DNA of 64,000 bases from an uncultured Bacteroidota bacterium (GTDB lineage Bacteria; Bacteroidota; Bacteroidia; Bacteroidales; WCHB1-69), in assembly GCA_902786595.1 (NCBI GenBank), contig CADADB010000004.1:105162-169161 (forward strand), in the 5' to 3' direction. Shown one piece after another: positions 1-64,000 of this stretch. The translations under genes were made by a program, and so were the position numbers. The notes beneath the pieces are model-generated. The model made no database searches. It saw only the letters and a program-made list of their open reading frames with translations, and was not told the origin of the DNA. Each line of letters begins with the position of its first letter. Position 1 is the first letter of the stretch.

Positions 1-1
1 A

Positions 2-361
2 TGCGAAGAAGAAGACGCTCGTTATGAGGCCATCCAATGCGACGATGCTGAATACATCTTCGTGGCTTACGGCTCTGCTGCCCGTATCTGCATGAAGTCT
101 GTCGAGCTCGCACGCGCTGAAGGCATGAAGGTCGGTTTGATCCGCCCGATCACCCTGTGGCCTTTCCCGAAAAAAGCTGTTGCTGAAATCGGCGGCCGCA
201 TGAAGAAAATCCTGTGCGTAGAGATGAGCGCCGGTCAGATGATCGAAGACGTGAAACTGGCTGTCGATTGCAAAGTCCCCGTCGAGCACTACGGTCGTTA
301 CGGCGGTGTCATCCCGACCCCGGTTGAGATTTTCGAAGCGATGAAAAAAATGGTTAAATAA
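2..361 (+). CDS. 2-oxoacid:ferredoxin oxidoreductase alpha subunit (VorB/KorA-like), C-terminal part, truncated at window edge
   Basis: Frame is open from position 2 (CEEEDARYEAIQCDDAEYIFVAYGS). It has the KVGLIRPITLWPFP and VEMSAGQM motifs and is followed by beta and gamma subunits. Confidence 0.9.
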   Translation, partial: CEEEDARYEAIQCDDAEYIFVAYGSAARICMKSVELARAEGMKVGLIRPITLWPFPKKAVAEIGGRMKKILCVEMSAGQMIEDVKLAVDCKVPVEHYGRYGGVIPTPVEIFEAMKKMVK

Positions 362-378
362 TTTAAGCACTTGAAATT

Positions 379-1221
379 ATGACAAGAGAAGATATAATCA
401 AACCCGAAAATTTGGTGTACAAACGCACTCCGGTTCTCACGGATGCAACAATGCACTATTGTCCTGGTTGCGGTCACGGCGTCGTACACAGAATCATCGC
501 CGAGGTGATCGAGGAAATGGGCATTCAAGACAATGTCATCGGTATCTCCCCCGTGGGTTGTTCCGTGCTGGCATACAACTATTTCGACGTTGACTTCGTG
601 GAAGCCGCCCACGGTCGTGCTCCGGCCTGCGCCTCTGCCATCAAACGTCTCCGTCCCGAGACCTTCGTGTTCTCCTATCAGGGAGACGGCGACTTGGCCT
701 CCATCGGCTGCGGCGAGGTTGTCCATGCCTGCAACCGCGGTGAGAACATCACCATGATCTTCATCAACAACGGTATCTACGGTATGACTGGCGGTCAGAT
801 GGCTCCCACCACCCTTGAGGGTATGGAAACCGTGACCTGTCCTTACGGCCGTGATCCCAAGCTGATGGGTCACACCATGCGTCTGACCGAGATGCTGGCT
901 CAACTCCCTGGCACGTACTATGTCACCCGTCAGGCGGTTTACACCCCGGCAGCTGCCCGCAAGTGCAAGAAAGCCATCCGTCAGGCCTTCGAGAATCAGA
1001 AACTGAACAAGGGCGTCTCCTTCGTGGAAGTGACCTCCAACTGTAACTCCGGTTGGAAGATGACTCCCGTCCAAGCCAACAAGTGGATGGAAGAGAACAC
1101 GCTCAAATACTTCCCGCTCGGCGACATGAAAGTTGACGGCAAGTTCGATCCCAAGTTCATCGAGCGCGTCGGCACCTTCGACCAGCCCAACGAAACCATC
1201 TTTTCACTGAGAAAAAAATAA
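379..1221 (+). CDS. 2-oxoacid:ferredoxin oxidoreductase beta (TPP-binding) subunit
   Basis: YCPGCGH, GDGD...NN TPP-binding motif, YGMTGGQMAPT. Confidence 0.93.
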   Translation: MTREDIIKPENLVYKRTPVLTDATMHYCPGCGHGVVHRIIAEVIEEMGIQDNVIGISPVGCSVLAYNYFDVDFVEAAHGRAPACASAIKRLRPETFVFSYQGDGDLASIGCGEVVHACNRGENITMIFINNGIYGMTGGQMAPTTLEGMETVTCPYGRDPKLMGHTMRLTEMLAQLPGTYYVTRQAVYTPAAARKCKKAIRQAFENQKLNKGVSFVEVTSNCNSGWKMTPVQANKWMEENTLKYFPLGDMKVDGKFDPKFIERVGTFDQPNETIFSLRKK

Positions 1222-1240
1222 TCATTAAAATCCAAAAGAC

Positions 1241-1792
1241 ATGACTGAAGAAATCATTATAGCAGGCTTCGGCGGACAAGGTGTGCTCTCCATGGGTAAG
1301 ATCCTCGCATACGCCGGCATCATGCAAGACAAAGAAGTGAGCTGGTTGCCTTCCTACGGTCCTGAAATGCGCGGTGGTACCTCCAACGTCACCGTCATCC
1401 TCAGCGACGAGCGCATCTGCTCCCCCTATCTGAACCAGTTCGACACGGCCATCATCCTGAACCAACAGTCGATGGACAAGTTCGAATCCGCCGTGAAACC
1501 CGGAGGTCTTCTGATTTATGACCCGAACGGCATCACGCATCATCCAACCCGCAAGGACATCAACATCTACCAAGTCGCCGCTGCCGACAAGGCCAGCGAA
1601 CTCGGTATCTCCAAACTGTTCAACATGATCGTGCTGGGCGGTTTCCTGAAGGTGAAACCTCTCGTCACCCCTGAAATGTTGCACAAAGGTCTGGAGAAAT
1701 CCCTGCCTGAGCGCCACCACCACCTCATCCCCAAGAACGAGGAAGCTGTGGAAATCGGCAAGGGTCTGTTGACTCCGTACCACACGTTGTAA
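1241..1792 (+). CDS. 2-oxoacid:ferredoxin oxidoreductase gamma subunit
   Basis: IAGFGGQG and SYGPEMRGG motifs; operon context. Confidence 0.93.
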   Translation: MTEEIIIAGFGGQGVLSMGKILAYAGIMQDKEVSWLPSYGPEMRGGTSNVTVILSDERICSPYLNQFDTAIILNQQSMDKFESAVKPGGLLIYDPNGITHHPTRKDINIYQVAAADKASELGISKLFNMIVLGGFLKVKPLVTPEMLHKGLEKSLPERHHHLIPKNEEAVEIGKGLLTPYHTL

Positions 1793-1798
1793 TCGCCT

Positions 1799-1826
1799 GT
1801 AGAGACGTGCCATGGCGCGTCTCTAC
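1799..1826. repeat. 28-nt GTAG-type REP palindrome (copy 1)
   Basis: GTAGAGACGTGCCATGGCGCGTCTCTAC, identical to 47534-47561. Confidence 0.85.
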
Positions 1827-1834
1827 AATATTAT

Positions 1835-1864
1835 AAAAGGACGGTCAGATGGCCGTCCTTTTTT
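1835..1864 (+). terminator. Rho-independent terminator of the oxidoreductase operon
   Basis: AAAAGGACGGTC-AGAT-GGCCGTCCTTTTTT hairpin with T-tract. Confidence 0.8.
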
Positions 1865-2028
1865 CACGTTTATGGAAATAAAACGGAAAAATATTCCGAC
1901 ATATTTCCCAAAAATGACGGTCCCGATCTTTCATCACATGACGCAATTTTTCATAATAAACTGAAAACTAATAAATTAAAATAAAAATAAATAATTCTGC
2001 ATCATTGCCGACACAACAAAAAAAATAG

Positions 2029-2036
2029 TATCTTTG
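2029..2036 (+). promoter_or_regulatory. Bacteroidetes sigma-A -7 element upstream of tRNA-Pro
   Basis: TATCTTTG matches TAnnTTTG. Equivalent motifs occur at 2304, 5996, 10845, 21329, 23373, 25197, 41109, 49833, 54294, 58100 and 63951. Confidence 0.7.
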
Positions 2037-2051
2037 CCGCCGTAAATGACT

Positions 2052-2125
2052 CGGGGTGTGGCGCAGTTGGCTAGCGCACTTGCATGGGGTGCAAGGGGTC
2101 GGAAGTTCGAGTCTTCTCACCCCGA
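2052..2125 (+). tRNA. tRNA-Pro (GGG)
   Basis: Acceptor stem CGGGGTG/CACCCCG, anticodon arm CTTGC-ATGGGGT-GCAAG, T-loop GTTCGAG; CCA not encoded. Confidence 0.93.
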
Positions 2126-2143
2126 CGAATCAAACGGAAAAAC

Positions 2144-2174
2144 GGCTGTGATGAAAGTCACGGCCATTTTTTTT
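2144..2174 (+). terminator. Terminator after tRNA-Pro
   Basis: GGCTGTGA-TGAAAG-TCACGGCC followed by a T-tract. Confidence 0.65.
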
Positions 2175-2210
2175 GTTCAAAAGTTCAAGGTTAGAAGATT
2201 AGTGGTCAAA

Positions 2211-2232
2211 AGTTATAGTTATAGTTATAGTC
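2211..2232. repeat. Hexamer tandem repeat (AGTTAT)n
   Basis: AGTTATAGTTATAGTTATAGTC; reverse-complement-like arrays near 25104 and 32549. Confidence 0.7.
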
Positions 2233-2349
2233 ATTAGTCTTTGTCTTTCGATATAAAGTGACAAAAAATAAACTTTTGATGCCTATTATTTTAGAATATT
2301 GTGTACCTTTGCGCCCTCAAAAATTGTATTCACAAAAAAATAGATAACG

Positions 2350-3303
2350 ATGAAGAAAATACTGGTCATTGGAGCATGCGGACAGATTGGTTCCGAGTTA
2401 ACCCCCGCATTGCGTGCAGTTTATGGAACGGACAACGTGGTTGCCGCCGATATGGTTTACCCCCTGAAAGGCGATTTGGCCGACGCCGGTCCATCCTGCA
2501 AAATTGACGCCACCAACGCGCAAGACATCGCCGACGCGGTGAAAAAATACAACATCGACGCGATTTACAATCTCGCCGCCATCCTCTCCGCAAAGGCAGA
2601 GGCCAACCCGATGTTGGGCTGGAACGTAGGCGTGGGCGCGCTCATCAACTGTCTGGAAGTTTCCCGCGAAATGGGTTGCTCCCTCTTTACCCCCAGCTCC
2701 ATCGGCGCTTTCGGTCCCGATACGCCGCAAGACATGACCCCACAGGACACCATCCAACGTCCTAAGACGATCTACGGTGTCACCAAGGTCACTGGTGAGC
2801 TGCTCAGTGACTACTATTTCAAACGCTTCGGCGTGGATACCCGTTCGGTGCGTTTCCCCGGCCTCATCTCCAACGTGACGCTCCCCGGCGGCGGCACCAC
2901 CGACTACGCTGTGGAAATCTACTACGCCGCCGTGAAGGGCGAGAAATTCATCTGCCCCATCGCGAAAGGCACCTTCATGGACATGATGTACATGCCCGAT
3001 GCTCTGAAAGCCGCCATGGACCTCATGGAAGCCGATCCGAGCAAGTTGGTTCACCGTAACTCCTTCAACATCACGGCTATGAGCTTCGAACCGGAAATGA
3101 TTTTCAACGAAATCAAGAAGCATATTCCCGACTTCCAGATGGAGTACCAATACGACGAGCTGCGCCAGACCATCGCCGACTCCTGGCCGAACCAGATGGA
3201 CGACCACTGCGCCCGCGAGGAATGGGGCTTCAAACCGCAATATGACCTCGCCTCTATGACCGTTGATATGATCAAGGTACTCAAGGCTAAATATCAGAAA
3301 TAG
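2350..3303 (+). CDS. L-threonine 3-dehydrogenase (SDR/NAD-dependent epimerase family)
   Basis: GACGQIG Rossmann motif, YGVTK catalytic YxxxK, and PGGGTTDYA signature of SDR-type TDH. Confidence 0.88.
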   Translation: MKKILVIGACGQIGSELTPALRAVYGTDNVVAADMVYPLKGDLADAGPSCKIDATNAQDIADAVKKYNIDAIYNLAAILSAKAEANPMLGWNVGVGALINCLEVSREMGCSLFTPSSIGAFGPDTPQDMTPQDTIQRPKTIYGVTKVTGELLSDYYFKRFGVDTRSVRFPGLISNVTLPGGGTTDYAVEIYYAAVKGEKFICPIAKGTFMDMMYMPDALKAAMDLMEADPSKLVHRNSFNITAMSFEPEMIFNEIKKHIPDFQMEYQYDELRQTIADSWPNQMDDHCAREEWGFKPQYDLASMTVDMIKVLKAKYQK

Positions 3304-3335
3304 AAATTTTTAGGTAAAATCAATTCATTATCAAT

Positions 3336-4574
3336 ATGGCAAGCAGAAGAAAAGAACTTTTCCCCAACGTTACCGACGCTGAATGGAACGATTGGAGATG
3401 GCAAGTCCGCAACAGAGTGGAAACACTCGAAGAACTGAAGAAATACATCGAGTTGACCCCGGCTGAGGAAGAGGGCGTGAAGAAGTCCCTCGCCACCCTC
3501 CGTATGGCTATCACCCCGTATTATCTGAGTCTTATCGACCCGAACAATCCGAAGTGCCCGATCCGCCGCCAGGCCATCCCGACTGCCGCCGAGGTGCACC
3601 AGTCGCCGGCCGACCTGCTCGACCCGCTGCACGAGGATGAGGACTCCCCGGTTCCCGGCCTCACCCACCGCTATCCAGACAGAGTGCTGTTCCTCATCAC
3701 CGACATGTGCTCGATGTACTGCCGTCACTGCACCCGCAGACGTTTCGCTGGCCAGCACGACTGCGAATCCACGCAGGACCGCATCCAGGCCGCCATCGAC
3801 TACATCGCCCGCACCCCGCAAGTGCGCGACGTCCTGCTTTCCGGCGGTGACGCTTTGATGGTGGGCGACAAGATGCTCGAATCCATCATCCAACGCCTGC
3901 GCGCCATCCCGCATGTGGAGATCATCCGTCTCGGCTCCCGTACCCCTGTGGTCTGCCCGCAGCGCATCACCGACGACCTCGTCAACATGCTCAAGAAATA
4001 CCACCCGATTTGGCTCAACACCCACTTCAACCACCCGAACGAGGTGACCGAAGAGGCGATGGCCGCTTGCGCCAAACTGGCCGATGCCGGTGTGCCGCTC
4101 GGCAACCAAACCGTGCTGTTGCGCGGCGTGAACGACGACACCGAAATCATGAAGCAGCTCGTGCACGACCTCGTGCGCATGCGCGTACGTCCGTACTACA
4201 TCTACCAATGCGACCTCTCCATGGGTCTGGAGCATTTCCGCACGCCCGTCTCCAAGGGTATCGAGATCATCGAGAACCTGCGCGGACACACCTCCGGCTA
4301 CTGCGTGCCGACCTTCGTGGTGGACGCTCCTGGCGGTGGCGGCAAGATTCCCGTGATGCCTCAGTACGTCATCTCCCAGAGCCCGCACAAGGTAATCCTG
4401 CGCAACTACGAAGGCGTCATCACCACCTACACCGAGCCTGAGGACTATCAGGAGAACACCTGCAGCCCGCTGCCCGACAAGAAGCACGTCGAAGGCGTGG
4501 CCTCCCTTCTCCACGGCGAACAGATGGCGTTGGAGCCCAACGAGCTGGCGAGAAAGAAACGCCACAAAAAATAA
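3336..4574 (+). CDS. kamA: Lysine 2,3-aminomutase (radical SAM, PLP)
   Basis: WNDWRWQ, THRYPDR, CSMYCRHC radical-SAM motif, DAPGGGGKIP PLP lysine. Confidence 0.95.
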   Translation: MASRRKELFPNVTDAEWNDWRWQVRNRVETLEELKKYIELTPAEEEGVKKSLATLRMAITPYYLSLIDPNNPKCPIRRQAIPTAAEVHQSPADLLDPLHEDEDSPVPGLTHRYPDRVLFLITDMCSMYCRHCTRRRFAGQHDCESTQDRIQAAIDYIARTPQVRDVLLSGGDALMVGDKMLESIIQRLRAIPHVEIIRLGSRTPVVCPQRITDDLVNMLKKYHPIWLNTHFNHPNEVTEEAMAACAKLADAGVPLGNQTVLLRGVNDDTEIMKQLVHDLVRMRVRPYYIYQCDLSMGLEHFRTPVSKGIEIIENLRGHTSGYCVPTFVVDAPGGGGKIPVMPQYVISQSPHKVILRNYEGVITTYTEPEDYQENTCSPLPDKKHVEGVASLLHGEQMALEPNELARKKRHKK

Positions 4575-4589
4575 AAAACATCCGGCATG

Positions 4590-4617
4590 GTAGAGACGCA
4601 AATTTTTGCGTCTCTAC
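4590..4617. repeat. 28-nt GTAG-type REP palindrome (copy 2, variant core)
   Basis: GTAGAGACG-CAAATTTTTG-CGTCTCTAC. Confidence 0.85.
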
Positions 4618-4628
4618 AGAGACCAAAC

Positions 4629-4664
4629 GAGGTACGGTAACGAATTGCCGTACCTCATTTTTTT
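4629..4664 (+). terminator. Terminator after kamA
   Basis: GAGGTACGGTAA-CGAA-TTGCCGTACCTC plus T-tract. Confidence 0.8.
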
Positions 4665-4725
4665 AGTACACGGGCTAAGAATCTGACACCCTTGCCGTAT
4701 GGTTTGGTGGTTTTCCAAAAGAAAT

Positions 4726-5730
4726 TTATTTCATCTGGAATGTCACCGGAATCTGCGAAAAGGATCTGACAGGCACACCTTTATTCCTTGCGGGGATCCA
4801 CTTTGGCATAGAAGAGATGACTCGTAAGACCTCTTCGTCGCACGGAGGGAACAATGGGGTTTTGATTGTCGCATTGCTGATGCTCCCGTCTCTCTCTACC
4901 ACAAACTCCACCACAACAGTCCCGCTCACGCCGTGTGCCTTTGCCACTTCCGGGTACTTCACTTCTTTGGCCAGATAGGCATTCAATACTTCCTGTCCAC
5001 CTGGAAATTCGGGCATCTGTTCCGCAAAATCAACAAGATTTTCATCATCGTCAGCTGTTTCCTCTGTTTCTTCATCACGAATGACAACCGTAAAGCCTTT
5101 CAGTACGCGCGTGCCCACAACTGATGCGACTACCACATTGTCAAAAACGACCGTGGAATGTCCCGGCAAATCACGGATAAGTGCTTGCAATTTTTCCGTC
5201 AGCATATCGCCATAACAGACCTCATTGGCAACCACTTTCCCGTCACGTATCACGATTGCGCGGAAATTGAGGACTTCCCATTTGATGTCATACGGAAAAT
5301 TCTCCTCCATTGTCGCCCGAATTTTCGGGTAAAACAAAAGATCGCCACGATTTTGATAGCCGCATCTCACACGGGGGCCAAGAACGAGATGTGGATCGGG
5401 TACTTTATAAACAAAAAAGGAGGAACTTCCTATCTCCGTCTCTGTTTTCGAAGACTTTTTCATTACGGAAATCCTGACCTTCTTGCCAACCATCGAATCA
5501 GGAACGGTCAAGTAGGAGTCTTTGATAACGCCATGGGATGTGGCAAGCGAAACATCCTTAGGTTCACCATCAGTTATGATGTTTAAAGGCACAGGGATTC
5601 CAGCATAGACGCCCGTTTGCTTCTTAGTCTGAACAAACCCATAATGCTGGGCCTCGGCAGATCCGAATCCGAGCATAACGATAAATGAAATCAAAAAAAA
5701 GGTCACAAACGGGATAGCATTTTTTCTCAT
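4726..5730 (-). CDS. Exported protein: GldM/PorM C-terminal-like region fused to a TonB C-terminal domain
   Basis: Hydrophobic N-terminus from MRKNAIPF. VYAGIPVPL...FFVYKVPDP...FPYDIKWEVLNF...VVFDNVVV resembles GldM domains 3-4. EQMPEFPGG...YPEVAK..GVSGTVVVEFVVERDGSI is TonB_C. Start placed at 5730 rather than 5811. Confidence 0.7.
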   Translation of the reverse strand: MRKNAIPFVTFFLISFIVMLGFGSAEAQHYGFVQTKKQTGVYAGIPVPLNIITDGEPKDVSLATSHGVIKDSYLTVPDSMVGKKVRISVMKKSSKTETEIGSSSFFVYKVPDPHLVLGPRVRCGYQNRGDLLFYPKIRATMEENFPYDIKWEVLNFRAIVIRDGKVVANEVCYGDMLTEKLQALIRDLPGHSTVVFDNVVVASVVGTRVLKGFTVVIRDEETEETADDDENLVDFAEQMPEFPGGQEVLNAYLAKEVKYPEVAKAHGVSGTVVVEFVVERDGSISNATIKTPLFPPCDEEVLRVISSMPKWIPARNKGVPVRSFSQIPVTFQMK

Positions 5731-5968
5731 AAAAGTCCTCTTGTCTATTTTTACAATTTTTACGATGGTCTCCAAAACATTCTTTTTCGTATTGCCGTTA
5801 CCATAATGCAAAGTTCGTAAAACACTATGGCAGAACAGCGCTGCAAAAATAACAAAATATTAATTGTATGCATCCGCACAGATATATCCGCGATTTTCGC
5901 GTATCCAGAGAAAAAAATGTTCACTGATCACTTTCACATTTCACTAAAAAATGCAAATATGATTTTTT

Positions 5969-5988
5969 TGTCAACCCATTAGTTGACA
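5969..5988. promoter_or_regulatory. Palindromic operator upstream of the HTH antitoxin gene
   Basis: TGTCAAC-N6-GTTGACA just upstream of TATTTTTG (5996-6003). Confidence 0.55.
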
Positions 5989-6019
5989 TTTTTTGTATTT
6001 TTGCACGTTCGTTATTATA

Positions 6020-6586
6020 GTGACTGTTTTGAAACAAAGTGCAGGGCAATATATCAGCAAATTGATGGTTAGAGACCATTACAACCAGTCGGCGTTGGCA
6101 AGGGAATTGGGTATCTCACGTCAGATGCTGAGCTATATTGTGCTTGACCAAAGAGAAATAACGCTTCCATTGTCCCTGAAAATCGAATCTCTGTTTGCTC
6201 TTCCCGAAGGCAAAATCCTGAAAATCCAGAACGAATACAAAATCCGGCAATACAAGGAGAGTCTCAGACGAGAGTTGTTCGAGAGACTGGAGCAGGCACA
6301 CGCTTTCTGGTCTTACGACAATGTCACGGCAAACAATCTGCCTGATGAATTGCTTATCGAAAAAGTGTTTGTGCATCTCGACATGGATGATATCGCAAAG
6401 TTATTCGAACTTTTCCCTAAAAAATACATTCAAAAAGTATGGCGTGAGAATATGGCCGTCCAAGGGGAGTACCTTTTCGACCTGAATGTGATGATCGCGC
6501 TCGTCTTCTTCCACATCAAAAAACCTGAAGCGTTCCTCCAACGCCAGGAAATGTCACATCTGAAAAAAATAACTCACTATGCGTAA
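6020..6586 (+). CDS. HigA/XRE-like HTH protein fused to a DUF6922-like domain; probable antitoxin
   Basis: NQSALARELGISRQMLSYI HTH; C-terminal AFWSYD...LLIEKV domain; overlaps the downstream nucleotidyltransferase. GTG start is inferred from promoter position. Confidence 0.7.
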   Translation: MTVLKQSAGQYISKLMVRDHYNQSALARELGISRQMLSYIVLDQREITLPLSLKIESLFALPEGKILKIQNEYKIRQYKESLRRELFERLEQAHAFWSYDNVTANNLPDELLIEKVFVHLDMDDIAKLFELFPKKYIQKVWRENMAVQGEYLFDLNVMIALVFFHIKKPEAFLQRQEMSHLKKITHYA

Positions 6587-7223
6587 AGGATTAACCCCGA
6601 ACATTGAAGCCATCATCGACAACATGTCACAACTGGAATGTATCAAACCCTACACTTTGTGCGGCGGTACGGCTTTAGCCATACAGCTGGGCCACCGAAT
6701 GAGTGAGGATTTGGATTTTATGCTGTGGCGAATCTCCAAAGCGGAGAAGCCCGAGGTGGACTGGCCTACGATTGAGAAAGAGATCCAAGAAAAGGTTGGC
6801 GAAATACAACATCGTGACATCCTCGGTTTTGACCAAGTCGCTTTTGTGGTCAATGGGGTGAAACTCTCTTTTTTTGTAAGCAACAATTATTCCCCTGTCA
6901 ACCAAAGAATTGAATATCAAGGAAATATATATTTAGCCGATATCGCTTCTATACTTGCCATGAAGCTGGAGGTGATGCTGCGCAGGCTTAAATACAGAGA
7001 CTACTATGATATTTACTCTATTGTGAAAGCCGGGCACTCCCTACGTGACGGTATCGAAGCGGCTGTGAATTATTCCGGACATAAACTCTCTTCCAAGTCC
7101 TTGATGATAATGCTCTCGACCAACCGGATTCCTTTTGACAACGGCTTCTCGCAAATGAGTCCGATATATGATGTCTCTACAGAGTCGATGCGTGAATTTC
7201 TGGTACAACATTTTAACGGGTGA
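6579..7223 (+). CDS. Nucleotidyltransferase, AbiEii/AbiGii toxin family
   Basis: LCGGTALAIQLGHRMSEDLDF motif, MKL...R...RDYYD. Confidence 0.88.
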   Translation: MRKGLTPNIEAIIDNMSQLECIKPYTLCGGTALAIQLGHRMSEDLDFMLWRISKAEKPEVDWPTIEKEIQEKVGEIQHRDILGFDQVAFVVNGVKLSFFVSNNYSPVNQRIEYQGNIYLADIASILAMKLEVMLRRLKYRDYYDIYSIVKAGHSLRDGIEAAVNYSGHKLSSKSLMIMLSTNRIPFDNGFSQMSPIYDVSTESMREFLVQHFNG

Positions 7224-7254
7224 GGATCTAAACCAACCGACTTAAACCATCGTC

Positions 7255-7536
7255 ATGAGCAAGAAGGAATTTATCTGTCCCGTTTGCGGATATGATCGTT
7301 TACCGGAGCCTCCGCACGACGAGCAAGGTTGCCCGACATACGTTATTTGTCCGTGCTGCGGTTTCGAGTTCGGTTTCGACGACGATTCTGAAGGACACAC
7401 CTATTCCACCTACCGGCAACATTGGATTGACCAAGGTTTTCCATTTTTCAATGCCAAGAAACGGCCTGCCAACTGGAATATTCGCACGATGAAACGGCAG
7501 CTGGAGAACACCGAGAACGGAAATCTCCATAATTGA
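7255..7536 (+). CDS. Small cysteine-rich protein (CPxCG...CPCCG), function unknown
   Basis: ICPVCGY and ICPCCGFEFGFDD zinc-ribbon-like motifs. Confidence 0.7.
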   Translation: MSKKEFICPVCGYDRLPEPPHDEQGCPTYVICPCCGFEFGFDDDSEGHTYSTYRQHWIDQGFPFFNAKKRPANWNIRTMKRQLENTENGNLHN

Positions 7537-7568
7537 CAAGCGGCATCCATATAATCTGCGGCAACCTG

Positions 7569-7633
7569 ATCTCCGCGAATCGCGCGGATCACGAGGAAAA
7601 ATTTTACGTGAGATCCGCGCGATACGCGGAGAT
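7569..7633. repeat. Long imperfect inverted repeat downstream of the GxxExxY gene
   Basis: ATCTCCGCG-A-ATCGCGCGGATC ... GATCCGCGCGAT-A-CGCGGAGAT, followed by two ATCATCCGTGGA units. Confidence 0.75.
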
Positions 7634-7662
7634 ATCATCCGTGGAGACATCATCCGTGGAAA

Positions 7663-8055
7663 TCACGTCCTGCTCCTCAGTACTTTATAGCCGTCTTTGA
7701 AATCCCCCACGTCAAAATTAATGAGCAACCCGGTCGATTTGCCCAACAACTTCATGTAGGTTCTTGTTTGTTTGAAATGCACAGGCATCAAGCGCTCAAC
7801 AGCTTTCAGCTCAACCAAAACGGAATCTTCCACCAATAAATCAACCCGAAGGTCATCGGAAACGCAACATCCTTTGTACATCACAGGCACTGGCACTTGA
7901 GTCTTTACCGACAACCCCCTCAACCTCAGCTCGTGAATCATGGCTTTCCCATAAACACTTTCCAGAAGGCCTGGACCAAGATGGTTGTACACCTCCATGG
8001 AACCACCAATAATTTCGTAAATCACTTCGTCTTCAAAAAATATTTTATTTGTCAT
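7663..8055 (-). CDS. GxxExxY protein (PD-(D/E)XK nuclease fold)
   Basis: LGPGLLESVY motif, RVDLLVE...VELKAV, GLLINF. Confidence 0.92.
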   Translation of the reverse strand: MTNKIFFEDEVIYEIIGGSMEVYNHLGPGLLESVYGKAMIHELRLRGLSVKTQVPVPVMYKGCCVSDDLRVDLLVEDSVLVELKAVERLMPVHFKQTRTYMKLLGKSTGLLINFDVGDFKDGYKVLRSRT

Positions 8056-8158
8056 ATTTTAATATTTTGTAAAATATCACAACGAAACAATTTTACGATT
8101 ATTGTGTGCTCCGAAAAAAACCGTGCAACACCACGTAATCCGTGGAGACATATCGTGG

Positions 8159-10387
8159 CTACCTCCGCTCCCCCTGGCCCTGACCGGCCTGCGAACCCTC
8201 CAACTCCATCTTACCGAACTTGAACGACAGCCCGAACCGCACCGTCCGCGCCCGATAGCTCACACGCGTGGAGTCGCTGTAACTGTAATACGGATTGGCG
8301 CTTACGGTCGCGCTGCGGTTCCAGTCGAAGAGGTCGTCCACGTTCACCCACACCGCGATGCGCCGCTTCCAGAACTCTGCCCGCAACCCGAGGTCGATGC
8401 TGTAGCTCGGCCGAACCGTGGTGAACAGGAACACGTTCTGCGACTGATAGTTGGCGGCGGCGTTCACCTCCAACACCTTCCACAGCTTCGCCCAAAAGTT
8501 CAGCCGGAAACTGTACCCCAAATTCTCCGTCTCGTAGGGCTGATCCTCGTCGCGGAACTGGAACGCCGACTTTGTGTAATAGACATTGCCGTAAAAACGG
8601 ATGTTCATAAAGCTCTTGAGCTGGTACGTAACATTCACCTCCGCACCCGTGTTCAGGGTCTTGCCCGCGTTGATAGGCTGCGAAAAATAGACCATCCTTC
8701 CGAAAAAAGGATCGTAACAGACATCCGCAAGGCTGGAAAACTCGTCTTTCGTGTTCTTGAACCACGCATTGACGCCTACGTTGCCGAACTTGTTGATATA
8801 CTTCGTCCAGCCCGCCTCCACGGAGTTGGTGAACGCCTGCCGCAAGTCGGGGTTTCCCGTACTGAAGCTGTCCTCCCCGTATCTGTGGTAAGTGGTCAGG
8901 TCGGAGGACTGCGGGTTGTTCACCCGCCGCGTGTAGCTCAGCTTGAAATTGTGCATGTTTTTCGTGCGGTAGCTCAGGTGTATCGACGGGAAAAGCCCCC
9001 AATAGAGTTTCCGTACGTTATCGGCAGGGGAATCGGGATAGTCTAAGTTCAACGACAGCAGCTCAGAGCGCAGACCGCCCTTCAGCGTGAAGCCGCCGAA
9101 ACGGTGCTGCACGGTAACGTACGCATCGAAATCCCCGTCCTGACCGCGCGAATTCATCGAACGCACCGCGTCATGCACATAGTAACGTCCCAAATCGGCC
9201 ACCGCCAACGTGTCCGTCATCCATAGCTGTTTGTAGTGCACATAGCTTCCCGAAACACCCGTTTCCACCTCACCGTTCTGATGATATGGGATCGTGTAAT
9301 CGACCGAAACATTTCCTCTATGATACTGGTAATCATTTGTTTGCAGCCAGTTACGGTCCGAAAGCCTTGGTGAAAGATAGTCGCGTTGGAGATCACCGCT
9401 CAAACGGTAGCCCTGCCCCGCATACGTGGCTGAAGCACTCAACTTATGCCCTTGGTTGTTGAATTTATGCTCATACCAAAGTCCCACGTAGCCCGACAAA
9501 ATCCCGGATCTGTTGTGCACCGTATTATGATATGAATAATCCCCGGGATTGTAGAGATACTCCGTCCAAGAAGTGGTGTCCACAGCGTTATAATGCGTCA
9601 GTTGCGGATAAAAACCGCCGTAAAAATAGACCGTGTTCGTGGTATCCGGTGTCCAAGAGGCGTTGAGGAACAACCCGGTCTGGTCTTCTCGAAACCGTCT
9701 GATAGAATGCGAGGAATCTGTGGAAGAAAGCCTTCCCGAATCGTCGTAAATGGCTGATTCTGAAAGTCTGTCGTGCAGGGAAGTGCTATACCAATATTGC
9801 AGATAGGTGCTGATGGTGAACTTTTTGTTGGCATAAACATAGGAGAGGAAGGGAATGGCCTCGGGCGCGGAGGATCCCTTCGCCCCGAAGCTCAGGAAGC
9901 TGTTTTTCCTGATGTCGGAAACGGTGACGATGTTGATGATGCCGCCCGCACCCTGCGCACTGTACCGCGCCGAGGGGTTAGTGATGACCTCAATCTTCTC
10001 GATGTCACTGGCCGGCATCTGCTGCAGAAGGATTTTGAGGGCTTCGGCGTTCATGTTGGCAGGTCGATTGTTAAGCCATATCTGTACCGATGAGACTCCG
10101 CGCAGGGTGATATTGCCCTCCACATCGACCTCCACGCCCGGCGCGTTCTGCAGCGCGTCCGCCCCCGTACCCGACTGAACCGCAGGGTCTTCCGAAACGT
10201 TGTACATCGTCTTTTCCCCATCGGTCATATAGACGGGCTTCTTCGCGGTGATGCCCACCTCGGGCAGTTCCGTGGTCTTCTTCGGGACAATCGTGTCCGA
10301 CTTTGCGACTGAAACGGTATCGTTTTGCTGCGCGAACACCCTTCCAGCCACCGCCATCATGAGGATGGCCACCATGATTCTTTTCAT
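8159..10387 (-). CDS. TonB-dependent receptor-like outer-membrane beta-barrel protein
   Basis: Signal peptide; plug LQNAPGVEVD...IEKIEVITNPSARYSAQGAGGIINIV; GNPDL; C-terminal barrel strand. Confidence 0.88.
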   Translation of the reverse strand: MKRIMVAILMMAVAGRVFAQQNDTVSVAKSDTIVPKKTTELPEVGITAKKPVYMTDGEKTMYNVSEDPAVQSGTGADALQNAPGVEVDVEGNITLRGVSSVQIWLNNRPANMNAEALKILLQQMPASDIEKIEVITNPSARYSAQGAGGIINIVTVSDIRKNSFLSFGAKGSSAPEAIPFLSYVYANKKFTISTYLQYWYSTSLHDRLSESAIYDDSGRLSSTDSSHSIRRFREDQTGLFLNASWTPDTTNTVYFYGGFYPQLTHYNAVDTTSWTEYLYNPGDYSYHNTVHNRSGILSGYVGLWYEHKFNNQGHKLSASATYAGQGYRLSGDLQRDYLSPRLSDRNWLQTNDYQYHRGNVSVDYTIPYHQNGEVETGVSGSYVHYKQLWMTDTLAVADLGRYYVHDAVRSMNSRGQDGDFDAYVTVQHRFGGFTLKGGLRSELLSLNLDYPDSPADNVRKLYWGLFPSIHLSYRTKNMHNFKLSYTRRVNNPQSSDLTTYHRYGEDSFSTGNPDLRQAFTNSVEAGWTKYINKFGNVGVNAWFKNTKDEFSSLADVCYDPFFGRMVYFSQPINAGKTLNTGAEVNVTYQLKSFMNIRFYGNVYYTKSAFQFRDEDQPYETENLGYSFRLNFWAKLWKVLEVNAAANYQSQNVFLFTTVRPSYSIDLGLRAEFWKRRIAVWVNVDDLFDWNRSATVSANPYYSYSDSTRVSYRARTVRFGLSFKFGKMELEGSQAGQGQGERR

Positions 10388-10419
10388 AATCCTTTGGTTT
10401 TAAGTTCATAATCAATTAC

Positions 10420-10468
10420 GCGGCAAAGATACAACTAATTTTTTAATTATACAACTAAATAATTAGTT
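10420..10468 (-). promoter_or_regulatory. Promoter with BlaI-type operator(s) upstream of the receptor gene
   Basis: TATCTTTG on the minus strand plus AACTAA-N4-TTAGTT palindrome (10453-10468); 42/49 identical to 14207-14255. Confidence 0.6.
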
Positions 10469-10817
10469 TATGGTTATTTTATTGGTTTTAATTTTATTTA
10501 GGCGTTCCGGCGCGTAGGAAACGACGCTTCAATCCCTAACGCACACCGTCAAGTGTGCAGACCCGCATTGTTGGTGTGTCCGGCGGCGTGTATGCGATTC
10601 TGTGTCCATTTTTTTAAATTTTCTCCGAAATAATCTCCAAATGTGTTTTTTTTGAAAAGAGGCAATCTAAACCCATATAACAACTTTGTCTATTTTTATC
10701 TCTCTAATTACAATAAAGCTATCGCAAATGGTAACTTATGACAAAATCACAAGAGACGATTTTTGTACAGTTTGATTTCGTATCTTTGGCCGTGAAAAAT
10801 TTAAACACGAAAACAAG

Positions 10818-10841
10818 AAAATTCCCAATATTAGGAATTTT
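10818..10841. promoter_or_regulatory. Palindromic operator upstream of higBA
   Basis: AAAATTCC-CAATATTA-GGAATTTT directly before TATTTTTG. Confidence 0.55.
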
Positions 10842-10867
10842 TATTATTTTTGCAAACTCTCAAAACA

Positions 10868-11182
10868 ATGAACATATCATTTGAAGATGTTGAATTAGAA
10901 AAACTTATAACGACTCACAATAGCAAAAGGTACAAAAAATACACCCGAGACAAGAAATTCTTATGGGCTTTAGACCGTGTGTTTAACGATTTGCAGGGTG
11001 TTGCCAAGTGCAGCGACTTGAAACAGTTGAGCTATCTGCATTACGAGCAGCTCAGGAAAATTGGATTGAGCTCAGTGAGAGTGATGAATGGAAGAGTAGA
11101 ACGGCTTTTGTTTCAGGAATTGGAAAATGGAATAAGAATAACCGTCATAGAACTTGATGAATCACACTATGGACAACGATAA
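10868..11182 (+). CDS. higB: HigB-like (RelE-fold) toxin
   Basis: MNISFED..LEKL, LHYEQL, SSVRV..RLLF, ends HYG; lies upstream of a HigA antitoxin. Confidence 0.75.
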   Translation: MNISFEDVELEKLITTHNSKRYKKYTRDKKFLWALDRVFNDLQGVAKCSDLKQLSYLHYEQLRKIGLSSVRVMNGRVERLLFQELENGIRITVIELDESHYGQR

Positions 11183-11507
11183 CAGAATCACAGCTTTCCG
11201 GGCGGTGCATCCCGGAGAAACACTTGCCGAGGAGCTGAAAGAGCGCGGCATCAAACAAAAAGAGCTGGCCAAAGCAATAGGCATCCAGCCCAGCCATCTG
11301 AACGAGCTTATCAAGGGCAAGCGCAGTTTCACCACCGCAGTGGCGATGGCACTGGAAAAGGAGTTGGGCATTCCTTACGATTTCTGGATGCGCCTGCAAT
11401 ACGGCTACGAACACGACTGCCTTGTCATTGCCCAGCGCGAAGTGGAAGAGCAACAGCGCACCCGACGCGAGCCACCCCTTTTGAACAAGGTGGCCACAAT
11501 CCTTTAA
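11169..11507 (+). CDS. higA: HigA family antitoxin (HTH)
   Basis: AVHPGETLAEEL...QKELAKAIG...FWMRLQYGY. Confidence 0.88.
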   Translation: MDNDNRITAFRAVHPGETLAEELKERGIKQKELAKAIGIQPSHLNELIKGKRSFTTAVAMALEKELGIPYDFWMRLQYGYEHDCLVIAQREVEEQQRTRREPPLLNKVATIL

Positions 11508-11553
11508 TATCGACAGAGAAACCGACAACCCTAACGGCTCTTCATCGTTTTGT

Positions 11554-11895
11554 TCATGCCCGAGGTTTAAAATACACCACCTGATTCGGGAAATCGATCA
11601 CCACCTCGCCCATGTATTGCAGCAGCCCGAAACCGAAATAGCCAATGACGTCCTTGCCGTAGTGGTTATCCACAAAAGTGCTGTCCAACCACACGAAAGG
11701 GGCCGCGCAGTCGTAAACCAACCTGACAGGCAGACTATCGTTCAAGAAGGCATCCACGTAGATGTGCGGAGTGTAGGTATGGAAGCGGAAGGGGTGCTTT
11801 TGAACAGAAGTCCCGTTCGCACCGCTCCAGCTTGGCTGACCGATGCCGGCCAGCACACTTCCTAAGAAAACGATGATAATGAGGTAGTTTTTCAT
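11554..11895 (-). pseudogene. Probable internally deleted secreted aspartyl-protease-like gene
   Basis: Signal peptide; HIYVDAFLNDSLPVRLVYDCAA (degenerate DTGA) joined after about 20 aa to the terminal G.FG..LL..VVIDFPNQVVYF motif. Confidence 0.5.
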
Positions 11896-11960
11896 TACTT
11901 ATTGCAATTAAGATTGCATTTCATAATTATCCATAACAACATCATTTTTAATAAGATGTT

Positions 11961-11993
11961 TAACAGCAACTGCTAACTACTAACTGCTAACTA
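11961..11993. repeat. Heptamer tandem repeat (AACTRCT)n abutting the M56 stop codon
   Basis: AACTGCT AACTACT AACTGCT AACTA. Confidence 0.7.
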
Positions 11994-13619
11994 TCACTCT
12001 ACCACCACATCGTTGATGGGAACGGTGTCGATTTGGATGTGCAAGAAGCGAGGTTCGGATTTCACATCGGAATCGGGCCGATCAATGCTAGTGTAGTTTT
12101 TCGACCGCCATCCTCTTGGATCGGTCACAGCAACTTTGAAATCTTCGCCCGTGGTGAATCCTACCGGCAGACGCAACATGCAACGCACCGGCTCCCCATC
12201 CTTGATGGCCGGTTTGCAGGCAGGCGCGGCACGGAAGGCCTGATTGATTTCCGCCATGATGGCATCAATCATCTGTTGCACAAGCGCATTCCGTGCTTCC
12301 TTATCTTCGGGAGCATCCTCTCCGAGATCAAGGTGCGCGACAGCCCATCCATCATTGCTATCTTTGCGGCCTTTGAAAGGCACCGTAAACACAACCTCTC
12401 CCTTCTTGCCAGCAACATCACCCCAGCTGACACAAGCCGTATCCAACTCCGTGAAGAGAACTCGTCCATCCTTCTCCACGATAAAACAGACCGTTAAAAG
12501 TCCAGACAGATTGTACTTTTTGGCCAATTCGGGGTACTTCATGCTACCGTAAAGGTTATCGACATACTGTTGGATGCCACCCGGGAACAGCGGCATCGAA
12601 TCGGGATCCATGCAAACGGGTTCATCTATAACTTTTTCAACTTCCTCTTCCACAGCTACTTCCTCCGTTTTCGGATGACAGTTCACCAACAAGAGTCCGG
12701 CGATGATGGGGACAAGCGCGAGGAGCCACCACGCGGACAATCTGCGTTTTACCGGCTGGCTCATCATCAAAATACGCTTCTTGGTCAGCAAATGACGGAA
12801 ACTGTTGCCCACGGGCACGAACTTGCCCACGCACAACTGCTTGTACAGCAGCTCTAAGTAATCGCGGCGCGAGGTTCCGCACGAGAGCACCGCCTCATCG
12901 GCCAAATACTCGTGGACGCTGCTCAATTCCCTGGCGTACAAGTAAATGACGGGATTGAACCATTGCAGCACCCGCACCGCTTCCGTGAAGAGCAGATCCC
13001 ACGTGTGACGCTGGCGGATGTGCGTCCGCTCGTGACGCAGCACCTGCTGCAACTCGCTCTCTGTGAACACTTCCGGATTCACGAACACCGAGCGCAGGAA
13101 CGAGAACGGAAGGTTGCCGTCGGGCTCGCCCAGCACCCGCACGCACATATCGCCCGTCGAAAGCTCATCCGACAGCACACTGCGCCGATAGTACCTGAAA
13201 GTCTTAAAAAGCTTGACAACCAGCAGAATAAAGGCCACCCCGCAACCGAGGACGTATCCATACCATATTATATCCTTAAAAGAAAATGTTTTGGCAGTTT
13301 CTGTCGTTCCCCTTGTCTCAGTTGTCATATTTGTCATATCTGCCGTTGATTCAACAGCCTCAGTTTTTGTTTCCCCAGCCACATCTACTTGAACAACAGC
13401 TGGTTCCTGCGTCATCCCAAAATGTTGCGTATAAGGTTGCGCTACAGCGGTCACACGACTCGGCATCTCAAGAGAGACAAACGGCAGCACCAACGAAAGT
13501 GCCAATGTGCCAACAAGATAGAAACGGCGCAAGCGGAACAGGTTGCTCCTGCGCAAGGTGGCGGCATACAGCCCGAAAAAGAGGGCGATGGCGACGGCGG
13601 AAAAGAGAATCGTTTTCAT
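11994..13619 (-). CDS. M56 family (BlaR1/MecR1-like) metallopeptidase with a degenerate TonB C-terminal domain
   Basis: N-terminal TM segments, PFSF, HERTH zinc motif, WFNP, HEYLAD, KKRI; C-terminal MPLFPGG..YPELAK. Confidence 0.9.
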   Translation of the reverse strand: MKTILFSAVAIALFFGLYAATLRRSNLFRLRRFYLVGTLALSLVLPFVSLEMPSRVTAVAQPYTQHFGMTQEPAVVQVDVAGETKTEAVESTADMTNMTTETRGTTETAKTFSFKDIIWYGYVLGCGVAFILLVVKLFKTFRYYRRSVLSDELSTGDMCVRVLGEPDGNLPFSFLRSVFVNPEVFTESELQQVLRHERTHIRQRHTWDLLFTEAVRVLQWFNPVIYLYARELSSVHEYLADEAVLSCGTSRRDYLELLYKQLCVGKFVPVGNSFRHLLTKKRILMMSQPVKRRLSAWWLLALVPIIAGLLLVNCHPKTEEVAVEEEVEKVIDEPVCMDPDSMPLFPGGIQQYVDNLYGSMKYPELAKKYNLSGLLTVCFIVEKDGRVLFTELDTACVSWGDVAGKKGEVVFTVPFKGRKDSNDGWAVAHLDLGEDAPEDKEARNALVQQMIDAIMAEINQAFRAAPACKPAIKDGEPVRCMLRLPVGFTTGEDFKVAVTDPRGWRSKNYTSIDRPDSDVKSEPRFLHIQIDTVPINDVVVE

Positions 13620-13621
13620 GA

Positions 13622-14008
13622 CTATTCGGTTTTTGTGGGTGAATCATCTTGCGGAACGGCATCGATCATCCTGCGGATGTCGTCCAGCTCTTCCAACGTA
13701 ATATCCTGGTTGTTAGCGAAAAAGGAGACCATTGACTTGAACGAGTTGTCGAAGTAGTTGCGCACAAAATGCTGCATGAACTCTTCCGAGTACTGTTCCT
13801 TGCTCACCAATGGATAGTAGCGGTTCGACTTCCCGAAGGTCTCGTGCGACACGAACCCCTTCTTTTCGAGAATGCGCACCACGGTCAGCATGGTGTTGTA
13901 GGCCGGCTTCGGTTCCGGGAAATTGGCGATGATGTCGGCGGCGAATCCCTGTTTGATCTGCCACAGCACCTGCATCACCTGTTCTTCTGCTTTGGTTAAT
14001 TCTTTCAT
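13622..14008 (-). CDS. BlaI/MecI/CopY family repressor
   Basis: MKELTKAEEQVMQVLW...PKPAYNT...LEKKGFV...YFDNSF. Confidence 0.93.
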   Translation of the reverse strand: MKELTKAEEQVMQVLWQIKQGFAADIIANFPEPKPAYNTMLTVVRILEKKGFVSHETFGKSNRYYPLVSKEQYSEEFMQHFVRNYFDNSFKSMVSFFANNQDITLEELDDIRRMIDAVPQDDSPTKTE

Positions 14009-14032
14009 ATCGTTATATTTTATTGGTTAATG

Positions 14033-14197
14033 TTCATCGTCACATTCATCGTTCATTTATCGCATCATCGTATCATCGCATCATCGTCATCCGTCCTATG
14101 CGCTATCGCTCACCCTATGCTAACATAGGTCGGGCTTTCAGCCCTTTTTGAATTAGATTTATATTCATTCTTAATTCTTAATTTTTCATTCTTAATT
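14033..14197. repeat. Composite of octamer (ATCATCGY) and heptamer (TTCTTAA) arrays with a GGGCTTTCAGCCC hairpin
   Basis: Read directly from the sequence; the octamer family recurs at 32596-32650. Confidence 0.65.
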
Positions 14198-14206
14198 GAA
14201 AACGGC

Positions 14207-14255
14207 GCGGCAAAGATATAATTTATTTTTTAATCACACAACGAAAAAATTAGTT
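14207..14255 (-). promoter_or_regulatory. blaI promoter and autoregulatory operator
   Basis: TATCTTTG (minus strand) and imperfect palindrome AACGAAAAAATTAGTT. Confidence 0.6.
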
Positions 14256-14318
14256 ATATATTGCATTCGTTGAGAAAAAAATATTTTTCGTAATTTCGCA
14301 CCGCAAACCAAATCCGTT

Positions 14319-15542
14319 ATGAGAAAACTTATTATTGTCATATTCTACTGTCTGTCAACACTTTTCGCCACCGCCAATGACGGTGTCTTCTACGCTTCCG
14401 GCAACCAGCTGATACCAATTACCGAGACCGACATCAGCGTGAGGAAGGAGGTGTTGACCCTCAACCGGGTGGGCGACCACATCGAGGTGACTGTCTATTA
14501 CGAGTTCTTCAACCCCGTGGGCGAGAAAGAACTGCTGGTCGGGTTCGAGGCAGAGTCGCCTTACAACAGCAGTCTGGATCCTTTCAAGGTATTCCCGAGA
14601 CATCCGCACATCCGCAACTTCAAGGTGGCGATGAACGGAGAACCGCTGACCTTTGAAATCGCCAATGTGCCCCTGAAATACTATGACCATGTCAAAGATA
14701 CCTTCCTGTCGAATCCGTATTTCAATAACGGGCACATAGAAACATGGGACAAACAACGGATTACAGACTCCATATACGCCTGGGGCGCGCCGGACCTGCC
14801 TACAGACTACGTCTATCACTTCAAAGCGAAATTCCGCCCAGGGCTAAACATCATCTACCACACTTACGACTTCGACCTTTCTTTCTCTATCGATGAGGAA
14901 TTCTATTTTCCCTACGTGCTGACCGCTGCCAACCGCTGGGCCAACCACCAAATCGATGACTTCCTGTTGTTAGTCAATATGGGCGACCGCGAATCTTTCA
15001 GCATTGATCCGGATTTTTTTCAAAGTCCTGACGAATGGAGATTCCTCGGGAAAGGCAAAACCACGACATACTCTTCTTCATACCCTACGAAAAGGGATAT
15101 CCCTGTTTTCCACGTCCAAGAAGGCAGCCTCGCTTTCCGAAAGGCCAACTTCCACCCGGAAGGCGAATTGTATCTCACCAAAAGCAACACCATCCATTAC
15201 TCTTTCGGTGACCCTGACGACGCTCCTTCTTTTACAGAGACACTGGCAGAACAATATTATTCCTATTCTGATTTGCTGTCGGCCCTTCGACACGAAATCA
15301 CGAATTCGCTGATTATTCCATCCGACACCGACTACGAATACAACTACGACACCCTCGTCACCCCCGAGCAGCGCCGCATCCTCAAGAACCTACCTTTCGC
15401 CTATCGGGGCTACATCTTCAAAGACAAAGCATTACGAGACTATTTCGAATCCACCGACTGGTACCTGCCGAACCCGGAATACGACGGGAAGATGGATGCT
15501 TTCAGCGCAGAGGAGAGGAAATGGGTGGAGTTTTGGAAATAA
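14319..15542 (+). CDS. Exported DUF4424-like protein with C-terminal YARHG domain
   Basis: Signal peptide, ANDG...ISVRKEVL, C-terminal LKNLPFAYRGYIFK...YFESTDWY. Confidence 0.82.
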   Translation: MRKLIIVIFYCLSTLFATANDGVFYASGNQLIPITETDISVRKEVLTLNRVGDHIEVTVYYEFFNPVGEKELLVGFEAESPYNSSLDPFKVFPRHPHIRNFKVAMNGEPLTFEIANVPLKYYDHVKDTFLSNPYFNNGHIETWDKQRITDSIYAWGAPDLPTDYVYHFKAKFRPGLNIIYHTYDFDLSFSIDEEFYFPYVLTAANRWANHQIDDFLLLVNMGDRESFSIDPDFFQSPDEWRFLGKGKTTTYSSSYPTKRDIPVFHVQEGSLAFRKANFHPEGELYLTKSNTIHYSFGDPDDAPSFTETLAEQYYSYSDLLSALRHEITNSLIIPSDTDYEYNYDTLVTPEQRRILKNLPFAYRGYIFKDKALRDYFESTDWYLPNPEYDGKMDAFSAEERKWVEFWK

Positions 15543-15593
15543 CCCCCTAAACCTTTAACCTCCTAACCTCCTAACCTTCTAACCTTTTAACCC
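15540..15593. repeat. Octamer tandem repeat (TAACCTYY)n filling the intergenic gap
   Basis: TAACCCCC TAAACCTT TAACCTCC TAACCTCC TAACCTTC TAACCTTT TAACCC, starting at the stop codon. Confidence 0.75.
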
Positions 15594-15599
15594 AACCAA

Positions 15600-16784
15600 A
15601 TGGAATCTATCAAGAAAATCTTCAAAATCGGCTACGGACCCTCCAGCAGCCACACTATGGGACCGCACCGCGCGGCCGAGATCTTCAAAGAGAGAACCCC
15701 CGACGCCAACGGCTACCGCGTGACCCTTTACGGCAGTCTGGCGGCCACCGGCAAGGGCCACTTCACCGACAAGACCATCATCGACGCCCTTTCGCCAAAA
15801 CCCACCGAAATCCTCTGGAAACCCGAAATCCAGCACGAGTTCCACACCAACGCTATGCTCTTCGAATCGCTCAAGGGTGAGGAAGTGACCGACCAGTGGA
15901 AAATTTACAGCATCGGCGGCGGCGAGATTGCGGATGAGCACTCCGTGATGGACCACGAAGAGCGCTACGAGGAGAACAGTATGTCGGAAATCGTGAAACT
16001 GGTAGAGAAGTACGGTATGAACTTCTGGGAATATGTGGAAAAGCACGAGGACGCCGACCTTTGGGACTTTTTGGAGGAGCGTTGGAAGGTGATGCAGTCA
16101 ACCATCGAGAAAGGGTTGCAGAACGACGGGGTGCTACCCGGCGGACTGTACGTCAAACGGAAGGCCACGCAATATTACGTGAAGGCGCGCAGCTACAAGG
16201 CCTCGCTGCAAGGTCGCTGTCTCGTGTCGGCCTACGCCTTGGCCACGGCGGAGGAGAACGCCTCGGGCGGCAAGATCGTCACCGCGCCCACCTGCGGATC
16301 GTCGGGCGTGCTGCCGGCGGTGCTCTACCACCTCAAGCACAACCACGACTACAGCGACAAGTTCATCCTGAAGGCGATGGCCACAGCCGGACTCTTCGGA
16401 AACATCATCCGCACCAACGCCTCCCTATCCGGAGCAGAAGTGGGCTGCCAAGGCGAGATCGGCTCCGCGTGCGCTATGGCCGCAGCCGCCGCCAACCAGC
16501 TCTTCGGAGGTTCGCCACAACAGATTGAATACGCCGCCGAGATGGGACTGGAACACCACCTCGGACTTACCTGCGACCCCATCTGCGGTCTCGTGCAGAT
16601 TCCCTGCATCGAGCGCAACGCCTTCGCCGCCCTCCGCGCCCTCGACGCCAACCTCTTCGCCATGATGTCCGACGGCAAGCACCTCATCAGCTTCGACAAG
16701 GTGGTGAAAACGATGAACCTGACGGGCAAAGACCTGCCGAGTTTGTATAAGGAAACGGCGATGGGGGGACTGGCGATCGATTGA
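15600..16784 (+). CDS. sdaA: L-serine ammonia-lyase (Fe-S, single chain)
   Basis: GPSSSHTMGP, APTCGSSG, GAEVGCQGE, LGLTCDP..GLVQIPCIERN. Confidence 0.93.
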   Translation: MESIKKIFKIGYGPSSSHTMGPHRAAEIFKERTPDANGYRVTLYGSLAATGKGHFTDKTIIDALSPKPTEILWKPEIQHEFHTNAMLFESLKGEEVTDQWKIYSIGGGEIADEHSVMDHEERYEENSMSEIVKLVEKYGMNFWEYVEKHEDADLWDFLEERWKVMQSTIEKGLQNDGVLPGGLYVKRKATQYYVKARSYKASLQGRCLVSAYALATAEENASGGKIVTAPTCGSSGVLPAVLYHLKHNHDYSDKFILKAMATAGLFGNIIRTNASLSGAEVGCQGEIGSACAMAAAAANQLFGGSPQQIEYAAEMGLEHHLGLTCDPICGLVQIPCIERNAFAALRALDANLFAMMSDGKHLISFDKVVKTMNLTGKDLPSLYKETAMGGLAID

Positions 16785-16844
16785 TGACATGAGAGATAAG
16801 AGGTTAAGATAATAAGAGGATAAGAAGAGGAACAAGGAGATAAA

Positions 16845-16920
16845 AAAGACGTGAGATTTAAGATGATAAACCTCACGTCTTTTCTTTTATTCGCAACGTC
16901 TTAAGTCTTAAGTCTCAAGT
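16845..16920. repeat. AGACGTG/AGATTTA heptamer family with hairpin between convergent genes
   Basis: AAGACGTGAG...CTCACGTCTT hairpin, then CGTCTTA AGTCTTA AGTCTCA AGT. Confidence 0.65.
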
Positions 16921-18447
16921 TTAACGTCCTTCCTCCGCGGCAATCGCCGCTTCGGTGCGCTTGCGGGTCTCTTCCACGCCGAGAACGCTGATCATGGTGA
17001 AGAGTTCGGGGCCTCGGGCGGCTCCTACGAGACCGATTCTCAGACTGTTAAGCACAGCTCCCATGTTCCATTCGTTGGCTTTGATGTGCTCCATCACGCG
17101 GTCGTGGGCGGCCTGCATGTCGAAGACCTCATCCTGTTCTAACAGCTGGAGTATGACACGCAATTTCTCGCCAGTGCCTTCTTTCCAGCGCTTCTTCAGA
17201 TCCTGTGCGCTGTACTCCGTCGGAGCCACGAAGAAGTAACCGGCCTGCTCCCAGAAATCAGGTATGAAGTTGAGACGATCCTTGATCAAATCAATGACCT
17301 GCAGGAGATAATCTTCCGTATAGGCAATGCCTTTCTCGTCCAAAATCTTGGCAAAATAAGGTGCCAGTTCCTGCGCGGATTTCATCTGGATATATTCGTG
17401 GTTGAACCATTTGGCCTTGTCGAGGGAGAACTTCGCGCCGGATTTGCTGATTTTCTCCAACGAGAAAAGCTCCACCATCTCGTCAAGGGTGAAGATTTCC
17501 TGCTCGGTACCAGGATTCCATCCCAACAATGCCAACATATTCACCACCGCTTCAGGCAGATAACCGCTTTCGCGATATCCCGAGGAGACGTCGCCGCTCT
17601 TGGGATCGTGCCACTCCAGCGGGAATACCGGAAATCCGAGACGGTCGCCGTCGCGTTTGCTGAGCTTGCCGTTGCCATCGGGCTTAAGCAGCAGCGGCAG
17701 ATGCGCGAATTGCGGGGCCTCCCAGCCGAACGCTTTGTACAACATCACGTGCAGGGGCGCCGACGGCAACCACTCCTCACCACGGATCACGTGCGTGATC
17801 TGCATCGTGTGATCATCTACAATATTGGCCAAATGGTAGGTCGGCATTCCATCGGACTTATACAGAACCTTGTCATCCAAGAGGTTGGAATTAATCACCA
17901 CCTCGCCGCGAATCAAGTCGTGGACATGGATGTCGGTGTTTTCGGGATATTTGAAACGAACCACGTAAGGTGCACCCGACTCTATTCGTGCTTTCGTCTC
18001 TTCTGCACTCAGTGTCAGCGAGTTGACCATCGACATACGAGTGGAAGCATCATATTGGAAGGTCTTCTTCTGACTTTCCGCCTCCTTGCGTTTGGCATCC
18101 AGGGCTTCAGGCGTGTCGAAAGCATAATATGCCCAACCATCACGCACAAGTTGCTCAGCGTATGGCTTGTACATCGGCTTACGCTCCGACTGTTTATACG
18201 GACCGAACTCGCCGCCGATGCCGACGCCCTCGTCGAACTTGAGTCCGAGCCACTGGAAGGCCTCGATGATGTACTCCTCTGCGCCCGGCACGAAGCGGGT
18301 CTGGTCAGTATCCTCGATACGCAGCAGGAAAGTGCCGCCGTGTTTCTTGGCAAACAGGTAGTTATACAATGCGGTACGCACGCCGCCGATGTGAAGAGGT
18401 CCAGTCGGACTCGGCGCAAATCTTACTCTCGGTTTCATATTTTCCAT
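16921..18447 (-). CDS. gltX: Glutamate--tRNA ligase
   Basis: [16 protein letters not shown] and KLSKR motifs; start at 18447 or 18438. Confidence 0.97.
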
Positions 18448-18484
18448 AAATGTCATATTCAAAAAGGATGCAAAAATACAAAAT

Positions 18485-18524
18485 TTATGGGGACGAATCA
18501 CAGAATTTGCGATTGTCCCCATAA
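18485..18524 (-). terminator. Probable terminator hairpin after the beta-barrel gene
   Basis: TTATGGGGAC...GTCCCCATAA. Confidence 0.55.
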
Positions 18525-18557
18525 TCTCAGATCAATCTATTAAAAATAGAGATGTTG

Positions 18558-19325
18558 TTACTTCGACACATTAAACAAGCAGGTGAAACGCAGACCCACA
18601 TTTATGGGTATGGTCATATCATGAAGTGCCTCGTTGCTGATCGCGTATGGGACGTAATGGGAGTAAGATCCGACACTTTTTTTCGGTACTTCTTTAAAGA
18701 TCCCATAATCCACGTATGCGCCAAGATAGAATCGGGCTTTAGGCTGGACAAGTTCATCAAAAGAGGTAAATGTCCCAAAAGAACCGCCCAACTCAAAACG
18801 GGTATAAAGTTGGAAATCGCGATTATAACGATACTGATGAATGTCCTCATAATCCCAAACCTCAGAGTTATCGTTCAACGCGGGTCCTATGACAGCGCCG
18901 TTTCCAAAGACACTTAAAGAAGGCGCCACGCCTGCCTTGAAATAGAATTTGCCAAACTCCCCGCCTAACATCACCGGGAAGTTGAAGCTCATATTGTGCA
19001 AAACCTCCATCATCCCTTTTTCTATTGTATTATAATGCAAAAAACCAATCGTTGTGATATCCTCCGTGGACATATTTGCCATAATGGTATTATCATACTC
19101 AACCCCAACACTGAAAGTGAGATGATTGTGATGGAGCTGGTAGCCCAGACCGATATTATCACTTAAGCCCCCGAGACACGCGACGGGCAAATACGGTTTC
19201 AAACGAACGGTGTTCGAATAAGCGGAGCCACGACTTAGGGAAATAAAATGCCGTGTGGGATGTTGTGCATTGATACTTCCTATAGATATCATGCAACAAA
19301 TCAACAAAATAATGCTTTTTTTCAT
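18558..19325 (-). CDS. Hypothetical exported protein, probable small outer-membrane beta-barrel
   Basis: Signal peptide, amphipathic strands, C-terminal VGLRFTCLF. Confidence 0.6.
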   Translation of the reverse strand: MKKSIILLICCMISIGSINAQHPTRHFISLSRGSAYSNTVRLKPYLPVACLGGLSDNIGLGYQLHHNHLTFSVGVEYDNTIMANMSTEDITTIGFLHYNTIEKGMMEVLHNMSFNFPVMLGGEFGKFYFKAGVAPSLSVFGNGAVIGPALNDNSEVWDYEDIHQYRYNRDFQLYTRFELGGSFGTFTSFDELVQPKARFYLGAYVDYGIFKEVPKKSVGSYSHYVPYAISNEALHDMTIPINVGLRFTCLFNVSK

Positions 19326-19366
19326 GATAATAATTTTTACATTTATACTTAATATAACGATACTAT

Positions 19367-21163
19367 TTATCTCTTATTGCGCAAAGCAGCTCTTATTTCT
19401 CGAATTTTTTTCTTGTTTTCAGGCAAATCGGCGAAAAAGAACAAATGCTGGTCCTGGCGCTCTTGTTTGCTCTTCGCCACATGCACTTTCTTGCCCGTAT
19501 AGGGGTCATAACCAAGATAATACATCGCCGTGGCATACGTCATGGGGGTAGGTGTGAAGTCCTGCACCTGATCGGTCATCAAATGATATTTATGAGTGAT
19601 GTCGCACAATTTGCTCATCTTTTCGATGGTACATCCGGGATGCGAGGCAATAAAATAGGGAATAAGCTGCTGATTTTTCCCGCATTTCCGATTTTCCTCG
19701 TTGAAATCTTTGAGAAAGTCGAGAAAATGGTCAAAGGAGGGCTTGCGCATAAGGGAAAGAACCTCCGCGTCCGTGTGTTCGGGCGCAACCTTCAGACGTC
19801 CCGAAACATGGTGTCGAACCACTTGTCGGAGATACTCCCCGAGCCCGAGTTGCATACGCTCTTTTTCGTTGTCTGTCAACAACATATCGTAACGGATGCC
19901 GCTGCCGATGGTAATGTGCTTCACCCCGTTGGTGTTCATCACTTTCTGATAGAGAGCCGTGACGGCATGGTGGTCGGCGACCAGATTCGGGCACTTTTTC
20001 GGCACAAGGCAGGAGGCACGCGCGCACTTCTCGCACTGCGACAAATCTTTGCCATGCATTTTGTACATATTGGCGGACGGGCCACCCAAATCACTGATAT
20101 GTCCCTTGAAATAAGGGCGTTGCACCAAATCCTCCACTTCGTGCATAACGGATTCCTCAGAGCGGGAGGCAATGGCCTTGCCCTGGTGCGCGGCAATGGC
20201 ACAGAAGCTGCATCCGCCGAAACACCCCCGATGGATAGTGATGGAGTTCTTGATCATCTCGAAGGCAGGGATGTCGCCACGTTTCAGATACTTGGGATGC
20301 GGCGCATTCTTCATCCGGTCGAAGAGCGCGAAACTGTCCATTTCCTCTTCCGTGGCCACGGGAAACGGCGGCCGCACCACCACAAACTTATCCGTATAGG
20401 GCTGGATCAATGTGCGTTGCACCCGCTTGTTCGACTCCTTCTCCATCGCTACAAAGTTTTCCCCATACTTACGCTTATCTTTCAGCTCTTCAGCATAATC
20501 ATGAAGCAGAATCGGATTTTCGGACTTATAGCGGTCAACACTATTATCTATATAGGCAATTTGGGAGCATTCGGAAAGATGATCGCGCCAGTCGGGGCGT
20601 TGCATGAGATGCGCCAGCTGTACAATAGGCCGTTCGCCCATGCCATAGACCAGCACATCTGCCTGACTGTCAAGGAGAATGGAAGGTTTGAGGGTGTCGC
20701 TCCAATAGTCGTAATGGGAGAGCCGTCGCATGGAGGCCTCCACACCTCCGAGCACAATGGGGGTGTCGGGGAAAAGCTGTCGCAAGATGCGGGAATAGAC
20801 GGTGGTGGCATAATCGGGGCGGAAACCGGCCTTGCCTCCAGCGGTGTAGGCATCATCGCTGCGCAGCCGTTTGTTGGCGGTGTAGTGGTTGACCATGGAG
20901 TCCATGTTGCCAGAAGTAACCCCGAAGAAAAGACGCGGAGTCCCCAGCTTCTTAAAGTCGCGGAGGTCGTCCTGCCAGTTGGGCTGCGGCAAAATAGCCA
21001 CGCGCAGTCCTTCGCGCTCGAGCACACGCCCGATGACCGCCGCACCAAAAGACGGATGGTCCACGTAAGCGTCACCGTTCACGATGATGACATCCACGTA
21101 ATCCCAACCCAAATAGTCGAGTTCCTTCTTGGTAATCGGTAGAAAATGCGACGCACCGGACAT
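19367..21163 (-). CDS. YgiQ family radical SAM protein
   Basis: GDAYVDHPSFG, GNMDSMVNHYT, RGCFGGCSFC, QVQDFTPTP. Confidence 0.93.
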   Translation of the reverse strand: MSGASHFLPITKKELDYLGWDYVDVIIVNGDAYVDHPSFGAAVIGRVLEREGLRVAILPQPNWQDDLRDFKKLGTPRLFFGVTSGNMDSMVNHYTANKRLRSDDAYTAGGKAGFRPDYATTVYSRILRQLFPDTPIVLGGVEASMRRLSHYDYWSDTLKPSILLDSQADVLVYGMGERPIVQLAHLMQRPDWRDHLSECSQIAYIDNSVDRYKSENPILLHDYAEELKDKRKYGENFVAMEKESNKRVQRTLIQPYTDKFVVVRPPFPVATEEEMDSFALFDRMKNAPHPKYLKRGDIPAFEMIKNSITIHRGCFGGCSFCAIAAHQGKAIASRSEESVMHEVEDLVQRPYFKGHISDLGGPSANMYKMHGKDLSQCEKCARASCLVPKKCPNLVADHHAVTALYQKVMNTNGVKHITIGSGIRYDMLLTDNEKERMQLGLGEYLRQVVRHHVSGRLKVAPEHTDAEVLSLMRKPSFDHFLDFLKDFNEENRKCGKNQQLIPYFIASHPGCTIEKMSKLCDITHKYHLMTDQVQDFTPTPMTYATAMYYLGYDPYTGKKVHVAKSKQERQDQHLFFFADLPENKKKIREIRAALRNKR

Positions 21164-21203
21164 AGTCACTTGTCTTTTCAGACGGCAAAAATACATTTTT
21201 AAT

Positions 21204-21231
21204 GGTTATGGGTTATGGGTTATGGGTTATT
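21204..21231. repeat. Heptamer tandem repeat (GGTTATG)x4
   Basis: GGTTATG GGTTATG GGTTATG GGTTATT. Confidence 0.8.
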
Positions 21232-21355
21232 GAAGCAGGATGGGCGTTGGATATCAAGCATTATCTATTAGCCAAGAACCAGTAAATGAAGACAATAAAC
21301 AAAAAGCATAACATGTAAAAAAAAAGTGTATTTTTGCCGCCTGAATTTTGACAGT

Positions 21356-21383
21356 GTAGAAACGTTTCATGAAACGTCTCTAC
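21356..21383. repeat. 28-nt GTAG-type REP palindrome (copy 3) in the tRNA leader
   Basis: GTAGAAACG-TTTCATGAAA-CGTCTCTAC, 5 nt before the tRNA. Confidence 0.8.
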
Positions 21384-21388
21384 TGTCG

Positions 21389-21462
21389 GGTCCCATAGCT
21401 CAGTTGGTTAGAGCATCTGACTCATAATCAGAGGGTCCAAGGTTCGAGCCCTTGTGGGACCA
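21389..21462 (+). tRNA. tRNA with CAT anticodon, most likely tRNA-Ile2 (lysidine) rather than Met
   Basis: GGTCCCA/TGGGACC acceptor stem with C4-G69 and C5-G68; TCTGA-CTCATAA-TCAGA anticodon arm. Confidence 0.88.
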
Positions 21463-21466
21463 CTTT

Positions 21467-21499
21467 TAATTCATAATGCATAATTCATAATTCATAATT
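21467..21499. repeat. Heptamer tandem repeat (TAATTCA)n just after the tRNA
   Basis: TAATTCA TAATGCA TAATTCA TAATTCA TAATT. Confidence 0.75.
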
Positions 21500-21589
21500 T
21501 TTTTGGCAATCGGACGTTTAGTTACGAAGGATTGATTGCGAATAATACGCTAACGAAAAAAAAGTATATTTGCATCATGATTCGTGAAT

Positions 21590-23311
21590 ATGGCAAAAAG
21601 GTCGGACATATTATCCCATTGGAGAAGCTGCATAACAATTCTAGGGCTGCTCTTTTTAGCCGTATTCCTGTTAATTGTTCCTGATTCCTGCAAGAACAAA
21701 ACCAAAAACGGGGTTCAGCCAAGACAAGAAGAGCTGGACAAACCGAAAGAGGCAGAATTCGTTGATGATCTGGAACTTGCTGATTTTTCCTTTTCCAACA
21801 TCAAAGGGTTCTTTTTAGGTGAAATAAACGACCAGCCGTATGCTCTTTGCATTGAAACCGCGGACAAAAGCAAAGTGACTGGAAAATATTACCGGATTGA
21901 CACGCTGGAAAGCAGTGCTCTGCCCGTTCCTTTCAAGCTTCTGCGGGAACGCGACGGTCACCGACTCGTTGCCGGCTCCGCAAACGAGCTGGTGACTTTC
22001 TCCATTGCCGCCGACTCGGCTGCAATCCTTGGCACCATCAACACACAGGGTGAACAGGCGAATACGTTTCGAATCTCCTTCAAACACTACGTGTCTCCCC
22101 CCTACCGCGAAATCAAGTCCACCCGTTACCGCGAACCGAAGTACGATTTCACGAAGACCGCTGACGTCAAATACGGAACAGCAAAAGGTTTTTGGACCAG
22201 CTATCCCATGGAGGACGACACCAACTATGTCAGGATGATTTTGAAACTGTTGCCCAAAACGGCGATCACGAAAAAGCTAGATCTGCTTCTAGACCTATAC
22301 GTTCCCGACGACAGTGTGCAAAAGCATCCGCTAATTGTGTTGCTGCATGGAGGGGCGTACTTTTTCGGCGACAAAGGCAACCGGAACATGCAGGTATGGT
22401 GTGAGAATTTCGCAAAATGCGGTTATGTGGTGGCCTCCGTCAACTACCGGCTGGGATTTGCCCTCTCCAAAAATTCTATCCAACAATGTGGATATCAGGC
22501 AATCCAAGACGCGCACGCCGCACTCCGCTATTTGGTGGCTAACGCTGAAGAATACCGAATCGACCCCGACCACATCTTCCTCGCCGGTACCAGTGCAGGA
22601 TCCATCACCGCCCTGGGGACCGCATTCATGGACAACACAAACTGTCCGCCCTTTGTAGTCAAGAACAAGCTTCAGAAAAAATGCGGATCGTTGCACACTT
22701 CTGGCAACGAATACCGCGACAACGTGAGAATCAAGGCGATAGCCAACATGTGGGGGGCAGTTTACGACCTGCATGAGCTGGACGGCCGCCGCATCCCGAT
22801 AGTTTCCTTCCACGGCACCAGTGACAAGGTTGTCCCTTTCGACCACGGTTTCCCATTCTCGGGAGTGAAAAGCAAACTCGGCGAAAGGATGTTCGACGAG
22901 ATGTTTGGCTCGAAAGCCATCCACCACCACCTCGACTCCTTGCATGTGCGCAACAAACTGTATCCGCTCGAAAGTTGCGGTCATGCGCCGTACCAGGAGA
23001 AAAACGGCACTCTGAACCATCACTATTATTTCATTCAGGATAAGATTCAGGAGTTTTTCTATCCAGAGCTCAAATCGAAAATCGAAATGAAACAGGACGA
23101 ACGAAATCCGCAAATATATTGCATCAACGAAGAAGACGCATCTTGTATCAGCTGGCAGACGGAAGGCGGCCTGATACTTGCCAATTCTGGAAACAGCGTC
23201 CGTGTGATTTGGTTTGAGGACGCCCCAAAACATCTGCTTCGCGCCTGCGGACTCAATTCCTTAGGCGTTCCTTTCAAACAGGAATGGAATCTCAAGAAGG
23301 CCTGTTCATAA
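21590..23311 (+). CDS. Membrane-anchored/exported alpha/beta hydrolase (carboxylesterase family)
   Basis: HGG oxyanion motif, GTSAG nucleophile, HGTSDKVVP, GH; N-terminal hydrophobic segment. Confidence 0.85.
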   Translation: MAKRSDILSHWRSCITILGLLFLAVFLLIVPDSCKNKTKNGVQPRQEELDKPKEAEFVDDLELADFSFSNIKGFFLGEINDQPYALCIETADKSKVTGKYYRIDTLESSALPVPFKLLRERDGHRLVAGSANELVTFSIAADSAAILGTINTQGEQANTFRISFKHYVSPPYREIKSTRYREPKYDFTKTADVKYGTAKGFWTSYPMEDDTNYVRMILKLLPKTAITKKLDLLLDLYVPDDSVQKHPLIVLLHGGAYFFGDKGNRNMQVWCENFAKCGYVVASVNYRLGFALSKNSIQQCGYQAIQDAHAALRYLVANAEEYRIDPDHIFLAGTSAGSITALGTAFMDNTNCPPFVVKNKLQKKCGSLHTSGNEYRDNVRIKAIANMWGAVYDLHELDGRRIPIVSFHGTSDKVVPFDHGFPFSGVKSKLGERMFDEMFGSKAIHHHLDSLHVRNKLYPLESCGHAPYQEKNGTLNHHYYFIQDKIQEFFYPELKSKIEMKQDERNPQIYCINEEDASCISWQTEGGLILANSGNSVRVIWFEDAPKHLLRACGLNSLGVPFKQEWNLKKACS

Positions 23312-23427
23312 CCCTATCCCCAGCTGTTGAAAAAATATTTTTGCAAAAGATTGATTATATGCAAAAAAAGTCTATTTTTGCAGCCCGAAAATTTAAAACG
23401 AAAAAACATAAAAAATAGTAAGAAATA

Positions 23428-23679
23428 ATGGCAAACCACAAGTCATCATTAAAGAGAATTAGAGCAAACGAAACCAAAAGATTAGCAAATCGTTACTACT
23501 CCAAAACGATGCGTAACGCATTGAGAGACATTCGCGCTATCAGCGATAAAGGCGAGGCCACCTCTAAGTTGGCAAACATGACCTCCATGATTGACAAACT
23601 CGCCAAAAGGGGCATGATTCACAAGAACAAAGCTGCCAACCTGAAATCAGGTTTGATGAAGCATATCAATGCCCTCTAA
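23428..23679 (+). CDS. rpsT: 30S ribosomal protein S20
   Basis: [12 protein letters not shown]...[11 protein letters not shown]. Confidence 0.97.
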
Positions 23680-24109
23680 ACCACTCTCCGAAGATACGCA
23701 TTTCCGTGTCTCCGTACCTGTGCAGGTGCGGATGAGTGATTTAGACCCCTTCGTCCATGTCAATAACGGCATCCAATGCCACTATTTTGATCTTGGACGG
23801 AGTTTTTATTTGGAAAAAGTGCTGCAAAACCAGGTCGATTGGAAAACCATCGATCTGGTTTTGGTGCATATAGAGCTCGACTTTGCCGCACCCGTGGAGT
23901 TCCACGACAAGCTCGTGTGCGAGTCCAAGATCTTCGAAATCGGCCACAAAAGTCTGAAAATGCGGCAACAGCTTCGCGACCTCAACACCAACACCGTGAA
24001 AACCACCTGCCTGAGCGTCCTCGCCGGCTTCGACCGCCAAACCCATCAGGCCATCCCCATTTGCGAGGAGTACAAGCGAAGGATTCGGGAGTTTGAAGGG
24101 AATGTGTGA
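23669..24109 (+). CDS. Acyl-CoA thioesterase (4HBT/YbgC family)
   Basis: [14 protein letters not shown] hotdog motif. Confidence 0.85.
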
Positions 24110-24254
24110 CGTATGACGGGAGACATGAGACATACGTGATTAACGAGGATTTATACAGCGAAAATCAACGAAATAAAACACAAAGGATAATCCACCGAAA
24201 TACCTTGAACAAACGAAAACGCCCAAAGTCTTAAGTCTTACGTCTAACGTCTCA
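24107..24254. repeat. Inverted pair of heptamer arrays bracketing about 90 bp of A-rich DNA
   Basis: Left TGACGTA TGACGGG AGACATG AGACATA; right AGTCTTA AGTCTTA CGTCTAA CGTCTCA. Confidence 0.6.
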
Positions 24255-24256
24255 GA

Positions 24257-25006
24257 ATGATCAGCAAAAACCGCATATCCCAAATCCGTAAGTTACACGC
24301 CAAGAAATTCCGCGATGAGAGCGGACTTTTTTTGGTGGAGGGTTATAAAAGCGTGGAGATGCTTTGCGCCTCCGATTTTGAAGTGGAGGAGATTTTCGCC
24401 ACTGAAAACGCTCTGACGGACAATGCTGCGTGGTTAAGTTCCCTCTCCCCCACCCTTGTCACCGCCGAGGAGATGTCGCGCATCAGCACTATGCAGACTC
24501 CGCCGGAACTGCTTGCAATTGCACTTCAGCGGCAATCCCTTCCCGACATCCCCACCGACCAGTCCATACTTGCTCTTGACCACATCTCGGACCCCGGCAA
24601 CCTCGGCACCATCATCCGTACTGCCGATTGGTTTGATATCCAGCATGTTGTATGTTCCCCCGACTGCGTGGAGTTCTACAACCCGAAAGTCATTCAGGCG
24701 ACTATGGGTTCCTTCACACACATACACGTACACCGTCGTTCACTTCCAGAATTTCTAAAACAGGAAAGCTGTCGTCGTCACATTCTCGGCACCTTCCTCG
24801 ATGGTGAAGATATCCGCCAGTTCAAATTCAACCGCAACGAAATCGTGGTCATCGGCAACGAGTCGAACGGCATCTCAGAGGAGGTGGCCAACGCCGTCAC
24901 GCACCGCATCACCATTCCCACCGCCGCCCAAGGCCGCGACACCGCCGAGTCCCTCAACGCTGCCATCGCCGCCGCCGTAGTGATGTACCGGATGGCGGGG
25001 TGTTAG
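24257..25006 (+). CDS. TrmH (SpoU) family RNA methyltransferase
   Basis: DPGNLGTIIRTA, IGNESNG, ESLNAA. Confidence 0.92.
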   Translation: MISKNRISQIRKLHAKKFRDESGLFLVEGYKSVEMLCASDFEVEEIFATENALTDNAAWLSSLSPTLVTAEEMSRISTMQTPPELLAIALQRQSLPDIPTDQSILALDHISDPGNLGTIIRTADWFDIQHVVCSPDCVEFYNPKVIQATMGSFTHIHVHRRSLPEFLKQESCRRHILGTFLDGEDIRQFKFNRNEIVVIGNESNGISEEVANAVTHRITIPTAAQGRDTAESLNAAIAAAVVMYRMAGC

Positions 25007-25125
25007 CTGTTAGCTTTTGGCTGTTAGCTTTTGGCTATTAACTATTGGCTATTGGCTGTTTTAGATAGCTATGGCTAGTAACTGTGTGCCTTTTAAGGAG
25101 GCTGACTATAACCATAACTATAACT
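25001..25125. repeat. Heptamer array (TRTTRGC, about 8 units) plus hexamer array (ACTATA)
   Basis: TGTTAGC TGTTAGC TTTTGGC TGTTAGC TTTTGGC TATTAAC TATTGGC TATTGGC; the first unit contains the stop codon. Confidence 0.8.
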
Positions 25126-25269
25126 GCCGATTGTAAATCCTGAATCGCAAACCGAAAATCCCGCAAAAAAATTCAATTTTGCATTAAAAAATTTAGTATT
25201 TTTGCGAGGGTAATATATTGTGCGTATTATTTCAAAAAAAATCTATAACAAATTAAATACCAATCAAAT

Positions 25270-26829
25270 ATGGCAATGCAAGATAAAATCAACGAGCTTT
25301 TGTCCTTGAGGGAGAAGGCTCGTTTGGGCGGCGGTCAAGACAAGATTGACAAACAGCACGCCAAAGGCAAATATTCCGCTCGTGAGCGCATCCTGATGTT
25401 CCTCGACGAAGGCAGCTTTGAGGAGTTCGACATGTTCGTGACCCACCGCTGCGTGAACTTCGGCATCGAGAAGGACAAATTCCTGTCCGATGGTGTGGTG
25501 ACCGGCTACGGCACCGTGAACGGCCGTCTGGTCTATGTCTTCTCACAAGATTTCACCGTGTTTGGCGGTTCTCTTTCCGAGACCTTCGCCGCGAAGATCT
25601 GCAAGGTGATGGACCAGGCCATGAAGGTCGGTGCTCCCGTCATCGGCTTCAACGACTCCGGTGGAGCCCGTATCCAGGAGGGTGTCAACAGCTTGGCTGG
25701 CTATGCCGAGATTTTCCAGCGCAACATCCTGGCTTCCGGCGTGGTTCCGCAAATCTCCGCCATCTTCGGCCCTTGCGCCGGCGGCGCGGTCTATTCTCCT
25801 GCATTGACCGACTTCATCATGATGGCCCAGAACTCCAGCTACATGTTCGTCACCGGTCCGAAGGTCGTGAAGACCGTCACCGGCGAGGACGTGACCACCG
25901 AGCAGCTTGGCGGTGCGACCATCCACTCCACCAAATCCGGTGTGGCGCAGTTCTCTGTGGCTGACGAGGAGACGGGTATCGCATTACTGCGCGACCTCAT
26001 CGGCTATCTGCCCTCCAACAATATGGAGGAGCCGCCGTATGAGCCCACCGAGGATCCCATCAACCGTTTGGAAGACAGTCTCAACTCCATCATCCCCGAC
26101 AATCCTAACCAACCCTACGATGTGAAGGATGTGATCGGCGGCATCGTCGATGACGGCAAGTTCCTCGAAGTGCATGCCACCTACGCACAGAACATCGTGG
26201 TCGGTTTCGCCCGTTTCAACGGCATGGCCGTGGGTATCGTGGCCAACCAGCCCAAGTGCATGGCCGGCGTGCTCGACATCAACGCTTCCCGCAAGGGCGC
26301 GCGTTTCGTCCGTTTCTGCGACGCCTTCAACATCCCGTTGGTCACCCTGGTTGACGTTCCCGGCTTCCTGCCCGGCACCGGCCAAGAGTACGGCGGCATC
26401 ATCCTGCACGGCGCGAAACTGCTTTACGCTTACGGTGAGTGCACTGTGCCGAAGGTCACCGTCATTCTGCGCAAGAACTACGGCGGCGCCTACTGCGTGA
26501 TGAGCTCCAAGCACCTCCGCGGCGATGTGAACTACGCATGGCCGACCGCAGAGATCGCCGTCATGGGCGGCAGCGGTGCTGCGGAAATCCTTTACGGTTC
26601 CCAGATGAAGAAGATCGAGGATGCCGGCGAGCGCCAGAAATTCCTCGACGAAAAAGTGGAAGAGTACCGTCAGAAATTCTCCAACCCATACGTGGCTGCG
26701 CAATACGGCTACATCGACGATGTCATCGAGCCGCGCAATACCCGTTTCCGCGTGATCCGCGCCCTTGAGTCGCTGCGTAACAAACGTTTGGAGAACCCGG
26801 CCAAGAAACACGATAACCTGCCGTTGTAA
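25270..26829 (+). CDS. mmdA: Methylmalonyl-CoA decarboxylase alpha subunit (carboxyltransferase)
   Basis: [35 protein letters not shown]; operon with OadG-like, biotin carrier and beta subunits. Confidence 0.9.
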
Positions 26830-26839
26830 TATGTTCGTT

Positions 26840-26867
26840 GTAGAGACGTGCCATGGTGCGTCTCTAC
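26840..26867. repeat. 28-nt GTAG-type REP palindrome (copy 4), intra-operonic
   Basis: GTAGAGACGTGCCATGGTGCGTCTCTAC. Confidence 0.85.
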
Positions 26868-26897
26868 ATTCACAAAAACCAATAAATTCAGAGATTT

Positions 26898-27884
26898 ATG
26901 AAATCGATTTACAAATATATCTTCACCGTTGTCGCGCTGTTCGCCGTCACGGCCTCCTTCGGGCAGTCGGTACATGACCTGCGCCTCAACGAGATGATGA
27001 TCAAGAACGAGGATAACTATGCCGACGAGTATGGCCGTCACGTGCCGTGGGTGGAGATTTTCAACACCGCCTACAACACGGTCAACATCACCGGCTGTTA
27101 TCTCACCGACGACACGACGGGTCTGGCCAGAGCCGGCAAGAAAGGCGGCGAAATCCCGACCCGCTGGTACCGTATCCCCACGGACCAGAAAATGTACATG
27201 CCCCAGCGCAGCTTCCTGATTTTCTATCTGGACAATTCACCGCTGTACGGGCCTTACCACGCCAACTTCACCCCTGCGGAGTCGAAGACGCACTACATCG
27301 CGCTCATCAGTTCCAACGGCAAAGAGTTGCTCGACATCGTGGAATATCCTGTGGAATTGCGTGACACTACCCGCACATACGGCTACGTGCTAGACGGTGT
27401 CCGCGACCCGAAAGCCTTCAAACAGGGCAAACGGCAGTCTGGCGAACTCGACTTCTTGAGCGAGTTCACTCCGGCATCTTCCAATGAAACGGGCGTGAAA
27501 ATCTCCAAGCAGGACAAACTCAAACGCGACGATCCCTACGGCATCGGCATGGCACTCATCTCCATGGCCGTGGTGTTCACGGCGCTAATCATGATCTACA
27601 TCATGCTGAAGATTTTCAACTACGTAAGCCGTCGCGCCACCCAGAAGTCCAAAGCGCAAGAAGAAGCGGCAAAAGCAAACGTAGCTGCCGTGAAATCTGC
27701 TGACGACAAGGAGGTTGAGGCCGCCAACGCGGAAGAGATTGCCGCCATCGGCGTGGCCCTGCACCTGCACTTCGGCAGCATGCACGACGAAGAGAGTGAG
27801 GTCATTACCATCAACATGCCTTCCAAGCACTATTCGCCGTGGGCTCAAAAAGAACTTACCATGAAGAGAAACCCCAGAAGATAA
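26898..27884 (+). CDS. OadG/MmdD-like subunit with N-terminal lamin-tail-like exported domain
   Basis: LRLNEMM..N...WVEIFN, DPYGIGMALISMAVVF TM helix, AAIGVALH..HDEES...SPW. Confidence 0.82.
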   Translation: MKSIYKYIFTVVALFAVTASFGQSVHDLRLNEMMIKNEDNYADEYGRHVPWVEIFNTAYNTVNITGCYLTDDTTGLARAGKKGGEIPTRWYRIPTDQKMYMPQRSFLIFYLDNSPLYGPYHANFTPAESKTHYIALISSNGKELLDIVEYPVELRDTTRTYGYVLDGVRDPKAFKQGKRQSGELDFLSEFTPASSNETGVKISKQDKLKRDDPYGIGMALISMAVVFTALIMIYIMLKIFNYVSRRATQKSKAQEEAAKANVAAVKSADDKEVEAANAEEIAAIGVALHLHFGSMHDEESEVITINMPSKHYSPWAQKELTMKRNPRR

Positions 27885-27908
27885 TCACCAAAATCAGAAA
27901 TAAAGAAT

Positions 27909-28352
27909 ATGAAAACCTATAATTTTAAGATTTACGGAAATAAATACGCCGTCGAAGTCGGTGAAATCGAAGACAACATGGTTGATGTGACCGTGAACGG
28001 CGCACCTTACAAGGTGGAACTGGATATGGAACTGAAACCCCGCACGGTGGTGAAACCCGTGGTGACGGTGGCCGCGCCTCCGAAGGCCCAAGCAGCCGCT
28101 CCCGCGCAGAAAGTGGCTCCCGCCGCTCCCACCGGTGGTGGCGGCACACTCAACTCACCGCTGCCCGGCACCGTTCTGGATGTGTTCGTGAGACCGGGCG
28201 ACGCTGTGAAGGTCGGCCAACGCCTCCTCCTCCTCGAAGCCATGAAGATGGAGAACAACATCGACGCTGACCGCGACGGTGTGATCAAAGAGGTGAAGGT
28301 CAACAAGAGCGACGCCGTCATGGAAGGCCAGGTGCTCGTGGTTTTTGAATAA
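27909..28352 (+). CDS. mmdC: Biotin carboxyl carrier subunit
   Basis: EAMKM biotinylation motif and Ala/Pro linker. Confidence 0.9.
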   Translation: MKTYNFKIYGNKYAVEVGEIEDNMVDVTVNGAPYKVELDMELKPRTVVKPVVTVAAPPKAQAAAPAQKVAPAAPTGGGGTLNSPLPGTVLDVFVRPGDAVKVGQRLLLLEAMKMENNIDADRDGVIKEVKVNKSDAVMEGQVLVVFE

Positions 28353-28382
28353 GGAATTTCATCATCATAAAAGATTGAGATT

Positions 28383-29528
28383 ATGTTAGAATTTTTCAAA
28401 GAAGGATTATTGCAATTCCTGAGCTATTCCGGTTTCGGAAACTGCACCTGGGGGCATATCATCATGATATGCATCGGCTTGGTGTTCATAGCTTTGGGAA
28501 TTATCAAGGAATATGAGCCGCTGCTGCTCGTGCCCATCGGATTCGGCATCATCATCGGTAACATCCCGTTCACCGATGGTCTGCAGGTGGGTGTTTATGA
28601 GAACGGCGCCGTGCTCAACTACCTCTATTTCGGTGTGGTCAAGGGTTTCTATCCTCCGTTGATCTTCCTCGGCATCGGGGCCATGACGGATTTCTCGGCC
28701 CTGATATCGAATCCGAAGCTGATTTTAATCGGTGCGGCCGCCCAGTTCGGTATCTTCGCGGCTTACATCACTGCCTTGTTGCTGGGTTTCACCCCCATGG
28801 AAGCTGGTGCTATCGGCATCATCGGTGGTGCTGACGGTCCCACCGCCATCTTCATCTCATCGAAGTTAGCTCCGAGCATGATGGGTGCCATTGCCGTGTC
28901 GGCCTACTCCTACATGGCATTGGTTCCGGTGATCCAACCCCCGATCATGCGCGCGCTGACCACCCCGCAAGAGCGACTCATCCGTATGCGTCCGCCTCGT
29001 GCGGTCAGCCATCGCGAGAAAGTGCTCTTCCCGATGATGTGTATCCTGCTCACCGCGTTCCTCGTGCCTACGGGTCTGCCTTTGTTGGGTATGCTCTTCT
29101 TCGGTAACCTGCTGAAAGAGAGCGGCGTGACCAAGCGTCTGGCCAATACCGCCTCAGGTCCGCTGGTCGATATCGTGACCATCCTCATCGGTCTCACTGT
29201 CGGTGCCTCCACACAGGCCACCAACTTCCTGAGACCCGCTTCCGTACTCATCTTCGTGTTAGGTGCATTCTCCTTCGTGATCGCCACCGCTTCAGGTGTG
29301 CTCTTCGTGAAGTTCTTCAACCTCTTCCTCAAAGGCGACAACAAGATCAACCCGCTTATCGGTAACGCCGGCGTTTCCGCCGTGCCCGATGCAGCACGTG
29401 TCTCCTTGGTCGAGGGTCAGAAATACGACCGCACCAACTTCCTGCTCATGCACGCCATGGGCCCGAACGTGGCCGGCGTCATCGGCAGCGCAGTGGCCGC
29501 AGGTATCCTGCTGAGCTTCTTGTACTAA
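28383..29528 (+). CDS. mmdB: Na+-translocating decarboxylase beta subunit
   Basis: EPLLLVPIGFG, IGIIGGADGPT, HAMGPNVAGVIGSA. Confidence 0.93.
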   Translation: MLEFFKEGLLQFLSYSGFGNCTWGHIIMICIGLVFIALGIIKEYEPLLLVPIGFGIIIGNIPFTDGLQVGVYENGAVLNYLYFGVVKGFYPPLIFLGIGAMTDFSALISNPKLILIGAAAQFGIFAAYITALLLGFTPMEAGAIGIIGGADGPTAIFISSKLAPSMMGAIAVSAYSYMALVPVIQPPIMRALTTPQERLIRMRPPRAVSHREKVLFPMMCILLTAFLVPTGLPLLGMLFFGNLLKESGVTKRLANTASGPLVDIVTILIGLTVGASTQATNFLRPASVLIFVLGAFSFVIATASGVLFVKFFNLFLKGDNKINPLIGNAGVSAVPDAARVSLVEGQKYDRTNFLLMHAMGPNVAGVIGSAVAAGILLSFLY

Positions 29529-29552
29529 GACGTGAGACGTAAGATTTAAGAT
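29526..29552. repeat. Heptamer array starting at the mmdB stop codon
   Basis: TAAGACG TGAGACG TAAGATT TAAGAT; same family as 16845 and 24107. Confidence 0.65.
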
Positions 29553-29555
29553 AAC

Positions 29556-29584
29556 AAAAAGGCATCCTTTCGGATGCCTTTTTT
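29556..29584. terminator. Bidirectional terminator
   Basis: AAAAAGGCATCC-TTTC-GGATGCCTTTTTT between convergent genes. Confidence 0.85.
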
Positions 29585-29585
29585 A

Positions 29586-32519
29586 TTATCGGCTCTCCAC
29601 AACCGTTTGTCGGCCGCAGAGATGCAAAAAATCGCAATTCTTGCAGTCATCGTCGTGCTCTGTCTGGGTGAAGGGGGTATCCGCATCAAAAATACGGATA
29701 AACAACTCGTTCAAACAATCCTTTAAAACAGATTTATACGTCAAGAGGTTGTCATCCTGAAAGATTTCCGCATTGAAGAGGTATTTAGGACGATTTTTGT
29801 TAACCTCACGAGTGCTAAGAATACATGCCTTCACTACAGACGCGGGTTCCTTAACAACATGCTCGTACATAAGCATATATATTGCAAGTTGGAAAAGTTT
29901 GTCGTATTTGCTGTCTTTAAAGACATTATCTATAACCTCTTTCTTGTCATCATCCTTCAAATCCGCATCCTTTTTCACGGTGAGACGAAGTTTGGATTCC
30001 TCCACCTTGCCAGTCTTGTAATCCAAAATCATGACCTCTCCATTCCCGTTCTTCTGCACACGGTCGATGCTGCCGGTCATTTTCACGGTGAAAGAAGGTT
30101 TTCCTTCTTCTGGAACAATCGTATAGTCCTGAATATCAATTTTCATCTCATTGGCGGTAATCCTCCACGGAGAGTTGAGAAGTTCCGTCTTTGCCTGTTC
30201 CAGATAGCTAACCACCGTTTCCTTGATGATGCGCCTGTTAATCAGCCAATACCCTTGGTTCAGTTCATTTCTGGACATAGACTCCCTGCCTTTCAGCTTG
30301 AGAATTTCGGCACAGACCAATTCGTCGCATTGATCGATATATTTCTGCAAAACAGAGGAATACAACTCCTTCTGACTCCCACATTTGATAATCTGATCGA
30401 AAGCAGCATTGAAAATTGCATGGATCACTGTACCCAACTCATTGGCTTCCAGGTGGTCGGACAAAGCCATCGGTTCCTGCACTTTCATCAAATAGCGAAG
30501 ACAGAACTTGAGAGGACAGAGGACGAACGTCTGCAAAGACGAGGCGGAAAAGGCGTGCTGGCGGAGTTTCTCAATCAGCTGGTCGCTTTTGGGAATGTTC
30601 AGAGCCGACCGAACCGGCAGCGAAAGTTCAAAATCAACCTTTTCATGCTGAATGTGGATAATGTCGGACAACTGCTGGTTCTTCACCTCATATTCCAATT
30701 GGGAAATAAAACGACTCTTTTCCGCCATGGTAGTGTCAGAGGAACTGTTGTAAATCAGCATCACATTTTCAGCCCTCTGCAACAGGCGGAAAAAGTGATA
30801 GGCATATACTTGATCTTGGTAAAGATAGTTGGGCAGCGCCTCCTTTCCATCGAACTTGTACTTGAAATCAAAGGGCAGCAAGGAATCGTAGGTGATACCA
30901 TGAGGAAGGACTCCCTCGTTGACGGAGAGCATGATGACATTCTTGAAGTCCATCATGCGGGTTTCCAACAATCCCATCACCTGCAAACCCGTGTCAGGAT
31001 CGCCCTTTATGGCAATGGAAAGATCGTTTGTCATCTTGGCCAAAGCAAATTTGACAAACGGGAAATCCACCTTTTCGTCCGGAGCAAACCAATGGTCAAA
31101 AAGAGATTGTAATTCTGACAACCTATGATTGATCTCCTGCCATAACTGCTTGTATTTCATTTCCGCAGTGACTGAATCCGCATACTGGCAGAAATGCATC
31201 AACAGGGCTGGGAAATGACGACCGATTTCTGATATCGGGCGGCATTCAAACAGCTCTTTGTGCGGAAGTTGCGAATATCGAATAACCGTAGGAAAATAAA
31301 TCGGAGTATTTGACTCGGTTCTAAGTAGCTCATGATTCCATAATTGCGCCAGCTGATCCCCGCTGAAGGAAAGTTCGGAATTATCATCCGCCGTAAGGGC
31401 GAAAGCAGATTCATAAACTGCCACCAAATGCTGCAAAAGCGAACATACCGGTGTGGCCGAGAAGGGAAATCCCATAGTTGCGTTAATATTCAGATCGTCA
31501 GGATTATAAGCCGACAAGAACGGTATCAGCAGCTCCTCGTCCGCCAGTACCACTGCCGTGTCTGACATATTCACCAGCCCATTTTCATCAATATGTTTCG
31601 CTTTGATTTTATCATTTTTGATGCGCTCTATTTCTTCTATCGCACAGTAGATTTGGCGCATATTCTGGGCCGTGGCCACAATCTTCACCTCTTTCGGAAC
31701 CGTGGCGTAATTATTCTCGGTAAATTCAAGCCGTTCAGGATTCAACTGCAGCTTTTCGCAATTGCGTTTGATGAAAAAGGATGGTTCCCGTTGGATTCGG
31801 GCCCCTGCGGACTGTTCCTCCAAATGGCAATAAAACGGGTCTATGTCAAAATAAAATTCCGTTTGGAAATGTTCCTGAAGATAACGCATAATCGTCAACT
31901 CGGCGGGTGAAAGCGCATAAAAACCGGCAAAGACCAGCCGCTTTAATGGGATTTTCTGTGCATACAGGGCGATGTTTTCGGCACAATCGCGATACATCAT
32001 GCCTTCGTATGCCTCACCGTTTTCTCTCAACTGCTTCACGAGCAATCCGTAAATCTCAGCAAGCAAATCATTGAATTTCAGTTTTTCCCGATCGCCTTCC
32101 GAAAGGGTTTCCTTGCTGAACGAAACTTCGAACTTTGCAGCATCGGCATATTCCTTCAGGATGTTCGGGACATCTTGCAACTGCATGTCCATATCGCTGA
32201 TATCCTTGAGAAACGTGCTCCCCCACGAGAGGATATTGTGCAGTTCGAAACGAGCTCCCGGAAAGTGGCAGGACACCGCGTGCAGGTTCAGCAACTGTGT
32301 TGTCTGGTCAATGACATGGAGCGGCGACAGCCAGTTAATAAAATCCTCCATCGGGAAAATCCGAGGCGCAAACATCGGGTTGTTGCCATTGGCCTCGTAC
32401 ATACCCTGCAGCAAGCGCCGCCGCGCACGACGGTTCGGCAAAATCACCGCGACATCGTGCAGGGGAATGCTGCGATTTTCAAGGAGTTTGTCGATAATAT
32501 GGTTCAGGAAAGGGGACAT
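29586..32519 (-). CDS. AddB/RexB-like protein with C-terminal PD-(D/E)XK nuclease
   Basis: VILPNRRA, GLQVMGLLETR, FSASSL...CP, GSIDRV, ILDYKTG, C-terminal CxxCxxxxxC. Confidence 0.87.
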   Translation of the reverse strand: MSPFLNHIIDKLLENRSIPLHDVAVILPNRRARRRLLQGMYEANGNNPMFAPRIFPMEDFINWLSPLHVIDQTTQLLNLHAVSCHFPGARFELHNILSWGSTFLKDISDMDMQLQDVPNILKEYADAAKFEVSFSKETLSEGDREKLKFNDLLAEIYGLLVKQLRENGEAYEGMMYRDCAENIALYAQKIPLKRLVFAGFYALSPAELTIMRYLQEHFQTEFYFDIDPFYCHLEEQSAGARIQREPSFFIKRNCEKLQLNPERLEFTENNYATVPKEVKIVATAQNMRQIYCAIEEIERIKNDKIKAKHIDENGLVNMSDTAVVLADEELLIPFLSAYNPDDLNINATMGFPFSATPVCSLLQHLVAVYESAFALTADDNSELSFSGDQLAQLWNHELLRTESNTPIYFPTVIRYSQLPHKELFECRPISEIGRHFPALLMHFCQYADSVTAEMKYKQLWQEINHRLSELQSLFDHWFAPDEKVDFPFVKFALAKMTNDLSIAIKGDPDTGLQVMGLLETRMMDFKNVIMLSVNEGVLPHGITYDSLLPFDFKYKFDGKEALPNYLYQDQVYAYHFFRLLQRAENVMLIYNSSSDTTMAEKSRFISQLEYEVKNQQLSDIIHIQHEKVDFELSLPVRSALNIPKSDQLIEKLRQHAFSASSLQTFVLCPLKFCLRYLMKVQEPMALSDHLEANELGTVIHAIFNAAFDQIIKCGSQKELYSSVLQKYIDQCDELVCAEILKLKGRESMSRNELNQGYWLINRRIIKETVVSYLEQAKTELLNSPWRITANEMKIDIQDYTIVPEEGKPSFTVKMTGSIDRVQKNGNGEVMILDYKTGKVEESKLRLTVKKDADLKDDDKKEVIDNVFKDSKYDKLFQLAIYMLMYEHVVKEPASVVKACILSTREVNKNRPKYLFNAEIFQDDNLLTYKSVLKDCLNELFIRIFDADTPFTQTEHDDDCKNCDFLHLCGRQTVVESR

Positions 32520-32650
32520 TGGCTGTTGGCTATTGGCTTTGGGCTATTAACTATAACAATAACTATGACTTTAAACTTAACTGTGGCTTTTAAACATCAT
32601 CGTCTCATCGCATCATCGTCTCATCGCATCATCGTCTCATCGTTTCATCG
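32519..32650. repeat. Composite intergenic array: heptamers, then hexamers, then a 16-mer x3
   Basis: TTGGCTG TTGGCTA TTGGCTT; AACTAT-like units; (CATCATCGTCTCATCG)x3. Confidence 0.8.
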
Positions 32651-33325
32651 TCACAGTTGCCAGTTAATCGGTGCCTTGCCCATTGACACCAGGATCTCGT
32701 TGGTGCGGGAGAAGTGGCGGCATCCGAAGAAACCGCGGGATGCGGAGAGCGGTGACGGGTGCGGAGCTGTGAGCACATAATGTTTGGACGTATCGATAAG
32801 ACGCTGTTTCTCAATGGCATAGTTACCCCAAAGCAGGAAGACAAGTCCTTCGCGTTGCTCCGAAAGCCGCTGGATGGCGCAGTCGGTAAAGGTTTCCCAT
32901 CCGTGACGCTGGTGCGAGCCCGCCTGATGTGCCCGTACGGTGAGTGTCGCGTTAAGCAGCAACACACCCTGGTTCGCCCACGCCTGCAGATTTCCGCTTC
33001 TTGGCGGGACAAAACCCACATCCGTGCTCAGCTCCTTGAAGATGTTCTGCAGCGACTTCGGAATCGGCACGCCATCCTGCACCGAAAAACACAAACCATG
33101 CGCCTGCCCTTCCCCATGATAGGGATCCTGTCCGATAATCACGACCTTCACCTTATCGAACGGTGTGGAATTGAACGCATTGAAAATCTTCGGTCCCGGC
33201 GGAAAGACAAGATAGTGTTTTTTCTCTTCCACCAAAAAGGCCTTCAGTTCCGCAAAATACGGAGCCTGGAATTGGTCCCAGAGGACTTTTTTCCAGGATT
33301 CGTCGATGTTTGGGTTTATAGCCAT
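32651..33325 (-). CDS. ung: Uracil-DNA glycosylase
   Basis: GQDPYH, GVLLLN, HPSPLS. Confidence 0.97.
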
Positions 33326-33327
33326 AA

Positions 33328-34863
33328 TTAGTGCTTAAAGTGACGGACCCCCGTGAACACCATCGCGATCCCAAACTCGTTGCAGGCCTTGATTGAGTCT
33401 TCGTCGCGGACGCTGCCGCCGGGCTGGATAATGGCGGTAACGCCGTATTCCTTGGCCATCTTGACCACATCATCAAAGGGGAAGAAGGCGTCACTGGCGA
33501 GACAGAGATTCGCTGTAAGCCCTTTTGCCTTGGCTTCTTCGAGAGCGATATGGGCGGCGCCCACACGATTCATCTGTCCTGCGCCGACACCGGCAATGCA
33601 ACCGTTGCAGGCCACCGTAATGGCATTGGAGCGCACATGCTTGCATATCGTCATCGCGAGCTTCAGATTCTCCATCTCCTCTGCCGTGGGAGCTTTTTCC
33701 GTCACCACGTTAAGTTCGTAATCCTCAAAACGTTTACGGTCAAGGGATTGGCAAAGCAGACCGCCAGCCACGCTGACGTACATCCGCTCATCAGCGTTGG
33801 ATTTGTCGGTGCTGAAGGTCATCAATCGGATATTCTTCTTGGTGGAAAGATGGTCAAATGCCTCTTTGGTGAACGAAGGCGCGAGGATGATTTCGAGGAA
33901 GACGGGCTTCATCGCCTCGGCCGTCGGCAGATCGATTTCGCGGTTGGAGGCCACGATACCACCAAAGATGGAGACGCTATCGGCCTCGTATGCACGGGTC
34001 CAGGCCTCCAAAGCGGTTGCCCCGAGTCCCACACCACACGGGTTCTTGTGCTTCACGGCCACCATTGTCGGGCCGTCGAACTCGCGCAGAATCTGCAAGG
34101 CGGCATCTGCGTCTTGTATATTGTTGTACGACAACTCTTTACCATGCAGTTGCTCTGCCCAAGCCATGGAGAATCCCTGTTTCTTGCCGGCATAGAACGC
34201 AGCATCCTGATGAGGGTTTTCACCATAACGTAACGATTGTTTCTTGGTAAATGTAAGCGTCAGATTCTCAGGATATTCTTCACCTGTCTTTTCCGTCAGG
34301 TAAGTGGAAATATAGGTGTCGTATGCGGCAGTGTGGCGGAAGACTTTGGCGGCCAGACGACGGCGCGTTTCCAACGTTGTGTCACCATGGGCTTTGAGTT
34401 CGTCCAGCACGGTAGCATAGTCGGCATTATCGACCACCACCGTCACAAAAGCGTGGTTTTTTGCCGCACTGCGCAGCATGGAAGGGCCACCAATGTCGAT
34501 GTTCTCAATAGCATCCTCAAACGTAGTCCCTTCTTTCTCAATGGTTTGTTTGAAAGGATAGAGGTTCACTACCACCATATCAATGGGAGCAATGCCGTTG
34601 GTTTCCATCTCCTTGACATGCTCGGGGTTGGTGCGTACAGAGAGCAGACCGCCATGGACTTTGGGATGCAACGTCTTCACGCGCCCGTCCATAATTTCGG
34701 GAAAACCTGTTACATCACTGATGCCGATAGTCGGGACGCCAGCCGCATCCAACGCCTTGCGCGTGCCACCTGTGGATATGATTTCGTAACCTAATTTTAT
34801 AAGTTCCTGTGCGAAGGGCACTACACCTTCCTTGTTACTCACACTGATAATCGCTCTTTTCAT
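33328..34863 (-). CDS. purH: Bifunctional AICAR transformylase/IMP cyclohydrolase
   Basis: [41 protein letters not shown]. Confidence 0.96.
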
Positions 34864-35028
34864 ATTTCTAAATTTCAAATAAAGTGCAAAGGTACACAAA
34901 TTTCGATTCAATTTTAGTCCAGAAAAAAAAGATAATCGAGAACGTATTTATTCTCACATTCATCTTACATGATAAAATTTACATGTCGGCAAAAGTACAT
35001 TTTTTTGCTACCTGTTGAGTTAATATGT

Positions 35029-35060
35029 AAAAAAAGAGACGCATGTCCTTGCGTCTCTTT
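35029..35060 (-). terminator. Terminator for the two lipoprotein genes
   Basis: AAAGAGACGCA-TGTCCT-TGCGTCTCTTT preceded by an A-tract. Confidence 0.65.
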
Positions 35061-35089
35061 AGGAGTGTAGTATATCGTATAACCTTGGA

Positions 35090-35614
35090 TTAGAAGGTGT
35101 ATTCCAAAGTGAACGTCAGACGATCCGGATGGGTGGAGATGAAATTCAGGAATTGTGCTTTCGAGCTGAACTGACCGACAGGCGCATCGTTGAGATCGCG
35201 GTCCTTCACCACACCATTCTCAATGTAGTGAATGTTCGGGACAGCACCGAAAATGATGGTACCCGTTTCGGGGAGTTCAGACTCGTTATAAACGATAGTT
35301 CCCTCGATTTTGGCGGTGAACGGAGTCTTGATTTCGAAAGCGGGGAGATTCCAAGGCGCGGAGACGTTGTTCACTTCCACAGTTTTACCCGTTGCGTCAA
35401 CATATTTGAGGTTGTAGTGGAAGTAAGGGGAAATTTGCAGCGTCTGACCATTTTGCTTGAAGGAGTCCTTCATCTGGTACTGGATGGTGATCTTTTTGTT
35501 GCCGCCAGTACCGCTACCGCCATTGTCGTCGCCGTTCTCACGGTTACAGGATATGGCCACCAGACCGCCCAGGCATATCGCCATCAGGATAAACAAGTGT
35601 CTTTTCATTTTCAT
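35090..35614 (-). CDS. Hypothetical lipoprotein
   Basis: Signal peptide with AISC lipobox and Gly/Asp-rich linker. Confidence 0.7.
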   Translation of the reverse strand: MKMKRHLFILMAICLGGLVAISCNRENGDDNGGSGTGGNKKITIQYQMKDSFKQNGQTLQISPYFHYNLKYVDATGKTVEVNNVSAPWNLPAFEIKTPFTAKIEGTIVYNESELPETGTIIFGAVPNIHYIENGVVKDRDLNDAPVGQFSSKAQFLNFISTHPDRLTFTLEYTF

Positions 35615-35641
35615 CTATATTTGAATGAGCCGACAGCGAGA

Positions 35642-36061
35642 TTAATCCTGTTTCAGGGTGCGGGACAAGACGAGCTCGTCCTGATTGGTGTCGCGGTTTG
35701 CGAGGAATAAGTTAATCTTGGTGCCGCCCATAAGGACGCCAGGATGACTTGCTCTGGCAGCTTCAACGGCATCGATGGCTTTGTTGAAAGCATTTTCAGC
35801 TCTCTTGCGGACCTCTTTTTTCTCGCCTTTGAACACATAGATGCCTGTGGTTTCCGTGTAGCTGTCTGCGCTCGCTTTCATGTTGTCAATGACAATTTGC
35901 TCAAACCACATGCGGTAGTTGTTGACTATTCCTTCCTCGGTGTTCGGATCGAGCTTGACGGAATATATCCAGTCGCCGTCCTCTACACGTCCGCAGGAGG
36001 AGAAAATACCAGTCATGGCCACGACGCAGCAAATCACTGCAATAGATAAGAACTTTTTCAT
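35642..36061 (-). CDS. Hypothetical lipoprotein
   Basis: Signal peptide with FSSC lipobox. Confidence 0.7.
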   Translation of the reverse strand: MKKFLSIAVICCVVAMTGIFSSCGRVEDGDWIYSVKLDPNTEEGIVNNYRMWFEQIVIDNMKASADSYTETTGIYVFKGEKKEVRKRAENAFNKAIDAVEAARASHPGVLMGGTKINLFLANRDTNQDELVLSRTLKQD

Positions 36062-36234
36062 TTTTTTAATTTTTTTGTGAACAATAAGGTGGATTAAATA
36101 TTTGATTATAAATCATTTACACATTTAGCACAACATAGAATAGCACTTTCAAAAGTGAAAGTGCAAAAATACATTTTTTTTTAATCATCTGTAATGTTAC
36201 TTTTTTTTAAAACTGTATGTAATATTGCTCTTTA

Positions 36235-36295
36235 CCGACGCTTGGAAGCGTCGGCTACTGCGATGTTTATTGCGACGCTTGGAAGCGTCACCTCC
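36235..36295 (-). repeat. Tandem pair of a second REP-like palindrome family
   Basis: Minus strand reads GGAGGTGACGCTTCCAAGCGTCGC and GTAGCCGACGCTTCCAAGCGTCGG. Confidence 0.65.
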
Positions 36296-38154
36296 TAGAA
36301 CTGGAAGTAGATAAACGGCTGCAAATCCGCCGTGACGAACTGGTAGAGCACAAAGACGGCCACGACCACGATGAGACCCATGAGCCAAAGCGGGAGCATG
36401 GCGAAGTTGATGCGGTACCAGCGTTTCCAACGGTCGGGGAGCCAGTGGATGACCATGCCGAGAACGAACATGATGAAGACGAACTTGTAGTTGGCAATGA
36501 TGTCGGGGATGGCCGCGACGTTCCATTGCCCGCCTATACTGTTGACCATCGCCTTGGCGGTCTCCCACGCCGTCTCATTCGCGGTGGCCGGATCGAGGTT
36601 GGAACCGGAACGGAAGAACAACCGCGTGAACGAGATGAAGACGAATGTCTGGATGATGCCCCACGTCTTGTCTAACCACTCCACCGTCTTGTCGGGCTTG
36701 ATGAGCGTGAAGATGGTCTTGATGAGCGTTCCCACGAACCATACGCCGCTCCACACCACGCCGATCATCAGCGCGGGATGCGGCCACAAGTGGTTGGTGA
36801 TCAGGAAGGTGACGAATATCACGGTGGCGATGGTGCTGCGCACGAGCATATTGCCGTGTCGCCAGATTTTGTACGACAGGATGCCGATGCCGTTCAAGCC
36901 GCCCCAAATCATGAAGTTCCACGAGGCACCGTGCCACAAGCCGCCTAATAGCATGGTGTTCATCATGTTGAGGTTGGTGCTGATCTTCAGACGCGCCTTC
37001 TTACTCACTAATGAGGCCACGAGCAACGCCAGCGCGATGCCGCCAATAATACAGGTAATCACCACGCTCTTGGTGAGCAGGATGATGACGGCCGCGATGA
37101 GCGAGATGCAGAGGTAGGTGCCGAACGTGGCGTTACGGTTGCCGCCCAATGGGATGTAGAGGTAGTCTTTCAGCCAGTTGGAGAGGGAAATGTGCCACCG
37201 CTTCCAGAAGTTGCCTGGGTTGGTGGCCTTGTACGGCGAGTTGAAGTTCTTGGGCAGGTAGAAGCCCATCAGCATGGCCACACCGATGGCAATGTCGGTG
37301 TAGCCCGAGAAGTCGGCATAGACCTGCAATGAATAGACGAACAGCGCAGAAAGGTTCTCGAACGCAGTGAACAACGACGGGTTGTTGAAGACCCTATCAA
37401 CGAAGTTGACCGCAAGGTAGTCGCTCATAATCAGCTTCTTGGCCAATCCGTTGAGAATCCAGAAGACGGCGATGCCGAACTGCCGGCGGGTGAGGAAGAA
37501 CTTCTTGTAAAGCTGCGGCACGAATTGGTCAGCTCGCACGATAGGGCCAGCGACCAACTGCGGGAAAAACGACACGTAGAACCCAAAGTCGAGGATGTTG
37601 GAAACGTGCGCAATCTTCCGTTTATAGACATCCACCAAATAGCTGATATTCTGGAAAGTATAGAATGAAATGCCGACGGGAAGCAATATTTTGGAAGCAT
37701 CGAAATAGTTCGTGCCCGTCCAATTATTGGTCCACTGTGCGAGCCAGTTGATGACCTCATGCTCGCTGCCTACAATCGTATTGTAAGCATCGGTGCAAAA
37801 ATAGGCATACTTAAAATAGAAGAGTATCAGCAAGTTGATGACCACACCCGAAATCATGAACGTCTTGCGCCAACCGTTTCGCTGCGACTTGTCCATGAAA
37901 ACACCGAGGAAGTAGTCTAAGAAGGTGTCAAACAGCAAGATAAGGACAAAGAGACCAGAGGTTTTGTAGTAGAAAAGCAAGCTGACGAAGAAGAGGAACG
38001 TATTGCGTAACAACCGTTTGCGATGGAATAGCGCGAAGAAGGCGAACACGATGGCGAAGAATGCCCAGAAGTTGAACTGGGTGAAGAGCAACGGATGCGT
38101 CTCATCGAACGAGAACAGGTTGATCAGAAATTGCGAAACGTTCTCCCAGGTCAT
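36295..38154 (-). CDS. MBOAT family O-acyltransferase (AlgI/PatA-like)
   Basis: LPVGISFYTFQ, FFPQLVAGPIVRA, DFSGYTD, FWKRWHISLS, GLWHGA, FIYFQF. Confidence 0.93.
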   Translation of the reverse strand: MTWENVSQFLINLFSFDETHPLLFTQFNFWAFFAIVFAFFALFHRKRLLRNTFLFFVSLLFYYKTSGLFVLILLFDTFLDYFLGVFMDKSQRNGWRKTFMISGVVINLLILFYFKYAYFCTDAYNTIVGSEHEVINWLAQWTNNWTGTNYFDASKILLPVGISFYTFQNISYLVDVYKRKIAHVSNILDFGFYVSFFPQLVAGPIVRADQFVPQLYKKFFLTRRQFGIAVFWILNGLAKKLIMSDYLAVNFVDRVFNNPSLFTAFENLSALFVYSLQVYADFSGYTDIAIGVAMLMGFYLPKNFNSPYKATNPGNFWKRWHISLSNWLKDYLYIPLGGNRNATFGTYLCISLIAAVIILLTKSVVITCIIGGIALALLVASLVSKKARLKISTNLNMMNTMLLGGLWHGASWNFMIWGGLNGIGILSYKIWRHGNMLVRSTIATVIFVTFLITNHLWPHPALMIGVVWSGVWFVGTLIKTIFTLIKPDKTVEWLDKTWGIIQTFVFISFTRLFFRSGSNLDPATANETAWETAKAMVNSIGGQWNVAAIPDIIANYKFVFIMFVLGMVIHWLPDRWKRWYRINFAMLPLWLMGLIVVVAVFVLYQFVTADLQPFIYFQF

Positions 38155-39461
38155 TGCTGTAATGTTTTAAGTGGTTGAACAAAAGCGTGCCAGAAGAGGT
38201 CGCCGATGAGGTTATAGCCATTGACGGTAAAGTGGACGCGGTCTTTCTGCGCGAGTCCCTTGGCCTGCCATTTAGCCATGGAGCCGAGCCCGCCCATCAC
38301 CTCGAACTGGTCCCAGCAGGCGCCGCCTGTAAGATTCGCTAACCGGTGCATGACGTCGCTAACCTCGGGTCCTGTCTGGTTCACGGTGTAACGTCCCTTC
38401 CTGCCTTTCTTCCAGGTGTCATTGTTCGACAGGAAGATGAACGCACAATCGGGATTGGCCTCGCGAATGCGGGCGATCAGCTGCAAGTAGTTGTTTTTGA
38501 ACACAGTAGAGTCAAAGTCAGTGCCGAAAGCGTCATTCACCCCGATGCCGAAAATCACCAAATCGGGCGGGAAGGCCTTGAGGTCGCGAACAAAGTTCTT
38601 GCACCGCAGATAGGAAGGCACTGCCGCGCCGTTAACCCCTATGGACGTGAAGGTTACGCCCGGTTTCCCGTTTTTCAACCACAACCCGTTCACGAAGAAA
38701 GTATCCGGTGCACCACAAGGGAAGTAAAAAGTAAACTCCTGCAAAGGACGGTCGGGATAAAAGTAGTAACGCTCGTTTTCCAAGTCGGCTTCGTCAGGGA
38801 AGCGCCATATCGTATCATATTTCAGCACGGGATCGATGTAGTGACCGTTGGAGCGGCCGAAGAGGACGAGCGTGTCGGTGGCGAAGTCATAATCCGGCTC
38901 GTTCATCGTGAACTTGATGGACTGTACCGACTGCGTGCAATAGACGGAAATGCCCGACATGCCGAGCGGTGACGGGTACTGCTGATAGACATTGCGTATC
39001 AGCGAGAAAACATCGGAGCGGGTGATTTTGTAGTCGCGAGGGTTGTTGCAAGCGTTGGCCGCCGAGTATGGGAAGATTAGCCCGCGATCGGCTGGTTCGC
39101 CACCATATTCCGCCAAAACGTGCTTGCGGATGCGGTGCGACATCGTGCCTGCCTGCACGTGTGAGCCACCAATGTGCATGATGTGGACGTTGCCCTTGTG
39201 GATGCGGTTCACGCGGTCCCACTTCTCGTAGAAACGCACCAACGGCATGCTGTCCCTGCCCCAGCAGAGTGTGTCGTCATTGAAACGGATGAAGGAGAAT
39301 GTGGAGTCGTAAGACGAGAACAACTCGGGCAGCACCCACACAGCGGAGGTGTCGGCCTCCATCACCAGCGCGACGCTGTCAGCGGTCTCGTCGGTCTGCG
39401 CAAAAACGTTCAACACGCAGAGTGTCAATATGATGCTGATTAGTTTTCGGCGGCCTCCCAT
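38151..39461 (-). CDS. SGNH/GDSL family protein (PatB-like O-acetyltransferase/esterase)
   Basis: HIGGSH, GVNGA, GVND, DRVHF. Confidence 0.85.
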   Translation of the reverse strand: MGGRRKLISIILTLCVLNVFAQTDETADSVALVMEADTSAVWVLPELFSSYDSTFSFIRFNDDTLCWGRDSMPLVRFYEKWDRVNRIHKGNVHIMHIGGSHVQAGTMSHRIRKHVLAEYGGEPADRGLIFPYSAANACNNPRDYKITRSDVFSLIRNVYQQYPSPLGMSGISVYCTQSVQSIKFTMNEPDYDFATDTLVLFGRSNGHYIDPVLKYDTIWRFPDEADLENERYYFYPDRPLQEFTFYFPCGAPDTFFVNGLWLKNGKPGVTFTSIGVNGAAVPSYLRCKNFVRDLKAFPPDLVIFGIGVNDAFGTDFDSTVFKNNYLQLIARIREANPDCAFIFLSNNDTWKKGRKGRYTVNQTGPEVSDVMHRLANLTGGACWDQFEVMGGLGSMAKWQAKGLAQKDRVHFTVNGYNLIGDLFWHAFVQPLKTLQQ

Positions 39462-40951
39462 AAATTGTCGAATTGTTCGGCACCCATCTTTCGACGGGTG
39501 GTGTAGAGTTCATACATCGTCGCGAAATTCTCAGCCAGAGTCTTGCCAACATAGTTCGCGCCGGTAGGGGTGAAATGCACGTAGTCGGGACCGGCCCATC
39601 CTTTCTTCACCCAAGCGATCATAGCGTTTCGGCCGCCCATCACCTCATACAAATCCCAGTAAGCCACATGGTTGCGCAGACACATATTGCGCAAGCTGTC
39701 CACCATCGCGGGCAGGAATTTATACGTCTGCAGCGAACCGCCGTAGGAGTGGCTCATGTCAGACGGCCCGATAAAAAGCAGGGTGGCATTAGGACAAACG
39801 CTCTTGATGCGACGTATCTGCTTCTGCATCAGAGCACAATAATCATTGATGGACTTGGTGCTATAGGTTGATGGCATTTGATTGCCACCGAATTGCAGAA
39901 TGATCAGCCCCACGTTCGAATTCTGGTAGCATTTGCGCAAAATGGAGTCGGTGACGAGGGTGAACTGGTTGCCGGAGGAGCTGCGCAGCGGGATGTTATC
40001 GACACTCACGCCCGGGCCGTTATCGATCATGATGCCGTAGATGTCAGCCGTACCCTGCATATTGAGACGCACTGATGTAGCGGTGGAGTCCGTCTGCCAG
40101 CGCATGGCGTGTATGCCTGCGCCTTCACTCGTGCAGGTGGAATCGAAACCATGCTTGCGGTCGGAAAGAGTTGCGCGGAACTTACCGTCATGGTCATTGT
40201 AGAGCAGCGTGACGCGAGAGAAACGTTTCACGCGACTGTCGGAACGTTTGCTAGTGGAGGCGTATGCGTTGAAAGTGCCGGTGCCGGTGAGTCGGTAACA
40301 TTTCAGCATGAGTCCGTAGTTGCCACGCGCCCGTGCGCCGTCTCCGTATGTGGAGTATAGGGTGAAAGCGCCGCTGGCCGACTGGCTCACCGCATAGGAC
40401 GCAACAGTCTGGATGGCAGGCACCAAGCCCGGACCACCACCGCCGAATTTCGACTGCATCCAGGTGCGGAGGTTACCAGAGATGCGGTCCATCTCAATTT
40501 GCGAATCGCCATAGTGGAGCACGCGCACCACCTCGTCCTTGGATCTTGCCGAAGCCGCTTTCGCGAAGAATTTGTCGAAATAGGTCACATCACCATCGGG
40601 CAGATAAAAGTGACCCTCCGAAGCGAGAGTGGTCTTGAAATGCTCCAATGTATCTATCTGTTCCTCAACCCGTTTCTGTTTGATGGAATCCTCTTTGGCG
40701 ATTTCCGCGATAATGGCTTCGCGCTTCTTGCGGTTGAAGAGTGTGGGTTTAGGGATGCGTTTGTCACGAGAAAGACTGTCACCAGGCAGATCGGGCAAGT
40801 CGGCATCAGGGTCCGCCAGTACTTTTTCGATGGAAGGAAAGTTAACGGTGTGTTTGGCAAGCGTAATGCCCTCTTCGGGATAGAAGAAGCTGATAATCCC
40901 TAAACAAGTGATTATCAAAATGATGAACAACGCAATTTGCCAAGGTTTCAT
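39440..40951 (-). CDS. SGNH/GDSL family membrane-anchored protein
   Basis: HYGDSQIE, QFGGN, DYVHF; N-terminal TM segment. Confidence 0.85.
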   Translation of the reverse strand: MKPWQIALFIILIITCLGIISFFYPEEGITLAKHTVNFPSIEKVLADPDADLPDLPGDSLSRDKRIPKPTLFNRKKREAIIAEIAKEDSIKQKRVEEQIDTLEHFKTTLASEGHFYLPDGDVTYFDKFFAKAASARSKDEVVRVLHYGDSQIEMDRISGNLRTWMQSKFGGGGPGLVPAIQTVASYAVSQSASGAFTLYSTYGDGARARGNYGLMLKCYRLTGTGTFNAYASTSKRSDSRVKRFSRVTLLYNDHDGKFRATLSDRKHGFDSTCTSEGAGIHAMRWQTDSTATSVRLNMQGTADIYGIMIDNGPGVSVDNIPLRSSSGNQFTLVTDSILRKCYQNSNVGLIILQFGGNQMPSTYSTKSINDYCALMQKQIRRIKSVCPNATLLFIGPSDMSHSYGGSLQTYKFLPAMVDSLRNMCLRNHVAYWDLYEVMGGRNAMIAWVKKGWAGPDYVHFTPTGANYVGKTLAENFATMYELYTTRRKMGAEQFDNLWEAAEN

Positions 40952-41185
40952 TCCTTCTCTACCCTAATTTTTGAGGGCGCAAAGGTACACTTTTTTTGCT
41001 GTAGTCATTAAGCTTTTTTATCCCTCTTCTCGCCTTAAAAATCATCAATAAAACAGGCAGGAAATTCTTTAAAAAAATTCACAAAACAGCTGTATTACAA
41101 AAAAAACGTATTTTTGCAACTAATTTTTTAAAAATATAAACAAACAAAAACAATAAAATTCATCAACTAACTAAATTAAATCACC

Positions 41186-44100
41186 ATGCAAAAAATTCTA
41201 CGAACATTAATGCTTGCGGTACTATTGCTGCCGTTCGCATTGCATGCGCAGAACACATTGACTGTGGCCAATGGCACGAATACCAATTCGTATGTGCCAG
41301 TCTATGGCTTGTATGTCGATGATTACGTGCGCTGCCAGACAGTCTATCCCGCCAATGAGATAGCATCCTCAGCCCTTGCTTACAGCATGACGGGAGGAAC
41401 CATCACCTCGTTGACCTACTACTTGAGCACTCCTGCAACAGCTTCTTGGGGGGATGCCCAGTTTGTGGTCAACCTTTTGGAAGTTCCTTACACAACGCTG
41501 ACTTCTTTTGTGGACATGACTGACGCCACAACGGTTTACACCGGTTCTTTGGACGCCACACAGTCCACCATGGAGATCACCTTCACCACCCCCTACACCT
41601 ATCAGGGTGGCAATCTTCTGATTGAGATTTACAGCACAGCAGTAGGTACTTACAAGAGTGCTTATTTCTATGGTATTAATGCCTCCGGTGCCAGCTGGCA
41701 GGGTTACAACAGCACGTCTTGGACCAACATCACCGGTGCCGCGAGGGACTTTATCCCTAAGACCACCTTCACTTTCACTGGAGGCAGCGAGATCACCTGC
41801 CGTCCTATCACAGAACTGAGTATTGACGCTACGGAGACCACATCCAGCAGTCTGACGCTCACTTGGACCGACTCTCTCAACACCGATGCCACCTACACGG
41901 TCTATAACATGGCTGACAATACCGTTCTTCAAAGCGGCATCACAGACCACACCTACACCATCACCGGGCTTGACGCCAACACGACTTACACCTTCGGGGT
42001 GGAGGTCAACTGCTCGGCATCCGATGTTTCTTCCATTACGGCCGTCAGCGGCCGCACCGCTTGTAGCATCCTCTCTTCACTGCCTTTTACCGAGGGTTTC
42101 GAAGACTATCCTTCAGGCGATTACCAGATGCCTTTCTGTTGGAGCCGCTACATTTCCGCCTCCACAGCTTCTGCCACCTATCCTTACAGTTATAGTGGCA
42201 ATTCCCATTCCGGCAGCCGCTCGCTCTACTTCTACGGGACCACCGGAGACGCCTATCCCGACACCATGGTGGCCATCATGCCGGAGCTTGATGTGACTCT
42301 TTACCCGATGAACGCTAACCGTTTGGTTTTCTGGGCCAAGATGGGTACATCATCCAACAGCAAGAATGTCTATGTGGGCACTCTGACCGATCCCACCGAC
42401 CCTTCCACTTTCACTTTGGTTGACAGTGTGCTTGTAAGCGGCAGTGTCTATACCAAGTTTTCAATTCCTATGGCCGATGCCACCGGCGCTTATGTGGCCA
42501 TGGTTGTGTTTAAGGGCACTGGTTCTATGTATATTGACGATGTCACTTTGGAGGAGATGCCTTCATGCCTTGAGGTTTCCAACCTCACTGTGAGCGGCAC
42601 CACTTCAAACAGCATCACCCTCAGCTGGGTTGACTCAACCAACACTGATGCCACCTACACTATTTATGATATGTCCGACAATTCTCTCATCGGCACCTCC
42701 AACACCCATACTTACACTGCCGAAAACCTTGATGCCAATACGGTTTACACTTTCGGTGTGCAGGCCAACTGCAGCGCTGGCGACGCTCCTTTGACCACTG
42801 TCAGCGGCCGTACCGCATGCACTGCCTTTGCAGCGCCTTTCACATGGACTTTTGAAGATATGGCCACCGCTGCAACGCCTGAATGCTGGACCAAAGTCGG
42901 CTCAGGCACAGTTGCCGTCCAGAGCGGCACATCCAACAGCCACGAAAGCAGCAGATACCTCCGCTTCAGCGGCTCTACGAGCAATCTTGTGGTTTTACCC
43001 GAGACCGAGAATGAAATCAACACGCTGCAACTGCGATTCTGGACTCGTCCGGAGAGCTTTACCAACGCCAACTGCGGCAATTTCTCAGTCGGTTATGTGA
43101 CGGATGCCAGCGATGCCTCCTCCTTTGTTGAAGTGAGCAACTATGTATATAGCGATTTCTCTGCATACGACGAGAAAACCGTCATATTCCTCAATGCTCC
43201 CGCGGGCGCCCGCTTGGCTATGCGCCACAATGCTGGATCTACCTCTTGGTACTGGTATGTTGACGATGTGACAATTGAGGATCTTCCGTCTTGTCCGCCT
43301 GTCTCTGGTATGGCTATTGACAATATCACTGCCAATAGTGTCACCTTGAGCTGGAATGGCACAGCGAGCAGCTACAGCATCTATGACATGTCTGACAACA
43401 CGCTCCTCACGAGTGGAATCTCTCAGACCACCTATACTGTAACTGGTCTTACGGCCAACACGTCTTATGTTTTTGGCGTGCGGGCAAACTGTTCGGAAAC
43501 CGATTCTTCTTCAATTGAGACCATCGGCGGGCGCACGGCATGCGACCTTGTCACAACCCTGCCTTTCACCGAAGATTTTGAAACCGTTCCCGCAGGCAGC
43601 TATCAGATGCCTTACTGCTGGTATCGTTATTCTTCCGCTGCCACTTCTGCCGCCACCTATCCTTACTCTTATAGCACGACTTCTTACTCCCACGGTGGTA
43701 GCCGTGTGCTCTATTTCTACGGCACTACCTCCAGCTCATACTCCGACACGATGGCCGCTATCCTGCCCGAGCTTGATGTCACCGTCCATCCGATGAACAC
43801 CACTCGCATCACTTTCTGGGCCAGAATGGGCGCTGCCACCAATGCCAAGTTCGTTTATGTAGGTACCATGACCGATCCTGCCGACCCGACAACCCTCACA
43901 GTGATTGACTCCGTTCTCATTAACGGCGCCACACACACCAAGTATATCGTCCCGATGACCAATGCGAACGCCACGGCTTCTTATGCGGCTCTCGTTGTTT
44001 ACAAGGGTACCGGCAGCATCTACATTGATGACTTAACTCTTGAGGAAATACCTTCTTGCCCTGATGTGACAGGTCTCACCCTCGTCAGCAACACAGCTAC

Positions 44101-47100
44101 AACAGCCACTATCAGCTGGGATGCCACTACGGCACAAGACTATGAAGTAGAAGTGCGCCAGAACAATGTTGCCCTGACCGACGTCACGATAACCGTAACG
44201 GAAAACACCGCTGAAATCGATGGTCTTTCGGTTGACAACGACTACCAAATCTTCGTGCGCGCCATCTGCGGAACTGTGTCGGGTAGCTGGAGCGACGCTC
44301 TTAACTTGCATATCGGCTATTGCTTGCCCAACCCCACTTCACGTGACGGACAAGGCATCACCAGCGTGTCTTTCGGTGGAATGACCAACACCACCCATCC
44401 GACCGCTGCCGGATTTGGAGACTACACCTCCATGGTTGGCACCGTTCCCGTTGGCACTGTCGCCACGGTTGACATCACATACGCCACGGGGTACTCCTAC
44501 GGAACCATCATCTGGGTGGACTGGAACAACAGTTTGAGCTTTGAGGGCAACGAGGTTGTCTATGTTGGCGAAAGTTCCAGCACTAACCCTACCACTCTGA
44601 CTGCCACTTTCAACATTCCTGCTACTACGGAATTAGGCAGCTATCGTATGCGTATTATCGGCGCCGACAGTTATTATGACAGCTACACAGGTTCCATTGA
44701 AGCCGCGGCTGATGCAGATCCGTGTGCCACTTATACATGGGGGGTCGCCGAGGACTATACCCTCACCGTAGGTGAAGCCCCTGACTGTATGCCTGTGACG
44801 GGTCTGACAGACCTCAACACCACTGCAAACAGCATCACATTGAGCTGGAGTGGCAATGCAGCCAGCTACAGCATTTATGACATGTCGGACACGACTCTCA
44901 TCATTAGTGGCATCACCGACACCACATACACCATCGAAGGTCTGAACGCCACAAGCAGCTACACTTTCGGTGTGGTTGCCAACTGTTCCCCCACCCTCTC
45001 TTCTGAGATGGTTACGGCCACCTTCACCACCTCCTGCGGTGCCGTTGCCATTCCTTTCGTGGAGAGTTTTGAGAGCACCAGCACGACATTAGGTTGCTGG
45101 AGCTTGTATAATATCGCCACCAACACAGGTTTAACCAGCACGAACCCGTACAACGGATCCCTGGCATTCGTCTTTGCCTACAACACCAATCCTCCTCAAT
45201 ACCTCTTCTCTCCTGAGTTAAGCGGTACTGAGAATGGTTTGAAAGTAAGCTTTATGTACAGAATAATGAGCACAAACTATCCTGAAAGTTTCCAAATCGG
45301 ATACTCGACAACAACGAATGATCTTGAAGCTTACACTTGGGGGGTGGAACAGACCAATCTCCTCAACACCTCTTATCAGGAATACAGCGAGGTTCTGCCT
45401 GCAGGCACCAAATTTGTCTCCATCAAATACACTGCCAACGACATGTATTATCTCTTCATTGATGATGTCACCTTTGATTACCCGCCGACCTGTGCTCCTG
45501 CTGCCAACTTGACCGCGAGCGCTGTATCCGAAAACTCCATTACCATCAGCTGGACTGGCGATGCTGCCAGCTACGATGTGTACAATGGTAGCACTTTCGT
45601 GGCCAATGTCACCTCCAACAGTTACACCTTCACCGGTCTCAGTTCCTCCACCAACTATACTTTCGGCGTTCAGGCCATCTGCTCGGCCACTGACACTGCC
45701 AGCATGGCGACTATAAATACCATGACCGAGTGCGGTGACATCACCACATTGCCCTACTCTGAAGGTTTTGAAGCCGGCATCGGTTGCTGGACAACCGTCA
45801 ACGGCAGCAACGATGGCCAACCTTGGTCAATCACTGACTGTGCAGGTCTTGAGAATGTCAATCCTCATGGTGGAAACTATGTTGCTTCCTCTTGGAGCTG
45901 GAGCAGCACCGCAATGCATGCCAATGCTTGGTTGATTTCACCGAAATTCGTTCTTCCGAACTCTGCCGAAGATCTCACCTTCACATGGTGGGATGTCACT
46001 AACTCCGGCTGGCCTGACAGCTACAGTGTGGTTCTTTCCACCACCACTGCTGACACCGCCGCTTTCACCACGGTTGTGTATCCTTACACCGCAGCAACTG
46101 GTGCATGGACGCAACACAGCATTGACCTGAGCTCATACGCTGGCCAGAGCGTTTACCTCGCATTCCATCATGTTGATTACGACGCCAACTACCTGTTGAT
46201 TGATGACATCGAATTATCCCAGGGGGGCTTTACTCCTCCTACTCCGGACACTTTGACTGTGACTTTCGCTGTCAACAGCGCGGCCATGGGTACCACGATT
46301 CCCGCTCCCGGCACTTATCAGTACCTTGATGGTGACACCGTTTTCTTCAGCGCCACGCCAAATACCGGCTACCAATTCATAGGTTGGGAATGGGTAACTG
46401 GCAGCATTGTTGATACTTTGGCTGCCAACTACATTTCCGCTTACTTCCCGGCCAGCTCCATGATGTCCTACGGAAGTATGACGCTGACTGCCCTGTTCGA
46501 AGCTGGCAATCCCGACAGCACCACTGTTACATACGCAGTGAATGATGCCACGATGGGCACGACATCTCCTGCCCCCGGCACCTATACTGTCTATGTCGGC
46601 AACAGTATTGTGGCCACCGCTATTCCTAATGATGGCTATGAACTGAGCGCATGGATGTTTGACACTTACGTTGGAACCACCCTTATCAACTCTGACACCA
46701 TTCTCTCCAGCGATTCAGGATTCGGCAACCCGATGACTTTCGGCACTCTTCCTCAGTCCTATGCGGACTATGGGGCCACCATCACCATCACCGCTGTCTT
46801 TGAAGCCAGCTCCACTCCTGTCACGCAATACACTGTGACCTTGAATTCTGCCGATGCCGCTATGGGTAGCGTGTCTCCCGCCGGCGTCACCACTGTTGAC
46901 GAAGGCAGCTCCTTCACCGCTACGGCTACCGCCAACACCGGTTATCATTTCGTGGCTTGGATGAGCGGCAACACCCAAGTGAGCACCGCCAACCCGTACA
47001 CCTTCACCGTGAACGAGAATGTCACCCTGACCGCCACCTTCGAGGCGGACCCGACTCCTCAATACACGGTGACCCTAGTCACCGCTGACGCCGCTATGGG

Positions 47101-47515
47101 CAGTGTTTCTCCTGCCGGCGCCACCACCGTTGACGAAGGCACCACCTTCACCGCAACCGCCACCGCTAATCCCGACCACCACTTCGTGGCTTGGATGAAC
47201 GGCAACTCGCAGGTGAGCACCGCCAACCCGTACACCTTCACCGTAACTGGTGACATTACCTTGACCGCCACCTTCGCGTATAATGACGGTATCGAGAACT
47301 TCGATTTGTCCAAGGTCAACGTCTATTCTACCAACAGCACGATTGTCGTTCGCGGAGCCGAGAATCAAGACCTCGCCGTCTATGACATGAACGGTCGCTG
47401 TATCTACAAGCTTGTCAACGCCAACGAGATTGAAGAAATCACCGTGGTTAGTGCCGGCGTCTATCTTGTAAGAGTCAGCAACGGCATCACAAAGAAAGTG
47501 GTCGTGTTGAAATAA
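41186..47515 (+). CDS. Large T9SS cargo surface protein (FN3, cleaved-adhesin/choice-of-anchor J-like, GEVED, InlB B-repeat-like modules, type A CTD)
   Basis: Signal peptide; repeated LSW...YTITGL.ANT.YTFGV FN3; EGFE...IDDVTL modules; WVDWNN...YRMRI...GVAEDY; NPYTFTV repeats; VYDMNGR...GVYLVRV...KKVVV CTD. Confidence 0.9.
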   Translation: MQKILRTLMLAVLLLPFALHAQNTLTVANGTNTNSYVPVYGLYVDDYVRCQTVYPANEIASSALAYSMTGGTITSLTYYLSTPATASWGDAQFVVNLLEVPYTTLTSFVDMTDATTVYTGSLDATQSTMEITFTTPYTYQGGNLLIEIYSTAVGTYKSAYFYGINASGASWQGYNSTSWTNITGAARDFIPKTTFTFTGGSEITCRPITELSIDATETTSSSLTLTWTDSLNTDATYTVYNMADNTVLQSGITDHTYTITGLDANTTYTFGVEVNCSASDVSSITAVSGRTACSILSSLPFTEGFEDYPSGDYQMPFCWSRYISASTASATYPYSYSGNSHSGSRSLYFYGTTGDAYPDTMVAIMPELDVTLYPMNANRLVFWAKMGTSSNSKNVYVGTLTDPTDPSTFTLVDSVLVSGSVYTKFSIPMADATGAYVAMVVFKGTGSMYIDDVTLEEMPSCLEVSNLTVSGTTSNSITLSWVDSTNTDATYTIYDMSDNSLIGTSNTHTYTAENLDANTVYTFGVQANCSAGDAPLTTVSGRTACTAFAAPFTWTFEDMATAATPECWTKVGSGTVAVQSGTSNSHESSRYLRFSGSTSNLVVLPETENEINTLQLRFWTRPESFTNANCGNFSVGYVTDASDASSFVEVSNYVYSDFSAYDEKTVIFLNAPAGARLAMRHNAGSTSWYWYVDDVTIEDLPSCPPVSGMAIDNITANSVTLSWNGTASSYSIYDMSDNTLLTSGISQTTYTVTGLTANTSYVFGVRANCSETDSSSIETIGGRTACDLVTTLPFTEDFETVPAGSYQMPYCWYRYSSAATSAATYPYSYSTTSYSHGGSRVLYFYGTTSSSYSDTMAAILPELDVTVHPMNTTRITFWARMGAATNAKFVYVGTMTDPADPTTLTVIDSVLINGATHTKYIVPMTNANATASYAALVVYKGTGSIYIDDLTLEEIPSCPDVTGLTLVSNTATTATISWDATTAQDYEVEVRQNNVALTDVTITVTENTAEIDGLSVDNDYQIFVRAICGTVSGSWSDALNLHIGYCLPNPTSRDGQGITSVSFGGMTNTTHPTAAGFGDYTSMVGTVPVGTVATVDITYATGYSYGTIIWVDWNNSLSFEGNEVVYVGESSSTNPTTLTATFNIPATTELGSYRMRIIGADSYYDSYTGSIEAAADADPCATYTWGVAEDYTLTVGEAPDCMPVTGLTDLNTTANSITLSWSGNAASYSIYDMSDTTLIISGITDTTYTIEGLNATSSYTFGVVANCSPTLSSEMVTATFTTSCGAVAIPFVESFESTSTTLGCWSLYNIATNTGLTSTNPYNGSLAFVFAYNTNPPQYLFSPELSGTENGLKVSFMYRIMSTNYPESFQIGYSTTTNDLEAYTWGVEQTNLLNTSYQEYSEVLPAGTKFVSIKYTANDMYYLFIDDVTFDYPPTCAPAANLTASAVSENSITISWTGDAASYDVYNGSTFVANVTSNSYTFTGLSSSTNYTFGVQAICSATDTASMATINTMTECGDITTLPYSEGFEAGIGCWTTVNGSNDGQPWSITDCAGLENVNPHGGNYVASSWSWSSTAMHANAWLISPKFVLPNSAEDLTFTWWDVTNSGWPDSYSVVLSTTTADTAAFTTVVYPYTAATGAWTQHSIDLSSYAGQSVYLAFHHVDYDANYLLIDDIELSQGGFTPPTPDTLTVTFAVNSAAMGTTIPAPGTYQYLDGDTVFFSATPNTGYQFIGWEWVTGSIVDTLAANYISAYFPASSMMSYGSMTLTALFEAGNPDSTTVTYAVNDATMGTTSPAPGTYTVYVGNSIVATAIPNDGYELSAWMFDTYVGTTLINSDTILSSDSGFGNPMTFGTLPQSYADYGATITITAVFEASSTPVTQYTVTLNSADAAMGSVSPAGVTTVDEGSSFTATATANTGYHFVAWMSGNTQVSTANPYTFTVNENVTLTATFEADPTPQYTVTLVTADAAMGSVSPAGATTVDEGTTFTATATANPDHHFVAWMNGNSQVSTANPYTFTVTGDITLTATFAYNDGIENFDLSKVNVYSTNSTIVVRGAENQDLAVYDMNGRCIYKLVNANEIEEITVVSAGVYLVRVSNGITKKVVVLK
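46826..47276 (+). repeat. Two closely similar ~217-bp intragenic repeats (46826-47042, 47060-47276)
   Basis: QYTVTL..ADAAMGSVSPAG.TTVDEG..FTATATAN...QVSTANPYTFTV duplicated with high DNA similarity. Confidence 0.85.
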
Positions 47516-47533
47516 GCTTCTTATTTTGCCTTT

Positions 47534-47561
47534 GTAGAGACGTGCCATGGCGCGTCTCTAC
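47534..47561. repeat. 28-nt GTAG-type REP palindrome (copy 5)
   Basis: Identical to 1799-1826. Confidence 0.85.
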
Positions 47562-47579
47562 AATATAAATCCAACAATC

Positions 47580-47613
47580 AGGCCTGATGCGAACATCGCG
47601 TCAGGCCTTTTTT
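47580..47613 (+). terminator. Terminator after the T9SS cargo gene
   Basis: AGGCCTGATGCGA-ACA-TCGCGTCAGGCCTTTTTT. Confidence 0.8.
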
Positions 47614-47697
47614 GTTGGAAATAACTTTGCTTTTTGTCCTATGTAAAGACTATCCCAAAATAGCACACTAACGTCTTGACAGACAGAGAGGGTTAGT

Positions 47698-48519
47698 TCA
47701 TATTCCCCTCGGCTGCAAACTCCGCCGGTACTCGCTGGGCGACTGTCCGAGGTGTTTGGTGCAGTAGCGGCTGAAATAGCTTAACGACGTAAAATTCATA
47801 CGGTCGGCGATCTGCGTGAGCGAAAGCCGTTCGTCGTTGAGATACTTTTTCAGGATGGGCACCGTGTGGCGATCGATGAAGCTGCTGACGCTGTGGCCGG
47901 TGACGCGCTTGACGGTGGCAGAGAGGTACTTCGGCGACACGTGCAGCCGCTCGGCGTAGTAGCTCACCTCGCGCTCTGTGCGACTGATTCCCGTGGAGAG
48001 CAAATCCATCAGCTGTTTGACGATATAGGCCGTGCGGTCGCTATGGGTATCGGTGGCCTCGCGCCGAGCGTGGAGTTCGAAGATGTCGTACATCATCGTC
48101 AGACAGAGACTCCCCATCATCTCGCGGTAGAAGAGCAGGTGGCGGTCGTCGAGGCGGTCGCGGAGGCGGTGCAAGTCCTCCAGCAGGATTTCCGCCTGAC
48201 GGTCATCGACCTTGATGACGGGGTTCTGGTTGAGCGAGATGCTGCCCCCGATGCTGTAGTTGTTCGACGGCAGCAGTCCGCCGAGGTACTTGTTGTCGGC
48301 GGCGAACCACTCGACTTGCATCCCCGGAGCGGCGGCTAGGTTCTTCGCCCGGCTGGGGTTCGGCATCACCACCAAGTCGTTTTTCACGATATGGTAGCAT
48401 TTTTCGTTGAACACGAAGCTGCCTTCTCCCGCCGTGCACAGCAGGTGCATGCAGGTGTGGCTCAGTTCCGGCGCGTTCATCGCGAGGAAATCGGTGGAAT
48501 AGAGGAAGTCGGGTTTCAT
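47698..48519 (-). CDS. AraC family transcriptional regulator
   Basis: VSYYAERLHVSPKYLS...IADRMNF.SLSYFSRY...GQSPSEYR. Confidence 0.93.
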   Translation of the reverse strand: MKPDFLYSTDFLAMNAPELSHTCMHLLCTAGEGSFVFNEKCYHIVKNDLVVMPNPSRAKNLAAAPGMQVEWFAADNKYLGGLLPSNNYSIGGSISLNQNPVIKVDDRQAEILLEDLHRLRDRLDDRHLLFYREMMGSLCLTMMYDIFELHARREATDTHSDRTAYIVKQLMDLLSTGISRTEREVSYYAERLHVSPKYLSATVKRVTGHSVSSFIDRHTVPILKKYLNDERLSLTQIADRMNFTSLSYFSRYCTKHLGQSPSEYRRSLQPRGI

Positions 48520-48541
48520 AACGCAAAAATAGTAATATCTT

Positions 48542-49663
48542 TTACAGCAACAGCTCGTAAAAATTTTCAGGATTAACCGTTTTTATTTCCGTGTTTGGAT
48601 AGGCGTTCAGAAATGTCGCGCTTATTCTCGCTTTTTTCTTTGAATTCCACTTGAACTCATATGCAGTAAGCTTTCCGTCACCCACCTCAATGTAGTCAAT
48701 CTCCTGCTGCTGTGTGGTCCTCCAGAAATAACGGTTGACAAAAGTGCGGTCGTAATGCCGTTTTTTAACAAACTCGCTAATCATCCAATTCTCCCATAAG
48801 GCACCGACATCATCACGCAATGCAAGATCGTTAAAGTTGTTGATGAGGGCGTTTCTAACCCCATTGTCGTAAAAATAGATTTTTCGTGCTGCCTTAAGTT
48901 CGTTGCGTAGATTGCGGCTCAAAGAACCGAGTCTGAAAAGAATCTGGGTTTGTTCCAGAAGCGTAATGTACTTCTCCACGGTATTCTTGTCAAGTCCCAC
49001 TTGGCGACTTAATTCGTTCAGAGAAACCTCACTGCCTACTTGGAAGGCCAACAACTGCAACAACCTGACCAATTTGTCGGATTTCTTGACACGTTCCCAT
49101 TCGAGAATATCTTTGTACAAGTAACTGTCCGTAATTTGCTTCAGCACTTCGCGTTCATCACCGGGGCTTGTTACCACATCAGGATAATACCCATATATCA
49201 GTCTCAGGGGCAAATGCTTGATTTCCTCGAAAGGGCTTGTATGTTCCGCCATTTCTCCAAAAGACAAAGGGAACAAAGTATATTCCCATTTTCTTCCCGT
49301 CAACGGCTCGTTGATGCGATTGGCCAGATCAAACGACGAACTTCCCGTCAAAATGAGCTGTACGTTTGGTAAATTGTCGGTAATCAGTTTCATTTTCAAG
49401 CCTATATTCTCTATACGCTGCGCCTCATCAACTACCATGATTTTTCTTGATCCGATCATACTGCGGAATTTTTCCACTGAAACATCCTGCAATAACGTAC
49501 GAGTGCCCAATTCATCCCCGTTAAGCCACAAAACATCATCATACCGGCGCATCAATTCATTCAACAATGTGGTTTTACCGACTTGTCTGGCACCGACCAA
49601 GACAATGGCCTTTCCTGTAAATATCCTGTCTATCAATGTTTTATATAATTTTCGTGCTATCAT
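48542..49663 (-). CDS. AAA_14 ATPase with DUF4143 C-terminal nuclease-like domain
   Basis: GARQVGKT, DEAQ, TGSSS, EPLTGR, KIYFYDNG, EIDYIE...YEFK. Confidence 0.9.
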   Translation of the reverse strand: MIARKLYKTLIDRIFTGKAIVLVGARQVGKTTLLNELMRRYDDVLWLNGDELGTRTLLQDVSVEKFRSMIGSRKIMVVDEAQRIENIGLKMKLITDNLPNVQLILTGSSSFDLANRINEPLTGRKWEYTLFPLSFGEMAEHTSPFEEIKHLPLRLIYGYYPDVVTSPGDEREVLKQITDSYLYKDILEWERVKKSDKLVRLLQLLAFQVGSEVSLNELSRQVGLDKNTVEKYITLLEQTQILFRLGSLSRNLRNELKAARKIYFYDNGVRNALINNFNDLALRDDVGALWENWMISEFVKKRHYDRTFVNRYFWRTTQQQEIDYIEVGDGKLTAYEFKWNSKKKARISATFLNAYPNTEIKTVNPENFYELLL

Positions 49664-49695
49664 GTCTAAACAATTTCACGCTGCAAAGATACTAA

Positions 49696-49749
49696 ATTTG
49701 GTGAATCAATTCACCAAATATTATAATTTTTAGTGATTTAATTCACCGA
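49696..49749. promoter_or_regulatory. Twin palindromic operators upstream of the AAA-DUF4143 gene
   Basis: ATTTGGTGAAT-CA-ATTCACCAAAT and degenerate TAGTGATTTAATTCACCG beside a minus-strand TATCTTTG. Confidence 0.55.
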
Positions 49750-49781
49750 AAAACATTTTTATATTTGCATTTTTTCTTCAA

Positions 49782-49811
49782 TTTGTGAAAACAATGATAC
49801 TTTTTGTGAAA
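49782..49811 (+). promoter_or_regulatory. Putative AraC direct-repeat half-sites
   Basis: TTTGTGAAA at 49782 and 49803 (21-bp spacing), upstream of TATTTTTG at 49833. Confidence 0.45.
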
Positions 49812-49898
49812 CTTTCACGACAGGAAACGTTGTATTTTTGCCTCGTCAAAATGACAGAGATTATAGACCCGTTATAAAATAAAGAAAACCAATACGTT

Positions 49899-50438
49899 AT
49901 GCAAGAATTTATCGTTGACCCGAGACAAAGCACGCCCGAGGAATTGGCGGAAGGGATGCGTCAGGCGCAGACCTTGTTCAAACTTAACCACACGATGCCC
50001 TACACCGAAGAGTACAACGCCCTCGCCGGAGAGCTGTTCGGCCATGATGTGTTTGCCGACGGCGGATTCGTGATGCCCGGTCTGACGGGTGTCTGTTTCG
50101 ACCGTGTGAAGCTGGGCCGCGGTGTGAAAATCATGAACAACTGCCTGATGATGGCCCGCGGCGGCATCACCATCGACGACAACGCAATGGTCGCCGCCAA
50201 CGCGCAGCTCATCAGCAACAACCACGACCTCCACGACCGGATGCTGCTCACCTGCAAGCCCGTCCACATCGGCAAGGATGTCTGGATCGGCGCGGGCGCC
50301 ACCATCCTGCCAGGCGTGACCGTTGGCGACAATGCCGTGGTGGCCGCCGGCGCGGTAGTGACCAAAGACGTGGCCCCGAACACCATCGTGGGAGGGAATC
50401 CCGCCAAGTTTATCAAAGAAATTTCCGAAAAACAATAA
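49899..50438 (+). CDS. Sugar O-acetyltransferase (hexapeptide repeat, Maa-like)
   Basis: [11 protein letters not shown]...ILPGVTVG...VVTKDV...GGNPAK. Confidence 0.9.
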
Positions 50439-50456
50439 CCAATTATCAATACAATT

Positions 50457-51302
50457 ATGGAATATATCAAATTATCCAATGGCGTTGAGATGCCCCTGCT
50501 GGGCTACGGCGTTTTTCAAGTAAGCCCTGATGAATGCGAGCGTTGCGTGAGCGATGCGCTGAGCGTTGGCTACCGGCTGATAGATACAGCACAAGCGTAT
50601 GCCAACGAGGAGGGAGTGGGTAACGCCTGGCGCAAAAGTGGCCTGAAACGAGAGGAGGTTTTCCTCGTGACGAAGGTATGGATCAGCAATGCTGGCGAGG
50701 AGAAAGCAGCCAAGAGTATTGACGAGAGTCTGCGCAAACTCCAGACGGAGTACATCGACCTGATGCTCATCCATCAGGCTTACGGCGACGTGTTCGGCAC
50801 CTGGCGGGCGATGGAGAAAGCCTATCGCGACGGCAAGGTGCGTGCCATCGGGGTGAGCAACTTCCAACAAGCCCGTTTCTTCGACTTCGCCCACTATGTG
50901 GATATCAAGCCGATGGTGAACCAACTGCAATGCAACACCCTCATCCAGCAGACAGCCATCGAGCCGATACTTGCAGAATTCGGCACACGTATGATGGCTT
51001 GGGGACCGCTTGGCGGACAAGGGGTCGAAGGCATCGTGAAGAGTGAAGAGCTTGCCGCCATAGGTGCCAAGTATGGCAAAAGTGCCGCTCAGGTGGCCCT
51101 CCGGTGGCTCACACAACGCGGCATCGTGGCCATCCCGAAATCCACCCACAAGGAACGTATGCAGCAGAACCTCGACGTCTTCGACTTTGCCCTCACCGAC
51201 GACGATCTGGTTCAGATTGCCACGATGAACCAGCACGACACCGGCACTGTCAACTTCAACGATATGAACTTTGTGAAGTATCTTATTGAGAATTACGGAT
51301 AA
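50457..51302 (+). CDS. Aldo/keto reductase
   Basis: LSNGVEMP, IDTAQAY, TKVW, IGVSNF, IPKS. Confidence 0.93.
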   Translation: MEYIKLSNGVEMPLLGYGVFQVSPDECERCVSDALSVGYRLIDTAQAYANEEGVGNAWRKSGLKREEVFLVTKVWISNAGEEKAAKSIDESLRKLQTEYIDLMLIHQAYGDVFGTWRAMEKAYRDGKVRAIGVSNFQQARFFDFAHYVDIKPMVNQLQCNTLIQQTAIEPILAEFGTRMMAWGPLGGQGVEGIVKSEELAAIGAKYGKSAAQVALRWLTQRGIVAIPKSTHKERMQQNLDVFDFALTDDDLVQIATMNQHDTGTVNFNDMNFVKYLIENYG

Positions 51303-51327
51303 AAATATTAACCCAATACTATTTACA

Positions 51328-52308
51328 ATGAAAAAAATTGCATTTCTTGCCGTTGCAGTGTTAATGCTACTCGGCTGTCAACCGAAAGAGGAAGTCTTCG
51401 CACAGCAACCTCAGGGTTCGGTGGTCTATATGACCAAGGAAATCACCCCCGAAGCGCTGATCAACATCTACCAGGCACTCGGTGTGCCGGCAGAAGGTCG
51501 CGTGGCCGTGAAAATCTCCACCGGCGAGGCCGGCAACAACAACCACCTGAAGGCCGGACTCATCGGGCCGCTGGTGCAGTTAGTGAACGGCAGGATTGTG
51601 GAATGCAACACCGCCTACGCTGGCAGCCGCATGAACACCGAAGACCACCTGAAAGTCATCGAGGAGCACGGTTTCAACACCATCGGCGGTGTGGACATTA
51701 TGGATGCCGACGGCGAAATCCGCATCCCTGTGCGCGACACCACCTACATGCGCTACAATATTGTGGGGAAGAACCTGCAGAACTACGACTTCATGATCAA
51801 CCTCGCCCATTTCAAGGGGCATCAAATGGGCGGCTTTGGCGGCGTGCTGAAGAACGCCAGCATCGGAGTGGCCTCGCGCAACGGCAAGACCTACATCCAC
51901 ACCAACGGACAAAGCGAGGACTACACCCACCTCTGGGAATACATCCAGCCGCAGAATCAGGACAAGTTCCTCGAGTGTATGGCCACCGCTGCCGCTGCGG
52001 TGCATGACTACTTCAAAGGCAAGGTTCTCTACATCGCCGTGATGAATAACATGAGCATCGACTGCGACTGCAACGGCAATCCCACCCCTGTGGCGCTCAA
52101 AGACATGGGCATCCTCGCCAGTACTGATCCCGTGGCCCTCGACCAGGCCTGCATCGACCTCGTCCTCGGTCAGGAGCAGAGCGCCGACAACGATGTCGCC
52201 TCCATGAAAGAGCGCATCGAGAGCCGCCACGGCATCCATACCGTCGAACACGCCGAAAAAATCGGTCTCGGCAGCCGCCAGTACACGATTATTAGTATCG
52301 ACAAATAA
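51328..52308 (+). CDS. DUF362 domain protein with lipoprotein signal
   Basis: VAVKISTGE, VECNTAY, HFKGH, DCDC, ASTDPVALDQAC; LLGC lipobox. Confidence 0.88.
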   Translation: MKKIAFLAVAVLMLLGCQPKEEVFAQQPQGSVVYMTKEITPEALINIYQALGVPAEGRVAVKISTGEAGNNNHLKAGLIGPLVQLVNGRIVECNTAYAGSRMNTEDHLKVIEEHGFNTIGGVDIMDADGEIRIPVRDTTYMRYNIVGKNLQNYDFMINLAHFKGHQMGGFGGVLKNASIGVASRNGKTYIHTNGQSEDYTHLWEYIQPQNQDKFLECMATAAAAVHDYFKGKVLYIAVMNNMSIDCDCNGNPTPVALKDMGILASTDPVALDQACIDLVLGQEQSADNDVASMKERIESRHGIHTVEHAEKIGLGSRQYTIISIDK

Positions 52309-52327
52309 TACCGCAAATCAATAGGTT

Positions 52328-52969
52328 ATGAACATCAAAAACATCCTCGTTGCAGTCCTCGCCGTGTTTTTCGCCACGGGCTGCAACGGACAGAATAAAA
52401 ACAATGTGGAGACGTTTCAGGAAACGTCTCTACAGAACGAACAAAAATCAAATTCCGGAAATATGAGCAAATCCATCGTCATTTTCTTCTCCCACGCGGG
52501 GGACAACTATTCCGTCGGCGTCATCGACACGGGTAACACCAAGGTCGTGGCCGACTACATCAGTGAAATCACAGGCGCCGACCAGTTCGAGATCGTCACC
52601 CACAAATACGACGGCATGGCCTACACACCGCTCATCGAGCTGGCCAAGAAGGAGGCCGCCGCGGGCGAGCTGCCGCCTTACGAGGGCACTGCTCCTGACC
52701 TCAGCGGCTACGACACCGTCTTCATCGGCGGTCCCGTATGGTGGGGCACCTACCCGCAGGTGATGTTTACTCTGTTCAAGGACATCAACCTCGACGGCAA
52801 GACCGTCATCCCCTTCACCACCCACGAAGGCAGCGGCCTGGCCTCCTGCGTCAGCGACGTGAAGAAGGCCTTCCCGAAAGCCAACGTCACGGGCGAGTTC
52901 AGCATCTACGGTCACGAGGTGCGAGGCGGCAAGGCGAAGGTGGAGCGGTGGCTGAAAGGACTCAGATAA
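52328..52969 (+). CDS. Flavodoxin with lipoprotein signal
   Basis: FFSHAG...GNT, GPVWWG, PFTTHEGSG; ATGC lipobox. Confidence 0.9.
   Translation: MNIKNILVAVLAVFFATGCNGQNKNNVETFQETSLQNEQKSNSGNMSKSIVIFFSHAGDNYSVGVIDTGNTKVVADYISEITGADQFEIVTHKYDGMAYTPLIELAKKEAAAGELPPYEGTAPDLSGYDTVFIGGPVWWGTYPQVMFTLFKDINLDGKTVIPFTTHEGSGLASCVSDVKKAFPKANVTGEFSIYGHEVRGGKAKVERWLKGLR
52406..52433. repeat. 28-nt REP palindrome (copy 6) translated in frame inside the flavodoxin gene
   Basis: GTGGAGACG-TTTCAGGAAA-CGTCTCTAC encodes VETFQETSL. Confidence 0.75.
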
Positions 52970-52990
52970 TCGCACAATCATCCTAAAATT

Positions 52991-53446
52991 ATGAAATACA
53001 CGCAATTAGGAAACACCGGCATTGAGGTCAGCCGCATCTGCGTCGGCTGCATGTCGTACGGGAAGCCCTCGGAGGACTTCCACCTGTGGACTCTCAACCA
53101 GGAGGAGACCACGAAGATGATCAAGCACGCCCTCGACCTCGGGGTGAACTTCTTCGACACCGCCAACGGCTATTCGCACGGCACCAGCGAGGAGTTCTTA
53201 GGCAAAGCGCTGAAAGACCTCGGTGTCGCCCGTGTGGCGGAGGTGGCGGAGCGTCTCGGTGTGACGATGACGGAAGTCGCGTTGGCCTGGCTGCTGAAGC
53301 GGGGGGTCGCCGCACCCATCGTGGGAGCCACGAAAGTGCCGCACTTCAATGACGCGGTCCGCGCTCTGGATCTCGACCTCAGCGACGAAGACGCTGCCTA
53401 CCTCGAAGAGCCCTACAAGGCGCACGAAGTGGTGGGAGCGCTGTGA
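52991..53446 (+). pseudogene. Aldo/keto reductase with a large in-frame internal deletion
   Basis: N-terminal part (FFDTANGY..SEEFLGKAL) joins at GVAR directly to the C-terminal part (VAEVAER...VALAWL...PIVGA); 151 aa versus about 320 for the family. Confidence 0.8.
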
Positions 53447-53549
53447 GCCTTCGGCTGTTGGTAAGCTTCGCTGTTAGTTAGCTTCGCTGTTGATTAGCCT
53501 GCGGCTGTTAATGACTTCGTGTTAACATGAAATAATCAACACGAAGTCA
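53446..53549. repeat. Mini-hairpin array A (7-nt unit alternating with palindromes; 5 units plus one inverted unit)
   Basis: AGCCTTCGGCT GTTGGTA AGCTTCGCT GTTAGTT AGCTTCGCT GTTGATT AGCCTGCGGCT GTTAATG ACTTCGT GTTAACA ... AATCAAC ACGAAGT. Confidence 0.85.
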
Positions 53550-53602
53550 TCAGTCTTTCTGTTTCTTTCAAGAAAAGTAGTGTTTTTGAAGTATTCTTTG
53601 CC

Positions 53603-54118
53603 TTAGTCGAGCACCAGACTGGGGGCGCTGTAGGCGCGGGCGGCGAGCTCCTGGTTGAGCATATAGAGACTGCGGGGGTCGCTGCCGAAGAGTTCCATCT
53701 TCGAGATCATATCGCGGGCGTTAGTCTCCTCTTCGCCTTGCTCTTTGACGAACCAGTCGAGGAACTGCATAGTGCGGAAATCCTTGACCTTGTTGGCGGC
53801 ATCATAGATAGTGTGGATCGAGGCGGTCACATACTCCTCGTGTTCCAGACCGGCCTTCAGCACGTCCATATCTTTCTTGAACACCTTGTCGGGTTTGGCG
53901 ATGGCATCCAGCGTTACGGGGCAGTCGTTGTTCTGCATGTAGCGGTAGAACAGCATGGCGTGGTCGCGCTCCTCCTGGGCCTGAATCATATACCAGTTAG
54001 CGAAACCGTTCAGACCGCGGCGCTCGAAATAGTTGGACATATCAAGATAGAGATAGGCGCTGTAAAGCTCCTTGTTGATTTGATCGTTAAGCAGATCGGC
54101 TACTTTTTTGTTAAGCAT
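53603..54118 (-). CDS. Non-heme ferritin
   Basis: QINKELYSAYLY, EERDHA, FLDWFVKEQGEEE ferroxidase residues. Confidence 0.93.
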   Translation of the reverse strand: MLNKKVADLLNDQINKELYSAYLYLDMSNYFERRGLNGFANWYMIQAQEERDHAMLFYRYMQNNDCPVTLDAIAKPDKVFKKDMDVLKAGLEHEEYVTASIHTIYDAANKVKDFRTMQFLDWFVKEQGEEETNARDMISKMELFGSDPRSLYMLNQELAARAYSAPSLVLD

Positions 54119-54327
54119 AATTATTGTTATTTATAAATTGTTGTCGAAAAGACGGATTAATGACGTTCCTGTTTTTTCGGTTGCAAAAATACGACTATTT
54201 TCTTACATGGCAAAAAAATATTTTGCAAAAGACTATGGCAGCCGGATTCATCTCGTCGATTTCGGATTTTTCTATTTTATTCAAGAAAAGTTGTATCTTT
54301 GCAGCGTCTTTTGAATAAAATGAGATA

Positions 54328-54948
54328 ATGACCTACTTGGAGTTCAGGGAGCAGTGGCACGGGATGGGATGTTTCAACGTTTATCAGATCCGTGCGTGGG
54401 AGCCGGGATTCGACCGAAGCAACCTCACACGCTGGGTGAAGCGGGGCTATTTGTCGAAACTGCGGCAGGACTGGTATGCCTTCAGCGACCTGAAGGGCAC
54501 TCCCGAGATGGCGCGTTATATTGCGCAGCGCATTTACACGCCGTCGTACATCAGCCTGCACTACGCCCTGTCGTTCTACGGCATCATTCCCGAAGCGGTG
54601 ACCGACATCACCTGCGTCACCTCCAACCGCACCACGGCCTACCATAACGACTTCGGCCGTTTCAGCTACCAGACCGTCAAGCCCGATCTTTTCTTCGGCT
54701 TCCGCCAGATGCCCGTTTCGCCGCAGGGCAGCTACCTGCTGGCTTTACCCGAAAAGGCCATCCTCGACCTGCTGTACCTTTACCCGCAATACAACACCGC
54801 CGAGACCTTGTTGGAGCTGCGCTTCGACGAATGGTGGATGCGGGAGGAACTGGACAAGGATCGACTGGCGGCTTACGCGACGCAAAGCGGCAACAAGTCG
54901 CTGCAAGAACGAATACAATTGTTGATGAAAACCTATACAGATGATTGA
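54328..54948 (+). CDS. AbiEi-like type IV TA antitoxin
   Basis: wHTH-like N-terminus, PSYISLHYALSFYGIIPEAV, PEKAILDLLY. Confidence 0.85.
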   Translation: MTYLEFREQWHGMGCFNVYQIRAWEPGFDRSNLTRWVKRGYLSKLRQDWYAFSDLKGTPEMARYIAQRIYTPSYISLHYALSFYGIIPEAVTDITCVTSNRTTAYHNDFGRFSYQTVKPDLFFGFRQMPVSPQGSYLLALPEKAILDLLYLYPQYNTAETLLELRFDEWWMREELDKDRLAAYATQSGNKSLQERIQLLMKTYTDD

Positions 54949-55729
54949 TTTACAGTCCATATTGGCCTACTATCCGCCGCAACTTGCGACGAACGCCGCA
55001 TTTCACAAGCACATCTTGAAGGAATACATTGAACTGTTGGCGCTGGAGCACCTTTCGCAATCGCCCTACGCGCCCAAATTGGTGTTCATCGGCGGGACCA
55101 ACCTGCGCCTTGTCCTCGGATTAGACCGTTTCTCCGAGGATTTGGATTTCGATTGCAAGCGACTGACGGCTGACGAGTTTGTCTCGATGACCGATGCGCT
55201 GGTCGATCACTTGCGGCTCAACGGTTTGCGCGTGGAGTTGCGCGACAAGGAGAATCCCCGGCTGACGGCCTTCCGTCGCAACATCTACTTCCCGGAACTG
55301 CTGTTCGACCTAAATCTCACCGGTCATCGGGAGGAAAGGTTTTTGATGAAGATCGAAGCCCAGGACCAAGGGGTGGACTACACTCCGCAAACGGCGATGG
55401 TCAGTCGCAACGGCTTCTTTTTTCCCGTGACGGTTCCGGCCAAGAGTACCATGCTCTCCATGAAGCTTGCGGCACTGCTGGCCCGGGCCAAAGGACGCGA
55501 CTTCTACGACACCATCTTCCTTTGGCAACAAACCGACCCCGACTACGGCTTCCTTCACCAACGATGTGGAATCGACACCCCGGAAATGTTGAAGAAAGCA
55601 CTATCCGACAAACTTGACACCACTGACCTTGAACTAAAGCAGAAAGACTTCGAGCATCTGCTCTTCAACCCTTCGCGCAGCACACAGATACTGCATTTCA
55701 AGCAATTTATAGATGGCAAATTAAAATAA
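54941..55729 (+). CDS. AbiEii-like nucleotidyltransferase toxin
   Basis: FIGGTNLR...RFSEDLDF, KLAALL.R.KGRDFYD; overlaps the antitoxin gene. Confidence 0.9.
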   Translation: MIDLQSILAYYPPQLATNAAFHKHILKEYIELLALEHLSQSPYAPKLVFIGGTNLRLVLGLDRFSEDLDFDCKRLTADEFVSMTDALVDHLRLNGLRVELRDKENPRLTAFRRNIYFPELLFDLNLTGHREERFLMKIEAQDQGVDYTPQTAMVSRNGFFFPVTVPAKSTMLSMKLAALLARAKGRDFYDTIFLWQQTDPDYGFLHQRCGIDTPEMLKKALSDKLDTTDLELKQKDFEHLLFNPSRSTQILHFKQFIDGKLK

Positions 55730-55758
55730 CGTTTCCAACGCACAAACATTCAAACTTT

Positions 55759-56151
55759 ATGATTAATCAAAACGAACGATTATATTATCGTGGTACTGTT
55801 TTTGAGGTAACCTACGAGTGGGAAGGAAGGATTGACACTCACCAATCCATTTTGGTAGAAACACACGATGAAGGTTTTGTCTTTGTAGTAGTCCAAATTA
55901 ACGAATATCACGCCGGATGTGTCGACGGCTATATTCACCTTCAGTTTGAATACGTTAAGGCGGTAACTCAATCTTTTCTTCAACAAGAATTGGTTAGACA
56001 ATGTTATAGCAACATTCTGAAGTTTCAAATCATTACAGAAAATCATAGTGAAACAATAAAGGAGTTTTTGAAATCCCAAAAAGAATGGGGTTTTTGGGAA
56101 GATCCTCTTCAACCTTACAATCCAAATAAAACCACTTCTCCCACGGATTAA
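55759..56151 (+). CDS. Hypothetical AT-rich protein, loosely immunity-protein-like
   Basis: Clean ORF with A-rich start context; RG...YHAG...AVT..FL pattern. Confidence 0.55.
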   Translation: MINQNERLYYRGTVFEVTYEWEGRIDTHQSILVETHDEGFVFVVVQINEYHAGCVDGYIHLQFEYVKAVTQSFLQQELVRQCYSNILKFQIITENHSETIKEFLKSQKEWGFWEDPLQPYNPNKTTSPTD

Positions 56152-56239
56152 TGCAGAAATATAGTCTGTGGAGTTCTGCGCGTTCTGCGGGCAAATAACT
56201 GTCCCATATTTTTGCACAAGAATTAAAGCGATATAAAAA

Positions 56240-56770
56240 ATGGACAAAAACGAACTCTTAGCAGCCATGTCGGACAGTTATGCGAAACTGAACGAGCAAA
56301 TCGGCAAAATGACAGATGACGAACTGAACGCGACTTTCCAGTTCGCCAATGACCAAAAAAAATGCGGTGCGCGATGGATTTACGACCAGTGCGCCCGCGA
56401 CCTCCTCATACACCTTTATGAATGGCAGGTGCTGATGCGCGAATTTGTGAACAACATCCGCGAAGGCCACCAAAAGGACTATCTGCCCGACGAATATCGC
56501 AAAAACTACCACGAGATGGACAAGATGCTGGTGGAAAAACACCAGAACACCTCGTTTCAGGAGGCACAGCGGCTTCTGGAGCAGACCCATGACGAAATGA
56601 TTCAGCTGGCAGACAGCTTTTCCGAGGAGGAACTTTTCATCAAAGGCCACTACAAGTGCACCTACACCACCGATATGGCCGCTTACTTCACGAGTGTCAC
56701 CACAAGTCCCTACAAGCAGGCCCTGAAGATGTTGAAGACGCACCAAAAGAAGCTGAAAACTTCGTGTTGA
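56240..56770 (+). CDS. ClbS/DfsB family (DUF1706) four-helix bundle protein
   Basis: KNELL...W..D...RDLLIHLYEW, FSEEELF, YF.S.T.SPY. Confidence 0.85.
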   Translation: MDKNELLAAMSDSYAKLNEQIGKMTDDELNATFQFANDQKKCGARWIYDQCARDLLIHLYEWQVLMREFVNNIREGHQKDYLPDEYRKNYHEMDKMLVEKHQNTSFQEAQRLLEQTHDEMIQLADSFSEEELFIKGHYKCTYTTDMAAYFTSVTTSPYKQALKMLKTHQKKLKTSC

Positions 56771-56808
56771 TGAGCCTGCGGCTGTTGGTTAGCCTTCGGC
56801 TGTTACGA
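56759..56808. repeat. Mini-hairpin array B
   Basis: ACTTCGT GTTGATG AGCCTGCGGCT GTTGGTT AGCCTTCGGCT GTT; supplies the last codons and TGA of the upstream gene. Confidence 0.8.
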
Positions 56809-56825
56809 TAGTCTTCCAAATTCTC

Positions 56826-57929
56826 TTATTTCTTTACAAACTCCACACGGCGGTTCTTGGCACGGCCTTCCTCTGTGGTGTTGGGGGCGATGGGGGAGTG
56901 TGATCCTTTGCCCACGGCCGAGAGACGTGATTTGTCGATACCCAGTTTCACCAGGGCATCCACGATGGCTTCTGCACGCTTCTGGCTCAGCGGATTGTTT
57001 ATGGCGTCGGTTCCGGTATTGTCGCAGTGACCCTGCACCTCGAAGGTGAGGTCGGCGTGCTCTTGCATCAGCTTGGCCACGCGGTTGATTTCAACGGTGG
57101 ATTCCGGTTTGAGGTCGGCCTTGCCGCTTTCGAAGGTGATGGCGTAGGTCACAATCTTGCCGTCGGTGGTCAAACGGTCGTAGAGCGGCACGGCGCCCTG
57201 GGCGATGCGCACGTTGCTCAACCCCGTGTAGCGATAGTACGCTCCGCTGGCGAAGAAGAGGTAGCCCGGAGCCTTCATCGCCGGCACGTTGATCATGCGC
57301 ACGCCATTCACATAGCCTTTGAAAGCCCGCTTGTTGAACGAAAAGGCGAAGTGGTTCCACTCGCCGGCAACCACCGGATTGTCCTTCTCCAAATAGTCGC
57401 TGGTGCCCGGGGTCAGCCCCAACATCTTTTCTCCACTCGACTGGCTGCTCCCGTCCGGTTTCAGCAGAGACCACGTCAAGTTGCAGGACCCGTCTTCCCT
57501 GTACCAAAAACGCACATAGCTTGAAGCGTTATAGTAGCTTTCGTCGCCGCGGTCGCCGAAATAAAGGTTCATTTCGAGCAATGTCTCCTCCTCGTCCCCC
57601 GTGTTCACCGGGGCCACGTAGAGGTCGAACTCCACCGTGAACACCTCAGGCAGCCAATCCCATTTCTCTTTCATCAGCGGCATCACCTGTCCCAGGCCGT
57701 TGTCGGTGAACGCCAGCACATTGCGACCCTTCTGCTGCGCAGTCTCCGCATAGCCGTCCAGCAAGTCCCATCGCAGCGAGAATTCCCCGAGTTTCTCGTG
57801 TTCAAAGTTGTCGTCGAATATGATTTCGTCGCCGGGAACAAAATCGCTCTTCGCGTAGTTGTTCTCCTGAGCATTCAGTGTCATTCCGGCAAGCATTAAC
57901 AGCACAGCCACAAATAATAATTTCTTCAT
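56826..57929 (-). CDS. OmpA family peptidoglycan-binding exported protein
   Basis: Signal peptide; DFVPGDEIIF; GHCD...N..LSQKRA, GRAKNRRVEF. Confidence 0.9.
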   Translation of the reverse strand: MKKLLFVAVLLMLAGMTLNAQENNYAKSDFVPGDEIIFDDNFEHEKLGEFSLRWDLLDGYAETAQQKGRNVLAFTDNGLGQVMPLMKEKWDWLPEVFTVEFDLYVAPVNTGDEEETLLEMNLYFGDRGDESYYNASSYVRFWYREDGSCNLTWSLLKPDGSSQSSGEKMLGLTPGTSDYLEKDNPVVAGEWNHFAFSFNKRAFKGYVNGVRMINVPAMKAPGYLFFASGAYYRYTGLSNVRIAQGAVPLYDRLTTDGKIVTYAITFESGKADLKPESTVEINRVAKLMQEHADLTFEVQGHCDNTGTDAINNPLSQKRAEAIVDALVKLGIDKSRLSAVGKGSHSPIAPNTTEEGRAKNRRVEFVKK

Positions 57930-58134
57930 GATGATAGCTTTTCAATGATTACAAAGTGCAAAAATACAAACTTTTTTGAAACAATGACGATAATCTGTAA
58001 GATGGACAGGGCTCACGCATAAACTTGGGACTTTGGAACACGGACACCGGCATCGACACCCGCGGCGACTGGGAACACACGATGGAATAAAAAAATCCCT
58101 ATTTTTGCAAGAAAAAAAGAGAGTGTCTCACACT

Positions 58135-59460
58135 ATGAGGAAAATACGGATAATCAGTTTTATAACATTGCTTATGGCGCACGCCTCCGCTCAGATTGAC
58201 CTCCACAGCCACGCCATCACGCAGGGCTACCTCGACTACATCAAGGCCAACGGTGCCGAGATGGACGAGGGGTTTCCCATCCCGGGCTGGGACGTGGAGA
58301 AGCACATCGCCTTCATGGACAAGGCCGGCATCCAGACTTCGGTGCTGACGATGCCCGCGCCGCAACCCTTCTTCGGCGACGCGGAGGCTTCGGCGGCGGT
58401 GTGCCGCAAATACAACGAAGAATGCGCCGCGCTGAAAGCTCGCTATCCGGGGCGTTTTATGTTCTGCGCCGCGCTGCCTCTGCCTGATGTGCCGCACGCC
58501 TTGGAGGAGGCACGCTACGCCTTGGAGGTGCTGGGTGCCGACGGCATCAAGTTGGCCACCAACAGCTACGGACAGTACCTCGGCGACCCCGCCTTGGACA
58601 CCCTTATGGCATACCTCGACGCACAAAAGGCCGTCGTCATCCTGCATCCGCACAAACCCTCGGCGGTGAACGCGCAGTTGATCGCCGACGTGCCGTTGGC
58701 AAGCTACGAATATCTGGCCGAGACCTCTCGTGCGGTGCTTAACATGGTGGCCCACAACGTGTTGGTGCGTTATCCAAACCTGAAGGTAGTGGTGCCACAC
58801 TGCGGTTCGTTCCTGCCCAACGCCCTGCCGCGCTTCCGTTCGCTGCTGCCCGTGATGGTGAAGCAGGGCATTATGCAGCCTGTGGATGTCGATGCCAACC
58901 TGTCGCGGCTCTACTACGACCTGGCCGGCGCGCCCACCGATGACATCCTCGACGCGCTCCTCACCATCACTACGCCCGACCATATCCTCTACGGTAGCGA
59001 CTACCCCTATGTGGCCGAGCCGGTGCTCATCAGCGGCAAGCAGGCCCTGGAGGGGCGTCTCGCCTCGCACGGACTGAACTCGCAGGACATCTTCACCGAC
59101 AACGCCCGCAGGCTGTTCGGCGAGAACGTGCCCCTGCGGCAATACGGCGAGCGCATCGTCCGCCTCGCCGAAATTGAGGTGGTGCCGGAGTATCTGGAAG
59201 AGTATCTGGCTTACGCCAAGGAAGTTGGGGTGACCTCAGTGAAGGTGGAGCCCGGCGTGCTGACATTATTTTCGATGCAGACCAAAGAAGACCCCTGCAA
59301 AATCTACATCCTCGAAATCTACGCCGACAAAGAGGCCTACCAGAGCCATCTCCAGACCGCCCATTTCAAGAAGTACAAAGAGGGCACCGCCCAAATGGTG
59401 AAGTCGCTGAAGCTGATCGACACCAAGCCGATGGTGGGGATGGAGATGCTGGGACATTGA
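58135..59460 (+). CDS. Amidohydrolase_2 fused to an antibiotic-biosynthesis-monooxygenase (ABM) domain
   Basis: IDLHSH, LHPH, PHCG, YGSDYP; C-terminal IVRLAEIEV...EPGV...LEIYAD..AY.SH..T.HF. Confidence 0.87.
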   Translation: MRKIRIISFITLLMAHASAQIDLHSHAITQGYLDYIKANGAEMDEGFPIPGWDVEKHIAFMDKAGIQTSVLTMPAPQPFFGDAEASAAVCRKYNEECAALKARYPGRFMFCAALPLPDVPHALEEARYALEVLGADGIKLATNSYGQYLGDPALDTLMAYLDAQKAVVILHPHKPSAVNAQLIADVPLASYEYLAETSRAVLNMVAHNVLVRYPNLKVVVPHCGSFLPNALPRFRSLLPVMVKQGIMQPVDVDANLSRLYYDLAGAPTDDILDALLTITTPDHILYGSDYPYVAEPVLISGKQALEGRLASHGLNSQDIFTDNARRLFGENVPLRQYGERIVRLAEIEVVPEYLEEYLAYAKEVGVTSVKVEPGVLTLFSMQTKEDPCKIYILEIYADKEAYQSHLQTAHFKKYKEGTAQMVKSLKLIDTKPMVGMEMLGH

Positions 59461-59484
59461 AAAAACAAACAAATCAAGAGCAAT

Positions 59485-60618
59485 ATGAAACACCCCCTTC
59501 TGATTTTCGCCGCCGCCATCGTGTTAATGGTTGGCTGCAACAAGACAACAAAAACAGACAAAGATATGAACACTTTGACATTCAACGAGAAACAGGCGGC
59601 GGCGATGTCGGCCATCGCCTGCTACGAGGCGCAGGGCGACCAAACGTCGTTAGCCACCGCCATCAACGAGGGTTTCGACGCGGGGCTTACCGCCAACCAG
59701 ATCAAGGAGGCCCTCTCGCAACTCTACGCCTACACGGGATTTCCACGTTCACTCAACGCATTAGGCACCCTGCAGAAAGTGATGAAGCAACGCGGTGAGG
59801 TGGAGATCGGCACCGAATCCACTCCCCTACCCTCCAACTACGATGCCCTGAAACAAGGCACCGAAGTGCAAACCAAACTGTCGGGACAGCCCTTCGACTA
59901 CAAGTTCTGTCCCGCCGAGGACTACTACCTCAAGGCGCACCTCTTCGGCGACATCTTCGCCCGCGACCTGCTCACCCACGCCGACCGCGAGTTATTGACT
60001 GTCAGCGCCTTGGCTGGTCTGGAGGGCGTGGAACCCCAGCTGGCCGCCCACGTGCGCGGTGCACGGAACATGGGTCTGACCGACGCCCAGCTGCTCGCCA
60101 TCCCGAAGGTGTTGCAGGAGCGTGTGGGCAAAATGGAGGCGCACCGTGTCGCCGTGGCCATTCAGCAGTTGGGCATCAGCGATTCAGTTAACGACCACCT
60201 CGCCAGCAATATATACGTCCAGGACTACGTTGATTTGAAGTCGAATTGGCGGCGGGGCGAGCCGAACACCGCCTACGCGCAGTACTTCATCGGCAACAGC
60301 TACCTTGCGCCCTACGGCGGTGGCATGGTCAACGTGTCCTTCGAGCCGGGCTGCCGCAACAACTGGCACATCCACCACAAGCAGGTGCAGGTGCTGGTGT
60401 GTGTCTATGGCCGTGGCTGGTACCAGGAATGGGGCAAACCCGCTGTCAAGTTGGAGCCCGGCGTGATCATCGAGATCCCCGAAGGCGTGAAGCACTGGCA
60501 CGGCGCCGCCAAAGACAGCTGGATGCAGCACCTCACCTACCACAAGGACGTGCAGGAAGGGGCCAGCAACGAATGGCTGGAACCTGTCACCGATGATCAA
60601 TACAGCGCTTTGAAATAA
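59485..60618 (+). CDS. Carboxymuconolactone decarboxylase-like domains fused to a cupin, with lipoprotein signal
   Basis: QLYAYTGFPRSLNAL, HLFGDIF, FEPGCRNNWHIH, HWHGA. Confidence 0.88.
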   Translation: MKHPLLIFAAAIVLMVGCNKTTKTDKDMNTLTFNEKQAAAMSAIACYEAQGDQTSLATAINEGFDAGLTANQIKEALSQLYAYTGFPRSLNALGTLQKVMKQRGEVEIGTESTPLPSNYDALKQGTEVQTKLSGQPFDYKFCPAEDYYLKAHLFGDIFARDLLTHADRELLTVSALAGLEGVEPQLAAHVRGARNMGLTDAQLLAIPKVLQERVGKMEAHRVAVAIQQLGISDSVNDHLASNIYVQDYVDLKSNWRRGEPNTAYAQYFIGNSYLAPYGGGMVNVSFEPGCRNNWHIHHKQVQVLVCVYGRGWYQEWGKPAVKLEPGVIIEIPEGVKHWHGAAKDSWMQHLTYHKDVQEGASNEWLEPVTDDQYSALK

Positions 60619-60660
60619 CCAACATTCACTCATCAACATTTACTCACCAACATTCACTTA
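60619..60660. repeat. 14-mer x3 tandem repeat filling an intra-operon gap
   Basis: CCAACATTCACTCA TCAACATTTACTCA CCAACATTCACTTA. Confidence 0.75.
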
Positions 60661-60665
60661 AAGAT

Positions 60666-61283
60666 ATGAAAGCACTTCTTATCAACGGCAGTCCCAACGC
60701 GAAGGGCTGCACCTTCACCGCCCTGAGCCTTGTGGCGGAAGAATTACAGAAAAACGGCGTGGAAACCGAGATCGTTCACGTGGGGCACAAGAATATCCAC
60801 GGCTGCATCAGCTGCGGGAAATGCTATGAAACAGGCAAATGCGTCTTTGACGACATCGTGAACGAAGTCGCCCCGAAATTCGAGCAAGCCGACGCGCTGA
60901 TCATCGGCTCGCCGGTCTATTACGCGGGCATCGCTGGCACGATGAAATCCTTCCTCGACCGACTCTTCTTCAGCACGCACTTCCGGAAATGCATGAAGGT
61001 GGGCGCAGCGGTCTGCTCGGCCCGACGCGCCGGCACCACCGCCACCTTCGACCAGCTGAACAAGTACTTCACCATCAGTGAGATGCCCGTCGCGAGCACC
61101 CGCTACTGGAACATGGTGCATGGTCACAGTGCCGAAGACGTGATGCAGGATGCGGAGGGCGTGCAGTGCATGCGCATCCTCGGCCGCAACATCGCCTTCC
61201 TCGTCAAGGCCATCGCTGCGGAGAAGGAGCGCAACGGTCTGCCCGAAGCGGAGGAAGCGGTATTCACGAATTTTATCCGATAA
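60666..61283 (+). CDS. Iron-sulfur flavoprotein / NADPH-dependent FMN reductase family
   Basis: INGSP, GCISCGKC...C, GSPVYY. Confidence 0.9.
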   Translation: MKALLINGSPNAKGCTFTALSLVAEELQKNGVETEIVHVGHKNIHGCISCGKCYETGKCVFDDIVNEVAPKFEQADALIIGSPVYYAGIAGTMKSFLDRLFFSTHFRKCMKVGAAVCSARRAGTTATFDQLNKYFTISEMPVASTRYWNMVHGHSAEDVMQDAEGVQCMRILGRNIAFLVKAIAAEKERNGLPEAEEAVFTNFIR

Positions 61284-61287
61284 CGCC

Positions 61288-61830
61288 ATGAACGACAAAC
61301 CCACAGGAAAAGACTATGTCGGCAGCGACGACCTTTATGCCGACGTGCAGCGCACCATGCGGCTCTGCGCCGAGATGAACAGCGGCTACCACACGGAGGC
61401 CGAGGTGCGCGACTGTCTGCGCGAGATCACCCGCAGCGAGGTGCCCGACACCGTGCGCGTTTTCACCCCGCTGAATATCAACTACGGTCCGGGCGTGCGC
61501 TTCGGCAACGACTGCTTCCTCAACTTCGGCTGCACGTTGTTAGCCATCGGCGGCATCACCATCGAGGATGACGTTTTCATCGGTCCGCATTGCGTGCTGG
61601 CCACCGAATACCATCCCGAAGGTCCTGCCAAGCGCCACACGTTGCTCACCAAGCCCATAGTCGTTAAACGCAACGCCTGGCTCGGCGCCGACGTGAAGGT
61701 GTTGGCAGGTGTCACCATCGGCGAGAACGCCATCGTGGCCGCCGGCAGCGTGGTTACCAAGGACGTGCCCGACAATATGGTGGTGGCAGGGAGTCCGGCC
61801 AAAGTGATAAGGGAGATAAAACAATATTAA
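61288..61830 (+). CDS. Sugar O-acetyltransferase (second paralog)
   Basis: GGITIEDDVFIGP, WLGA.V.VLAGVTIGENA, VTKDVP. Confidence 0.88.
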   Translation: MNDKPTGKDYVGSDDLYADVQRTMRLCAEMNSGYHTEAEVRDCLREITRSEVPDTVRVFTPLNINYGPGVRFGNDCFLNFGCTLLAIGGITIEDDVFIGPHCVLATEYHPEGPAKRHTLLTKPIVVKRNAWLGADVKVLAGVTIGENAIVAAGSVVTKDVPDNMVVAGSPAKVIREIKQY

Positions 61831-61832
61831 CA

Positions 61833-62942
61833 ATGAAAAAACTCATCCTCCTCGCCCTTGCGGCACTGACACTGGCTGCCTGCGGCAACAAGCAAGAAAC
61901 AAAAAACAACGAGAATATGAAACAGGAATTGACCCTCACGCAGGAGTGAGACAAGGTATTCCCCCTCAGCGACAAAGTAAACCACCGCAAGGTGACGTTT
62001 GAAACACAGTACGGCCTGACCTTGGCCGCCGACCTTTACACGCCCGTAGGGGCGAATAATGATTCGCCCACAGGTCTCCCTGCTTTAGCCGTGAGCGGAC
62101 CTTTCGGTGCCGTCAAGGAACAAAGCAGTGGCCTCTACGCTATGAAGATGGCGGAGCGCGGCTTCGTAGCACTGGCCTTCGACCCGTCCTATACCGGTGA
62201 AAGCAGCGGCGAGCCCCGTCGCACGGCCTCGCCCGACATCAACACCGAGGACTTCATGGCTGCCGTTGATTTCCTGTCGCAGTTAGAGAATGTGGATCCC
62301 GAGCGCATCGGCATCATCGGTATCTGCGGCTGGGGTGGCATCGCCCTGAATGCCGCCGCTGCCGACCCGCGCATCAAGGCTACCGTGGCCAGCACGATGT
62401 ACGACATGACCCGCATCAGCGGCAACGGCTATTACGACAGTGACAACAACGAGGAAGCCCGTCACGCTGCCCGCGAAGCAATGGGCAAACAGCGTCTCGC
62501 CGACCCGATGGCGATGGCCGGCGGCGTCATCGACCCGCTGCCTGATGAGGTTCCGCAGTTTGTGAAGGACTACCACGCCTATTACAAAACCCCGCGCGGC
62601 TACCACGTGCGCAGCGGCAACAGCAACGACGGTTGGCGCATCATCGGCACACAGGCATACGCCAACGCACGTTTTCTCTACTACATCAACGAAATCCGCT
62701 CCGCTGTCCTCGTGATGCACGGCGAGAAGGCCCACAGCCGCTACTTCGGAGAGGCCGCCTACCATTATATGGTGGATGGCAAGGCCGAGGGTTACAACTT
62801 CATCGGCAAACCGAATCCCAATCCTGACAACAAGCAGCTGCTCATCATCCCCGGCGCCACCCACTGCGACCTCTACGACGGCGGCGATGGCAACTACATC
62901 CCGTGGGACACGCTGGCGGAGTTTTTCGGGAAGAATATGTAG
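61833..62942 (+). pseudogene. Lipoprotein alpha/beta hydrolase interrupted by an in-frame TGA at 61947
   Basis: MKKLILLALAALTLAAC...LTLTQE*DKVFPLSDKVNHRKVTF continues in frame to GPFGAVKEQ, GICGWGG, HCDLYD. Confidence 0.8.
62046..62069. repeat. GTAG REP-like palindrome inside the hydrolase coding region
   Basis: GTAG-GGGCGAAT-AATG-ATTCGCCC, encoding VGANNDSP. Confidence 0.6.
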
Positions 62943-63014
62943 CTTCGCTGTTGGTTACTTCGTGTTGGTTACTTCGTGTTGGTTAGCTTCGCTGTTGATT
63001 ACTTCGTGTTAACA
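62941..63014. repeat. Mini-hairpin array C
   Basis: AGCTTCGCT GTTGGTT ACTTCGT GTTGGTT ACTTCGT GTTGGTT AGCTTCGCT GTTGATT ACTTCGT GTTAACA. Confidence 0.85.
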
Positions 63015-63054
63015 TTCGCGACCGCATTAACAAAACACCGTTCCGGACGCGAAC

Positions 63055-63240
63055 CAGCCCGTTAGGGCTGAAGGGCTCGGTAGGGATGGGGCGGCGTTTT
63101 GGTTTTTCCGCACGCCGTAGGTGTGCGGGGATTATGGAAAATGGTGTGGGATTCGATGTATGCCCGCAGACCTAACGGCCTGCGAAAACACGTACCGCAC
63201 ACGCCGATGCTACCGAGCCCGGCAGACCTGACGGCCTGCC
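63055..63240. mobile_element. Nested four-hairpin non-autonomous element (REPIN/MITE-like)
   Basis: GGGCTCGGTAG / CTACCGAGCCC inverted repeats; two CCGT(T)AGG-centred hairpins on the left mirrored by two CCTRACGG-centred hairpins on the right. Confidence 0.6.
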
Positions 63241-63392
63241 AACCTTCGCGACCGTCTCCTTTGTCTATGACACCCCCACCGCACAGGTCTATACAGGCGT
63301 GATGGACTCCCTCATCGGCCAGTCCACCAACCTCGACGACCAAGTGACCCCATAACCCAAAATCGCATTTTCGGTTGTTTGATCAGTTTTTG

Positions 63393-63423
63393 AAAGCCGT
63401 TGCACACCGTGACGGCTTTTTTT
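63393..63423 (+). terminator. Rho-independent terminator
   Basis: AAAGCCGTTGC-ACACC-GTGACGGCTTTTTTT. Confidence 0.7.
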
Positions 63424-63448
63424 GTAGTTTTGCCGCGTTATTCAAAAT

Positions 63449-63754
63449 ATGTCAAGAATGAAAAAGTATGCTCTTATATTGTTATCTTCATTATTGCTAA
63501 CTTCTTGCGGTTGCGCCAACCGATGGGTAAAAGTATTAGGCCATTACTATAGACCTGAACATTATGAACAATATAACAGCCAATACTATAGCTATGGTCG
63601 ATGGGTGGAGGAACAAAAGTTGCTTCGTGTCGAATGCAAATGTGGAACTAAAGACATAATTGTAACTGAAGAATTATATAATGAAGTGAACGATGGAGAT
63701 AGTATTTATTGGCATAAAGATGAACACAATGTCAGTGTTAAACAAACGCACTGA
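63449..63754 (+). CDS. Small hypothetical lipoprotein
   Basis: LLTSC lipobox; AT-rich; own TAGTTTTG promoter motif at 63425. Confidence 0.6.
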   Translation: MSRMKKYALILLSSLLLTSCGCANRWVKVLGHYYRPEHYEQYNSQYYSYGRWVEEQKLLRVECKCGTKDIIVTEELYNEVNDGDSIYWHKDEHNVSVKQTH

Positions 63755-63886
63755 TAGATATAATTTAGCATATCCTTATTTGATTTGAACCATGGGTGAT
63801 TTTTTTTGGCGACCGGACACGCTTTCCGCTCAAATTTCGTCCTTGCGTCCTCATAACTGCAATCGTGTCATGGTATTAAGGTAAAC

Positions 63887-63919
63887 AAAAACGCGGTCAA
63901 ACAGCACGGCCGCGTTTTT
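63887..63919. terminator. Probable terminator
   Basis: AAAAACGCGGTC...GGCCGCGTTTTT. Confidence 0.55.
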
Positions 63920-64000
63920 CTTTGTCCTATATTTTCCGTTTATAAACGTCTATCTTTGCCCCAAAAGACGAAGACATGGACGAAATACTACGATGGCTCA

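Follow-up and report, generated by a model that had tools for sequence, protein, structure and literature searches.

At three points in the genome of an uncultured rumen Bacteroidales bacterium, arrays of a 7-nt unit alternating with small palindromes lie across the stop codons of plus-strand genes, which raises the question of what such arrays are, namely sites of mobility or recombination, structured elements with a function, or by-products of DNA copying. The initial annotation of the window (the whole stretch of DNA analysed, 64,000 nt) took them for a structured family recognised by a factor encoded elsewhere and possibly marking cassette gain and loss or the end of a mobile element. The observation was confirmed and this reading was supported in part: the balance tips slightly towards hypervariable tandem repeats of intergenic DNA, classed with minisatellites or long simple-sequence repeats, rather than dedicated mobile or recombination sites, and their origin is most likely slippage during DNA copying, with no new mobile or recombination system.

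Anatomy and variation of the arrays

Re-reading the sequence bore out the positions of the three arrays (A, B and C), their common grammar and the overlap of each with a plus-strand stop codon (ORF ends at 53446, 56770 and 62942). In array A (53446-53549), the left arm (53446-53520, plus strand), G/T-rich on the sense strand, comprises five palindromic words of 11, 9, 9, 11 and 7 nt alternating with 7-nt units, in the order AGCCTTCGGCT GTTGGTA AGCTTCGCT GTTAGTT AGCTTCGCT GTTGATT AGCCTGCGGCT GTTAATG ACTTCGT; it is followed by the self-complementary hexamer GTTAAC as an unstranded centre (53521-53526), then by ATGAAATA and the inverted unit ATCAACACGAAGT. This right arm (53527-53549, plus strand) is made of ATGAAAT, a T-A variant of the 7-nt word, and the one inverted 14-nt unit, and is predicted to form a 13-bp hairpin with the last left unit. 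The first base of the array is the final base of the TGA (53444-53446, plus strand) ending the ORF of an aldo/keto-reductase (AKR) fragment (52991-53446). Array B (56759-56808, plus strand) is a left arm only, reading ACTTCGT GTTGATG AGCCTGCGGCT GTTGGTT AGCCTTCGGCT GTTAC; its first unit encodes the final codons and the TGA of a DUF1706 gene (56768-56770, inside GTTGAT), and it stops abruptly at GTTAC, 18 nt short of the end of a convergent OmpA-family gene. Array C (62941-63014, plus strand) has five word-plus-GTTRRT units, combining AGCTTCGCT and ACTTCGT words with GTTGGTT or GTTGATT, and terminates in ACTTCGTGTTAACAT with the GTTAAC centre (63008-63013) and no right arm; the TAG of an alpha/beta-hydrolase gene (62940-62942) overlaps its first word, the AG beginning AGCTTCGCT. 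All three arrays were detected by TRF, and CTTCGNNGTTRRT occurs four times in the window for 0.18 expected, a count reached in none of 100 shuffles.

Every word of the three arrays is a palindrome around a 3-nt loop. Read on the minus strand, the loop is C-GAA-G or C-GCA-G, the 9-nt word is identical to d(GCGAAGC), and CCGAAGG or CCGCAGG lies within the 11-nt words. In complete elements of the family, 16- or 18-nt units make up the left arm and inverted 14-nt units the right arm, with an invariant GTTAAC between them. Among the words lying between cores, 367 of 404 are palindromes, of 13 types. The compensatory stem variation that had been anticipated is present, palindromy being maintained across three stem lengths and through a double change from C-G to T-A. 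The loops vary chiefly at the N of GNA: GAA, GCA, GTA and GGA were found, seven variant loop types altering the middle position and two an outer one.

The number of units varies considerably between species, from about 5 to 32 at one site; the flanking DNA is 95-97% identical to that of the relative G009. After the AKR fragment, left/right units number 5/2 in the genome itself and 12/6 or 20/5 in relatives (or 32/7 in G057, where the AKR-type ORF in front of the array is longer); at the site that follows DUF1706, they number 2, 10, 11/4 and 8/5. All these counts are taken from metagenome assemblies, in which repeats may be collapsed, and one G057 array holds a run of N. Long arrays in relatives also display regular 34-nt superperiods with variants shared locally, which, together with the range of unit numbers, contradicts the earlier statement that slippage cannot explain the arrays.

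Distribution of the family and of ordinary heptamer arrays

In a scan of the 2.84-Mb genome, all multi-unit clusters of this grammar were confined to C4:158607-172884, a 14-kb region with three more sites of the same family that had been overlooked. A degenerate array at 60618-60658 (plus strand), with only a right arm of three units (ACCAACA TTCACTC), lies between the stop of a CMD/cupin gene and the start of an FMN-reductase gene, a site occupied by full two-arm arrays in G057 and G011 and by the right arm alone in G009; two further arrays lie just beyond the end of the window. Across the genus, the pattern is present in 23 of 55 genomes and entirely absent from the other 32, and it is nearly missing from 21 sister genera, so that a real repeat family extends beyond one locus. 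The word set AGCCTTCGGCT+GTTGGT is found at six or more sites here, as well as at a second G057 locus among unrelated genes. Because so complex a word set recurs at at least six sites and at this second locus, units must be copied between sites by something, local slippage alone being insufficient.

The window also contains many ordinary heptamer arrays, likewise overlooked at first. Genome-wide, TRF returned 947 rows of period 7 vs. 149 of period 6 and 197 of period 8, and 51 of period 7 in a Markov-simulated genome. The period-7 rows merge into 901 arrays, of which 747 are intergenic, 127 genic and 27 at contig ends, in a genome whose coding fraction, estimated from rough ORF calls, is about 90%, and 163 canonical heptamers are in use. 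An array starts within 25 nt of the stop in 432 of 2307 ORFs, with a mode at offset 0/+1, and units 2-5 in phase with the stop repeat its T (0.45-0.57), its first R (0.65-0.77) and its second R (0.67-0.74). The T-TRR core of these stop-anchored heptamers is shared by GTTRRT. Stop anchoring is thus seen at all three arrays but is not special to them, as it is a genome-wide trait of some 900 heptamer arrays, of which the three are one local flavour.

The hairpin family follows heptamer richness across the genus: at least two matches to the TTCG-array pattern occur in 12 of 17 heptamer-rich vs. 4 of 38 heptamer-poor genomes (Spearman 0.50, n=55, relatives not being independent), and the larger hairpin arrays are found in heptamer-rich genomes. 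Heptamer rows per 100 kb number 33 in the genome itself, 31 in G057 and 3 in G004. Besides, an orientation rule applies, with G>C in 75% of arrays after stops and C>G in 84% of those before starts, with 8% G.

Slippage weighed against selection, recombination and artefact

In the explanation slightly favoured here, short non-coding stretches starting at a stop codon would be tandemly duplicated in a 7-nt register in this lineage. The hairpin family would be a composite, the 14-nt base unit joining GTTRRTN, with its stop-like T-R-R core, to the palindromic heptamer ACTTCGT, and the palindrome may have grown by symmetric insertions to 9 and 11 nt, hence the 16- and 18-nt units. On the complementary strand, the words would adopt C-GNA-G mini-hairpins, whose extrusion on single-stranded DNA at replication may favour pausing and slippage; this would account for the great length of the arrays and for their occurrence only in genomes already rich in heptamers. 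The arrays are probably transcribed as 3'UTR or intercistronic spacer, in which the stop is followed by a G/T-rich left arm, the inverted right arm possibly providing the next gene with an A/C-rich, G-poor leader and the innermost units folding, as predicted, around GTTAAC. Against slippage count the intact MutS1 and MutL in array-rich and array-poor genomes alike, the expansion being greatest for the 16- and 18-nt units that depart from the 7-nt register, and the unvarying GTTAAC in the middle of two-arm arrays throughout the genus, which, with the conserved innermost units, points to constraint.

An alternative is a functional cis-element selected as RNA or DNA structure, with copy number secondary, a reading that we hold possible though rather unlikely. 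The model would be REP/BIME, i.e. intergenic palindromes after gene ends that form alternating-orientation clusters, can be amplified in tandem and are thought to act as single-stranded hairpins; roles could include protection of mRNA 3' ends, attenuation or termination between cistrons, or binding of nucleoid or RNA-binding proteins encoded elsewhere. The arrays resemble these in their position after stop codons, their two orientations and their tandem amplification, and the maintained palindromes, the loop-specific GNA variation and the dispersal to a second locus also argue for it, as does the predicted stability of array A around its conserved centre (z -3.0/-7.1 as RNA, -4.5/-4.3 as DNA). 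An RNA-library contig (X17) spans array B (56567-56870), DNA carry-over being possible, and function, not just tolerance, could lie behind the orientation rule and the kept palindromes. However, the arrays carry no GTAG or CGTC tag and their stems are mini-hairpins of 2-4 bp; unit number is highly variable and whole arms are missing from arrays B and C and at 60618; the pattern is wholly absent from 32 of the 55 genomes of the genus; direct-repeat-only arrays have no predicted excess structure, the terminator scan found nothing at the arrays, and the Rfam search matched no family. Array C likewise showed no excess stability by nearest-neighbour folding (z +0.8 to -1.3), with parameters that omit the special stability of GNA loops, a result that also counts against hairpin-driven slippage. 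The search for a recognising factor yielded none, although one may exist. The three RAYT-type Y1 genes lie between REPs of another, GC-rich family and show no co-variation with the arrays, which speaks against a cognate RAYT as well as against the transposase link initially proposed.

Integron attC sites, too, are imperfectly palindromic and stand at the 3' ends of accessory genes that are small and co-oriented, and the integron core site GTTRRRY is similar to GTTRRT; detoxification and toxin-antitoxin cassettes could then be gained or lost through two-arm palindromic elements folded as single strands, with crossover at GTTAAC or GTTRRT. The genes are small and mostly co-oriented (acetyltransferases, AKRs, cupin, DinB-like, AbiEii pair), their content varies between relatives, and one element is apparently split, with the left arm and GTTAACAT at 63014, GTCAACAT and the right arm 1.2 kb on, and variable content between. 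Such a cassette system is nonetheless very improbable. At the split element, divergence starts about 18 nt past GTTAAC rather than at it; the arm order relative to the ORF is the opposite of that in attC, and the units stand in tandem instead of single R''-L''..L'-R' sites. No integrase was found near the arrays, nor any tyrosine recombinase on the contig (the only three in the genome are on other contigs) or on the array contigs of G057 and G009. Regarding the accessory island, the region is variable in gene content but breakpoints are not enriched: of the comparisons made at 37 junctions with arrays, 75% show different neighbours, vs. 71% for 163 junctions elsewhere (p=0.53). Still more doubtful are fail-safe arrays of stops in three frames, catching readthrough or frameshifted ribosomes. 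Units do contain TAA, TAG or TGA cores, and stops in all three frames occur within 24 nt of the gene stop in 37% of stop-adjacent arrays vs. 7% of control genes, but 24% is reached on the antisense strand too and GTTGGT is the most frequent family core (194/468). As TGG is not depleted (63 seen vs. 55.9 expected if both purine positions vary independently), the T-R-R pattern appears inherited rather than selected as stops. An assembly artefact is barely credible: short-read assemblers cope poorly with tandem repeats, one G057 array has its run of N and contigs of other samples join different arrays together, but the same architecture is found again, between the same genes, in many genomes assembled independently of one another in different studies and from different host animals.

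Relation to known repeats

Heptanucleotide repeats have been reported as over-represented (Mrazek et al. 2007, as cited in PMC4679880 and PMC4692102). As described by Rehm et al. (2015, PMC4692102), the heptameric simple-sequence repeats of Xanthomonas and Nostoc share with the present arrays tandem 7-nt units, a strongly intergenic location on the coding strand, near stop codons or across them, a sporadic distribution across lineages and much variation in length and sequence among close relatives; polymerase slippage is the cause proposed there. They differ in having one dominant G-rich, quadruplex-capable unit, vs. 163 canonical heptamers here, and the hairpin arrays add palindromic words of 7, 9 or 11 nt and inverted arms around GTTAAC. 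The TAACTGA direct repeats of marine Beggiatoaceae, Cyanobacteria and a few Bacteroidetes (MacGregor 2015, PMC4679880) are likewise a stop-bearing heptamer giving stops in three frames, intergenic, sometimes overlapping the upstream stop and of fixed orientation relative to flanking genes, but, in that account, they are a single unit in mostly 2-6 copies directly upstream of start codons, without palindromic words. As for the words themselves, the 9- and 11-nt forms match the d(GCGNAGC) type of mini-hairpin, which is formed by GNA loops only and stalls polymerases (Hirao review, PMC13037366); the natural examples presented in that review occur singly, at promoters or origins of replication, with no mention of tandem arrays. 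In vivo, the arrays here may fold likewise. Heptameric repeats at stop codons are therefore already known from Xanthomonas and Nostoc, and it is their hairpin-bearing form that is new, within a lineage in which duplication in a 7-nt register would build much of the intergenic spacer DNA.

Hairpin-family arrays at the locus and in related genomes

Array A (53446-53549), array B (56759-56808) and array C (62941-63014) hold up as described in the initial annotation: a GTTRRTN heptamer alternates with ACTTCGT, AGCTTCGCT, AGCCTTCGGCT or AGCCTGCGGCT, always on the plus strand, and the ORF ends confirm that a plus-strand stop codon is overlapped in each case. These stops are the TGA (53444-53446, plus strand) of an aldo/keto-reductase (AKR) fragment ORF assigned by Pfam for array A, the TGA (56768-56770, plus strand) of a DUF1706 (DinB-like) gene, the last codons of which are encoded by the first unit, for array B, and the TAG (62940-62942, plus strand) of an alpha/beta-hydrolase gene, also assigned by Pfam, for array C. 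Likewise, arrays A and C do share the end ACTTCGTGTTAACAT, array A going on with one inverted unit. All three are called by TRF, and CTTCGNNGTTRRT occurs four times in the window vs. 0.18 expected. Across the whole 2.84-Mb assembly (40 contigs), clusters of word plus GTTRRT are confined to positions 158607-172884 of the contig bearing the window (C4), within which a degenerate right-arm array also lies at window positions 60618-60658. Just past the window end, a right-arm-only array (C4:169402-169485, i.e. 403-486 of the fetched locus L128) reaches the ATG of a YdeI/OmdA-like gene and, farther on, a second AKR fragment ORF reads into a two-arm array (C4:172860-172935, i.e. L128:3861-3936). Truncated AKR ORFs precede two arrays (window 52991-53446 and L128:3218-3916), the fragment being N-terminal in one case and C-terminal in the other; these two genes may have had their ends replaced or cut by the arrays.

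From the fetched loci, the full element reads in the order gene stop, left arm, ACTTCGT unit, GTTAAC, right arm, and promoter-like stretch or next start codon. The left arm is made of 16- and 18-nt units, each joining a 9- or 11-nt palindrome to GTTRRTN; the two sizes often alternate as a 34-nt superperiod, and the last left unit carries the 7-nt word ACTTCGT. The self-complementary GTTAAC is invariant in these loci, and the right arm consists of inverted 14-nt units, namely AYYAAC plus ACGAAGT or ATGAAAT. The base unit of the family is 14 nt long (7+7, two heptamers), a 7-nt register that the 16- and 18-nt units leave. Either arm may be absent, as arrays B and C have a left arm only, while the 60618 array and one past the window end have a right arm only. 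Where right arms contain the T-A variant of the 7-nt word (e.g. at L128:403-450 and at window positions 53527-53535), ATGAAATAA strings recur; within the leader of the following gene, each makes a mini-ORF of start, Lys and stop, perhaps by coincidence, given the palindrome. Past the right arm of array A, a conserved stretch (53550-53600), TTCAAGAAAAGT.GT.TTTTG, is matched in relatives, e.g. at positions 8650-8720 of the locus L013, and resembles the Bacteroidetes -7 promoter motif TAnnTTTG; in the own genome, it precedes the minus-strand ferritin gene and not a plus-strand gene.

Regarding relatives, a DNA search of 40 of them returned matches in 23 of the 24 same-genus genomes, the genes matching one by one and their order varying, while the sequence of array A matched at many places. 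The related loci all come from uncultured Bacteroidales genomes of ruminant guts, and the stretch turns up in sequencing runs from bovine or sheep gut metagenomes. In the well-assembled island of the same-genus genome G057, the arrays count 32+7, 5+3, 8+5, 29+5, 11+8, 20+6, 21 and 17 units. At the site after the AKR fragment, left/right counts are 5/2, 12/6 and 20/5, and 32/7 in G057 behind a longer AKR-type ORF; at the site after DUF1706, they are 2, 10, 11/4 and 8/5 across genomes. Copy number at one site therefore varies among close relatives, from about 5 to 32 units in the left arm at the former and from 2 to 11 at the latter, all counts being taken from metagenome assemblies, where repeats may be collapsed. 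In G009, another such genome, the flanking DNA is 95-97% identical to that of the window. Repeats do break or gap assemblies, as an N run lies inside one array of G057:C10 (about 7400-7460 of the reverse-complemented locus L026). In the early breakpoint, split-element, second-locus and REP scans, the unit pattern lacked the 9-nt word form and the unit counts are underestimates. G057 also carries the family at a second locus, unrelated to the island in its genes, with five arrays in a slightly different dialect.

The region is plastic and slightly raised in G+C (0.54-0.57 vs. 0.49); it carries redox/detoxification genes, an AbiEii pair, the ferritin gene and an OmpA-family gene. At 54328-55729, an unannotated 206-aa ORF overlaps the start of the AbiEii-family nucleotidyltransferase gene, and both probably form a type IV toxin-antitoxin pair, which is found again in relatives in differing neighbourhoods. 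Directly past array C lies an inverted pair of GC-rich REP-like palindromes (about 63045-63236; C4:168236 plus, 168379 minus) bearing GCTCGGTAG, the tag of one separate REP family with 58 copies in the genome, which also flanks a RAYT-type Y1 gene on contig C1 (around G000:C1:270036-270509, G000 being the own genome). A weak Rfam miRNA-like hit at 63057-63236 corresponds to this pair, and no Rfam family matches the arrays.

Palindromic words and predicted hairpins

A survey of 64 distinct arrays from the genus gave 404 inter-core words, 367 of which (91%, 13 types) are perfect palindromes with a 3-nt loop; the 37 non-palindromic instances fall into 24 types, mostly singletons, AGTGAAT and AGTAAAT together making up 12. 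Three stem lengths occur (AC..GT, AGC..GCT and AGCC..GGCT), and the double variant C-G to T-A of the 7-nt word, ATTTCAT, is met in 42 instances, with the T.G intermediate seen twice. On the minus strand, the loops are GAA (322), GCA (28), GTA (13), GGA (1) and AAA (3). Among variant loop types, seven differ at the middle base only and two at an outer base, where one third would be expected in the middle at equal rates (binomial p=0.008, though types are not independent events). The high proportion of palindromes and the GNA loop signature indicate that the palindromy is real, and the stem variation that had been pointed out is borne out, in the form of three stem lengths, a C-G to T-A double variant and loop changes mainly on the N of GNA. 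Selection or template-switch correction of quasi-palindromes may account for the palindromy.

The minus strand of AGCTTCGCT is AGCGAAGCT, in which C-GNA-G is closed by G-C pairs, and that of the 9-nt word is exactly GCGAAGC. On sequence grounds, the words match the d(GCGNAGC) mini-hairpin motif. According to a review of mini-hairpin DNA, only GNA triloops form this structure, stability decreases in the order A>G>C>T and polymerases are stalled by it (PMC13037366). Nearest-neighbour folding (ViennaRNA, with parameters lacking a special GNA stability term) predicts excess stability only with inverted arms. Array A folds with z of -3.0/-7.1 as RNA and -4.5/-4.3 as DNA around a central 13-bp hairpin, followed by a T-rich stretch, while z ranges from -1.2 to -4.0 by strand and molecule for array B and from +1.1 to -1.3 for array C. 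A consensus scan for intrinsic terminators, in which a U tract follows a G+C-rich stem-loop at the transcript end, reports none at the arrays. RNA-library contigs (Logan) cover the arrays, with possible DNA carry-over. Contigs from other samples join arrays A, B, C and 60658, joints that may be repeat-induced.

Heptamer arrays across the genome and the genus

Besides the hairpin family, ordinary 7-nt tandem repeats pervade the own genome, where TRF gives 947 rows at period 7, 149 at period 6, 197 at period 8, 236 at period 14 and 110 at period 21, vs. 51, 8 and 1 at periods 7, 14 and 21 in a first-order Markov simulated genome. Once merged, the period-7 rows form 901 arrays totalling 34 kb and 163 canonical units. 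Of these arrays, 747 fall between genes, 127 within genes and 27 at contig ends, against a coding share of about 90% for the genome by rough ORF calls. In the window, such arrays are found for instance at 14046-14091, 15540-15593, 21204-21230, 21467-21499, 25001-25060 and 32518-32652. Local dialects of heptamer words are weak at best, since a word is shared by 11% of pairs less than 2 kb apart vs. 8% of random pairs.

An array starts within 25 nt of the stop in 432 of 2307 ORFs, with a mode offset of 0 to +1. Read in stop phase, units 2-5 show T at 0.45-0.57 followed by purines at 0.65-0.77 and 0.67-0.74, with a T-rich position 7. These units repeat the T-R-R of the stop in phase, which therefore makes the stop codon the first unit of the array. 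GTTRRT can be written G-T-TRR-T, with TGG, TAG, TGA and TAA as cores. In-phase TGG is not depleted (63 observed vs. 55.9 expected), on which ground selection for stop codons in the units was rejected; T-R-R thus looks inherited from a duplicated stop codon plus transitions. The stop anchoring first reported for arrays A, B and C is real at these three but not special, since stop-rich units end any entering ORF within 1-2 units, which alone explains it, and the trait is genome-wide. These properties also characterise heptameric intergenic SSRs, which are head-to-tail repeats of short units with 7 nt over-represented, are located in intergenic regions near or over stop codons and vary in copy number between relatives at one site.

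Orientation follows a rule. Genome-wide, G exceeds C on the sense strand in 75% of the heptamer arrays just past stops, whereas C exceeds G in 84% of those whose end is 0-15 nt ahead of a start, with 8% G on the mRNA strand. The hairpin family obeys this rule, the left arm being G/T-rich and the right arm A/C-rich, and the rule accounts for two-arm arrays being built from one unit and its inverted copies. Inversion is seen in 28 of 201 adjacent heptamer-array pairs vs. 4% of random pairs. A G-poor, unstructured leader is a known preference in Bacteroidetes translation initiation, and the rule fits tolerance of, or selection for, such a leader before the next gene.

The hairpin family occurs beyond the locus: CTTCGCTGTTRRTNAGC is present in 23 of 55 genus genomes, with a maximum of 54 hits in one genome, and in 2 of 97 genomes from 21 other genera of the same taxonomic family, where single hits are at the level of a reversed-pattern control. 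The heptamer-array trait belongs to some species of the genus and not to others. The own genome has 33 period-7 rows per 100 kb and G057 has 31, whereas the density is 3 in G004, also of the genus. One genome from another genus reaches 15 and values elsewhere are 0-9, vs. 1.8 in the Markov genome, five of the 12 other-genera genomes having yielded less than 15 kb (short contig C1) and so saying little. With the marker word (TAACCNN)x3, 17 of the 55 genus genomes were called heptamer-rich and 38 heptamer-poor. At least two hits of the hairpin pattern are found in 12 of the 17 rich vs. 4 of the 38 poor genomes (Spearman 0.50 over 55 genomes, the significance being overstated as relatives are not independent), and the top genomes, G057 (54), G009 (40) and G013 (31), are all heptamer-rich. 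This covariation points to one genome-wide expansion propensity rather than to a system dedicated to the family. Loss of mismatch repair was considered as a cause and discarded, MutL and MutS1 being intact in three heptamer-rich and two heptamer-poor genomes.

Origin of the arrays and comparison with known systems

The repeat class is already known. Heptameric intergenic repeats of Xanthomonas and Nostoc lie within 50 bp of, or overlap, coding-strand stop codons, are mostly transcribed and differ in length between close relatives, and the hypothesis that the 7-nt unit reflects a polymerase footprint is credited to Mrazek 2007 (PMC4692102). TAACTGA repeats with stops in all frames are described for Beggiatoaceae, Cyanobacteria and five Bacteroidetes (PMC4679880). 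New are the scale and word diversity of heptamer arrays in a rumen Bacteroidales genus, the in-phase seeding of arrays from the stop codon, and a composite family that pairs the heptamer with mini-hairpins of the d(GCGAAGC) type, in three stem lengths and in two inverted arms round GTTAAC. In the literature searched, supplementary files and subscription journals aside, no description was found of the hairpin-plus-heptamer family or of rumen Bacteroidales heptamer arrays. The initial observation is confirmed and its interpretation partly supported.

On balance, we lean towards the arrays being slippage-generated spacer arrays seeded by stop codons, the hairpin-forming units probably speeding array expansion and the needs of flanking transcripts shaping array orientation. 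Slippage does not explain how a complex unit set reached several loci, nor the constancy of GTTAAC and of the innermost units, and a REP/BIME-like function and a role in recombination are therefore both kept. The former is rather unlikely. REP/BIME carry a GTAG or CGTC tag beside the stem, which hairpin-family units lack, and the cognate Y1 gene of REP/BIME with RAYT is flanked by and co-occurs with the repeats, which is not so here. A HUH/Y1 transposase, among the gene families named in the initial annotation, did not stand as the factor acting on the arrays, as the three RAYT-like genes are each flanked by their own GC-rich REPs. One of them, of the type encoded on contig C24, is found on an array-bearing contig in both G057 and G009, but its homologues occur in 45 of 55 genus genomes, unrelated to array content; RAYT was discarded as the factor on its flanking REPs and phyletic pattern. 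Less likely still, and very improbable in our view, is the role in recombination. Each integron cassette has one attC site, R''-L''...L'-R', in which RYYYAAC is ORF-proximal and GTTRRRY distal; the hairpin family differs from it by its tandem units, with GTTRRT first and AYYAAC last in ORF direction. Gene order changes at attC sites, and such changes are not enriched at hairpin arrays: contrary to the cassette boundaries first envisaged, neighbours differ in 75% of pairwise comparisons at 37 array junctions vs. 71% at 163 others (p=0.53; 15 array-bearing loci, with rough ORF calls and family clustering). An earlier pairwise test with the pattern lacking the 9-nt word gave no difference either, and the rerun with the complete pattern agreed, a first classification having been uninformative as nearly all junctions scored variable. 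An apparently split element, i.e. left arm plus GTTAACAT and GTCAACAT plus right arm with variable content in between, diverges about 18 nt beyond GTTAAC and not at it, contrary to a junction there. As for an IntI-type tyrosine recombinase by the arrays, PF00589 is found in the own genome only on contigs C22, C6 and C26, the array contig ending 1.1 kb past the last array, beyond which such a gene may lie, and none is found on the array contigs of G057 and G009. Nor do the units, which abut, resemble a CRISPR array, where unique spacers, similar in length, separate identical repeats.

It is also conceivable, albeit with a low probability, that the arrays are products of a lineage-specific, undescribed repeat-building activity working on single-stranded DNA in a 7-nt register. 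With GNA mini-hairpins folded out, units of 14, 16 and 18 nt would all present a linear GTTRRTN, and composite arrays would then be copied like heptamer repeats. Such an activity would seed arrays at stops, spread unit sets between loci and build intergenic spacers, and it would be encoded by a gene that the 17 heptamer-rich genus members possess and that the 38 heptamer-poor ones lack or carry in a different form.

If only products of slippage, the arrays are an unusual case of a known phenomenon and not a new system. They nonetheless break short-read assemblies of rumen Bacteroidales, set the ends of many ORFs and may be usable as strain markers. A genus with both rich (17) and poor (38) species offers a natural contrast for asking why units of 7 nt prevail among bacterial repeats, allowing a search for the replication or repair variant responsible. 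Besides, the arrays naturally string together up to about 30 units of the d(GCGAAGC) mini-hairpin, an exceptionally stable motif, and could show whether such mini-hairpins form in cells and drive repeat expansion.
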